Shown here: in pieces, positions 1 to 32,000 of the stretch
Numbering within the stretch: the first letter of the stretch is position 1
How the letters are laid out: the number at the start of each line of letters is the position of its first letter
Source: Candidatus Saccharimonadota bacterium
Lineage (GTDB): Bacteria > Patescibacteriota > Gracilibacteria > UBA1369 > 2-02-FULL-48-14
Assembly (NCBI GenBank): GCA_016699145.1
Contig: CP064962.1
Span: 1,200,001 to 1,232,000 of the forward strand
Direction: 5' to 3'
DNA length: 32,000 nt
The notes under the pieces: model-generated
What the model saw: only the letters and a program-made list of their open reading frames with translations
What the model was told of the DNA's origin: nothing
Database searches by the model: none
Program-made: the position numbers and the translations under genes

Positions 1-135
1 ACCAGTTTATGCATCAAATTCAGCTGATAGCACTTATTTTTTGGGCAACTATGCTTTCACTTCGCCACTTTCATCGGGAGGGTTTGACTGGCGCTATCCG
101 TCATGGATGTCGATACTTGAAAGTACTATTAATAA

Positions 136-498
136 TTGATCATGTTTAAAAAAATATCCATCTCTTTATCCATCTTTCTCCCCTTATTAGTACTCTTTAT
201 TGTAATTGAACCTTCCTTATTCTATACACCATTATCATGCAATTTTTTCAATGTAAGTTATATAGGACTCATTGGGATTTTTCTTTCTAGCACAATATAT
301 ACAATGAGATATTCTAAATGGCGCTTCAAATGGCTACTCTCTTTTATCTCTTTGATCAGTTTTATAAGCATTCTATTAGCTTATAATTTTGGGATCGTTT
401 TAATTTACGAAGATATCTTTAGAAAAGTAGAAAAGGGTGATTATAGCTCCTGCGAACAGTATCCAATCCAATTTTTAATGAAAGATTTTACTGAATGA
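136..498 (+). CDS. hypothetical small integral membrane protein (about 3 TM helices)
   Basis: 363-nt ORF in roughly one-third-GC DNA, where chance ORFs of this length are unlikely. The translation is dominated by hydrophobic helices (SISLSIFLPLLVLFIVI, IGLIGIFLSSTIY, LLSFISLISFISILLAY). The track start at 136 is TTG; the first ATG is at 142. No family recognised. Confidence 0.5.
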   Translation: MIMFKKISISLSIFLPLLVLFIVIEPSLFYTPLSCNFFNVSYIGLIGIFLSSTIYTMRYSKWRFKWLLSFISLISFISILLAYNFGIVLIYEDIFRKVEKGDYSSCEQYPIQFLMKDFTE

Positions 499-659
499 TT
501 ACTTCAACTTATCTGGTGCAAAATGAAGACACTCTCTCACCTGTTTTTGGCGATCAATGGCAAAGTGTCGCTGAATACAGCCAAATACAAGATCCAAATA
601 TAATTCATGTGGGAGATCAAATTAAAATACCTGAAAAAATAATCACTAACGCAAGTTAA
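495..659 (+). CDS. 54-aa LysM-like mini-protein (not in the ORF track, below its size cutoff)
   Basis: Hand translation from ATG 495 gives MITSTYLVQNEDTLSPVFGDQWQSVAEYSQIQDPNIIHVGDQIKIPEKIITNAS, with stop TAA at 657-659. The pattern Y-x-V-x-x-x-D-T-L ... N-x-I-x-x-G-x-x-I-x-I-P fits the LysM peptidoglycan-binding fold. The ATG overlaps the upstream stop as ATGA (495-498), typical of translational coupling. Confidence 0.45.
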   Translation: MITSTYLVQNEDTLSPVFGDQWQSVAEYSQIQDPNIIHVGDQIKIPEKIITNAS

Positions 660-720
660 ATGAAAAAAGGGGATATGGGATGGGTGAAAGTTACGCTAAT
701 AACCATTTACTAAATAGAAA

Positions 721-1230
721 ATGAAAGCTCATAAAACTACTTTTTCAATTACTCTAGCTTTATTTTTGTTCGCTGCAGTCAAGTTTTTTTTAGGACTTAG
801 TTTTTGGTTTTTAGGGATGAATCTACTGCTTTTTATGGTCATAATTCTCATAGCAGTCAGAAATATCCATATCACTCTTATAAAGAAAGATTATTTATTC
901 CTTTCTATCAATTTAATTCTAGTAGTTGCGAACATATTTATTATTTCAAATATTTTAAAACCTTCTTTCACGACAATTTTTAAAAACGATAAGAAATCAG
1001 TTTTGAGCTACGAAATAACAACTCAAAACGAAGTTATTTTTACAAAGAGGAATCGGTTTGCCTTTCTTTTGTCAAAGGAAGAATGTCTAACGGTTCTTCA
1101 CTATGGATTTAGAGGAAACTTAGAAGATATGAACCCATATGTTGAAGGAGAAAGTCTATTTATAGGCAAGAGCGAATACCCTTTGAGTACAAATAAACAA
1201 AGCAATGTTTGTTTAGAAAAGAAATTTTAA
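721..1230 (+). CDS. hypothetical membrane protein (3 N-terminal TM helices plus a soluble C-terminal half)
   Basis: 510-nt ORF in AT-rich DNA on the same strand as its neighbours. Hydrophobic helices include ITLALFLFAAVKFFLGLSFWFLGMNLLLFMVIILIAV and LFLSINLILVVANIFIISNIL. No family recognised. Confidence 0.5.
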   Translation: MKAHKTTFSITLALFLFAAVKFFLGLSFWFLGMNLLLFMVIILIAVRNIHITLIKKDYLFLSINLILVVANIFIISNILKPSFTTIFKNDKKSVLSYEITTQNEVIFTKRNRFAFLLSKEECLTVLHYGFRGNLEDMNPYVEGESLFIGKSEYPLSTNKQSNVCLEKKF

Positions 1231-1249
1231 ACCTATATGATTCTTACAA

Positions 1250-1774
1250 ATGAATAAACGCAAAATAGTTCAAGTATCCATAATGACTATCTTAATAGTA
1301 GTAGGATGGGCTACCTTGATAAACATCTATTATATCTATAAGGATATTTTTATAAAACACGATGGTCCTAGCAATTATGACCTGATGGAACCCTTTATTA
1401 CTTATTTTAATCAAGGACAGTATCAAGTTGTGCCAGATGTATTCGAACCATTTGATTATTCACTGATACGAATCGATAACCCAGAAGAAGCAAATGACAA
1501 CACTGGCTTAATAGGCAATATCACTAAGTACATCTTAGTAGAAAATCACCTATACGTTGCTGGTCAAACCTCTTCAAGCAAGGAGGAGGAGGCAGCAGAA
1601 TCTTATATGATTATCAACATGACAACTGGAGAGATCAATTCTTTCAGCCTGATTAAAGACCTGTCAAAAGAGGATAGGAAAATATTCGAAATGAAACTAG
1701 GGAACACATGTTTGGTGGATAGAACGTGCTACGAGAAAGGAGTGAATCCTACTTTGTGGAACATTTTCAACTGA
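1250..1774 (+). CDS. hypothetical N-terminally membrane-anchored protein
   Basis: ATG-initiated 525-nt ORF. It has a single N-terminal helix (VQVSIMTILIVVGWATLINIYYI) followed by a soluble domain, and lies 19 nt after the upstream gene. No family recognised. Confidence 0.55.
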   Translation: MNKRKIVQVSIMTILIVVGWATLINIYYIYKDIFIKHDGPSNYDLMEPFITYFNQGQYQVVPDVFEPFDYSLIRIDNPEEANDNTGLIGNITKYILVENHLYVAGQTSSSKEEEAAESYMIINMTTGEINSFSLIKDLSKEDRKIFEMKLGNTCLVDRTCYEKGVNPTLWNIFN

Positions 1775-1800
1775 TTAAATCCTTCTGAACTGCATACCCA

Positions 1801-2376
1801 ATGAACAAGCAAGAAAAAATCCTCTCACTTATTATAGCGATAGGCTGTATATTCCCCATTTTTGTCGCTAGATTTTTAGTAAAAATTTTTTCTGGAACAC
1901 AGGAAGCTTTAGTGACTTACCTCACTGTACTCTTGGTATATACGGTATTTACCGGAGCAGTCTTAATCATCGGAATACATCCTAATTTGATTGAACCAGA
2001 ACAGTTCACTAAGGTGAAAAATAAAAAAATCTTAAAAAGCGTCGGAATTGCTCTAAGAACATTCTTCGTTTTTTTTGGTCTTGCTTGTACAGTCTTTCTT
2101 TTGACACCTCTTTACAAAGACATAGGCTACCTTTTTGATTCAGATAAAAAAGAAATGATTGTTGGAATGATAACTTATGACAAAGTCAGTAGAGGGGCAT
2201 TTTTATTTCGTGATGAGCAAATTAAAATAGACGATCAAGAAAAACTAAGAGCTTATTTTTTGGAAGATTTTTTTGATGTAGGTGAAATTTACAAAATTGA
2301 ATACTTACCTAACTCAAGGTTGATTTTAACTTATACAAAGGTAGCTGAATACAATCACATTTTTTCTAATGAATGA
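1801..2376 (+). CDS. hypothetical membrane protein (about 3 TM helices plus a soluble C-terminal domain)
   Basis: 576-nt ORF with hydrophobic helices (ILSLIIAIGCIFPIFVARFLV, LVTYLTVLLVYTVFTGAVLIIGI, ALRTFFVFFGLACTVFLLTPL). Its stop overlaps the next gene's ATG as ATGA at 2373-2376. Confidence 0.55.
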   Translation: MNKQEKILSLIIAIGCIFPIFVARFLVKIFSGTQEALVTYLTVLLVYTVFTGAVLIIGIHPNLIEPEQFTKVKNKKILKSVGIALRTFFVFFGLACTVFLLTPLYKDIGYLFDSDKKEMIVGMITYDKVSRGAFLFRDEQIKIDDQEKLRAYFLEDFFDVGEIYKIEYLPNSRLILTYTKVAEYNHIFSNE

Positions 2377-3476
2377 TAAAATCTATTTTTAAATCTGAAA
2401 AAAGAATAGAAAATCACCACTCAATAAGTTCGGGAGAGGTGATTGCTGTATCTCTGCTATTCAGCGCATTAGGCATCCTTACGCCTATTCAATATTTTCA
2501 CAACATTTCCTTGGTCATACTTAGTGTATCCGCAGTAGATGGCGTTATAAACAAACGATGGACGACATTGTTAAAATATGGAGCTATTTTCTCTATAAAT
2601 ATGGTGATTTTGATTTTGTATCAACAATTGAGTAGAGGGCTAATGATCTCTTATGCCGTCATATTATTATTGGGCATCACGATTTTTTTTGTATACAAAA
2701 AAAAGAATAAAATTCCAGTCAAGAAAACCAACTTAAAAACAAACTTAGTTCAACTTTGTTTGACACTGTTATTCGTCTCATTCGCCAGCCTTTTCTCATA
2801 TATTATGTTTTCCTTATATTTTAATCTACTAAAAACTGAAGAACTTGTGTTCCATCCCTATGCGGTATTTTTACTCCTACTCCCAACATTTTCTCTGGGT
2901 ATATTTTTATGTAGTCAGATGCTTTTACTGCCGTTTGAACCCTTTACCACTTTAAGTAAAATATTCGACTTTTCCTTGGAAGGTAAATCTGAAAATAATC
3001 TAATAAGAGGAGAGCGATTGAAACAAGACAGGATACTAATGAAAAAATTATTAGTAATAGCAATTTTTATCAATATAGTAAGTATTTTTTTAGCCAATGA
3101 CGAGTATTACCATTTCACAGAAGATAAAATCAAAATAAATCCGATTTGGAATTTAAAAGAAACGGTATACGACTGGAATGAAGTTGAAAAAGGAGAAGTG
3201 AGCGTATCGCACAAAACATCTAAGACAGGAGAAATAACTACGATTATCCCTATTCTCAAAGTATATGTTCATGATGATATTTTTACATTTCAATATGACC
3301 CTCTTTTGAATTTTGACGGTGCTGATGATTTCTTAGGATTAATCTCTTTAATGCAAGCTAAGAATATTGAAATAGATTACATCCCCATACCTGAAAACCT
3401 TCAAGTTGCTTTGCAAAAGAACACGGGGAAAAGGGCTGATCTAACTATGCAGTTATATTCAACGCAGATTAAATAA
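2373..3476 (+). CDS. hypothetical polytopic membrane protein with a soluble C-terminal domain
   Basis: 1104-nt ORF, translationally coupled to the upstream gene. It has at least 6 hydrophobic helices in the first ~240 aa, then a charged soluble domain of about 120 aa. No family recognised. Confidence 0.6.
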   Translation: MIKSIFKSEKRIENHHSISSGEVIAVSLLFSALGILTPIQYFHNISLVILSVSAVDGVINKRWTTLLKYGAIFSINMVILILYQQLSRGLMISYAVILLLGITIFFVYKKKNKIPVKKTNLKTNLVQLCLTLLFVSFASLFSYIMFSLYFNLLKTEELVFHPYAVFLLLLPTFSLGIFLCSQMLLLPFEPFTTLSKIFDFSLEGKSENNLIRGERLKQDRILMKKLLVIAIFINIVSIFLANDEYYHFTEDKIKINPIWNLKETVYDWNEVEKGEVSVSHKTSKTGEITTIIPILKVYVHDDIFTFQYDPLLNFDGADDFLGLISLMQAKNIEIDYIPIPENLQVALQKNTGKRADLTMQLYSTQIK

Positions 3477-3493
3477 AATTAGATAGATGCTAA

Positions 3494-3688
3494 ATGAATA
3501 AAAATAACCTTATGAAACACGACGCATTGCAATTTCTTAGCCTTGTAAGAAAAAAAGTCCTAGGATACGGAATTCTTTTAATAACTGTAGTTTACATTAT
3601 AGCTTTATGTTTAGGCTGGAAAGATTTTTCAAGTGCGAGTGTCTTCTATATTACTTTGGGTTTAATCATGTTTTTTTTAAGCACATAA
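3494..3688 (+). CDS. hypothetical small membrane protein (64 aa)
   Basis: Short ORF in the same-strand array, with two hydrophobic segments (GYGILLITVVYIIALCLGW, VFYITLGLIMFFL). Its short length lowers confidence. Confidence 0.35.
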   Translation: MNKNNLMKHDALQFLSLVRKKVLGYGILLITVVYIIALCLGWKDFSSASVFYITLGLIMFFLST

Positions 3689-3698
3689 TCACCCACCC

Positions 3699-4073
3699 AT
3701 GCCTTCCAAAAACCTCCAAAAACATATTGAAAACTATGATTCGATAAAACCTTTGCAATCTTACAGAGGAATCGCAGTCACCCTGTTGATTGTGTTTGGG
3801 GGAATGAACTGCTTATCTGCCTTAACAAGTGGGGCCTCTACACAATTTATTTACAATTTGCTCGGGCTCGTCATTTTAAGTCCAATTTTCTATTCGATTT
3901 ATAAAGGCAAAAAGTGGGCAATGATTTTGATGATTGTTTTGCTGGGCTTAAATCAACTCTTAATCCTGATCAACGGTAGTTATTCAGGCATTGCGATGGC
4001 CATTGCAGTTATTTTCTTCCTTTCTCAGGCCATAACCGTCGAAAATAATAGGAAAACAAAAGAAAAAATCTAA
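3699..4073 (+). CDS. hypothetical small integral membrane protein (about 4 TM helices)
   Basis: 375-nt ORF, 10 nt after the previous ORF. Hydrophobic helices: IAVTLLIVFGGMNCLSAL, LLGLVILSPIFYSI, WAMILMIVLLGLNQLLILI, IAMAIAVIFFLSQAI. Confidence 0.5.
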   Translation: MPSKNLQKHIENYDSIKPLQSYRGIAVTLLIVFGGMNCLSALTSGASTQFIYNLLGLVILSPIFYSIYKGKKWAMILMIVLLGLNQLLILINGSYSGIAMAIAVIFFLSQAITVENNRKTKEKI

Positions 4074-4140
4074 ACGCCGAAAGCTTTTATCACTTCCCAT
4101 TCCTGCTATACTCACAAACGAATAATTCCACACTCCAACC

Positions 4141-4746
4141 ATGTTCACTATCAATCTCCTATTTCAAATCCTATTGGTTCTATCGCTGGGTCTCGCAGCA
4201 ATCTTCTTTTGTTTTTCATTGGCTTTGGGTTTAGACGCCAAACCTAAAGAGAAAAAGGATCTAGTTTCCAATAAAGTCCTCTTTTATGCCCTAATTCTAG
4301 GTCTAGCTTACAATGTCTTTTTGTTCCATCTACCCACTGCTTTGCATGGATCTTGGTATGGCATAGGGCTGGGCCTCTTTGGAGTCTTGTTTTTTACTTT
4401 TCTGTATCAGATTTTACCTGCTCACAAAAAAAGATTTTTCACTTTCAGCTTAGCAGCTTTAGGGGCCTTAGCAGGATTAGCCACGGCCTTTCGAGCGAAC
4501 GACTTTCTCATTGAGTTCAACAATCTTGCTATCGAAATCGCCTTCCTACTTTTGCTCCTTGAACTGGCTTTTGAACACATCCACTGGAAGGGAATTTGGA
4601 TCATAAAAAACATTCCTGTTTTTGTACAAAGTTTTTCAGTCATTCTCTTGAATTATCTGAAGCAGCGTCTCACCTCAAAAAAAATCCCAACAGTCGATTC
4701 TTGGTCATGGTTCGAAGTTCCCTTCTGGCACTGGTGGTTTTGCTGA
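4141..4746 (+). CDS. N-terminal fragment of a split polytopic membrane protein gene (frame changes inside the A8 tract at 4677-4684)
   Basis: Frame-1 ORF encoding about 6 hydrophobic helices. Past the A8 run its tail becomes a W-rich, non-membrane-like sequence (IPTVDSWSWFEVPFWHWWFC). At that same point frame 3 continues as a plausible membrane protein. Confidence 0.6.
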   Translation: MFTINLLFQILLVLSLGLAAIFFCFSLALGLDAKPKEKKDLVSNKVLFYALILGLAYNVFLFHLPTALHGSWYGIGLGLFGVLFFTFLYQILPAHKKRFFTFSLAALGALAGLATAFRANDFLIEFNNLAIEIAFLLLLLELAFEHIHWKGIWIIKNIPVFVQSFSVILLNYLKQRLTSKKIPTVDSWSWFEVPFWHWWFC

Positions 4747-6059
4747 TTTTTGGAAGACTGCTCATCGAAGCCGATCCGATTTTTGCCCAAAGTTTGGATG
4801 GATTTAAGGGCACCTTTTTGAACCGCAGCATCATCACCCTTCTTTTGATGGCGGCTTTTGTTTTTCTCACAACCATTAAAGTCAAAGAGAGCAAGGATGA
4901 AGCAGGTCCCCTGAAGGCGCTGCATTTTTTTGATTTTGCCCTTCCAGCCTTAGTGCTTGAAATCCTTTTCTTGGGATTCATTTTCATTCAAGCCAAATAC
5001 CTTTTTGGTGCAAATGAAAGCATTGTTAACTTTGACATAACTTACTCAGATTACGTTCGTAAAGGCTTCATAGAGCTCTTAGTAACGTCTCTCTTGGGCG
5101 CACTCTTAAGTTATGGAATGACCTTAAAATCTCACGCGCTTGAACTTAAAAAACACGTCAATGCCTTAAAAGGTCTCAATCTTTTCCTCATCTTAGAACT
5201 CTTTGTCATTTTAGCTTCAGCCCTACAAAGAGACCTCATCTACATGGACGTCTATGGTCTAACACGCATCCGTTTTATTGGACTCTTCCTATTGGCTTGG
5301 ATCGCAGGTTTGCTCTTCGCCATGGGCATCTTCAGCATATGGAAGCGCTTCACTGAGCATCGACTGTTCACAAGCTTATTCCTGCTTTCATTTCTAGGTT
5401 TCTTCGCCCTCAATATGGTGAACATAGACGGGTGGATTGCTCAAGCCAGCAAAAATAAAGATTATTTCTACATCAACCATCTTTCTACAGATGCAGCCAA
5501 TGCCTGGGAAGACTCTCTCGAACACGCTCAGTCCACATTGTCTCCTTTTATTTCAAACACAAGCTTAACAGATGAAGAGAAGCAAACCATTGTAGATACG
5601 CAAATTTCTTTATTAACTTTGCAAGAAAAAGTCACCAACTTAGAGGGAAAATACGCTCCAGACACGCTCTCTTCATGGACCGCATGGAACGCCAGCGAAT
5701 GGAAAGCTTTTCAAAAAATCAATGAAAAACCGCAGCTTTATCACGAACAATTGAGCTGTCTGCTCACCCAAGTCGATCAAATTCAATTGAATACCTTTTC
5801 AGATTTTAAACCTCAAAGGAATAAGCGATTCTATGAATATGAATACCCCCTCACCAAAATTGAATATCCTGAAATCCGAGAGGACGATTACGATTTATCA
5901 GGAGTGACGAGACGTTTGTTTAATGTATCTAGCATGGCAGAAGAAGTGCAGGCGAGCTACAATACCCTAGCCTTGAGCAATCAAGAAATTCAGAAAGATG
6001 AACATGGCCTCATCCAAAAACTAAAGGACACTTTCAGTTCCACCCCCTGTCTCCAATAA
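4596..6059 (+). CDS. C-terminal fragment of the same split polytopic membrane protein; the meaningful part probably begins at the A8 tract near 4677
   Basis: Frame-3 ORF. From KKNPNSRFLVMVRSSLLALVVLLIFGRLLIEADPIF onward it encodes further TM helices and then a soluble C-terminal region of about 190 aa. The first ~27 codons after the track's Met overlap the frame-1 ORF and look non-coding. The layout resembles large DUF4153/DUF4173-type membrane proteins, but this comes from memory of the motif style only. Confidence 0.6.
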   Translation: MDHKKHSCFCTKFFSHSLELSEAASHLKKNPNSRFLVMVRSSLLALVVLLIFGRLLIEADPIFAQSLDGFKGTFLNRSIITLLLMAAFVFLTTIKVKESKDEAGPLKALHFFDFALPALVLEILFLGFIFIQAKYLFGANESIVNFDITYSDYVRKGFIELLVTSLLGALLSYGMTLKSHALELKKHVNALKGLNLFLILELFVILASALQRDLIYMDVYGLTRIRFIGLFLLAWIAGLLFAMGIFSIWKRFTEHRLFTSLFLLSFLGFFALNMVNIDGWIAQASKNKDYFYINHLSTDAANAWEDSLEHAQSTLSPFISNTSLTDEEKQTIVDTQISLLTLQEKVTNLEGKYAPDTLSSWTAWNASEWKAFQKINEKPQLYHEQLSCLLTQVDQIQLNTFSDFKPQRNKRFYEYEYPLTKIEYPEIREDDYDLSGVTRRLFNVSSMAEEVQASYNTLALSNQEIQKDEHGLIQKLKDTFSSTPCLQ

Positions 6060-6086
6060 CTTTTACCCCTTCATCCTTTTCATTCC

Positions 6087-7271
6087 ATGAAAAACTTACT
6101 CGTCTTACTCTTCACTCTCACACTGCTGCCGGTGCCCCTGAGTTCCGCGCAAGCCGGGGACACTCTCGAAAACCAAGACATCCGCGATTATTTGATTTTC
6201 CCTGAAGGCAGCTGGTGGGAATACGAAAGTACCACTCAAGATCTGGTCAACGAAACCTCTGTAACAGAGAGCGCCGTCGTCACTCAGGAAGCATGTGAAG
6301 GGCAAGAAGACTGCTTCATCCTCGCATCTGGCGAACAAAGCTATCGCATTCAAATCGAAGAAAACATCGCCTATTACATGGAAATATCCGGCCAAGAACC
6401 TTCAGTAAACTACACCTATTTCAGCTTAGAACCTTTTTCTGAAGAGGTTGCTACAGAAGATTATGCCCTTTTGAACGTGGAGGGTGCGGATGCAGGAGCC
6501 ACCGTCAGTTGTGAATCGGACTTCGATCCCGTCTATCGTTATGAAAACAGGACCTACAATGCCATCCAGCACAACTGTATGTTTCTAGCCACCGTGGACG
6601 AAATGAGGATGCGAGTGATGACCAGCGACCTTCTTTTACAGGGTCTAGGAACAGTCGCCTCAACCGTCAGCGTATACATTGGCTCTGTACAATTCAGCGA
6701 AAGCATAACCACCTTAGTGGACAGCAATCTCATTGTGGAAGAATCCCCTTTCAGCGATGTGGCTCTCACCGACACCAATTACCCCGCCATTGAATACCTT
6801 TACAACGAGGGCATTTTCAGCGGTTACCCCGATGGCAGCTTCCGACCCGACAACACAGTCAACCGCGCCGAACTGCTCAAAATTCTTGTGGAGGGCTTGG
6901 GCGTCACCCCGGATGAAATCACCTATCGAAATTGTTTCTCAGACGTAGAGACCGATTGGTACGCCAAATACGTGTGTTATGCGAAAGAAGCCGGCTGGGT
7001 GGAAGGTTACCCTGATGGCAGTTTCAAACCCGCCGATCCCGTGAATAAAGTCGAAGCACTCAAAATGCTGCTCCTTTCTCAAGAAGTGGACTTAAACGAA
7101 ACCTACAATCTTTACTATTATGACGTGGCCACAACCGATTGGTTCATGCCTTACGTGCAAACCGCCGGTGACTTGGGCCTCTTGGAAGAGAACGGCACCT
7201 ACTTCCATCCCGATTCCGACAAAGATCGCAAAGGCATCGCCGAAAACCTCTACCGCCTGCTGACTTTATAA
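6087..7271 (+). CDS. secreted protein with three C-terminal S-layer homology (SLH) repeats
   Basis: Signal peptide MKNLLVLLFTLTLLPVPLSSAQA. Three SLH-type repeats:
- FSDVALTDTNYPAIEYLYNEGIFSGYPDGSFRPDNTVNRAELLKILV
- FSDVETDWYAKYVCYAKEAGWVEGYPDGSFKPADPVNKVEALKMLL
- YYDVATTDWFMPYVQTAGDLGLLEENGTYFHPDSDKDRKGIAENLYRLL. Confidence 0.85.
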   Translation: MKNLLVLLFTLTLLPVPLSSAQAGDTLENQDIRDYLIFPEGSWWEYESTTQDLVNETSVTESAVVTQEACEGQEDCFILASGEQSYRIQIEENIAYYMEISGQEPSVNYTYFSLEPFSEEVATEDYALLNVEGADAGATVSCESDFDPVYRYENRTYNAIQHNCMFLATVDEMRMRVMTSDLLLQGLGTVASTVSVYIGSVQFSESITTLVDSNLIVEESPFSDVALTDTNYPAIEYLYNEGIFSGYPDGSFRPDNTVNRAELLKILVEGLGVTPDEITYRNCFSDVETDWYAKYVCYAKEAGWVEGYPDGSFKPADPVNKVEALKMLLLSQEVDLNETYNLYYYDVATTDWFMPYVQTAGDLGLLEENGTYFHPDSDKDRKGIAENLYRLLTL

Positions 7272-7289
7272 AGGCCAGCCCGTCTATAG

Positions 7290-9353
7290 CTACTTGCTTT
7301 CAAATCTCCAAACACCGTCCCACCCTGTGAGGGCGGTGTTTTTGAGCATGTCCAAACGTCCCAATAAAGTTTTGGAAGGCCCATCGTTGGGCAGCATAGA
7401 CAGCACGGCTTTGAAACCTTTTTCAGCCTCCGTCCAAGCCCCTTTACGATACGCCGCCAAAGCCCTGTCCCACTCCACCAGCACTTTCTGACCCTCTTCA
7501 CTGGCCCCCTGCAAAGTGCCCAATAGTTCATAAATGTGGATCGCCTTATCCTTGCCTTTCAAACACACGGCATCCACTTCACGGAAAAGGAACTCTCCCT
7601 TAGCCGTTTCATAAGTGCCTTGAGTCACCAAAATGCGTGTGGAATAAAATTTATTCGCCCCTTCCAAACGGGAGGCCGTGTTCACGGTGTCGCCCATGGC
7701 CGTGTAGTCGAAGCGATTTTCGCTACCCATGTTGCCCACAATCGCATCTCCACTCGCCAGCCCAATGCGTATATTCAATGGATATCCCGTGGAGGCATTC
7801 AACTCATTCATTTTTTCACGGATCGCAAGCGCCGTCGCACACGCTTTCACGGCATGATCCAAATTGGGCACGGGGGCTCCAAACAGCGCCATGATGGCAT
7901 CTCCCTCAAACTTATCCACCATCCCTCCCACATTCATGATGACTTTCGACAGCGCATCGAAATAGGTATTGATCACCCCAACCACGGCCTGCGGCTCCAG
8001 CCCTTCGCTGAGGTGAGTGAAGTTCTCAATGTCCAAAAACAGAGCCGTAATCGCGCGCCGTTCACCCCCGAGCTTCAGCATGTCCGGCTGATTCCCAATC
8101 TGTTCCACCAACTCAGGGGACACATAACGCCCAAAAGCCTCTTTCAAACGCCGCCTCTCCGCAAACTCCGTAAAGTTTCGATAAAGGAGGATGGAGATAT
8201 ATCCAGCGACCAATGCAAACACCGGCCAAATTAAATTGATGATGACTCCATGGTCAAAACGCCACTGTGCATAAAATGGAAAGGCAAACAATTCAAGCGC
8301 CAAAAAACACGCAGACCATAGAAGAGGAGAATGCATGAAAATCAAACAGGAAACCGTCAAAATCAACGCGAGGACCAGAGCAAAATCCAAACCACTTTGG
8401 GGAGTTAAAAAAGCTTCATCTAAAATGGTTTGTATGGCATTTGCATGGATTTCAATACCCGGCATGGGTCGGGTAGGATCAATGGGCGTATATTTATTAT
8501 CTTGAAATTCAGAAGCCGTCGGACCAATCAAGACAATTTTTCCAGAAAAAACAGAAGGGTCCACGGTGCCATTCAATACATCCACAATAGAAACAGTTGG
8601 ATAAGAGCCAGTCACACCCGCATAATTGATCAGCATCTCACCTTCACTAAGCGGGATATCAAGAGGTTGCCTCAAATGTTCCTGGGCAAGCTGTAAATCC
8701 ATGTGAGGTTCAATTGTGCCATTCACACTGAGGTAGGCGGGAATGCCATAGACACTTTGAACGTTTGTTTCAGATGAAATATTAAGATTTGCAAAACCAG
8801 TTTTGAGGAACGAGCCAAATAAAACAGTAGGATCGGATTGCTCTCGATAGTCAAAACTCTCTCCTGTAAAGGAGGAAAAATGAGTGGCAAACTTAATGAA
8901 ATAAATGTTATCCCATTTTTCTAAAACAGAAGAAAGGAGCGCATCATAAGGATGCTCCTCATTTAAGTAAGCTAAAATTTGATTGGTAAAATCTATAGCT
9001 TTAGGATACTGAGTGGCGGCTGTATAAATTTCTTCAGAACTCACTCCATTGGCTGGACCATCAAACAGCCAGTCCAACATGATCAAGGAAGGGGAGCCTC
9101 CTTCAATGTATTCAATGGTTTCAGCAAAATAAGTCCGTTTTTTATCTGACTTAAAATCAATGGATGTACTCTCAATTAAAGTCCCATCAAGGGCAACAAT
9201 CACAATTTCATCCGATATTGTGCGCTCCTTATAAAGAGTGTTGCTCAGGCGAAGTTGCAAGGAATGAAAGCCGGGCCTCAGTAAAACACTCAAGAAGAGT
9301 AGAATGGCGCCAATGCCTAGAGCTAAACCCGATTTCAAGAAAGTATTTCGCAC
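7290..9353 (-). CDS. CHASE2 sensor domain-containing class III adenylate/guanylate cyclase
   Basis: - N-terminal TM helix, then an extracytoplasmic domain of about 300 aa (IVIVALD start typical of CHASE2).
- Three TM helices (FALVLALILTVSCLIF ... VFALVAGYISILLY).
- Cyclase catalytic core: RRAITALFLDIENFTHLSE, KFEGDAIMALFGAP, IRIGLASGDAIVGNMGS, YTAMGDTVNTASRLEG.
The start codon is GTG at 9353. Confidence 0.9.
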   Translation of the reverse strand: MRNTFLKSGLALGIGAILLFLSVLLRPGFHSLQLRLSNTLYKERTISDEIVIVALDGTLIESTSIDFKSDKKRTYFAETIEYIEGGSPSLIMLDWLFDGPANGVSSEEIYTAATQYPKAIDFTNQILAYLNEEHPYDALLSSVLEKWDNIYFIKFATHFSSFTGESFDYREQSDPTVLFGSFLKTGFANLNISSETNVQSVYGIPAYLSVNGTIEPHMDLQLAQEHLRQPLDIPLSEGEMLINYAGVTGSYPTVSIVDVLNGTVDPSVFSGKIVLIGPTASEFQDNKYTPIDPTRPMPGIEIHANAIQTILDEAFLTPQSGLDFALVLALILTVSCLIFMHSPLLWSACFLALELFAFPFYAQWRFDHGVIINLIWPVFALVAGYISILLYRNFTEFAERRRLKEAFGRYVSPELVEQIGNQPDMLKLGGERRAITALFLDIENFTHLSEGLEPQAVVGVINTYFDALSKVIMNVGGMVDKFEGDAIMALFGAPVPNLDHAVKACATALAIREKMNELNASTGYPLNIRIGLASGDAIVGNMGSENRFDYTAMGDTVNTASRLEGANKFYSTRILVTQGTYETAKGEFLFREVDAVCLKGKDKAIHIYELLGTLQGASEEGQKVLVEWDRALAAYRKGAWTEAEKGFKAVLSMLPNDGPSKTLLGRLDMLKNTALTGWDGVWRFESK

Positions 9354-9376
9354 AAAAACAAGATATCAATCTTATA

Positions 9377-9405
9377 ATTATACCAGGAAACCTAACTTTT
9401 TGCGA
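9377..9405 (-). promoter_or_regulatory. candidate extended -10 promoter for the cyclase gene
   Basis: The minus strand reads TGGTATAAT: a perfect TATAAT (plus 9377-9382) with a TGn extension. A weak -35 TCGCAA lies 17 nt upstream (9400-9405). The predicted TSS is about 17 nt before GTG 9353. Confidence 0.35.
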
Positions 9406-9412
9406 GCCACTA

Positions 9413-11251
9413 CTAGCTGTTTTCCTCTTTTCGTCTTGAAGCCAGTGCGAGCAGACCTAAACCAACTCCATACCAGGCAACCCCGTCTGTAGTGGTAGCA
9501 CATCCACAATGCCCTCCATCATCACCGCCTATTCCTGTATCATCTTCACCTGTATCATCTGGTTGACGAGTATCATCTTCAATATCCGAAAACCAATGGT
9601 TACCAGATTCCGAGATGCGTAAATCAATCTCATGGTCTGCGTTGCCAGGCCAAATTTGAGTGCTGACCGCTCTTACAGGATCACCCGATCTAAACACCAA
9701 TTCCGTCAACTGCTCAAGGTTTTCAGTGTCGGCATAAGGCCCATAACTGGAATCCCCGTTTGGAGGAGGAGCCCAATCCGTACCTCCTAACAAAATATCA
9801 CTATGAGTTTCAGGTCCTGTAAAGAAATTCACACGACTGGGTTCAGAATGGACAGTTAAGGCGACACCTTCCACACTTACCCCATCCCCAGCGTTAGGTA
9901 GAACGATCTCTCCATTCTCGTTGACATAAGCAGTAGTGCCATGCATCACTGCAGATCCTGCTTCTGGGTTCGCAGGATTCTCATAAATCACAGTACCTTC
10001 CGGAAGGGCGGTTCCCTCAGGGAGTGCGCTGGCAGAAAAATCAGCTTGGAATGCTCCTTCTTGAGAAACATTATTTCCACTGGAGTCCACGACTTCAACG
10101 GTAACTTGATGAGACCCTGCTTCACTTGGATTGAAAGAAATAGAAGCACCTTCCAAATTTTCAGAATCTCCACTGGGCATTACGATAGTCCAACGATAAG
10201 TAAGATCTTCACCAAGTTCTTCATCGTCCATTCCTTGTGCAGTCAGTGTTATATCCGCTCCAACGGCAACATTTAAAGATCCCAATGGCTGACCATTCAC
10301 TTCAATTGAGTTGATGCTTGGTGCATCTTCTACACAGTTATTATCCACTCCATCTTCTGCAGTAACAGTATTCCCAGGGAAACGACTGGCATCCTCATCG
10401 TCACAATCTTCTTCTACTGGGGAGCCATCTCCGTCGTTATCGTTAGGAGAAGTGGTTTCCTGACTGCTCACAATGTCATAACTTGTGCCATTGTTTTTAG
10501 CGTAATATAAGATGCCAGTGCGTTGATCAAAATAAGGTGAACGGGCCTCAGAATCAATCATCTGTTCACAACTGGCACTATCTACAACCCACACTTCACA
10601 ACCCGTTAATCCCGAGGTGTCGCACCCTCTCACAAAAAATACCCTGCCGTTGGTCGAATCTGAACCAGGTTCTTTTGCATCATGAGCCAAGATATTGCCA
10701 GAAGAATCAGTAATATCAAAATGACTCTGGCCGGAATGATAAGGAGAGAAAACAAAATCACTACTGATCTGATCATAGGCGACCCCTCCCATGTAATCGG
10801 GGGAGGTGGGATAGGCGAGAGAAGAAGAACCTGAAGACCAATCTCCACTGGTGTCTACGCCCGAATAAATATCAGCCGAACCAACGGACATGAAGTAGAC
10901 CTGAGAAGCATTGACAAACTGTACTCCATAAGGATTTGCAGGCATCCCAGTCAAATTCACTGGAGAAGAAACACTTGCACCATCGGGCATGTACCTTTGC
11001 CCGAAGACCGTTCCATCAGTAGAACTAAACATCAGCCCATTCTCACTCTTGGAAGGCCAGGCTTCATGTAGAGTCGAAGAATCAGCACCTGCCACAGTAG
11101 TGGCAGGATTAAAAGTATAGCCACAATCCACCGCCTTAGCTTGACCTGAAAAAGCTCCAATGGCAGTTGCTAAAGCAAGAGCACCAGCATTGCTTTTCAA
11201 TGAAGAAAAAGCACCAGGCTTCGAAGCATTTAATGAATCCACTCGTTTCAT
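9413..11251 (-). CDS. secreted 612-aa mosaic protein: signal peptide, beta-rich N-terminal domain, Cys/Asp-rich metal-binding-type motif, PKD-like Ig domain, and a C-terminal Cys-motif/TM/basic sorting signal
   Basis: - Signal peptide ends ...FSGQAKA|VDC.
- Residues 270-310: DNDGDGSPVEEDCDDEDASRFPGNTVTAEDGVDNNCVEDAP. This matches the DCDDxDxxxxPG...DGxDNxC pattern.
- Residues ~311-405 are PKD-like (LTYRWTIVMPSGDS...SHQVTVEVVDSSGN).
- C-terminus: GGHCGCATTTDGVAWYGVGLGLLALASRRKEENS. Confidence 0.8.
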   Translation of the reverse strand: MKRVDSLNASKPGAFSSLKSNAGALALATAIGAFSGQAKAVDCGYTFNPATTVAGADSSTLHEAWPSKSENGLMFSSTDGTVFGQRYMPDGASVSSPVNLTGMPANPYGVQFVNASQVYFMSVGSADIYSGVDTSGDWSSGSSSLAYPTSPDYMGGVAYDQISSDFVFSPYHSGQSHFDITDSSGNILAHDAKEPGSDSTNGRVFFVRGCDTSGLTGCEVWVVDSASCEQMIDSEARSPYFDQRTGILYYAKNNGTSYDIVSSQETTSPNDNDGDGSPVEEDCDDEDASRFPGNTVTAEDGVDNNCVEDAPSINSIEVNGQPLGSLNVAVGADITLTAQGMDDEELGEDLTYRWTIVMPSGDSENLEGASISFNPSEAGSHQVTVEVVDSSGNNVSQEGAFQADFSASALPEGTALPEGTVIYENPANPEAGSAVMHGTTAYVNENGEIVLPNAGDGVSVEGVALTVHSEPSRVNFFTGPETHSDILLGGTDWAPPPNGDSSYGPYADTENLEQLTELVFRSGDPVRAVSTQIWPGNADHEIDLRISESGNHWFSDIEDDTRQPDDTGEDDTGIGGDDGGHCGCATTTDGVAWYGVGLGLLALASRRKEENS

Positions 11252-11288
11252 ACCATTCTAGGGGACAGAAGTTAAACACTACATAATC

Positions 11289-11316
11289 ATAATACAAAGT
11301 TTTTCAAAAAAGTCAA
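11289..11316 (-). promoter_or_regulatory. near-consensus sigma-70-type promoter upstream of the 612-aa gene
   Basis: The minus strand reads TTGACT (plus 11311-11316), a 16-nt spacer, then TATTAT (plus 11289-11294). This sits about 38 nt upstream of ATG 11251, inside the 80-nt gap after the PilX-like gene. Confidence 0.5.
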
Positions 11317-11331
11317 CCCAATGACGCCTCT

Positions 11332-12462
11332 TCAGTTTGACAAACTATAGCTGCCACTACCCTCACCTGTTGTAGATCTAAAAAGTAAAAAAGTGTCATA
11401 GTAAAGGCTGACGCTTCCTTGAGCATAACCTTCACCCACTACAAAAGACCAAGCATTGGCAAGAGCCTCCCCACTGTCCACTTCCAATTGCCATTCTAGA
11501 TAAGGAATAGAAGCCAAGGTGTTTAATTCTTCAAGCGGATGTACAAGCTCCAGCTGCAAGTACAAATAGCGTAAATTGGGCAAAAGAGTGACGCTTTCAA
11601 TCTCTGTGGTAGAAGTGCTTTGTAAAACGAGATCATCGTTGTTGATTTTCTCTTCATAAATTTCTGTATTTGAAGGACTTGTTGGCCGGCAATCGGAGAA
11701 ACCACATCGACCCAGTGTATCATCAGTCATTAAGTGAACAGGATTCCCATCCATATCTTCGCCAATCAACTCCCAGGCAACAATATTGTCTCCACCTAGA
11801 GGCCCACTGAGATTTGTTTCATCCAGCTCAAACCTCACACACCCGCTCTCTAAAGAGCCATCCTCGCAAGGGGTGCGGATGCGCAGATTCCAGCCGGTGA
11901 AGCCGGCCAGGTCGGCAGGCAGCACGGGGTTGCCGTTTTCGTCGGTGTCAAAGAGGGGAATGATGGTGCTTTCTCCATAAGACAACTTGTTCCAGTGGCA
12001 AGGGTGATCCACATCGATCGATAAAGCGTCGATGACTTCACCATCGCTCGGATCAATGTAATCCAGCACGGAACACTCCTCAGAATTGCCCGCCGTGCCC
12101 GTGCCAAAAAGAGGAGTATAAAAATAATCGCCATAGCCCCTCTGCTTGGCTAAAACTCTAAAATTCCCCCACGAATCACAGCTCGTCGTTCCATCCGCAT
12201 TCCCACAAAAAGCTTCAGATTCAGTGGATTCGTAACCCGGACTGTAATCATTCACTCCATCTCCATCGGGGTCTTGAATCGCCAAAATGGCCGCTTCTGC
12301 TGCCGATTGCGCCGCCAAATACGCCTGCGAACTGCTGCCCAAATCGTTGTACAATTGCAGTTTTTCATTGGTGTTTTGAATCGCCGAGCCCGCAACGATC
12401 ATCATCACCGTCATCACGAGAAAGGCAAAAACCAAAGAATAAGCGGAACGAGTATCATTCAT
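11332..12462 (-). CDS. PilX-like minor pilin / pilus-associated protein (376 aa)
   Basis: I place the start at ATG 12462. This gives an ATGAATGA overlap with the upstream stop at 12455-12457. The N-terminus MNDTRSAYSLVFAFLVMTVMMIVAGSAIQ...SSQAYLAAQSAAEAAILAI resembles the PilX N-terminal hydrophobic segment plus its following helix. The 69 codons upstream of this start in the track ORF lie inside the upstream gene and look non-coding. Confidence 0.6.
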   Translation of the reverse strand: MNDTRSAYSLVFAFLVMTVMMIVAGSAIQNTNEKLQLYNDLGSSSQAYLAAQSAAEAAILAIQDPDGDGVNDYSPGYESTESEAFCGNADGTTSCDSWGNFRVLAKQRGYGDYFYTPLFGTGTAGNSEECSVLDYIDPSDGEVIDALSIDVDHPCHWNKLSYGESTIIPLFDTDENGNPVLPADLAGFTGWNLRIRTPCEDGSLESGCVRFELDETNLSGPLGGDNIVAWELIGEDMDGNPVHLMTDDTLGRCGFSDCRPTSPSNTEIYEEKINNDDLVLQSTSTTEIESVTLLPNLRYLYLQLELVHPLEELNTLASIPYLEWQLEVDSGEALANAWSFVVGEGYAQGSVSLYYDTFLLFRSTTGEGSGSYSLSN

Positions 12463-13480
12463 AAGAAACAACTTTAGAATACACGCCTGTGCTGAACGTG
12501 CGTTGAATAAGAATAGAAGGCACTTCCCCCAAAATGCCCGAGCTGTAAGCCTCGCTGAGCGCCACTTCGAGTGTGACCGTGACCTGGGGTTGCACCTGAG
12601 CATCTTCCTCTGCAAAAGCCCGATAAGGATCTTCAGAAGGAGCCGCCAAGACGCTGAAATTGAGCACACTCAAATTGGAAGAGGTGAGGGGCGCAAAATC
12701 ATCGGCATCAGGAACAGCCTGGCCGTTCACTCCAAGATCCTCACACACATAATTCTCGGCACAAGTCCAAGTGTCTTCAAGGCCGTTGTTGTCACTGTCC
12801 GTGCCCCTCATCACCAGGCGTGAAAGCCCATATTCTGTAGTGGAACCCTCCAAGAGTTCTCTCACATACAAAATGCGTTCATCCCCTGTGTTGTTCACCA
12901 AAAAAAGTTCCTCCGTAAAAGGGATACCCAGCCCCCGACAAAAAAGAGCTCCGAGGCCATTGTTCCCTCGACAAAAAGCATTCATCGCAACGGGATCGGC
13001 ACTGTAGCCAAACGCTTCGATTCCAGGGAAGGGATGCACCCCAGTATCCTCATCCCCTTCGGCATAAATGGGAATTTCACCGGGACAATCCTCAGGATGC
13101 AAACCGCCGTCGGCACAATTGGCTCCATAATACGAAGGCACGCCACTGTAAGGTCCGGCCAATTGACCCCCCGTGCCCGGATGGAAAAAACTTTGGGCAT
13201 AAGCTCCATACTCAGGGCTGTCCCAGCCGGCATCGCCCGCCACTTCCCGAGAATAATAAAGTTCATAATCCAAAGTGCTGTGCTCCAAATCACGAGCGAT
13301 TTTATCCATGAGGGCTTGAGCTTCGGTGTACAGATAAACCTGTGCTTGAATTTTTCGAGCCGAACGCAAACCATTCACAAGCAAAGTCAAAGTGACCACG
13401 GCAATCACGGCGAACAAAGTGAGGGTGATGAGCACTTCCACTAGGGTAAAAGCACGAAAAGCAGAGCGTTTAATAAACAT
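12455..13480 (-). CDS. prepilin-type N-terminal cleavage/methylation domain protein (PilW/GspJ-like by size and position)
   Basis: N-terminus MFIKRSAFRA|FTLVEVLITLTLFAVIAVVTL. This is the class III signal: F at +1, E at +5 and a hydrophobic helix. Position -1 is Ala rather than Gly. Confidence 0.8.
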   Translation of the reverse strand: MFIKRSAFRAFTLVEVLITLTLFAVIAVVTLTLLVNGLRSARKIQAQVYLYTEAQALMDKIARDLEHSTLDYELYYSREVAGDAGWDSPEYGAYAQSFFHPGTGGQLAGPYSGVPSYYGANCADGGLHPEDCPGEIPIYAEGDEDTGVHPFPGIEAFGYSADPVAMNAFCRGNNGLGALFCRGLGIPFTEELFLVNNTGDERILYVRELLEGSTTEYGLSRLVMRGTDSDNNGLEDTWTCAENYVCEDLGVNGQAVPDADDFAPLTSSNLSVLNFSVLAAPSEDPYRAFAEEDAQVQPQVTVTLEVALSEAYSSGILGEVPSILIQRTFSTGVYSKVVSYE

Positions 13481-14117
13481 GAGAAATGAGGCGGGTCAAA
13501 GAGACATTTTGGGTGATTTCGGCTAAAGACCATTCCACAGTCACGGTCGCTTCAAAGCAGGTGTCCTCAGGGCAAAGATCATTGCCAGCACTGTCCAAGG
13601 GGTCATAGTCAATGGAGATGAGCCGTTTGAAAGCATTGGCATCCACACTGCTAAAACCCGAAACCGAGCTGTTGTGTCGGTCGCTGTAAAGGGGAACGGT
13701 GGTGCCGGTGCTGTCGGTGTACTCAAACAAATCCATAAACCCGTCGGTATCGGTCACGGCCAGTTGCATGTTCCAGCGGTACAAAGGCGCATTGCTGAAA
13801 TTTTGAATCAGATAATATTCTTCTCCATCGGTGATGGCGGTGGCCGTGGCGCAATCGCTCGAAAGCGTGAGGCCCAGTTTATTCCAACAGGTGTCGGCAT
13901 CGCTGGCAAAGAGCAAATAATTGCTGTCTCGAATGTTTTTCACGGCATCCAAGCCTTCCAGGGCCAATTCCAGGGCCACCAACTTCTCACCGATCACATA
14001 ATTTCCCCTCAAAGCGGTACGAAGCATAGAAAGAGCCGCCGCGCTCGATAAAACGATCACTGTAATGGCGATCAAAGTTTCTATTATCGATTCTGCGGAG
14101 CGGGAACGCAGGGTCAT
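13470..14117 (-). CDS. degenerate prepilin-like minor pilin (PilV-like by position)
   Basis: N-terminus MTLRSRSA|ESIIETLIAITVIVLSSAAAL, with E at +5 and a hydrophobic helix. It is the first gene of the minus-strand pilin operon and overlaps the next gene by 11 nt. Confidence 0.65.
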   Translation of the reverse strand: MTLRSRSAESIIETLIAITVIVLSSAAALSMLRTALRGNYVIGEKLVALELALEGLDAVKNIRDSNYLLFASDADTCWNKLGLTLSSDCATATAITDGEEYYLIQNFSNAPLYRWNMQLAVTDTDGFMDLFEYTDSTGTTVPLYSDRHNSSVSGFSSVDANAFKRLISIDYDPLDSAGNDLCPEDTCFEATVTVEWSLAEITQNVSLTRLISHVY

Positions 14118-14152
14118 GCATCCATCTTAAAGATGCTCACAAAAAAAATCCA

Positions 14153-14161
14153 TGCTAGAAT
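14153..14161 (+). promoter_or_regulatory. extended -10 element (TGcTAGAAT) positioned for a leaderless transcript of the FimT/GspH-like pilin gene
   Basis: TGC TAGAAT at 14153-14161, followed by exactly 6 nt (tgaagc) and ATG 14168. No convincing -35 element. Confidence 0.4.
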
Positions 14162-14167
14162 TGAAGC

Positions 14168-14695
14168 ATGCACGCCCCCTCCTACAAAAAACCCGCCTTC
14201 ACTTTTATAGAACTGGTCATCGTCATTCTCATCATGTCGGTTTTGGCGGTGACTTTGGCCTTGGCGTATCAACGAGTGCAACTCAAAGTGCGTTACGACG
14301 CCCACGTGAACACCATCACCGACTTTTTTCAGCGCGCACGCAGTTATTCACTTTCCACGCTCATGGTGAATGGGGCTGAACCCACGCAGTATTACCTTTT
14401 GGAGGTGTTTGAAGACGGGATCAACATTGTGGCCCACAGCGAAAATCTTTCGCAAGTTTTGGACAGCTATACTTTCGACGAAGACATTCGCTTTCAAAGG
14501 GAACTGGAAATTTATTATTTTCCACCATCTGGGGAGCTGTGTTTAGGCATGAGTCATTGCTACGATCCCAATTACACCGGGACCCCTTCCACGGAGCAAT
14601 CCAGCATACTTTCAGACGCTTCACAGACTTATTCCACCGAATTTTCCATCACTCAAACAGGAGGCTTTATTGAAATCACACCTTTTGTGCCGTGA
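14168..14695 (+). CDS. prepilin-type minor pilin (FimT/FimU/GspH-like)
   Basis: N-terminus MHAPSYKKPA|FTFIELVIVILIMSVLAVTLAL is a canonical FTxxE class III signal with Ala at -1. The 175-aa size and the helix ...HVNTITDFFQRARSYSLS fit GspH/FimT-type pseudopilins. It is divergent from the minus-strand pilin operon across a 50-bp gap. Confidence 0.8.
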   Translation: MHAPSYKKPAFTFIELVIVILIMSVLAVTLALAYQRVQLKVRYDAHVNTITDFFQRARSYSLSTLMVNGAEPTQYYLLEVFEDGINIVAHSENLSQVLDSYTFDEDIRFQRELEIYYFPPSGELCLGMSHCYDPNYTGTPSTEQSSILSDASQTYSTEFSITQTGGFIEITPFVP

Positions 14696-17107
14696 TCAAA
14701 GCACAAAGCCAACGATCTTGCCCGGCACGAAAATCTCTTTTTTAACTTCGCCCGTGAGGTATTTGGCCACATTGGCTTCTGCGCGAGCGGCAGCGAGCGC
14801 TTCTTCTTTGCTCGTTTCAAGAGGGAGTTCAATCGTGGCGCGCAATTTTCCATTCACTTGCACCGCGTAAGTTGCCGTGTCATTCACCAAAAATTCGGGC
14901 TTGGCCTTGGGCCAGCTTTCATTGAACACACTGCTCGTGTGACCCAGCATTTCCCACACTTCTTCTGCAAGATGCGGAGCCAAAGGGGCCAGCAAGCGCA
15001 CAACCAGCTCTTTTTGCCCTTTGTTGAGCGGCGTCTGAATCATCGCGTTTGTGAGTTCCATCATCGCAGCCACCGCAATGTTGAAGCTCATTTTTTCCAT
15101 AGCGTCCCCGGCGCGAGCCAAAGTTTGGTGCACGATTTTATCCATGCCCTCCCCGCTGCCTTCCACTTGCATGGCACGGTGAAAACGATCCACAAAACGC
15201 GCCACACCCGTAATGCCACGGTCGCTCCAATCGCCGCCTTCCGTGAAGGGGCCCATGAACATCAAGTACATGCGGAACACATCACTGCCATACTTCGCCA
15301 CAAACTCATCCGGACTCACTACGTTGCCCTTGGATTTGCTCATCTTCGCCCCATCTTTGGTGATCATGCCTTGATGCACCAAGCGCTTGAATGGCTCCTT
15401 GGCCTCCACGAACCCCAAGTCGTGCATCACACGGTGGACGAACCGCGCATACAAAAGGTGCATACACGCGTGTTCCGGCCCTCCGATGTACATGTCCACC
15501 GGCATCCACGTGTTTGCACGAGTCTTGCTCCAGGGTTCATTTTCATTCTTGGCATCCGGGTAACGCAAAAAGTACCAACTGCTGCACACAAAAGTGTCCA
15601 TCGTGTCCACTTCTCGCTTTCCTGCTCCACCACACGAAGGGCATTTCACATTCACAAACTCCGCATTCGTTGCCAGCGGGGAAGTGCCTTTGGGCACATA
15701 ATCCTCCACATGCGGATGAGCCACCGGCAAATCTTTTTCGGGCACCGCCACTTCGCCACATTTTTCACAGTACACAATGGGAATCGGAGCGCCCCAATAG
15801 CGCTGGCGTGAGATCAACCAATCGCGCAGTCGAAGTTGCACCACTTTCTTCCCCCAGCCTTCGCGTTCCATCTGTTCAGTCATGAGTTTCAGCGCTTCTT
15901 TGCTTTGCATACCGGTGTAAGGCCCACTGTTCACCATAATGCCGTGCCCATGCAAACTTTCCTTCCATTCGGCCACATTGTCTTCATAAGCTTCGCCTTC
16001 TTTCGCCACAATCACCTGTGGAGCCGTCAGCCCCATCGCCTTGGCAAAACCAAAATCACGCTCGTCATGAGCAGGGGTTCCCATCAGAGCACCGCTTCCA
16101 TAAACCAGCACAAAATCCGCCACATAAATGGGCATTTCCATCCCGGTCATCGGATTGATAGCGTACTTACCCGTAAACACACCGGTCTTAGTCTTATCCC
16201 CCATTTGGCGATCGAGTTCACTCTTCTTTTTAGTCTCGTTCACATAGGCTTCCACAGCTGCACGTTGCTCCTGTGAAACGTAGTCCATGAGGTGAGCATG
16301 TTCGGGCGCAATCGCCACAAAATTCGTTCCATAAATCGTGTCGAAACGCGTCGTGAAAATGCGAATTGTTTCGCCCCCTCCACCCTTGATACGGAATTCC
16401 GCTTCATTCCCTTCACTCTTTCCAATCCAATGCCTTTGCATCGCGATGGTTTTTTCAGGCCACTCCAGCCCTTCGTAGTCGAGGAGTTGATCCGCGTACT
16501 TGGTGATGGCAAAGAACCATTGACGCAAATTCTTCTGCACCACTTGGGTCTTACAACGTTCGCAGTGACCGCCATCCACCTGTTCATTCGCGAGCACCGT
16601 CATACAGCTGGGGCACCAATTCACCGGCGCTTCCTTACGGTAGGCGAGCCCTTGTTTATAAAGCTGTAAAAAGATCCATTGACTCCATTTGTAATACTCC
16701 GGCGAGCTCGTTTCTAGATTGAGATTCAGATCATACATGCCTCCAATCGCGGCAATTTGCTCCTTCATCTTGTCGATGTTTTTGCGCGTCGTTTCAGCGG
16801 GATGCACCCCCGTTTTGATGGCATAATTTTCTGCCGGCAAGCCAAAAGAATCGAAGCCCATCGGTTGGAAGACTTCATAACCCTTCATGCGCATGAGGCG
16901 GCCCCATGTGTCCACCGGCGCGTAATTGTACCAATGTCCAATGTGCAGCTTGTCGCCACTGGGGTAGGGGAACATGGTCACGTTGTAGTACTTCGGCTTC
17001 TCAGGCGCATCCATCTTCGCTTCATAAAGCCCCTGCTCTTTCCAGCGGGACTGCCATTTTGCTTCGATTTCAGGTAAAAATAAGTCGGCCATAAGTGCAG
17101 GAATCAT
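14696..17107 (-). CDS. leuS: leucine--tRNA ligase
   Basis: Class I motifs PYPSGDKLHIGH (HIGH) and KMSKSKGN (KMSKS). An editing-domain insertion is present, and the sequence is colinear with bacterial LeuRS throughout its 803 aa. An alternative start lies at the MADLF Met (17092). Confidence 0.97.
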   Translation of the reverse strand: MIPALMADLFLPEIEAKWQSRWKEQGLYEAKMDAPEKPKYYNVTMFPYPSGDKLHIGHWYNYAPVDTWGRLMRMKGYEVFQPMGFDSFGLPAENYAIKTGVHPAETTRKNIDKMKEQIAAIGGMYDLNLNLETSSPEYYKWSQWIFLQLYKQGLAYRKEAPVNWCPSCMTVLANEQVDGGHCERCKTQVVQKNLRQWFFAITKYADQLLDYEGLEWPEKTIAMQRHWIGKSEGNEAEFRIKGGGGETIRIFTTRFDTIYGTNFVAIAPEHAHLMDYVSQEQRAAVEAYVNETKKKSELDRQMGDKTKTGVFTGKYAINPMTGMEMPIYVADFVLVYGSGALMGTPAHDERDFGFAKAMGLTAPQVIVAKEGEAYEDNVAEWKESLHGHGIMVNSGPYTGMQSKEALKLMTEQMEREGWGKKVVQLRLRDWLISRQRYWGAPIPIVYCEKCGEVAVPEKDLPVAHPHVEDYVPKGTSPLATNAEFVNVKCPSCGGAGKREVDTMDTFVCSSWYFLRYPDAKNENEPWSKTRANTWMPVDMYIGGPEHACMHLLYARFVHRVMHDLGFVEAKEPFKRLVHQGMITKDGAKMSKSKGNVVSPDEFVAKYGSDVFRMYLMFMGPFTEGGDWSDRGITGVARFVDRFHRAMQVEGSGEGMDKIVHQTLARAGDAMEKMSFNIAVAAMMELTNAMIQTPLNKGQKELVVRLLAPLAPHLAEEVWEMLGHTSSVFNESWPKAKPEFLVNDTATYAVQVNGKLRATIELPLETSKEEALAAARAEANVAKYLTGEVKKEIFVPGKIVGFVL

Positions 17108-17147
17108 AGCGTCTTCCCAGCGCCCAAATCAATATTAAAGAAGAATT

Positions 17148-18200
17148 TCAATGGATGGGAAGCTCGTAATAAAAACCCAGATGATCCTCTCCGTCGCTGA
17201 GCTCAGCCAAATCTTCACGTTCAGAGAGTTCTTCAAATTCCTCTTCTTTTATAAAGCGCGTTCGGTAATCAGTGACCAAATTGTCACATAAAATAGGGTA
17301 GAGACGCAGACTCAAGCCATCCTCTGTTTGAATGAGACGAGCCACGGCGCTGTAGGGAGCTGCATCCAACTTTTGATAACGCCCAGGAGCCTTAAAAATA
17401 AAGTTGCCCAGACCATAAACAATCCACTTGCCCTCGTAGATTTCCACTTCCTGTAAAAGATGAGCCCCGTGGCCCAAAATCAAATCCGCTCCGGCATCAA
17501 TAAACAAATGAGCCCACGTCTCCTGTTTAGAGTCCTTCATCGCATAATTCTCACCCCAGTGGGGAAAAACCACAATAAAAGCCTCAGGATGTTCTGCTCG
17601 AAAGGAACGTACGGCCTCTAAACTCGCTTCCTGGGTGATCGAATACACGCCTGGAGTGTTCTCACTCGCATAAAAACCGATGCGTTCATGGCTCAAAACA
17701 TCTTCGTAGCCGCCAAACACCGTAAGGTTCAAAAGCTCGGTTTCAAAAGGCTGAGCTGCTTCTGCTTGATTTGCACCGGCACCAAACACTTGAAAATCTT
17801 GCTTCAAGACAGTGAGTGTTTCTTCCAGGCCAGGCCAAGCAAAATCCATAGAATGATTGTTTCCTAAGCTGAAAACGTCGAAGCCATAGTCTCGAAAAGC
17901 TTCGCTAGCTGCTTCAGGTTCCGACCAGTGAACATAAGACTTTTCTCCTTCGTAGGGAGACTCCTCCAAGGAAGTCAGCGGGGTCTCTAAGTTAGCAATA
18001 GTCAAATCGGACGTTTCAAATAAATCTGAAAACTGATCCATTGCATAGCGATCGTCCAAATCCACCGCGTAACTTTCTCCAAAGTGCGTGTCACCCAAAA
18101 AAAGAACCGAGGCTAGGGCCTCAGAGTTTTTGGGAATTTCAGGGGAGCCACAAGCGCTCAAACTGAGAAAACAAAGAAGGAAAAAAGCTTTAAATCGCAC
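17148..18200 (-). CDS. CapA/PGA_cap family metallophosphoesterase-like lipoprotein
   Basis: - Lipobox FLSLSAC|GS.
- Motifs: LFLGDTHFGE, IANLETPLT, FSLGNNHSMDF, FPHWGENY, ILGHGAHLLQEVEIYEGKWIVYGLGNFIF.
These are characteristic of the CapA (poly-gamma-glutamate capsule synthesis) family. GTG start at 18200. Confidence 0.8.
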   Translation of the reverse strand: MRFKAFFLLCFLSLSACGSPEIPKNSEALASVLFLGDTHFGESYAVDLDDRYAMDQFSDLFETSDLTIANLETPLTSLEESPYEGEKSYVHWSEPEAASEAFRDYGFDVFSLGNNHSMDFAWPGLEETLTVLKQDFQVFGAGANQAEAAQPFETELLNLTVFGGYEDVLSHERIGFYASENTPGVYSITQEASLEAVRSFRAEHPEAFIVVFPHWGENYAMKDSKQETWAHLFIDAGADLILGHGAHLLQEVEIYEGKWIVYGLGNFIFKAPGRYQKLDAAPYSAVARLIQTEDGLSLRLYPILCDNLVTDYRTRFIKEEEFEELSEREDLAELSDGEDHLGFYYELPIH

Positions 18201-18205
18201 ACCAT

Positions 18206-18403
18206 TCAGTGTGCCGCATCCGTCGGAGTGCTGTAAAGCATATCGGCATGTACGCTGCCTTTAGCCTGTTCCAAAAGGGAACTTTCACTGGTCAAATTAT
18301 CACTTCCAAACACCAGCACGCCCACCGAAAGAGTGAGCAAAAAGAGAGTGCTGGCTACAATCATCATCTTGGTGCGTTGAGTGAGGGCTTTGAAGGCATC
18401 CAT
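18206..18403 (-). CDS. hypothetical 65-aa single-pass membrane protein
   Basis: ATG-initiated ORF directly downstream of a good minus-strand promoter and 5 nt upstream of the CapA-like gene. It has one TM helix (MMIVASTLFLLTLSVGVLVF). No family recognised. Confidence 0.4.
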   Translation of the reverse strand: MDAFKALTQRTKMMIVASTLFLLTLSVGVLVFGSDNLTSESSLLEQAKGSVHADMLYSTPTDAAH

Positions 18404-18437
18404 GGCGTTTATTGGGGTTAAATCAGTAAATCGTGTT

Positions 18438-18466
18438 ATTATGACATTTTTGTATTAAATTGTCAA
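18438..18466 (-). promoter_or_regulatory. sigma-70-type promoter for the small-ORF/CapA-like/leuS transcription unit
   Basis: The minus strand reads TTGACA (plus 18461-18466), a 17-nt spacer, then CATAAT (plus 18438-18443). Confidence 0.5.
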
Positions 18467-18474
18467 TACGCTCC

Positions 18475-18503
18475 TTGCGACCAATCTTAAAATCTGATAT
18501 AAT
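18475..18503 (+). promoter_or_regulatory. sigma-70-type promoter with extended -10 for the cNMP-binding protein operon
   Basis: TTGCGA (18475-18480), a 17-nt spacer, then TGaTATAAT (TATAAT at 18498-18503). Confidence 0.55.
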
Positions 18504-18524
18504 AACAAGATTAATTTGCCCTCC

Positions 18525-18929
18525 ATGAATCTCATTCTAAACATTCTGAAGACCATCCCGCTTTTTGGGGCCCTCACTGAAGAAGAGCACCTGTCCATCA
18601 TCAATCACATCACGCTTCAATACTTCCCGGCCCACTATAAACTCTTTGAAAAAGGAGTTTTAGGCAACGCCATGTACATCCTCAAATCTGGCATGGTTCG
18701 CATCTACAACGAAGAAGGCGAGCTGGCCAATTTGGGCGAAGGAGATTTTTTTGGAGAAATGGCCCTGATTGAAGATCAACCTCGCATGGCTGCTGCCGAA
18801 ACCCTTTCAGATTGTGAAATTTTTGTTCTCAATAAAGAAGATTTCGCATCCCTCATGCAAAACAGCCCCGAAACCGCCAAAAAGGTTCAGGAGGCTTACC
18901 TAGACCGCAAACAAAAAGACTCTAAATAA
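18525..18929 (+). CDS. stand-alone cyclic nucleotide-binding (CNB/Crp-type) domain protein, no output domain
   Basis: FGALTEEEHLSIINHITLQYFPAHYKLFEKGVLGNAMYILKSGMVRIY...GEGDFFGEMALIEDQPRMAAAETLSDCEIFVL. This contains the FGE(L/M)AL phosphate-binding cassette. I prefer ATG 18525 over the track's TTG 18516. Confidence 0.85.
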   Translation: MNLILNILKTIPLFGALTEEEHLSIINHITLQYFPAHYKLFEKGVLGNAMYILKSGMVRIYNEEGELANLGEGDFFGEMALIEDQPRMAAAETLSDCEIFVLNKEDFASLMQNSPETAKKVQEAYLDRKQKDSK

Positions 18930-18937
18930 ACGATCCC

Positions 18938-19522
18938 ATGCCCGCTGTGCTTTTCGAAATGCTCCTCGCTCACTTTCTAGGGGATTTTGTCTTCCAATCC
19001 AACGACCTCATTGTGCGCAAATACCGAAGCTGGACGGGCACTTTTGAACACGTCTGCATCATTTCTTTTTTCACGGTGCTTTTTTTGTTCCCTTATTGGC
19101 ACTATCACGAGACCTGGCGAGCGGCCAGTCTCATCTTTGTGACGCATTTTTTTCAAGACATTCTTAAAATAAAATACGACATTCATTTCAACGCAAAACG
19201 CAAAAGCACCTTGCCCTTTTTTATGGATCAATTTTTGCACATTGGCCTCATTGTTTACCTCACCACTCTATTCAGTGGATTGGAAGCGTCAGCCATGCCC
19301 ATCTGGCTCCACAACCTATATTTTTCCCAATTGCTCACGCTTTATCTTCTGGGACTCGTAGGGTTTTCCTTCGTCTACGACCTCACGGCTTTTCAATTCC
19401 TTCGACAAAAAAGTGAAGCACCCCTCACTTACACGCCCAACTACAAAGGCATGCGAAACCGTCTGCTCTGGTTCAGTGTGGCTTATGTTTTATTCCTCTT
19501 GGTGAACGGCAGCCTCGTGTAG
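18938..19522 (+). CDS. DUF3307-like integral membrane protein
   Basis: The N-terminal LLAHFLGDFVFQ motif and the later THFFQD / DQFLH motifs, set in a 5-6 TM protein, resemble DUF3307. The gene lies 8 nt after the cNMP-binding gene. Confidence 0.55.
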   Translation: MPAVLFEMLLAHFLGDFVFQSNDLIVRKYRSWTGTFEHVCIISFFTVLFLFPYWHYHETWRAASLIFVTHFFQDILKIKYDIHFNAKRKSTLPFFMDQFLHIGLIVYLTTLFSGLEASAMPIWLHNLYFSQLLTLYLLGLVGFSFVYDLTAFQFLRQKSEAPLTYTPNYKGMRNRLLWFSVAYVLFLLVNGSLV

Positions 19523-20452
19523 ATCGATTCCTCCTTGATCCTCTTTGGTCAGATCCAAGAAGGTGAACGTCCAAACGCCCGTAGCGAACACATGAAAAGT
19601 CGCCAAAAAATAAGAGGCAAAATACAGGGCCACCAGAGCCAAAAGTCCACCCACGGCAGCCAAAACGGCAGAAGTGGTCAAGCTGGTGAATAAAAAGAAA
19701 GGACCCAAAATCAACAAAGGCACCAATAGGGCCACCGCCACATTCAACGCCAGACGAATCACAATGATGCTCATGAGCAGCAGCATGAACAAAGTGTGAT
19801 GCCATTGTCGCACCACAAGTCCACTGCTTTTAAGCATACTCGAAACCACGCCTTCTTTATCGATGACCAAATAATACTCCGCATAAGTGAAGAGCAGAGT
19901 CACCAAAAGCCCAATCACAATGGCGAGTAAAAAAAACCAACCCACAAAAGCAAAAATGCCCGGCCCCGCATTGCGGTAAACAAAGGCTGCTTCACCCGCA
20001 AGCCCAACCACGCTGAACGTGCGCAAAACCAGATGATATTCAAAGAGTTGTAAAAAACGTGTGAAGCCAAAAGTGATGCCCTGCACGGTGCTGACTTCCT
20101 GCCCGGCTCTTTTATGAGCCAAAATTTGAATCAGCGCCCCTTGAGCAAACACTGGCACCATCAAATAACACAGCGCAAACAGGGCCAAAATCACCAAGGC
20201 AAAAACCGTAAAACTGGTATGACTGCTCAGGCCATCCCGCAGTACATTAAAAAGAAAATTCAAAGCATGTTTGTCCTCAGGAATGCCTGGATGAACATAG
20301 GGTGAAGTCCAAAAAGCCGCGAATTGATAACTGAAATAGCCAACACTAAAAAGCGCCCCTAAAAGTGCCGGTACAAAGCCATACATCCAAATGAGTTTCT
20401 TATTTTCTTGAGTGAGAGCCCAGGCTTCACTAATAATGGCGCGATACTTCAT
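19490..20452 (-). CDS. hypothetical polytopic membrane protein (about 7-8 TM helices)
   Basis: 963-nt ATG-initiated ORF with consistently hydrophobic helices. It is convergent with the DUF3307-like gene and overlaps it by 33 nt. No family recognised with confidence. Confidence 0.65.
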   Translation of the reverse strand: MKYRAIISEAWALTQENKKLIWMYGFVPALLGALFSVGYFSYQFAAFWTSPYVHPGIPEDKHALNFLFNVLRDGLSSHTSFTVFALVILALFALCYLMVPVFAQGALIQILAHKRAGQEVSTVQGITFGFTRFLQLFEYHLVLRTFSVVGLAGEAAFVYRNAGPGIFAFVGWFFLLAIVIGLLVTLLFTYAEYYLVIDKEGVVSSMLKSSGLVVRQWHHTLFMLLLMSIIVIRLALNVAVALLVPLLILGPFFLFTSLTTSAVLAAVGGLLALVALYFASYFLATFHVFATGVWTFTFLDLTKEDQGGIDLHEAAVHQEE

Positions 20453-20458
20453 GCGGGC

Positions 20459-20487
20459 ACTTTACCAGTACGATTGCCTAGGATCAA
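20459..20487 (-). promoter_or_regulatory. candidate leaderless promoter for the 19490-20452 membrane protein gene
   Basis: The minus strand reads TTGATC, a 17-nt spacer, TGgTAAAGT (extended -10), exactly 6 nt (gcccgc), then ATG 20452. Confidence 0.4.
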
Positions 20488-20501
20488 ACTCCGCGTATAA
20501 T
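20474..20501 (+). promoter_or_regulatory. candidate leaderless promoter for corA
   Basis: TTGCCT (20474-20479), a 16-nt spacer, a perfect TATAAT (20496-20501), exactly 6 nt (ccagcc), then ATG 20508. Confidence 0.5.
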
Positions 20502-20507
20502 CCAGCC

Positions 20508-21434
20508 ATGATAGCACCTATTATCCGCAAAATTCAATCTGGAAAGCTAAGCTGGATCGATGTCGAAGAACCCGATTTAAAGACCTTGCAAGAATTGCAA
20601 GAAGAACATGGGTTCCATGAACTCGACGTTGAGGACTGTCTATCGGACAATCAAAGATCCAAAGTGGATGAATACGAAGATTATTTGTTTGTGATCTTGC
20701 ATCTGCCTTATTTAGACAAGCGAAAAGACACGGTGAAATCAGGGGAAGTAGACGTCTTCATTAAAAACAATGTGCTCATCACGGTGCATTGGGGGGCTTT
20801 AAAGCCGGTTACAGATCTGTTTGAAGAATGTGAACGCAAAGAGGCCAGCCGCAAAAAATACATGGGCCTTTCCACCGGTTATTTGCTCTACGAATTGTTG
20901 GATCAACTTTTCACCAGTGTTTTTCCTGTTTTGGCTTCCATTGAAAACGACGTTGGACGCCTGGAAAAAGACGCCTTTTCTGATTCAATGGAAAGAGACA
21001 TGCTGCGCGACATTCTCTTTGTAAAGAAAAACATCATCACTTCGCGCCGTGTGATTTTGCCTCTGCGAACAGTAGTGGGACAGATTGAGCATAAAAATAA
21101 AAAATTCCTGCCCGACACCCTCGATGTCTACTTTGACGACATCATGGACAAGGTGGAAAAAATTTGGAGCAGTTTAGAAAACCTCCAAGAGCTGATCGAA
21201 TCCTTGCAAGACACCAACGAATCCATCATCGCTCACACCTCCAATCGAGTGGTCAAAACTCTGACAGTCTTTTCGGTGGTCATGCTGCCGCTCAACTTGC
21301 TCGCCAGCATGTACGGCATGAACATCAACCTTCCTTTTGCCGAACATGAACACATGTTCTTTTTTTTAGGACTGGGCATGTTTTTAGTGCTGGGAGCTCT
21401 TTTGGTCATTTTTAAGATCAAACGTTGGATTTAG
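20508..21434 (+). CDS. corA: CorA family magnesium/cobalt transporter
   Basis: C-terminal signature LASMYGMNINLPF (YGMN motif) between two TM helices, with an acidic N-terminal cytoplasmic domain. I place the start at ATG 20508 (MIAPIIRK...). The track's extension back to 20412 overlaps the divergent gene and the promoter region. Confidence 0.9.
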   Translation: MIAPIIRKIQSGKLSWIDVEEPDLKTLQELQEEHGFHELDVEDCLSDNQRSKVDEYEDYLFVILHLPYLDKRKDTVKSGEVDVFIKNNVLITVHWGALKPVTDLFEECERKEASRKKYMGLSTGYLLYELLDQLFTSVFPVLASIENDVGRLEKDAFSDSMERDMLRDILFVKKNIITSRRVILPLRTVVGQIEHKNKKFLPDTLDVYFDDIMDKVEKIWSSLENLQELIESLQDTNESIIAHTSNRVVKTLTVFSVVMLPLNLLASMYGMNINLPFAEHEHMFFFLGLGMFLVLGALLVIFKIKRWI

Positions 21435-21436
21435 TC

Positions 21437-21465
21437 TTGCCTTTTTAAGCGGTCTCCCGTAAAAT
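21437..21465 (+). promoter_or_regulatory. sigma-70-type promoter for rpsO
   Basis: TTGCCT (21437-21442), a 17-nt spacer, then TAAAAT (21460-21465), 27 nt before ATG 21493. Confidence 0.5.
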
Positions 21466-21492
21466 GCCTCCGCTTTACTCACGTTTACTCTC

Positions 21493-21756
21493 ATGAAACA
21501 CGACGAGAAGAAAAAAGTTTTCAAGAAATTCGGAAAACACGATAAAGATACAGGTTCAGCTCAAGTGCAAGTGGCCCTTCTGACCACCCGTATCAATCAA
21601 CTCACCGAGCACTTGAAAGCGCATAAGAACGACACCCATTCCCGTCAAGGGCTCCTCAAGATGGTGGGCAAACGCCGCCGTCACCTGACTTACCTTGCCA
21701 GCAAGAACAAGGAAGACTACGAGAAAGTCATCGGTGAATTGGAACTTCGTAAGTAA
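21493..21756 (+). CDS. rpsO: 30S ribosomal protein S15
   Basis: GSAQVQVALLTTRINQLTEHLKAHKNDTHSRQGLLKMVGKRRRHLTYL is the conserved S15 core. The 87-aa length is typical. Confidence 0.95.
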   Translation: MKHDEKKKVFKKFGKHDKDTGSAQVQVALLTTRINQLTEHLKAHKNDTHSRQGLLKMVGKRRRHLTYLASKNKEDYEKVIGELELRK

Positions 21757-21761
21757 TTGAG

Positions 21762-21791
21762 CAGGGGCCTTCTGGGCCCTTGTCTTTTTTT
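21762..21791 (+). terminator. intrinsic terminator/attenuator after rpsO
   Basis: Stem CAGGGGCC (21762-21769) pairs with GGCCCTTG (21775-21782): 8 bp including one G-T pair, with loop TTCTG. It is followed by TCTTTTTTT (T7 run at 21785-21791). Confidence 0.6.
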
Positions 21792-21987
21792 CCGGGCTTT
21801 GCTCGGAAAGGCAGAGCCAAAGCTCTGTCAGCCCCGGTCAATATTCGGGACGAGATCACAAGACATCTCCACCTCACGGTCGACACGCACGAAAGTGCTA
21901 ATCAGAGAACGAGACATCTTGAAACCTCCTCCTGAGTGACCAAGGGCAGCGTGAAAAGCGCATCCACCCTTTAATCACTTTATACAC

Positions 21988-24198
21988 ATGGATAAGAAAA
22001 CCGTTAAAGCGGACCTTGCCGGCCGCAACTTAAGCTTAGAAACAGGCAAATTCGCGCTCCAAGCCGATGGAGCCGTCACCATTCAATATGGTGAAAGCAT
22101 TGTGCTTTGCAGCGCGATGATGTCCGAAAAAGGCAAGGAAGGAGCCGATTTCTTCCCGATGACCATCGATTACCAAGAGCGTTTCTTCGCTGCCGGTAAA
22201 ATCAAAGGATCTCGTTTCATGAAGCGCGATGGACGCGCCACCGACGAAGCCGTTTTGAAGGCTCGTCAAATCGACCGTCCCATCCGCCCTATGTTCCCCA
22301 AAGGGATAACCAATGAAGTCCAAGGAATCGCGATGGTGCTCTCCGCCGATCTCGAAAACGAATGTGGCGTTTTGGCCCTCACCGGTATGTCCGCTGCCAT
22401 GATGGTGGCTGGTTTGCCTTTCGCAGGTCCTCTCGCCGGAGTTCGCATCGGAATGAAGGACGGACAATTCATCGTCTTCCCAAGTATTGAACAAACGACC
22501 ACTGGAGACCTCGACCTCGTTGTCGCAGGAACCCTAGACGCCATCACGATGGTGGAAGCCGGAGCCAACGAAGTGACCGAAGACAAGATGCTCGAAGCTC
22601 TCGAGCTCGCTCACTCTGTGATCAAGCAAATCTGCCAACTTCAAATCGATCTCGTAGCTCAAGTGAAGCCTGTCGCTCGCACCTACGACTACGCCAAGCC
22701 TTCGGATGAAATCCTCGCCCTCGTGGCAGGAGTGGTTTCTGCCGAAGAACTCGACAGTGTTCGTGGAGTAGGAAAGGCAGCCATCAAGAATGCCGTACAC
22801 GTTTTGCAAGACAAGGTGGTCACCCACTTTGCCGCTGAAATCGAAGCTGAAACGCAAAGCGCTGGCGCTCTCAAAGAAGCCCTTCAAAAGCTCATCGACG
22901 AAAACCTCCGTAAGAATATTCTTGAAAAAGATCTTCGTATCGACGGTCGTACCCTCGACGAAGTTCGTCCCATCGCGTGTGAAGTGGGCATCATCCCAAG
23001 AACACACGGATCCGGACTCTTCCAACGTGGAGAAACTCAAGTGCTCACCTTGACCACCCTTGGTGCTCCGGGCGACGCTCAGATCCTCGACAGCATGGAA
23101 ATGGACATCGAAAAGCGTTACATCCACTACTACGACTTTCCACCTTTCTCTACGGGAGACTTGAAGCCTCAACGTGGACCTTCTCGCCGAGAAATCGGAC
23201 ACGGAGCTCTCGCGGAGCGCGCTCTCAAGCCGATGATCCCTGCCAAGGAAGATTTCCCTTACACCATCATGGTCGTATCCGAAACGCTGACCTGTAATGG
23301 ATCCAGCTCCATGGGATCCGTCTGTGGATCAACGCTGTCCTTGATGGACGCTGGAGTACCGCTCAAGAAGCCGGTTTCCGCTGTGGCCATGGGACTCGTA
23401 TGCAGCAAGGAATTCAAAGAGACCGGAACGGGAACCTACAAGATTTTGACTGACATCCAGTCCTTCGAAGACTTCGCAGGGGACATGGACTTCAAAGTCG
23501 CCGGAACCAACGACGGGATCACCGCTCTTCAAATGGACATCAAGGTGAAGGGAATCACCACCGCCATGATGAAAGAAGCGATGGCCAAAGGAAAAGTGGC
23601 TCGTGACTCTATTATGAAGGACATGCTCTCTGTCTTGCCTGAACCTCGCAAAGAGCTCAGCAAGTACGCCCCCATCATCACTAAGATTCAAATCAACCCT
23701 GATTACATCCGCGATGTGATTGGTAAAGGAGGAGAAACCATCCAAAAAATCACCGCTGAATGTGGGGTAGAAATGGACATTGAACAAACCGGTCTCGTCA
23801 TCATCACTGCTCCCAACAAGGAAGCGTCTGACAAGGCTGAAAAATGGGTCCGCTCCATTGTTTACGAACCCACCGTGGGTGAAGAATTCGACGGAACCGT
23901 GGTGTCCATCATGGACTTCGGAGCCTTCGTGGAATTCGTTCCCGGCAAAGACGGTCTCGTGCACATCAGCATGCTCCGCCCTTGGCGCGTGAATAAAGTT
24001 TCCGATGTGGTACAACTTGGCGACAAGGTTCACGTCAAATTGGTGAAGATTGATGAGCAAGGTCGTTTCAACCTCTCTATGAAGGAGTTTTATAAGGATG
24101 AAAACCCTCAAGGACCCGCTCCGATGCCAGGCGCCCCCATGGGTGGACCTGCCCCCAAACCCGGGCAGCTCGATACGAGTATTGACGGAGGTTTCTAG
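21988..24198 (+). CDS. pnp: polyribonucleotide nucleotidyltransferase (PNPase)
   Basis: Two RNase PH-like domains (FFPMTIDYQERFFAAGKIKGSRFMKRDGRATDEAVLKARQIDRPIRPMF; RIDGRTLDEVRPI...), followed by KH (VIGKGGETIQKI) and S1 (GTVVSIMDFGAFVEFVPGKDGLVHIS) domains. It follows rpsO, as is usual. Confidence 0.97.
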   Translation: MDKKTVKADLAGRNLSLETGKFALQADGAVTIQYGESIVLCSAMMSEKGKEGADFFPMTIDYQERFFAAGKIKGSRFMKRDGRATDEAVLKARQIDRPIRPMFPKGITNEVQGIAMVLSADLENECGVLALTGMSAAMMVAGLPFAGPLAGVRIGMKDGQFIVFPSIEQTTTGDLDLVVAGTLDAITMVEAGANEVTEDKMLEALELAHSVIKQICQLQIDLVAQVKPVARTYDYAKPSDEILALVAGVVSAEELDSVRGVGKAAIKNAVHVLQDKVVTHFAAEIEAETQSAGALKEALQKLIDENLRKNILEKDLRIDGRTLDEVRPIACEVGIIPRTHGSGLFQRGETQVLTLTTLGAPGDAQILDSMEMDIEKRYIHYYDFPPFSTGDLKPQRGPSRREIGHGALAERALKPMIPAKEDFPYTIMVVSETLTCNGSSSMGSVCGSTLSLMDAGVPLKKPVSAVAMGLVCSKEFKETGTGTYKILTDIQSFEDFAGDMDFKVAGTNDGITALQMDIKVKGITTAMMKEAMAKGKVARDSIMKDMLSVLPEPRKELSKYAPIITKIQINPDYIRDVIGKGGETIQKITAECGVEMDIEQTGLVIITAPNKEASDKAEKWVRSIVYEPTVGEEFDGTVVSIMDFGAFVEFVPGKDGLVHISMLRPWRVNKVSDVVQLGDKVHVKLVKIDEQGRFNLSMKEFYKDENPQGPAPMPGAPMGGPAPKPGQLDTSIDGGF

Positions 24199-24476
24199 AG
24201 CCCAAGTTCGTATAAATCTTTAAGCCGAGGGCCAGGCAAGGGTGCGTGGCCCTTTTGCTTACGTTCCATCTCCTTTTTTCCCAGCCAGTGATTGAACATG
24301 ATAGCCAAATCCTGATCACCAATACAAAAACCCACTCCCCGTTGGCTTACAAAAGCTTTCAAAAAGACCTTAATAAGAGGACTGAGGCCGATGCCAAATT
24401 GCCCTTCACATTTTTCTTTAGCCTGATGGTAAAGATCTGGGTTCATCCGGACGGTCAGTTGGATTTGCTTGTTCAT
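24195..24476 (-). CDS. RelB/DinJ-like ribbon-helix-helix antitoxin-type protein (93 aa), no partner toxin gene visible
   Basis: From ATG 24476: MNKQIQLTVRMNPDLYHQAKEKCEGQFGIGLSPLIKVFLKAFVSQRGVGF. This matches the DinJ/RelB pattern: a beta-strand, the xxLKxxA helix, G-(L/I)-(S/T)-x-S and ...PF. The upstream part of the track ORF (to 24704) runs antisense through the tRNA gene and is discarded. Confidence 0.4.
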   Translation of the reverse strand: MNKQIQLTVRMNPDLYHQAKEKCEGQFGIGLSPLIKVFLKAFVSQRGVGFCIGDQDLAIMFNHWLGKKEMERKQKGHAPLPGPRLKDLYELGL

Positions 24477-24567
24477 GGGAAGGGGTAAAGTGCACTCACA
24501 GAATATACAGCAAAAAGACAGCAAATTTGAGAGTGACTTTTTCATGGACCCAAAAAAGGCTTGCCTC

Positions 24568-24595
24568 TTGATTCCACTCCAACTTTTGATACACT
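24568..24595 (+). promoter_or_regulatory. candidate promoter for tRNA-Gly
   Basis: TTGATT (24568-24573), a 16-nt spacer, then TGaTACACT (extended -10, hexamer at 24590-24595). The predicted TSS is about 8 nt before the mature tRNA 5' end. Confidence 0.35.
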
Positions 24596-24610
24596 CTTTC
24601 CGCAACAACT

Positions 24611-24685
24611 GCAGGTATCGTATAGCGGCTATTATGCCACCTTGCCAAGGTGGAGATGCGGGTTCGACTCCCGCTACTTGCTCCA
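24611..24685 (+). tRNA. tRNA-Gly (anticodon GCC), with encoded CCA
   Basis: Hand-folded cloverleaf:
- Acceptor stem GCAGGTA/TACTTGC (one G-T pair).
- Anticodon stem CCACC/GGTGG with loop TTGCCAA, giving anticodon GCC.
- T arm GCGGG-TTCGACT-CCCGC.
- Discriminator T, then CCA at 24683-24685. Confidence 0.93.
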
Positions 24686-24724
24686 AAAGAGCTTTGATCA
24701 TCACAACGTGGTGGGCAAAGCAGC

Positions 24725-24753
24725 TTTACTGGATGCAAAAATCCTTTTAGAAT
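24725..24753 (+). promoter_or_regulatory. candidate promoter for the response regulator / synthase / kinase operon
   Basis: TTTACT (24725-24730), a 17-nt spacer, then TAGAAT (24748-24753), 23 nt before ATG 24777. Confidence 0.4.
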
Positions 24754-24776
24754 GAAAGTATCGCTTGAGAAATTTT

Positions 24777-25454
24777 ATGAAAATCCTACTTGTCGAAGAT
24801 GAAAAACAAATCGCAGACTTTATTGTAGACGTTCTGACGAAAGAAGGTCATTCTACAACAGTTTCAGATTCCATCGATGCGGTTCTTAAAAACAAGTGGG
24901 CCTCTCATCATGACGTGATTGTACTGGACCTCATGCTGGCAGAGGGAAAACGGGGCGAAGAATTGGTGAGAGCCTTACGTAAAAATAAAACGACCATCCC
25001 AATCTTGGTTTTGAGTGCCTTGGGACAAATTTCCTCCAAAGTGGAGCTGATCAATATGGGTGCGGACGATTACATGACCAAACCCTTCGATGTCCAAGAA
25101 TTTTTAGCTCGACTCAACGCTCTGTATCGCCGTCACTTGGAAAAACAGTCGAATGCGCTCGCTACTTATGGAGACATCCGCTTCCATTGGAAACAAGGCA
25201 AAGTGATCCGTGCGGGCCACGAAATTCAACTCACCAAAAAAGAATCGGACTTGCTTCAATTTTTACTGGAACGCAAAGGGGAAGTGGTGTCATTTGAAAA
25301 CATTTTAATGCGAGTGTGGCGAGCCAAAGTGGGCTATCATTCCAATGTGGTGCAAGCCGTGGTCCGCCGCCTGCGTAAAAAACTGGACACCGGCTTCAAG
25401 CATGAATTAATCCACAACGCTCATGGCGTGGGCTATATACTAAAGATAGAATAA
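24777..25454 (+). CDS. OmpR/PhoB-family DNA-binding response regulator
   Basis: Receiver domain: MKILLVEDE, VIVLDLMLAEG (phospho-acceptor Asp), LVLSA, GADDYMTKPF. C-terminal winged helix: LTKKESDLLQFLLERKGEVVSFENIL...VVQAVVRRLRKKL...IHNAHGVGYIL. I prefer ATG 24777 over the track's TTG 24765. Confidence 0.9.
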   Translation: MKILLVEDEKQIADFIVDVLTKEGHSTTVSDSIDAVLKNKWASHHDVIVLDLMLAEGKRGEELVRALRKNKTTIPILVLSALGQISSKVELINMGADDYMTKPFDVQEFLARLNALYRRHLEKQSNALATYGDIRFHWKQGKVIRAGHEIQLTKKESDLLQFLLERKGEVVSFENILMRVWRAKVGYHSNVVQAVVRRLRKKLDTGFKHELIHNAHGVGYILKIE

Positions 25455-25471
25455 CCATTAATATAAATCCT

Positions 25472-26881
25472 ATGGAAGATCCTCATCATGGCGATCTAGA
25501 TGAAGATATAATACCAACAGCTTTTGAAGCACGAGCTCGGGAGTCTATTGTTGAATACAATAAACGTGTAGAAGGAAATTTGAGGTATAAATTCCTTTCA
25601 CCTCCAGGTTCATACCGATACAAATTTGACGACAACGATTACATAGGTTTTAGACTCAAAAGACGTGAAATTCGTCGCAAACTTCTACAGTTAAATCAAG
25701 AGGATGATGAATCACAATCGCCCTTATTTAAACCAGATGCAACCATTGAAGGCGAAATAGCAAAATACATGGGTTTTAAAAGAGGCATCCCTGTTGTAAA
25801 TGGAACAGCTGCAAATCGTTTAGTGATCGATCACTTGTTTCAATTGGCCTGTGGAAAGGACAAATTCGGTAAGATCCAATCTGATCCTGCTGCCTTATAT
25901 GTCGTGGCTCCACGTGAAATACACACCTCTTTGAGACACCCTCTGAATTTGCTGGGTGTAAACATTCATAACATCGGTGACCATAACAATTTCCAAAGGA
26001 TAAGACGAACTTTGGAAGAAACTCCAACAGAAAAAAAATTCAGGGTGCTTATTTTGGAAGCCATTTATAGCGGTAGAGGTTTGACGTATACAGAGGAAGA
26101 AATGCAAGAAATGAAAGGAATTCTCATCTTGGCAAAAGAGAAAGGATTTTGTGTGGTGGTTGACATGTCCCACGATGCTTTTCTTTTAGGTACCAACCTA
26201 TTTCACAAACATGGGCTCACACAATATATCGACATCGCTACCATCAGCGGTTCAAAGGCAAAAGGAGGAGGACATGCACTTCTCCTTTTAAATGATAATG
26301 ACAAAACCTTACGTGAATCTTTTTCAGGCGACCCTTCTTATGTTTTTTCTTCCGCTCCAGATAGAGAGGAGTCCATGATCGACGAAGAACTTCTCGGCTT
26401 TCATAGTCTACATGGTGAAGCCCGAGGGAAAGTGGCCCTAGCTACAGCCAATGACTTAGCCCGGGTACTGAATGAAAGGAACTTATCCACATCTTGGGCA
26501 CCCAGCCCCTCAGTAACAGTAACTTCGTCCATCGTTTTTTTACCAATAGGGTCACCTTCATCAGCCTTTTTTGCTAGAGATGTCCTAGCAAAGCTGGGTA
26601 TTAAAGTAGCTGTATTCATTCCACCAGGAGTACCTGGCGTAGTGAGCGGCTTAAGATTTTCAGCTTCCTATTCAGAAGACCCTGCTTCTAGTGTAGATGC
26701 TGTAGCTAATGCAGTTGAAACAGTCATTGATTGTGTGGGGAAAAACATCCAACTTGCACTCCAGTATTCTGACCCCAAAGAAAGGGTGTTAGATAGAAAA
26801 CTATATGAAGCAATCCTTTCTAGGGGCATACCGATGCCTAAGCCCTTACGAATTCAAGGTGGAGTTGTATATTTCCATTAA
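25472..26881 (+). CDS. alpha-oxoamine synthase family PLP-dependent acyltransferase (BioF/Kbl/SPT/CqsA-LqsA superfamily), subfamily unresolved
   Basis: Colinear family motifs:
- KFDDNDYIGF (family pattern fxsNDYLGL)
- IEGEIAKYMGFKRGIPVVNGTAAN (LExxlAxfxg...sGxxAN)
- EIHTSL (HaS)
- IGDHNNF (f-HnD)
- RVLILEAIYSGRG
- FCVVVDMSHDAFLLG (vDeAHxxGxxG)
- IDIATISGSKAKGGG (Schiff-base Lys in the SK motif)
- IVFLPIGS...KVAVFIPPGVPGVVSGLRFSAS (pPtVPxgxarlRi)
The gene lies 17 nt after the regulator gene and 3 nt before the kinase gene. Confidence 0.8.
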   Translation: MEDPHHGDLDEDIIPTAFEARARESIVEYNKRVEGNLRYKFLSPPGSYRYKFDDNDYIGFRLKRREIRRKLLQLNQEDDESQSPLFKPDATIEGEIAKYMGFKRGIPVVNGTAANRLVIDHLFQLACGKDKFGKIQSDPAALYVVAPREIHTSLRHPLNLLGVNIHNIGDHNNFQRIRRTLEETPTEKKFRVLILEAIYSGRGLTYTEEEMQEMKGILILAKEKGFCVVVDMSHDAFLLGTNLFHKHGLTQYIDIATISGSKAKGGGHALLLLNDNDKTLRESFSGDPSYVFSSAPDREESMIDEELLGFHSLHGEARGKVALATANDLARVLNERNLSTSWAPSPSVTVTSSIVFLPIGSPSSAFFARDVLAKLGIKVAVFIPPGVPGVVSGLRFSASYSEDPASSVDAVANAVETVIDCVGKNIQLALQYSDPKERVLDRKLYEAILSRGIPMPKPLRIQGGVVYFH

Positions 26882-26884
26882 AAA

Positions 26885-28981
26885 ATGTCCCTCACTTATC
26901 AAATTCTTGCGTTAAATGCCTTTCTGAATGGTTTGACAGGCATAATAGCTATGTTTTTGGTGCATAAACAAAACCCAAAAAGTCCCATCAATCGTACCTT
27001 ATCAGTTTTTTATTTTTTTGGAGCAATATGGGCCTTGGGATTTTTCTTCCCTTTCACTCAAGACAGCAGAACGCTCACCCTCTTTTCCTTTCAAATATTG
27101 CATGTGGGAGCCCTGTTTTTAACAGTATCTCACCTGCATTTCATTTGTGCTTTTTTAAACATTTATCACGAAAAAAGAACCTTAATCATTTCAGGTTATG
27201 TGTTCAACCTGTTGATCTTGCCTTTTGTTTTCACCCCTCTCTTCATTGAAGACGTCGTCCCTAAAGGCCAGCTTGTCTATTATCCTGATCCGGGAATCCT
27301 TTATCACATTTGGTTGACGGGTTGGACATTTTTGATCGTCCATTCACTGTATTTGTCCATAACCCACTACGGAAAAACCACGGGCATTAAAAAGCTTCAA
27401 CTCTATTACATCATCATCGCCGATATTTTGGCCTTCAGTTTCGGGTCCACAAGCTTTTTATTGGCTTATAATATCAATTTTCCCCCTTATCTCACTTTCA
27501 TTTCATCCATCCATACGGTCATATTGGCCTATATTGTTCTTCGCTACCGCTTTCTAGACTTCAAAGTGACTTTTTCCAATTGGGGAAAGAGTGTGGTGGC
27601 TTACTTTTTTGCCACCCTTATCGCGATTTTTGTTTTAATGCTGGGGGAGGGATTGCCCCTGGGCCTCCACGTATTTCTTATTTCCACCCTCTATCTCTTC
27701 AGTTACCTAAGGATTCGATCCTATTTTGACAGCTCTCATTTTTATAAAATATTTCAGCTCACCAACACCGTTCATCTTAAAAACGTAGTGAACAATTTTA
27801 TTGCTCAAAACCACTTTTATGAAAATTTAGGACAACTGCAAAGCGACCTGAGGAAAATATTTCGCAATCAATTCCAAATCGCTTCCGTAAAAGTCGTGCT
27901 CCTAAGTTCCAAAACAGAAGAATATCCCCATCTTGAAAAACATTTCAACAAGTACAAAGGCTTTTTGGTCACTAAAGAAGTCCTTTTTCGAAGTGAAACT
28001 CAAAAACACACACCGCCTTTTTACGAAGAACTGCTTTCTTTGGGGGAACTGTGTTTTCCTCTCTATAAAAGCAATCGAAATTTGATTGGATTCTTGACCT
28101 TTGGGAAAAAGCCTTTCGATGAAGTGTATACCGAAACGGAGCTGCAAATCCTACAAGGCGCCGCGCATTACATCAGTTTATTGCTCTCAGCCATTTTATA
28201 CAACGTGCACTTGCAAAGTGAAATCAAGGTGAAAACACAAAAATTGCTGGAGCAAAACAAAGAGATTAAAAAGCTCTACGAGCTCGAAAAAGAAACCAGC
28301 GCGGTTCTGAGTCATGAACTGAAAACGCCCATCGTCATCTTAAGCAACACCCATTGGTCTCTCGTCAAATACCTGGAGGGACACCAGGCTCAACTGGGCC
28401 CGGCTTTGTCTTCCTTGCAAAAGTTTTCTAAAGAGATGAAAGAGGCCATACAGCGCATGAACACCATGGCCAATTCCATCTTTCACTTGCGCGAGGTGGA
28501 GTATCAATTGTCTTTGGACTTGCAAAAACTGGACTGGCCCACTCAATTGGATCAACTTTTGCATCACATCGAAAACTTGGCTTCCAAGAAAAACCTGAAA
28601 TTCTCTGCTCATTTTGACCTTAAAAAAGGCACTTTTTACGCCGCCTCGGCTCAATTTGAACAGGTGCTCACCATTTTGCTCGACAACGCGGTAAAATACA
28701 CCCCCCAGGGTTCTATAAAACTCAGTGTGTCCCAAAAGGAAAAAACCCTACTCGCCGAAGTCACCGACACAGGCCCGGGCATCGCTCCACAAATACGCAA
28801 AAACCTTTTTAAACGCTTTTTCCGTGGGCCTCACGGTCGTCAAGTGGAGGGCTTGGGCATCGGTCTTTACATGGCCAAAAAAATCATGGATCAGATTGGA
28901 GGGAGCATTTCCGTTCAAGAAAATCCAAAAAAACAAGGGGTCACTTTCCGCCTGGAATTGCCCATCCACACAAGGTTTTGA
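26885..28981 (+). CDS. sensor histidine kinase with a large N-terminal multi-TM (7TM-type) sensor region
   Basis: - About 9 hydrophobic helices in residues 1-275, with only short loops.
- A cytoplasmic linker, possibly GAF-like.
- H-box SAVLSHELKTPIVIL.
- N box LLDNAVKYTP, G1 VTDTGPGI, G2 GLGIGLYMAKKI.
No receiver domain, so it is not a hybrid kinase. Confidence 0.9.
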   Translation: MSLTYQILALNAFLNGLTGIIAMFLVHKQNPKSPINRTLSVFYFFGAIWALGFFFPFTQDSRTLTLFSFQILHVGALFLTVSHLHFICAFLNIYHEKRTLIISGYVFNLLILPFVFTPLFIEDVVPKGQLVYYPDPGILYHIWLTGWTFLIVHSLYLSITHYGKTTGIKKLQLYYIIIADILAFSFGSTSFLLAYNINFPPYLTFISSIHTVILAYIVLRYRFLDFKVTFSNWGKSVVAYFFATLIAIFVLMLGEGLPLGLHVFLISTLYLFSYLRIRSYFDSSHFYKIFQLTNTVHLKNVVNNFIAQNHFYENLGQLQSDLRKIFRNQFQIASVKVVLLSSKTEEYPHLEKHFNKYKGFLVTKEVLFRSETQKHTPPFYEELLSLGELCFPLYKSNRNLIGFLTFGKKPFDEVYTETELQILQGAAHYISLLLSAILYNVHLQSEIKVKTQKLLEQNKEIKKLYELEKETSAVLSHELKTPIVILSNTHWSLVKYLEGHQAQLGPALSSLQKFSKEMKEAIQRMNTMANSIFHLREVEYQLSLDLQKLDWPTQLDQLLHHIENLASKKNLKFSAHFDLKKGTFYAASAQFEQVLTILLDNAVKYTPQGSIKLSVSQKEKTLLAEVTDTGPGIAPQIRKNLFKRFFRGPHGRQVEGLGIGLYMAKKIMDQIGGSISVQENPKKQGVTFRLELPIHTRF

Positions 28982-29043
28982 CAAACGGTCAAAAAATATC
29001 TTAGTTTTTTTTGTCATTAATTTGTCACGCATCAATTTTCTTT

Positions 29044-29071
29044 TTGTTATACCTTTTGCACGACATTTAAT
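29044..29071 (+). promoter_or_regulatory. candidate leaderless promoter for the sigma-r4/HARE-HTH gene
   Basis: TTGTTA (29044-29049), a 16-nt spacer, TTTAAT (29066-29071), exactly 6 nt (cacagt), then ATG 29078. Confidence 0.35.
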
Positions 29072-29077
29072 CACAGT

Positions 29078-30169
29078 ATGAACTACAACGTATTTGCGTC
29101 CAACCCCACACTTTCCCCCCAAGAAATTGCTTTGCGAGAATTGGTGGATCACTTGCTCATCGTTTTGAGTGGAAAAGAGCAGTACATCATTAAAAACCGT
29201 TTTGCCCTGGGGGAAGAAACGAAAAGAAAAACCCTGAACGAAATTGGAAAACATTTTGGCATCACCCGAGAACGCGTGAGGCAAATCGAAAAAACGGCTT
29301 TGCGCAAATTGGAACGTAACGCGCAAAACACCAATCTAAAAACCCTCACCGAGTTCACAAAAGCTCTGCTTGTTAAAGAAGGAGGAGTGGCTCGCGACAG
29401 CGACTTTAAAAACCTGCTTTTACAATTTTTGCCCAACATCAGTGAAGAAGAACTTCAAGATTTGCATTTGACTCTCAGTCTCGATTCCGAAATTTGCTTT
29501 GAATCCAATACTTTTCATTTTCATCCTTATTGGAGGATCAAAAACATCGAAAATGCTTTTTTGATGAAAATCACCTCCATGACACTGGCCTTGCTGGATA
29601 AAAGCAAAAAATCCATCCCTTTGAATGAATTGCAGCAGAGTCTCAACAGTGCCCTGCAACTCTCTTTGAGCGGTGCCGTGATCCGCAATTTCTTGTCCAT
29701 TTCCAAAGCCTTTAAGTTCACCGACAACAACGAAGTGGGCCTTTACAGTTGGCGTCACATTCATCCACGCACTTTGCGAGATAAAATTTTCTTTGTTTTG
29801 AACAAGGAAAAAAGAGCTCCTCATTTTGACAAAATCAGCGATCTGATTAAAAAAGCCGAATTCGATGAGAAACAGGTCAACACTCAAGCCGTACACAATG
29901 AATTGATCCGCAACGAAAACTTTATTTCGATTGGACGAGGCATTTATGCCCTTAAAACTTGGGGCTATAAAACAGGCACGGTGGCCGATGTGATCACTGA
30001 AATTCTCAGCGATGGCATTCCTCGCAGTTGTGAAGAAATCACGAAAGAAGTGATGAAACAACGTCATGTCAAAGCCATCACCATTCGCTTGAACCTTAAA
30101 AACAAAGCTCGCTTCGCTCGCGTAGGAAGAGACAAATACGCCCTGCTGGGGGAAGCTCAAGCTCTATAA
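29078..30169 (+). CDS. sigma-70 region 4-only domain fused to two or three HARE-HTH-like winged-helix repeats
   Basis: The N-terminal LSGKEQYIIKNRFALGEETKRKTLNEIGKHFGITRERVRQIEKTALRKLER is a textbook sigma-70 region 4 (-35-binding HTH). Regions 1-3 are absent. The C-terminal repeats end in the HARE-HTH hallmark F-x-x-(V/I)-G-R-G-x-Y-A-L: NENFISIGRGIYALKTW and KARFARVGRDKYALL. Confidence 0.75.
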   Translation: MNYNVFASNPTLSPQEIALRELVDHLLIVLSGKEQYIIKNRFALGEETKRKTLNEIGKHFGITRERVRQIEKTALRKLERNAQNTNLKTLTEFTKALLVKEGGVARDSDFKNLLLQFLPNISEEELQDLHLTLSLDSEICFESNTFHFHPYWRIKNIENAFLMKITSMTLALLDKSKKSIPLNELQQSLNSALQLSLSGAVIRNFLSISKAFKFTDNNEVGLYSWRHIHPRTLRDKIFFVLNKEKRAPHFDKISDLIKKAEFDEKQVNTQAVHNELIRNENFISIGRGIYALKTWGYKTGTVADVITEILSDGIPRSCEEITKEVMKQRHVKAITIRLNLKNKARFARVGRDKYALLGEAQAL

Positions 30170-30188
30170 ACTTTATCACACGCCAACC

Positions 30189-31352
30189 ATGTCCACACGC
30201 CTTAAAACGATGGCAAGCTTGCTTGTCCTCTCTATCTTTCTTCAGTTTTTTTCCATGCCTTTGGCTTCTGCAGAAGGAAATCTCCTCACCAATCCCGGAG
30301 CCGAAACAGGAGATTTTACAGGATGGACTCGCGTGAATGGAGGGGATGGCTGGGCTTTGACCTCTGCACCTTGGTACGTCCATGGGGGTACGTATGCCTT
30401 CGTGGCCTCTTATGCCTTTGGGACACTGACTCAAGTGGTGGACTTAGTGGGCGAAGGCTACTCACGCTCTTTTTTAGACCGAGAGCCTCAAGTGGATTTC
30501 AGCACTTTCATCATGGGTCTGGACAGTTTTTCGAGCCCAGAAGACCCTTATTCGGTGACCGTGCTTCTTTTGAATGAAGAAGAAGAGGAAATTGCCAGCT
30601 TCGAAACAGGAGATCAAACGGCAACAGGGGAATGGCAAGAAATCAGCCACTCTTTCACGAATTATGGCAACGGATTGCGTTACGTTTCAGTGGAATTGCG
30701 CGGCAGCGATCAAGAATTTTGGGCAGGAAACTATGGAGCTATTTTTGATGACACGTCACTCTCCATCGTAGGGAACCCCCATTCAGGCAGCATTCCCTTT
30801 CCGGTAACGATTTTTGTACCCGAAGAATCCTCTGAAGAATCGCTCAAAGAGTCGCCTTTTGAAGATGTGACCGAAACAGATCACAAGACCGCGATTGAGT
30901 ACCTCTACGAAGCAGACATCGTCAATGGTTATGAAAAAGAAAATGGAGGCAAAGAATTCAAACCAGATCAATCCATCAATCGTGCCGAATTCTTAAAGAT
31001 GGTCATGGCTCTGACCGAAGAAGAAACAGAAGAACAGCACAATTGTTTCACCGATGTTCAGGATCAATGGTTTGCGCCTTATGTCTGCACCGCCCACAAA
31101 AAGGGCATAATCACCGGCTATGGAGATGGAAGCTTTAAACCGGAGCAGCCCATCACTTTTGAGGAAATGTTCACCCTCGCTCTCAGAGCTTATGGCTACA
31201 CTCTCAAATCCGATGCCAATGAGGCATGGTACAAAGCTTATTGGGACAAAGTGGTCAGCCTCAATTTGCTCGAAGAACTCAAACCCATGCTTCATAAAGA
31301 GGCCAATCGAGGGGAAGCCGCTCAATTGCTCTACAACATGGAAGTCCCTTGA
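30189..31352 (+). CDS. secreted protein with an N-terminal CBM/galactose-binding-like domain and C-terminal SLH repeats
   Basis: - Signal peptide ...FSMPLASA|EGN.
- The N-terminal NLLTNPGAETGDFTGWTRVNGG is typical of jelly-roll carbohydrate-binding modules.
- SLH repeats: FEDVTETDHKTAIEYLYEADIVNGY...FKPDQSINRAEFLKMV and FTDVQDQWFAPYVCTAHKKGIITGYGDGSFKPEQPITFEEMFTL, plus a degenerate third repeat. Confidence 0.85.
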   Translation: MSTRLKTMASLLVLSIFLQFFSMPLASAEGNLLTNPGAETGDFTGWTRVNGGDGWALTSAPWYVHGGTYAFVASYAFGTLTQVVDLVGEGYSRSFLDREPQVDFSTFIMGLDSFSSPEDPYSVTVLLLNEEEEEIASFETGDQTATGEWQEISHSFTNYGNGLRYVSVELRGSDQEFWAGNYGAIFDDTSLSIVGNPHSGSIPFPVTIFVPEESSEESLKESPFEDVTETDHKTAIEYLYEADIVNGYEKENGGKEFKPDQSINRAEFLKMVMALTEEETEEQHNCFTDVQDQWFAPYVCTAHKKGIITGYGDGSFKPEQPITFEEMFTLALRAYGYTLKSDANEAWYKAYWDKVVSLNLLEELKPMLHKEANRGEAAQLLYNMEVP

Positions 31353-31379
31353 AGGGTTTTCATTCTCCAATAAGACGTA

Positions 31380-32000
31380 TCAAAAATACTTTTTGTTACG
31401 AAGTTTCTCTGGCATTAAATCTTCTTTGGTGTACAAATCATAACCCTTACCATAACCTTCTTCTTTCATGAATTTTGTGGGAGCATTTCGTAGCATCAAA
31501 GGCACCGGCAGCGCACCAAAAACCTTCACATCTGAAAGAGCCGCTTCAATGGCGTCGTAAGCACGGCGATCCTTTTTGGCTTGGGCCAGGTAGACCACTC
31601 CATGCGCTAAATGGATGCGCGCCTCGGGCATGCCAATCGTCTCCACGGCTTTAAAGACTTCATTCGCCACCACGAGCGCTGTTGGCAAAGCCATACCGAC
31701 GTCTTCACTAGCAAAAATCACCATACGTCGCGCGATGAATTTGGGGTCTTCACCCGCATCGATCATCCGCGCCAAATAATAAAGGGCTGCATCCGGCTGA
31801 CTCGCCCGCATGCTTTTGATAAAAGCACTGATCACATTGTAGTGTTCCTCGCCTTTTTTATCGTAACGCAAAAATTTGGATTGGACGGTTTCTTTCAAGG
31901 CTTCAATATCTACTTTTCCATAAAGTCGTTCGGCATTTTCGAGCACGGTGATGGCTTGTCGGGCATCCCCATCTGCCATGCGGATCATCCATTCGCGAGC
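31380..32000 (-). CDS. rarA: replication-associated recombination protein A (RarA/MgsA), C-terminal part; gene continues past the window end
   Basis: Motifs: ADGDARQAITVLE, RYDKKGEEHYNVISAFIKSMRASQPDAALYYLARMIDAGEDPKFIARRMVIFASEDVGMA, MPEARIHLAHGVVYLAQAKKDRRAY, LRNAPTKFMKEEGYGKGY. The frame stays open to position 32000. Confidence 0.9.
   Translation of the reverse strand, partial: AREWMIRMADGDARQAITVLENAERLYGKVDIEALKETVQSKFLRYDKKGEEHYNVISAFIKSMRASQPDAALYYLARMIDAGEDPKFIARRMVIFASEDVGMALPTALVVANEVFKAVETIGMPEARIHLAHGVVYLAQAKKDRRAYDAIEAALSDVKVFGALPVPLMLRNAPTKFMKEEGYGKGYDLYTKEDLMPEKLRNKKYF

Follow-up and report, generated by a model that had tools for sequence, protein, structure and literature searches.

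What defines the cqs and lqs loci is that a synthase of the alpha-oxoamine synthase (AOS) type is encoded next to a multi-transmembrane (multi-TM) histidine kinase (PMC3376566). CqsS, a hybrid kinase that feeds LuxU/LuxO, senses through six helices; LqsS retains the CqsS-type sensor motifs, and LqsA is 45% identical to CqsA (PMC3376566). Putative syntenies of CqsA homologues with kinases were described in silico in CPR bacteria by Bernard et al. (2020, mSystems; PMC7567580). Rows 114-116 of their Table S4 list, from three Peregrinibacteria genomes, an enzyme (KKP38944.1, here P0004) that matches the CqsA_seed HMM with 153 bits, together with its neighbouring kinase, which was named 'CqsS' through a match to a generic HATPase FunFam (E=1.4e-7) (PMC7567580). 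The known examples had been thought, in the initial annotation of the DNA analysed here, to be all proteobacterial, which does not hold, since an annotated cqsA is found on a Streptomyces plasmid.

Results

The locus lies in a stretch of 32,000 nucleotides (the window) of a Candidatus Peregrinibacteria MAG, the host having a tiny, reduced genome, and encodes proteins QQR54833-35 (Table 1). The ORF coordinates bear out the initial description of three co-directional, closely spaced genes: all lie on the + strand, the regulator and enzyme genes being separated by 17 nt and the enzyme and kinase genes by 3 nt, and they form one operon. The regulator gene has an alternative in-frame TTG start at 24765. 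A promoter-like site upstream is a possible promoter of the operon, though a candidate only, because such sites are not above expectation in the region (9 found, 8.7 expected from shuffles). Neighbouring genes in the window code for SLH, pilin-like and PGA_cap proteins of the envelope.

Table 1. Features of the locus (positions in the window)
Feature	Position	Strand	Remarks
Promoter-like site TTTACT-17-TAGAAT	24725-24753	+	between tRNA-Gly and regulator gene
OmpR/PhoB-type response regulator	24777-25454	+	ATG start, 225 aa
Alpha-oxoamine-synthase-fold PLP enzyme	25472-26881	+	ORF, 469 aa
Non-hybrid sensor histidine kinase	26885-28981	+	ORF, 698 aa

The regulator (QQR54833.1) is intact. It is composed of a receiver and a winged-helix DNA-binding domain (Pfam Response_reg, 71 bits, and Trans_reg_C, 76 bits), the residues for phosphorylation are in place (acidic pocket D8/E9, phospho-acceptor D51, S80 and K102), and its NCBIfam matches are to OmpR-family models only, all under the equivalog cut-offs.

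The enzyme is almost an orphan: an exhaustive search of 1.84 billion representatives returned only 10 hits at E<=1e-3. Its Pfam match, to Aminotran_1_2, reaches only 34.8 bits, and the best NCBIfam model, NF005526 (AHK autoinducer synthase), scores 43.8 bits, versus 39.9 bits for bioF and a family cut-off of 428 bits. The synthase is strongly divergent, as initially supposed, and only ~20% identical to CqsA. The AOS active site is intact, which agrees with the catalytic motifs recognized earlier; when it is aligned with AOS enzymes, CqsA and BioF among them, H151, S200, D231, H234, K262 and R395 are invariant (H133, S179, D204, H207, K236 and R361 of E. coli BioF), and an N55-D-Y motif is also found. 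In the AF2 model, the core of which has pLDDT of 80-90, the top 50 fold matches in the PDB are all AOS enzymes.

The sole close relative of the enzyme is P0004 of another Peregrinibacteria genome (30% identity). A profile built from the two matched CqsA best in the PDB (58 bits), ahead of SPT (48.9), Kbl (41.1), BioF (32.4) and ALAS (21.7), and a neighbour-joining (NJ) tree, which is distance-based and has long branches, joined the pair to the CqsA clade with 96% bootstrap. P0004 itself is best matched by NF005526 (140.5 bits versus 102.4 for bioF), a ratio similar to that of a CqsA-like protein, P0008 (294 versus 210 bits), and is found by a search with V. cholerae CqsA at E=1e-25. Both enzymes have a CqsA-like S-x-x-F and lack the Gly-rich loop of BioF, Kbl, SPT and ALAS, and only 6-7 of the 24 CqsA-clade signature positions are found in them. 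They also carry C-terminal extensions absent from other AOS enzymes (~65 aa in the window enzyme and ~130 aa in P0004), whose common feature is an L-S-(R/K)-G-(I/L)-P patch. From their sequences, the two enzymes are placed as a long-branched sister to the CqsA/LqsA clade. Nesting within BioF, Kbl, SPT or ALAS had been set beforehand as the refuting test; HMM scores, the PDB profile and the NJ tree put the enzyme outside these families.

The kinase is also intact, with its H box at 477, N box at 599, G1 box at 628, F box at 642 and G2 box at 656. Pfam detects HisKA_7TM at residues 18-226 (40.9 bits), a weak GAF_2, HisKA and HATPase_c (85.9 bits), giving the layout of a HisKA_7TM sensor (1-228), two more TM helices, a cytoplasmic GAF-like linker, a DHp domain (H477) and the catalytic domain. 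The GAF_2 match (residues 382-434) has 18.8 bits, below the Pfam threshold of 28.6. A hydropathy scan agrees with the initial view of about nine helices and no sizeable periplasmic domain, as the longest predicted external loop has ~17 residues (121-137); the positive-inside pattern fits an N-out/C-in orientation. A likeness of this bundle to the sensors of CqsS and LqsS, in contrast, is not supported: no homology to their six-helix sensor is detectable (hhalign probability 0.06-0.24%), and CqsS has no HisKA_7TM match. No ligand is known in the literature for any HisKA_7TM domain.

The P0004 gene is followed, 2 nt later, by a gene for a 702-aa kinase, an ortholog 36% identical to the window kinase; the enzyme-kinase pair is thus conserved. 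The adjacency recurs in several independent metagenome contigs and, given the 2-nt gap and the enzyme identity of 30%, is more than chance. Of the three-gene synteny expected in relatives, this pair is what stands, as there is no regulator at all near the P0004 locus, and a third kinase ortholog (L013), 41% identical in the 7TM region, is preceded by the gene of an unrelated 535-aa protein, with no AOS gene on its 18.7-kb contig. L013 therefore suggests that the conserved sensor need not recognize an AOS product. Within the kinase, conservation is highest in the 7TM region (50% identity), followed by a fairly conserved linker/GAF-like region (37%), with 25-29% in the DHp and catalytic domains. 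The supposed receptor, at 50% identity, evolves far more slowly than the enzyme, at about 25-30%.

Discussion

We tentatively favour, at somewhat less than an even chance, the view that the operon is a self-contained small-molecule signalling module of synthase, sensor and regulator, a view that is plausible but unproven. If its chemistry is like that of CqsA and LqsA, the PLP enzyme would join an amino-acid-type substrate to an acyl thioester by Claisen-type condensation, and its product would be a hydrophobic amino-ketone or hydroxy-ketone. Gene linkage and topology suggest the further steps: the product may enter the membrane by partitioning and be detected by the conserved seven-helix bundle of the co-translated kinase, where occupancy by the ligand would shift the kinase/phosphatase balance at H477, and the signal would pass to D51 of the OmpR-type regulator and alter transcription, with the operon itself a probable target. 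A bundle that is better conserved than any other part of the kinase and has short external loops is what a membrane-embedded ligand site would predict. The proposal of a CqsA-LqsA-type circuit survives in part: the enzyme is sister to the CqsA clade and its synteny with the kinase is kept, but the sensor is not homologous to that of CqsS or LqsS, so that the receptor half of the analogy draws on gene linkage alone. The rapid divergence of the enzyme, its few CqsA-clade signature positions and the lack of an AOS gene beside L013 also speak against the module.

The enzyme could, though this is rather unlikely, be a regulated output that makes a membrane or envelope component, such as a sphingoid-type or amino-lipid head-group precursor, while the 9-TM kinase reads the state of the membrane or envelope, not the product of the enzyme as a diffusible cue, and the enzyme sits in the operon as a member of the regulon or of a feedback loop. 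The AOS family includes the lipid-building SPT, the second-best PDB match to the pair profile, envelope genes are nearby, and retention of the 7TM region in L013 without an adjacent AOS fits a general sensor of membrane properties. However, what is conserved is adjacency of enzyme and kinase (2-3-nt gap), not of enzyme and regulator, the latter missing near P0004; the enzyme clusters with the CqsA-clade signal synthases rather than with SPT, and it is not accompanied by lipid-pathway genes such as those for an ACP or a reductase.

The cytoplasmic GAF-like segment of the kinase could be the real sensor, which counts against the signalling module. That segment may read the substrate or product of the enzyme, or the enzyme may dock on the kinase as a co-sensor via its lineage-specific terminal extensions, the module then reporting a metabolite (e.g. 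host-derived acyl-CoA, SAM or an amino acid) and not cell density. We regard this as still less likely: the GAF-like region is fairly conserved, the extra C-terminal segments share a patch and the near-zero gap would let the two genes be translationally coupled, a point in favour of a protein complex, but the GAF match is under threshold, the membrane bundle and not the cytoplasmic linker is best conserved, and an enzyme-kinase interaction is purely putative.

That an ordinary metabolic AOS (an orthologue of BioF, Kbl, SPT or ALAS) came by chance to lie inside a two-component operon is highly improbable, for although the Pfam match is to the generic Aminotran_1_2 only, BioF is the best hit of a single-sequence PDB search (E=0.003) and many reported CPR 'CqsA homologues' adjoin tdh and are Kbl (Bernard et al. 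2020, PMC7567580), every equivalog score is >380 bits under its cut-off, the exhaustive search yields only weak matches, the enzyme is outside those clades and lacks their Gly-rich loop, adjacency to the kinase is kept at low enzyme identity, and bio and tdh genes are absent from the 32-kb window.

Comparison with known systems

The locus resembles Vibrio CqsA/CqsS (the CAI-1 system) in that an AOS-fold PLP synthase adjoins a multi-TM kinase without a periplasmic domain, the Schiff-base lysine and other catalytic residues of CqsA are kept, and CqsA is both the top PDB profile match and the nearest tree clade for the Peregrinibacteria enzymes. Unlike CqsS, the window kinase is non-hybrid and has a HisKA_7TM sensor with two more helices, and an OmpR-type regulator is part of the operon; the two V. 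campbellii genes are convergent, whereas regulator, synthase and kinase follow one another here on one strand.

As in Legionella LqsA-LqsR-HdeD-LqsS and Janthinobacterium JqsA/JqsS/JqsR, the synthase is clustered with a membrane kinase of the non-hybrid kind and with a response regulator encoded separately (PMC3376566). A non-hybrid kinase, which had been counted as a departure from known loci, sets the locus apart neither from Legionella nor from Ralstonia, where a kinase adjoining a cqsA-like gene is likewise non-hybrid. The window kinase, unlike LqsS, is without CqsS-type sensor motifs; the output domain of LqsR is unique, whereas that of the window regulator is a standard OmpR/PhoB winged helix; and the enzyme is far below the identity of LqsA to CqsA.

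With BioF, Kbl, SPT and ALAS the enzyme shares the fold and catalytic residues, its top 50 structural matches being in the superfamily, but it differs from them in the loop, in tree position, in lacking pathway neighbours and in its link to a kinase.

The P0004 pair of Bernard et al. is orthologous to the window enzyme-kinase pair, and the case for a new lineage loses force, since a Peregrinibacteria pair had already been listed as a putative AHK synteny (PMC7567580). Contrary to the 'CqsS' label given there, the sensor is HisKA_7TM and unrelated to CqsS, and the window genome, a later deposit, contributes an enzyme that is much more divergent and, within the operon, an OmpR-type regulator missing at the sister locus.

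Gene organization and genomic surroundings

The three genes of the operon, encoding a response regulator, a PLP enzyme and a histidine kinase, are separated by only 17 nt (regulator–enzyme) and 3 nt (enzyme–kinase). In a Candidatus Peregrinibacteria MAG with a 1.34-Mb contig, their products bear the accessions QQR54833-35, and each is alone in its 90%-identity cluster. Every particular of the initial annotation of these genes, from the ORFs and gaps to the active-site residues and the approximately nine transmembrane (TM) segments, was borne out. Scanning the operon for promoters and terminators gave nothing above chance, promoter-like sites being no commoner than in shuffled sequence. Since tRNA genes are common integration sites, the adjacent tRNA-Gly gene raises the possibility that the operon belongs to an island; its GC content (0.42, versus 0.45 for the window) is uninformative on horizontal transfer.

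Features of the window (strand and remarks where available)
Feature	Position	Strand	Remarks
CHASE2 + adenylate/guanylate cyclase membrane protein	7290-9353	-	687 aa; second signalling gene of the window
PKD-domain protein	9413-11251	-	
N-terminal methylation (type IV pilin-like) motif protein	12455-13480	-	
N-terminal methylation (type IV pilin-like) motif protein	14168-14695	+	
tRNA-Gly(GCC)	24611-24685		ends 91 nt before the regulator ATG
Imperfect hairpin	24691-24721		3′ of tRNA-Gly(GCC)
Promoter-like site	24725-24753		just past the tRNA-Gly gene
Regulator ORF	24777-25454	+	225 aa, ATG start (alternative: in-frame TTG at 24765)
PLP enzyme ORF	25472-26881	+	469 aa
Kinase ORF	26885-28981	+	698 aa

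The window also contains housekeeping genes (PNPase, LeuRS, CorA) and envelope genes (SLH, pilin-like, PGA_cap), with a cluster of surface/pilus-type genes at 9413-14695. Positions 1-4750 form a low-GC block (0.31-0.35, versus 0.45-0.53 over most of the window) of seven successive plus-strand ORFs of 120-367 aa without a Pfam match, possibly an island of foreign or lineage-specific origin. Immediately 3′ of the operon (29078-31352) lie two genes, one for a 363-aa protein whose sole recognisable domain is sigma-70 region 4, the other for a secreted protein with an F-box-associated (FBA) domain and SLH cell-wall anchors.

The regulator is of the OmpR/PhoB type (Pfam Response_reg, 71 bits; Trans_reg_C, 76 bits), and its D8/E9, phospho-acceptor D51, S80 and K102 are all present. 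It reached the cut-off of no NCBIfam equivalog, and therefore no specific orthologue can be assigned to it.

The enzyme is a divergent relative of CqsA

All significant sequence matches of the PLP enzyme were alpha-oxoamine synthases (AOS), placing it in the AOS superfamily. These matches were few and weak: Pfam Aminotran_1_2 scored 34.8 bits, a single-sequence search of the PDB found BioF at E=0.003 only, and a word-index search found the query alone. When 1.84 billion representatives were scanned exhaustively with HMMER, ten proteins were found at E<=1e-3 and only one besides the enzyme itself at E<1e-10. For comparison, V. cholerae CqsA (the query being 100% identical to 2WK8) matches SPT at 1e-38 and BioF at 1e-29. 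The classical AOS subfamilies thus lie much closer to one another than the window enzyme lies to them.

Residues H151, S153, H171, S200, D231, H234, K262 and R395 of the enzyme are invariant in alignments with CqsA, BioF, Kbl, SPT, ALAS and the search matches, and the N-D-Y motif is kept. They include the AOS catalytic set (BioF H133, D204, H207, K236 and R361, corresponding to H151, D231, H234, K262 and R395), invariant in both AOS alignments (A2 and A4), in agreement with the intact catalytic motifs initially reported. Single-sequence AlphaFold gave a pLDDT of 36; an AF2 model from the ten-sequence alignment A4, which itself consists of AOS sequences, reached 80-90 in the catalytic core, and its top 50 Foldseek matches in the PDB were all BioF, SPT, ALAS, CqsA or Kbl. 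The model confirms the AOS fold and does not discriminate between subfamilies.

The one close relative of the enzyme, P0004 (KKP38944.1; 586 aa), comes from Peregrinibacteria GW2011_GWF2_33_10 and is 30% identical to it over the core. The top NCBIfam model for both proteins was NF005526, the alpha-hydroxyketone (AHK) autoinducer synthase, with 43.8 bits versus 39.9 for bioF in the window enzyme and 140.5 versus 102.4 in P0004. The score ratio of P0004 resembles that of the CqsA-like protein P0008 (NF005526 294, bioF 210), whereas BioF-like proteins show the opposite ratio (for example, bioF 363 and NF005526 170). When a profile of the two Peregrinibacteria enzymes was searched against the whole PDB, CqsA came top (58 bits, E=6.5e-15), followed by SPT (48.9 bits), Kbl (41.1), BioF (32.4) and ALAS (21.7). 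V. cholerae CqsA matches P0004 directly (E=1e-25), and both enzymes have the CqsA-like S-x-x-F in place of the Gly-rich loop of BioF, Kbl, SPT and ALAS. We also built a neighbour-joining tree of 22 AOS sequences (363 columns, 300 bootstraps), including verified CqsA, SPT and ALAS, E. coli BioF and Kbl, and CqsA-like genes of Vibrio, Ralstonia, Tistrella and Streptomyces replicons. In this distance-based tree with long branches, the window enzyme and P0004 grouped at 96% bootstrap and were joined to the CqsA clade, as its sister and not inside it, also at 96%.

Both enzymes scored far below the 428-bit cut-off of NF005526 and have only 6-7 of 24 CqsA-clade signature positions in common with that clade. 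Because of these scores and positions, and because the tree was built from distances and has long branches, we leave them outside the family and treat them as a putative subfamily of their own, a sister of CqsA/LqsA. The synthase side of the proposed CqsA/LqsA-type system is, thus, upheld by the NCBIfam scores, PDB profile, tree and direct match of CqsA to P0004. We rejected orthology of the enzyme to BioF, Kbl or SPT; that it is a metabolic enzyme of one of these types, present in the operon by coincidence, is very improbable in spite of its single-sequence match to BioF, and the other genes of the 32-kb window provide no biotin or threonine-degradation context.

The exhaustive search also returned P0007, an 802-aa protein with two AOS domains fused in one polypeptide. 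Over its full length it reaches 697.7 bits with NF005526 (cut-off 428); the best-matching stretch is the C-terminal half, which is a bona fide member of the CqsA family, and the N-terminal half is SPT/Kbl-like. Plasmid NZ_CP109501.1 of Streptomyces sp. NBC_01426 carries an annotated cqsA (L018 5968-7158), 44% identical to V. cholerae CqsA, with STAS-domain proteins on its flanks and without a neighbouring kinase. The CqsA family is therefore present outside Proteobacteria as well, contrary to the earlier statement that all known examples are proteobacterial.

The enzyme and kinase are linked in a second lineage

On every contig carrying P0004, a gene for a 702-aa HisKA_7TM kinase starts 2 nt past it. 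The encoded protein is orthologous to the window kinase over the full length, with 36% identity overall: 50% in the 7TM bundle, 37% in the linker/GAF-like segment, 29% in the DHp and 25% in the catalytic domain. Conserved stretches of the bundle include the V-V-P-K-G...Y-Y-P-D loop and Y-H-I-W-L. Since enzymes so far apart in sequence both adjoin orthologous kinases, the enzyme–kinase pairing has been kept across deep divergence. There is no OmpR-type gene within 10 kb of P0004, and the regulator is not conserved with the pair.

At the P0004 locus (L003), a LOG/SLOG-family ('lysine decarboxylase-like') gene (9179-9892), on the same strand and 108 nt 5′ of the enzyme gene, stands where the window has the regulator. 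On one 83-kb contig (Ga0208977_1000134) the P0004-kinase locus is present twice (L010 and L012), 47.5 kb apart. Over 13.8 kb the copies are 100% identical, and the probable cause is either wrap-around during assembly or a duplication of recent origin. Word-index searches with P0004 and with the window-P0004 alignment found only the queries themselves and P0013; the latter, a BioF/Kbl-like AOS of ordinary type from a Gram-negative context, we dropped.

Searched with the kinase sensor, genomes gave the P0004 genome only (the window's own genome is apparently absent from the species representatives searched), and metagenomes gave the P0004 genome and two further loci, L013 and L014. L013 (contig Ga0307989_1000792, 8112-12254) encodes a 702-aa kinase orthologue (9725-11833), 41% identical in the 7TM region. 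A 535-aa ORF lies 5 nt upstream of it, and a convergent receiver-only regulator gene lies 3′. The 535-aa protein had no Pfam, NCBIfam or PDB match and no similarity to AOS enzymes, and there is no AOS gene on the 18.7-kb contig. Because this kinase follows an unrelated gene, the HisKA_7TM sensor of these orthologues has no strict need for an adjacent AOS enzyme; its upstream partners may be interchangeable, or the sensor may read something else. Of the regulator–synthase–kinase synteny looked for in relatives, the synthase–kinase part recurs at the P0004 locus, without an OmpR-type regulator, and the synthase is missing from the L013 contig.

In the 535-aa ORF a resemblance by eye to SAM-methyltransferase motifs I/II (ILENYASGSGYD...FYD) had no tool support, and we dropped it together with the PhcB/PhcS analogy for this locus. 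L014 (225-1707) encodes a truncated kinase paralogue of 361 aa, in which helices equivalent to TM5-7 are fused straight to the DHp/CA core, helices 1-4 and the GAF-like linker being absent; it adjoins the same receiver-only regulator as L013.

The kinase sensor belongs to the HisKA_7TM family

Residues 18-226 of the window kinase match HisKA_7TM (PF16927) with 40.9 bits, above the gathering cut-off of 28.6. The domain is also found in the L013 orthologue (49.7 bits) and in the precomputed Pfam list of the L003 orthologue. The kinase also has HisKA and HATPase_c domains, and a GAF_2 match below threshold; none of the phosphotransfer elements (H477 and boxes N, G1, F and G2) is missing. A hydropathy scan gave approximately nine TM segments and no external loop above about 17 residues, with a positive-inside distribution as expected for an N-out/C-in topology, which confirms the layout without a sizeable periplasmic domain. 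HisKA_7TM occurs widely among kinases of bacteria and archaea. The literature mentions the domain only in domain censuses and reports no ligand for it.

For comparison we used V. campbellii CqsS, from the cqsA locus, and a non-hybrid kinase adjoining a Ralstonia cqsA-like gene, which have CqsS sensor motifs in common (for example, FPQPYEN). HisKA_7TM did not match V. campbellii CqsS even at E<=1, and hhalign of the Peregrinibacteria TM profile against the profile of these two sensors gave a probability of 0.06-0.24%. The kinase, thus, has no detectable sensor homology to CqsS, which speaks against the suggestion that it is a CqsS/LqsS-type receptor.

Discussion

Bernard et al. 2020 (PMC7567580) listed 362 CqsA homologues in Patescibacteria (CPR), 51 of them beside 'CqsS-like' kinases. 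Rows 114-116 of their Table S4 correspond to the P0004 pair itself, present in three genomes of Peregrinibacteria, the enzyme having been found solely by the authors' CqsA HMM (153 bits) and the kinase solely through a HATPase FunFam of generic type (E=1.4e-7). Among the remaining 'CqsA homologues' of that study, many adjoin tdh and are evidently Kbl; Table S4 also has some beside a kinase in Moranbacteria and Portnoybacteria. We found no later experimental follow-up of these CPR syntenies in the literature. An AHK-type circuit in Peregrinibacteria has therefore already been put forward in print, as a computational hint, and the initial claim of a new lineage was overstated. New here is the much more divergent member of the window, with an OmpR-type regulator inside the operon; new as well are the assignment of the kinase sensor to the HisKA_7TM and not the CqsS type, the placement of the enzyme in a sister clade of CqsA/LqsA, and the counter-example of L013.

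Our tentative reading, the best supported one and a serious possibility though somewhat on the doubtful side, is that the operon is a make-sense-respond small-molecule module. Synthases of the CqsA/LqsA/JqsA family form AHKs or amino-ketones from SAM or aminobutyrate and medium-chain acyl-CoA. The AOS-like enzyme would join an amino-acid-type donor and an acyl thioester into a hydrophobic ketone, to be detected by the membrane bundle of the co-translated kinase; the kinase would signal from H477 to D51 of the OmpR-type regulator, which would change transcription. The anatomy of the operon, its intact residues, the conserved linkage and the affinity to the CqsA clade are direct observations; the chemistry, release, binding and density dependence of the module are inferred. 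Of the self-contained CqsA-LqsA-type circuit first suggested, the synthase side stands, and receptor homology and the extent of the novelty do not.

Alternatively, the enzyme may build lipids as a regulated output of the system, and the kinase may sense the state of the membrane. SPT stands second to CqsA in the profile search, and the 7TM domain is also conserved in L013, where no AOS gene adjoins it; the top match of that search is nonetheless CqsA, and we regard this alternative as rather unlikely. Sensing could also be intracellular or complex-based, via the GAF-like segment or lineage-specific C-terminal extensions; with the GAF_2 match below threshold and the 7TM bundle the best-conserved part of the kinase, this seems improbable.

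Within the small-molecule module reading, a CqsA-derived synthase might have been recruited in Peregrinibacteria to an unrelated HisKA_7TM receptor, from a receptor family that stands behind interchangeable upstream 'synthase' genes. We think this unlikely; it would provide a first ligand class for a widespread, uncharacterised sensor domain, with an AOS-like enzyme in two lineages and the 535-aa protein in a third as swappable 'synthases'. There would then be a family of modular make-and-sense cassettes, through which ultra-small host-dependent bacteria might signal to each other or to their hosts. 

CPR bacteria are uncultured and host-dependent, and their genomes are minimal. If they retain genes for a dedicated signal synthase, its sensor and its regulator, chemical communication would have to repay its cost to them. 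All three genes are small, and the module is tractable in E. coli without culturing the source organism.

CqsS and LqsS have six-helix N-terminal sensors with conserved ligand-binding motifs in TM1-3 (PMC3376566), whereas the window kinase has nine helices and a sensor of another family. If the module is real, AHK-type signalling would extend beyond the characterised Proteobacteria, HisKA_7TM would gain its first ligand, and a CqsA-type product would be readable by a receptor other than CqsS.

What the first reader, a model, noticed from the sequence alone, without database searches (positions are those of the whole stretch)
25472..26881. The AOS-like enzyme keeps the catalytic residues but rewrites a substrate-proximal segment
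**Seen in sequence:**
- The NDY motif (KFDDNDYIGF), the PLP-stacking His (EIHTS), the Asp-x-x-His (VDMSHD) and the Schiff-base Lys (ISGSKAKGGG) are all present and colinear with the family.
- The segment between the NDY motif and the LExxIA helix normally carries a Gly-rich G-x-G-x-x-G-S-R stretch in BioF/Kbl. Here it is replaced by a highly charged sequence (RLKRREIRRKLLQLNQEDDESQSPLFKPD).
- The usual vDeAHs.G..G..G.G glycine ladder reads DMSHDAFLLGTNLFHKHG.
- At 469 aa the protein is longer than my recollection of BioF/CqsA-type enzymes.

**Inference:** The enzyme is probably active but has a different amino-acid or acyl substrate preference from characterised members.
Basis: partly seen in the sequence, partly recalled or inferred. 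Interest (0 to 1): 0.6.

Follow-up and report, generated by a model that had tools for sequence, protein, structure and literature searches.

The report
Divergent CqsA-like PLP enzyme in CPR
A tiny-genome Peregrinibacteria (candidate phyla radiation, CPR) bacterium carries an extremely diverged relative of the Vibrio CqsA signal-making enzyme, with catalytic residues intact and always followed by a seven-helix membrane sensor kinase, so it is probably a signal synthase, but its "rewritten" loop is a CqsA-branch trait and its nearest relative was flagged in a 2020 survey.

Summary
**Observation: confirmed.** Window 25472-26881 (+) is an intact 469-aa ORF. N55-D56-Y57, H151, D231/H234, K262 and R395 sit on the family's catalytic columns in three independent alignments. 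The model (pLDDT 78) matches only alpha-oxoamine synthase (AOS) structures.

- The "rewritten" segment is not unique. V. cholerae CqsA also lacks the Gly-rich/Arg loop.
- The loop core Q82-S83-P84-L85-F86-K87 matches the CqsA-type M-S-x-x-F-L. S83 is the published amino-acid selectivity position.

**How isolated it is:**
- HMMER over 1.84 billion representatives gave nine non-self hits. The nearest (30% identity) is a Peregrinibacteria protein.
- That protein is also followed, 2 nt downstream, by an orthologous seven-transmembrane (7TM) histidine kinase.
- Bernard et al. 2020 already listed that pair as a candidate CqsA/kinase system.

**Context:**
- The gene lies in a response regulator-AOS-kinase operon, inside a variable slot beside tRNA-Gly.
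- A same-genus relative keeps regulator and kinase but has an antisense methyltransferase-like gene in the AOS position.
- No acyl carrier protein (ACP), fatty-acid synthesis or acyl-CoA synthetase genes were found. A long-chain CAI-1-like product is therefore doubtful.

**Verdict:** most likely an active, CqsA-like signal synthase with an unknown substrate pair. A PLP-based co-sensor role is not excluded. The scan noted this operon before on the same DNA.

The parts
24611..24685 (+). tRNA-Gly(GCC). It marks the left edge of a variable slot that ends at mgsA.
   Evidence: ARAGORN and Rfam both call it. The tRNA and mgsA are conserved in same-genus genomes G002 and G005, but the DNA between them differs. 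G004 has a large serine recombinase next to the tRNA.
24765..25454 (+). OmpR/PhoB-type response regulator, first gene of the operon. The real start is probably ATG 24777.
   Evidence: Pfam Response_reg and Trans_reg_C. A promoter-like site lies at 24725-24753. Its C-terminal part is 90% identical in same-genus G001.
25472..26881 (+). AOS-fold PLP enzyme, 469 aa, of the CqsA-like branch. This is the finding.
   Evidence: PF00155 scores 34.8 bits. The best NCBIfam model is NF005526 (CqsA/LqsA) at 43.8 bits. The AF2 model has pLDDT 78, and Foldseek's top listed matches are all AOS enzymes.
25634..25642 (+). N55-D56-Y57, the AOS N-terminal motif (NDYIG).
   Evidence: Y57 and G59 lie on near-invariant columns. 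I58 replaces the near-invariant Leu, and N55's column falls below the conservation cut-off used.
25652..25696 (+). Basic helix R61-N75 (RLKRREIRRKLLQLN). It is the normal family helix with an unusual charge.
   Evidence: Predicted as helix 61-75. It aligns to the helix that follows NDYLG in all family members.
25706..25744 (+). Substrate-selectivity loop D79-T91. Its core is Q82-S83-P84-L85-F86-K87. There is no Gly-rich stretch and no Arg.
   Evidence: P84 sits on the consensus Arg column and P88 on a consensus Gly column. The core matches the CqsA-type loop. S83 corresponds to ThAOS V79 and SPT S102 (PMC11906848). pLDDT is below 50 here.
25922..25924 (+). H151, the His that stacks on the PLP ring.
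   Evidence: Invariant column.
26162..26215 (+). D231-x-x-H234 followed by a degenerate glycine ladder (to G248).
   Evidence: D231 and H234 are invariant. There is a 3-residue deletion, and F237 sits on a Gly column. P0002 shares the deletion.
26255..26257 (+). K262, the Schiff-base lysine, in the context S259-G-S-K-A-K-G-G-G.
   Evidence: Invariant column, aligned to the BioF and CqsA lysine. P0002 has the same S-G-S-K..G-G-G context.
26654..26656 (+). R395, the Arg that binds the substrate carboxylate.
   Evidence: Invariant column within P-x-V-P...R.
26885..28981 (+). Histidine kinase, starting 3 nt after the AOS stop. It has an N-terminal 7TM sensor (about residues 1-230), a linker, then HisKA and HATPase domains.
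   Evidence: Pfam HisKA_7TM, HisKA and HATPase_c. It is 36% identical over its full length to the kinase that follows P0002, and 64% identical to the G001 orthologue.
29078..31352 (+). Two downstream genes: a sigma-70 region-4-only protein and a secreted FBA-SLH surface protein. They travel with the kinase in G001.
   Evidence: Pfam. tblastx to G001 locus L023 gives about 50-80% identity across both genes.
31380..31988 (-). mgsA (C-terminal part). It marks the right edge of the variable slot.
   Evidence: Pfam MgsA_C. It is 75% identical in G002 and G005, where the slot content differs.

Best explanation
**What it is.** The gene encodes a PLP-dependent alpha-oxoamine synthase (AOS) of the CqsA/LqsA-like branch, very far diverged.

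**Proposed mechanism:**
1. K262 holds PLP as an internal aldimine.
2. An amino-acid-type substrate binds through R395 and N55. The ring is held by H151, D231 and H234.
3. A Claisen-type condensation with an acyl thioester gives an alpha-aminoketone.

**Proposed role.** The gene is co-transcribed with an OmpR-type regulator and a 7TM histidine kinase, and the enzyme-kinase pair is conserved in a distant Peregrinibacterium. The product, or a derivative of it, is therefore most likely a small signal read by that kinase. This is the logic of CqsA-CqsS and LqsA-LqsS.

**Substrates.** The selectivity loop is of the CqsA type, with Ser at the gate position and no Arg. The amino-acid substrate is therefore not expected to be that of BioF or Kbl. 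The genome shows no fatty-acid synthesis, so the acyl donor is more likely a short acyl-CoA or a host-derived thioester than a C10 chain.

**Shown:** fold, residue conservation, operon layout, and conserved pairing with the kinase.
**Inferred:** catalysis, product, and signalling role.
For: - **Catalytic columns.** They are conserved in three independent alignments.
- **Selective retention.** The query keeps 25 of 49 family-conserved columns and P0002 keeps 23. Both keep all PLP and substrate contacts.
- **Fold.** The model has pLDDT 78 and pTM 0.79, and Foldseek's top listed matches are all AOS. The Atlas's own independent model also matches AOS clusters.
- **CqsA affinity:**
  - NF005526 is the best NCBIfam model for the query (43.8 against 39.9 bits for bioF) and clearly so for P0002 (140.5 against 102.4).
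  - P0002's best solved relative is V. cholerae CqsA.
  - In trees the query and P0002 join at 99/98 support and sit beside the CqsA-like pair.
  - Each still attaches there when the other is left out.
  - The S-x-x-F loop core is shared.
- **Gene linkage:**
  - The regulator stop and the AOS start are 17 nt apart. The AOS stop and the kinase start are 3 nt apart. No terminator-like site lies between the genes.
  - In L005/L008, P0002 is followed after 2 nt by a 7TM kinase that is 36% identical over its full length.
- **Cofactor and substrate supply.** A 2-oxoacid:ferredoxin oxidoreductase (a source of acyl-CoA) and SAM synthetase are present.
- **Literature.** The loop sets amino-acid scope (PMC11906848). 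The P0002-kinase pair is listed as a candidate alpha-hydroxyketone system (PMC7567580, Table S4).
Against: - It scores 44 bits against a curated cut-off of 428 for CqsA/LqsA.
- Its terminal branch is 3.5 substitutions per site, twice that of P0002.
- The Asp before the stacking His, invariant in all 35 other aligned sequences, is lost. The Gly ladder is degenerate.
- No ACP (PP-binding), ketoacyl synthase, AMP-binding acyl-CoA synthetase, CoaE or CoaBC was found in a 99%-complete single-contig genome.
- The kinase's sensor is HisKA_7TM, not a recognised CqsS/LqsS sensor domain.
- Same-genus G001 keeps the regulator and the kinase without any AOS.
- The tree is unrooted. It shows only that the clade and the CqsA-like pair both lie outside the BioF/Kbl/SPT-like group.
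- There is no expression evidence.
Confidence: 0.5

Rival explanations
1. PLP-based co-sensor. The protein binds PLP and an amino-acid-like ligand but does not make a diffusible signal. It would act as a cytoplasmic ligand-sensing or regulatory partner of the 7TM kinase. The aminotransferase-like domains of MocR/GabR regulators and the non-catalytic SPT1 subunit are precedents for such repurposing.
For: - Every retained residue is a PLP or substrate-binding residue, so a sensor would keep them too.
- About half of the family-conserved columns are lost, the terminal branch is very long, and an otherwise invariant Asp is lost.
- The protein has extra N- and C-terminal extensions.
- No acyl-donor biosynthesis was found in the genome.
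- It is tightly coupled to the kinase gene in two lineages.
- The review PMC6148460 documents an AOS paralogue (SPT1) that serves without catalysis.
Against: - SPT1-type dead subunits lack the Lys, His and Asp residues. This protein keeps all of them.
- There is no DNA-binding or signalling domain fused to it.
- The C-terminal tails of the query and P0002 are not demonstrably homologous (E 0.01 in a tiny search space). No conserved docking motif is therefore seen.
Confidence: 0.2
2. Ordinary metabolic AOS. The enzyme works in metabolism or lipid head-group synthesis (Kbl-, BioF- or SPT-like), and its position next to a two-component system is incidental to island cargo.
For: - About 28 of 401 sampled Patescibacteria genomes encode canonical AOS enzymes with bioF-model E-values of 1e-56 or better (190-430 bits). 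Many CPR 'CqsA homologues' in the 2020 survey sit next to Tdh, as in a Kbl operon.
- For P0002, Sphingobacterium SPT scores almost as well as CqsA among solved structures (72.9 against 75.1 bits).
Against: - Neither Tdh nor biotin or lipid genes are adjacent.
- The enzyme-kinase adjacency is kept across 30%/36% sequence identity with 2-3 nt spacing.
- The gene was found in only 2 of 401 genomes of the class, so it is not a housekeeping function.
- No fatty-acyl supply for an SPT-type reaction was found.
Confidence: 0.15
3. Decaying passenger gene. This is a relaxed, functionless remnant on an accessory island, on its way to loss, as appears to have happened in G001.
For: - The terminal branch is twice as long as that of its only relative.
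- The gene is absent from the five other same-genus genomes searched.
- The slot between tRNA-Gly and mgsA is variable.
- The only public reads found are low-coverage fragments, and no RNA run was listed.
Against: - The 469-codon frame is intact.
- All catalytic columns are retained while half of the merely conserved columns have changed. This is the pattern expected under selection on function, not drift.
- The spacing with both neighbours is tight, as in an operon.
Confidence: 0.1

Closest known systems
CqsA (Vibrio cholerae; PDB 2WK7-2WKA, 3HQT, 3KKI) and LqsA (Legionella): alpha-hydroxyketone autoinducer synthases, NCBIfam NF005526
   Same: - AOS fold with the same catalytic set. Query N55, H151, D231, H234 and K262 correspond to CqsA N47, H133, D202, H205 and K236; R395 lies on the family's invariant Arg column.
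- Neither has the Gly-rich/Arg loop. Both share the M/Q-S-x-x-F-L/K loop core.
- NF005526 is the best-scoring subfamily model.
- Both genes lie next to a membrane sensor kinase.
   Different: - It scores 44 bits against a cut-off of 428.
- The Gly ladder that CqsA keeps after D-E-S-H is degenerate here.
- The Asp before the stacking His is lost, and the protein has roughly 45-aa extensions at both ends.
- The partner kinase has a HisKA_7TM sensor and no receiver domain, and an OmpR-type regulator lies in the same operon.
- The host shows no fatty-acyl supply.
KKP38944.1 / OGJ44656.1 / OGJ50390.1 (P0002 and P0012), Candidatus Peregrinibacteria GW2011_GWF2_33_10 and RIFOXY MAGs. Listed with the adjacent kinase as a CqsA-homologue/kinase pair in Bernard et al. 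2020 (PMC7567580, Table S4, pairs 114-116).
   Same: - It is the only close relative (30% identity, E 1e-16).
- It shares the 6-residue insert after Y-S-x-x-G, the S-G-S-K..G-G-G context and the 3-residue deletion in the Gly ladder.
- It is followed immediately by an orthologous 7TM kinase.
   Different: - It is 586 aa, with longer termini.
- Its upstream neighbour is a LOG/SLOG-like gene rather than a response regulator.
- It keeps the Asp before the stacking His and more of the loop glycines.
- It scores 140 bits on the CqsA model, against 44 for the query.
BioF/AONS, Kbl and ThAOS (canonical alpha-oxoamine synthases)
   Same: The fold, the PLP chemistry residues and the colinear motif order are the same.
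   Different: - Canonical members carry G-x-G-x-x-[S/V/T]-R-x-x-x-G and the G..G..G.G ladder. The query has neither.
- Canonical CPR members sit in metabolic contexts such as Tdh-Kbl.
Serine palmitoyltransferase (Sphingobacterium multivorum 3A2B; Sphingomonas paucimobilis 2JG2)
   Same: - Both have Ser at the gate position (SPT S102, query S83).
- SPT is the second-best solved relative of P0002.
   Different: - SPT keeps the Arg and Gly residues of the loop.
- SPT needs long-chain acyl-CoA or acyl-ACP, for which no supply was found in this genome.

Membership tests
Alpha-oxoamine synthase (AOS) family, fold-type I PLP | Fold-type I PLP fold whose nearest structures are AOS enzymes | tested here: met
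   The AF2 model has pLDDT 78 and pTM 0.79. Foldseek's top listed matches are all BioF, SPT, CqsA, ALAS or Kbl. The Atlas's own model also matches AOS clusters.
Alpha-oxoamine synthase (AOS) family, fold-type I PLP | Schiff-base Lys in an S/T-x-x-K context | tested here: met
   K262 lies on an invariant column and S259 on the Thr/Ser position.
Alpha-oxoamine synthase (AOS) family, fold-type I PLP | His stacking on the PLP ring (H-x-S) and D-x-x-H | tested here: met
   H151, S153, D231 and H234 lie on invariant or near-invariant columns.
Alpha-oxoamine synthase (AOS) family, fold-type I PLP | C-terminal Arg for the substrate carboxylate, and the N-terminal N-D-Y-L-G motif | tested here: met
   R395 is invariant. 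N55-D56-Y57-I58-G59 is present.
Alpha-oxoamine synthase (AOS) family, fold-type I PLP | Gly-rich selectivity loop with conserved Arg (G-x-G-x-x-[SVT]-R-x-x-x-G) | tested here: not met
   D79, P84 and P88 occupy the G, R and G columns. V. cholerae CqsA, an accepted member, also fails this feature.
Alpha-oxoamine synthase (AOS) family, fold-type I PLP | Asp four residues before the stacking His (invariant in the 35 other aligned sequences) | tested here: not met
   P147 occupies the column, with A146 beside it. I do not know the role of this Asp.
Alpha-oxoamine synthase (AOS) family, fold-type I PLP | Pfam PF00155 gathering score | tested here: met
   34.8 bits against a cut-off of 19.7.
CqsA/LqsA alpha-hydroxyketone autoinducer synthase (NCBIfam NF005526) | Score at or above the curated equivalog cut-off (428 bits) | tested here: not met
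   The query scores 43.8 bits and P0002 scores 140.5 bits.
CqsA/LqsA alpha-hydroxyketone autoinducer synthase (NCBIfam NF005526) | Closer to CqsA/LqsA than to other AOS subfamilies | tested here: inconclusive
   - It is the best model for the query, but only by a margin of 4 bits. The margin is clear for P0002.
- In the tree the clade sits beside the CqsA-like pair (97/91). The query and P0002 each attach there when the other is omitted.
- The tree is unrooted and the branches are long.
CqsA/LqsA alpha-hydroxyketone autoinducer synthase (NCBIfam NF005526) | CqsA-type loop (M-S-x-x-F-L) in place of the Gly-rich loop | tested here: met
   Q82-S83-P84-L85-F86-K87 aligns with CqsA M75-S-A-S-F-L80 and with P0006 M-S-P-A-F-L.
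Cqs/Lqs-type quorum-sensing system | Synthase gene adjacent to its cognate membrane sensor kinase | tested here: met
   The gap is 3 nt here and 2 nt in L005/L008. The two kinases are orthologous at 36% identity.
Cqs/Lqs-type quorum-sensing system | Kinase with a CqsS/LqsS-type sensory domain | tested here: inconclusive
   - Pfam assigns HisKA_7TM (40.9 bits), and no CqsS-specific model matched.
- The 2020 survey matched the P0002 partner kinase only through its ATPase domain.
- I do not know whether the libraries hold a CqsS sensor model.
Cqs/Lqs-type quorum-sensing system | Supply of medium-chain acyl-CoA or acyl-ACP donor | tested here: not met
   No PP-binding, ketoacyl-synthase or AMP-binding match was found in the 99%-complete genome. 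The control genomes were positive. A 2-oxoacid:ferredoxin oxidoreductase is present.
Cqs/Lqs-type quorum-sensing system | Alpha-hydroxyketone product that activates the kinase | not testable with these tools
   This needs enzymology and a reporter assay.

The most novel reading that the evidence does not exclude
In these CPR bacteria a conserved response regulator and 7TM kinase form a frame into which different small-molecule enzymes are slotted:
- the AOS here and in G405;
- an antisense SAM-methyltransferase-like gene in same-genus G001;
- an Orn/DAP-decarboxylase-like PLP enzyme plus two unknown genes in G037.

On this reading the AOS version makes a new, short-chain or host-acyl-derived aminoketone or pyrazine-type signal. 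It would do so in an organism that cannot make fatty acids. That would be the first endogenous, island-borne cell-cell or host-sensing signal circuit of a CPR bacterium.
Probability: 0.2. Interest if true: 0.7.

Novelty: new variant of a known kind. Interest (0 to 1): 0.42.

Why it matters
**Why it would matter.**
- CPR/Patescibacteria are thought to live attached to hosts, and no endogenous signal molecule of theirs has been shown experimentally as far as I know (my own knowledge; the literature searches turned up only in-silico surveys and host-derived AI-2).
- This locus offers a compact, testable three-gene module: regulator, enzyme and 7TM kinase. Its enzyme keeps a full PLP active site, yet it lies far outside every curated subfamily.
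- The host lacks the usual acyl donors. If the enzyme is active, it would extend the substrate range of CqsA-type synthases. It would also give a first ligand for the uncharacterised HisKA_7TM sensor domain.

**Why it is not a large surprise.**
- CqsA itself has the same kind of loop.
- A published survey already listed the nearest relative, with its kinase, as a candidate quorum-sensing pair.

Tried and rejected
- **Word-indexed homologue searches.** Searches with the query and with P0002 each found only the query sequence itself; the search with alignment A1 added only P0008 (already known) and P0011.
- **Single-sequence AF2.** It failed (pLDDT 36). The alignment-based run was used instead.
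- **The look-up of encoding contigs.** Context was obtained through the search for related loci and the genome search.
- **Expression.** No RNA holder was listed.
- **Read laying on three DNA runs.** It gave only short fragments: identical low-depth pieces over parts of the AOS and kinase genes, plus diverged pieces confined to the regulator gene. No AOS variants were available for a dN/dS test.
- **C-terminal tails.** Homology between the tails of the query and P0002 was not supported (E 0.01 in a search space of two short peptides).
- **Atlas search by language-model features.** It pointed to SepCysS, SepSecS and SHMT clusters, but with low shared-feature counts (109-137 of 256). I rejected this lead because every HMM hit, the AOS-type NDY motif and both structure searches say AOS.
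- **Distances in the model.** Loop-to-lysine distances could not be measured, because the tools return no coordinates. The loop's position rests on alignment to published structures.
- **AOS remnant in G001.** tblastn of the query against the G001 regulator-kinase gap found nothing, even at E 10.
- **Unpublished genome.** The phylum tally includes one unpublished genome (G565), which gave only a weak sub-threshold hit.
Full report
**The ORF and its motifs**

Window 25472-26881 (+) is an uninterrupted 469-codon ORF.
- phmmer against M. smegmatis BioF aligns V-D-M-S-H with V-D-E-A-H, and S-G-S-K-A with T-L-S-K-A.
- MAFFT alignments of 9 and of 36 alpha-oxoamine synthase (AOS) sequences have H151, S200, G203, D231, H234, K262 and R395 as invariant columns.
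- The NCBIfam CqsA/LqsA model covers residues 49-421 in one colinear stretch.

**Fold**

A single-sequence AlphaFold run failed (pLDDT 36). I then built a 36-row alignment from the HMMER hits plus 26 canonical AOS genes taken from Patescibacteria genomes. With it the model reached pLDDT 78 and pTM 0.79. Foldseek's top listed PDB matches are all AOS enzymes: BioF, SPT, CqsA, ALAS and Kbl. The ESM Atlas's own model of this protein also matches AOS clusters.

**How diverged it is**

- Pfam PF00155 scores 34.8 bits. The best NCBIfam model, NF005526 (alpha-hydroxyketone autoinducer synthase, CqsA/LqsA), scores 43.8 bits against a cut-off of 428. bioF scores 39.9.
- Exhaustive HMMER over 1.84 billion representatives found ten proteins at E <= 0.001, one of which is the query itself. 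The nearest other, P0002, is 30% identical (E 1e-16).
- Of 49 columns that are at least 80% conserved in the other 34 aligned AOS proteins, the query keeps 25 and P0002 keeps 23. A CqsA-like protein keeps 35 and the other rows tallied keep 36-49.
- What both proteins keep are the PLP and substrate contacts. What they lose are mostly glycines.
- The query alone also loses the otherwise invariant Asp before the stacking His.
- Its terminal branch is 3.5 substitutions per site, against 1.65 for P0002.

**The 'rewritten' segment**

The basic stretch R61-N75 is the family's normal helix after NDY(L)G (helix 61-75). The true replacement is the loop D79-T91.

In canonical members this loop reads G-x-G-x-x-[S/V/T]-R-x-x-x-G. 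A published engineering study describes it as follows (PMC11906848):
- It is a flexible loop of about 13 residues from the opposite monomer.
- V79 of ThAOS lies about 3.5 A from the substrate C-alpha and sets amino-acid scope.
- The same position is Ser in SPT and AONS, and Thr in ALAS.

The segment is therefore substrate-proximal, and the second refutation condition is not met either. This rests on alignment, not on my model, because residues 79-88 have pLDDT below 50 and no coordinates are returned.

- V. cholerae CqsA itself reads E-E-Q-Q-S-L-F-M-S-A-S-F-L-Q-N-D in this region, with no Gly-rich stretch and no Arg.
- The query's Q82-S83-P84-L85-F86-K87-P88-D89 aligns with M-S-P-A-F-L-P-E of a CqsA-like metagenomic protein, with four identities in eight plus D/E.
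- HMMER aligns P0002's R-S-G-D-F-R to CqsA's M-S-A-S-F-L.

The S-x-x-F core, with Ser at the gate position, is thus a trait of the CqsA-like branch.

**Placement within the AOS family**

- The query and P0002 join with 99/98 support. They share a 6-residue insert, the S-G-S-K..G-G-G context and a 3-residue deletion in the Gly ladder.
- They sit next to the CqsA-like pair, opposite a BioF/Kbl/SPT-like group (97/91).
- When either one is left out, the other attaches at the same place. The position is therefore not an artefact of the two long branches meeting.
- P0002's best solved relative is CqsA (75.1 bits), closely followed by Sphingobacterium SPT (72.9).
- The tree is unrooted. 'Nearest to CqsA' is supported, but membership of NF005526 is not.

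**Genomic context**

The organism is a Peregrinibacteria (CPR) bacterium with a 1.34-Mb single-contig genome.
- Its taxonomy comes from the scan's earlier notes.
- This fits the named relatives.
- It also fits G405 being reported in the same order.

The gene lies in a tight operon.
- The OmpR-type regulator (24765-25454) ends 17 nt before the AOS start.
- The AOS stop lies 3 nt before a kinase with a HisKA_7TM sensor (26885-28981).
- A promoter-like site lies upstream of the regulator, and no terminator-like site lies between the genes.

In the distant Peregrinibacterium that carries P0002, the enzyme is again followed, after 2 nt, by a 7TM kinase that is 36% identical over its full length. 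The upstream gene there is LOG/SLOG-like rather than a regulator.

P0002 and P0012 are KKP38944.1, OGJ44656.1 and OGJ50390.1. These are pairs 114-116 in Table S4 of Bernard et al. 2020, listed as a CqsA homologue next to a putative sensory kinase (PMC7567580). The idea of such a system in CPR, including this very relative, is therefore already published in silico.

**Distribution and mobility**

- The enzyme was found in 2 of 401 genomes sampled from the class and in none of five other same-genus genomes.
- The DNA between tRNA-Gly and mgsA is a variable slot. G002 and G005 carry unrelated cargo there, and G004 has a large serine recombinase beside the tRNA.
- Same-genus G001 keeps the regulator (C-terminal part 90% identical), the kinase (64%) and the two downstream genes.
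- The roughly 1.45-kb gap between regulator and kinase in G001 holds a 428-aa class I SAM-methyltransferase-like gene on the opposite strand, and no trace of an AOS.
- In G037, a regulator, an Orn/DAP-decarboxylase-like PLP enzyme, two unknown genes and a distantly related 7TM kinase lie in a row.

**Substrate supply**

The 99%-complete genome gave the following results, with positive controls in reference genomes.
- No match: PP-binding/ACP, ketoacyl synthase, AMP-binding enzymes, CoaE and CoaBC.
- Match: a 2-oxoacid:ferredoxin oxidoreductase and SAM synthetase.

CoA thioesters of short 2-oxoacid-derived acyl groups are thus plausible donors. A C10 acyl chain, as used for CAI-1, is not, unless it is taken from a host.

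**Reading**

The most likely reading (0.5) is an active, CqsA-like AOS whose product is sensed by the co-encoded 7TM kinase, with an unknown and probably non-canonical substrate pair.

The main rival (0.2) is a PLP-binding co-sensor of the kinase. Sequence alone cannot exclude it, because all the retained residues are binding residues.

A plain metabolic role (0.15) and a decaying passenger gene (0.1) fit the conserved enzyme-kinase coupling and the selective retention of active-site columns less well.

Its interpretation is partly supported: a distinct substrate preference is reasonable, but the 'rewrite' is a lineage trait shared with CqsA.

**Earlier work and gaps**

The scan's first-stage readers had already noted this operon and the tRNA-Gly segment on the same DNA.

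Noticed in passing
window 26885-27574 (kinase residues 1-230), compared with L023:5717-7837 and L005:8278-10386: The identity pattern of the kinase differs by domain.
- The 7TM sensor is 52% identical to the same-genus G001 orthologue and 50% identical to the different-family G405 kinase.
- The linker is 69% and 34% identical to the same two kinases, and the kinase core 70% and 28%.
- The sensor is thus the most conserved part across AOS-linked kinases, but the most diverged part within the genus, where G001 lacks the AOS. Only three sequences were compared.
   Followed up: partly
L023:7987-9273 (+), G001, same genus: The slot between regulator and kinase in G001 holds a 428-aa gene on the opposite strand. 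It has a class I SAM-methyltransferase-like C-terminal half, with an L-E-L-A-G-G-D-G motif. Atlas features score 0.97 to Methyltransf_20/25 clusters. It has no Pfam hit at E <= 0.001.
   Followed up: partly
L024:6383-13545 (-), G037, same order: G037 carries a similar layout on one strand: an OmpR-type regulator, an Orn/DAP/Arg-decarboxylase-like PLP enzyme, two proteins with no Pfam hit (331 and 632 aa), and a 7TM histidine kinase 24% identical to the window's. This is another small-molecule enzyme set inside a two-component operon.
   Followed up: no
window 24611-31380; L055, L056, L057: The stretch between tRNA-Gly(GCC) and mgsA is a variable slot in this genus.
- G002 carries HAD-hydrolase and glycosidase-like genes.
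- G005 carries a copper P-type ATPase and a DsbD_2/HMA protein.
- G004 has a large serine recombinase directly beside the tRNA.
- GC content of the window's cargo genes is 0.42-0.45, against 0.47 for the genome and 0.53 for pnp.
   Followed up: partly
whole genome G000: No match was found for ACP/PP-binding, ketoacyl synthase, AMP-binding enzymes, CoaE or CoaBC. A 2-oxoacid:ferredoxin oxidoreductase (C1:1068631-1069353) and SAM synthetase (C1:1010946-1011365) are present. CoA must therefore be scavenged.
   Followed up: partly
L008:10488-11847 (-): In the P0002-bearing genome the kinase is followed by a DUF559 endonuclease-like gene and an IS110-family transposase. One copy of the region ends at a contig edge. 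This suggests that the module sits in mobile or repeated DNA there too.
   Followed up: no
PMC7567580 Table S4, pair 117 (not in this window): A Portnoybacteria protein, PIP17324.1, scores 137 bits on the survey's CqsA seed model and lies next to a kinase. It may be a third member of this divergent enzyme-kinase group. I could not fetch it.
   Followed up: no
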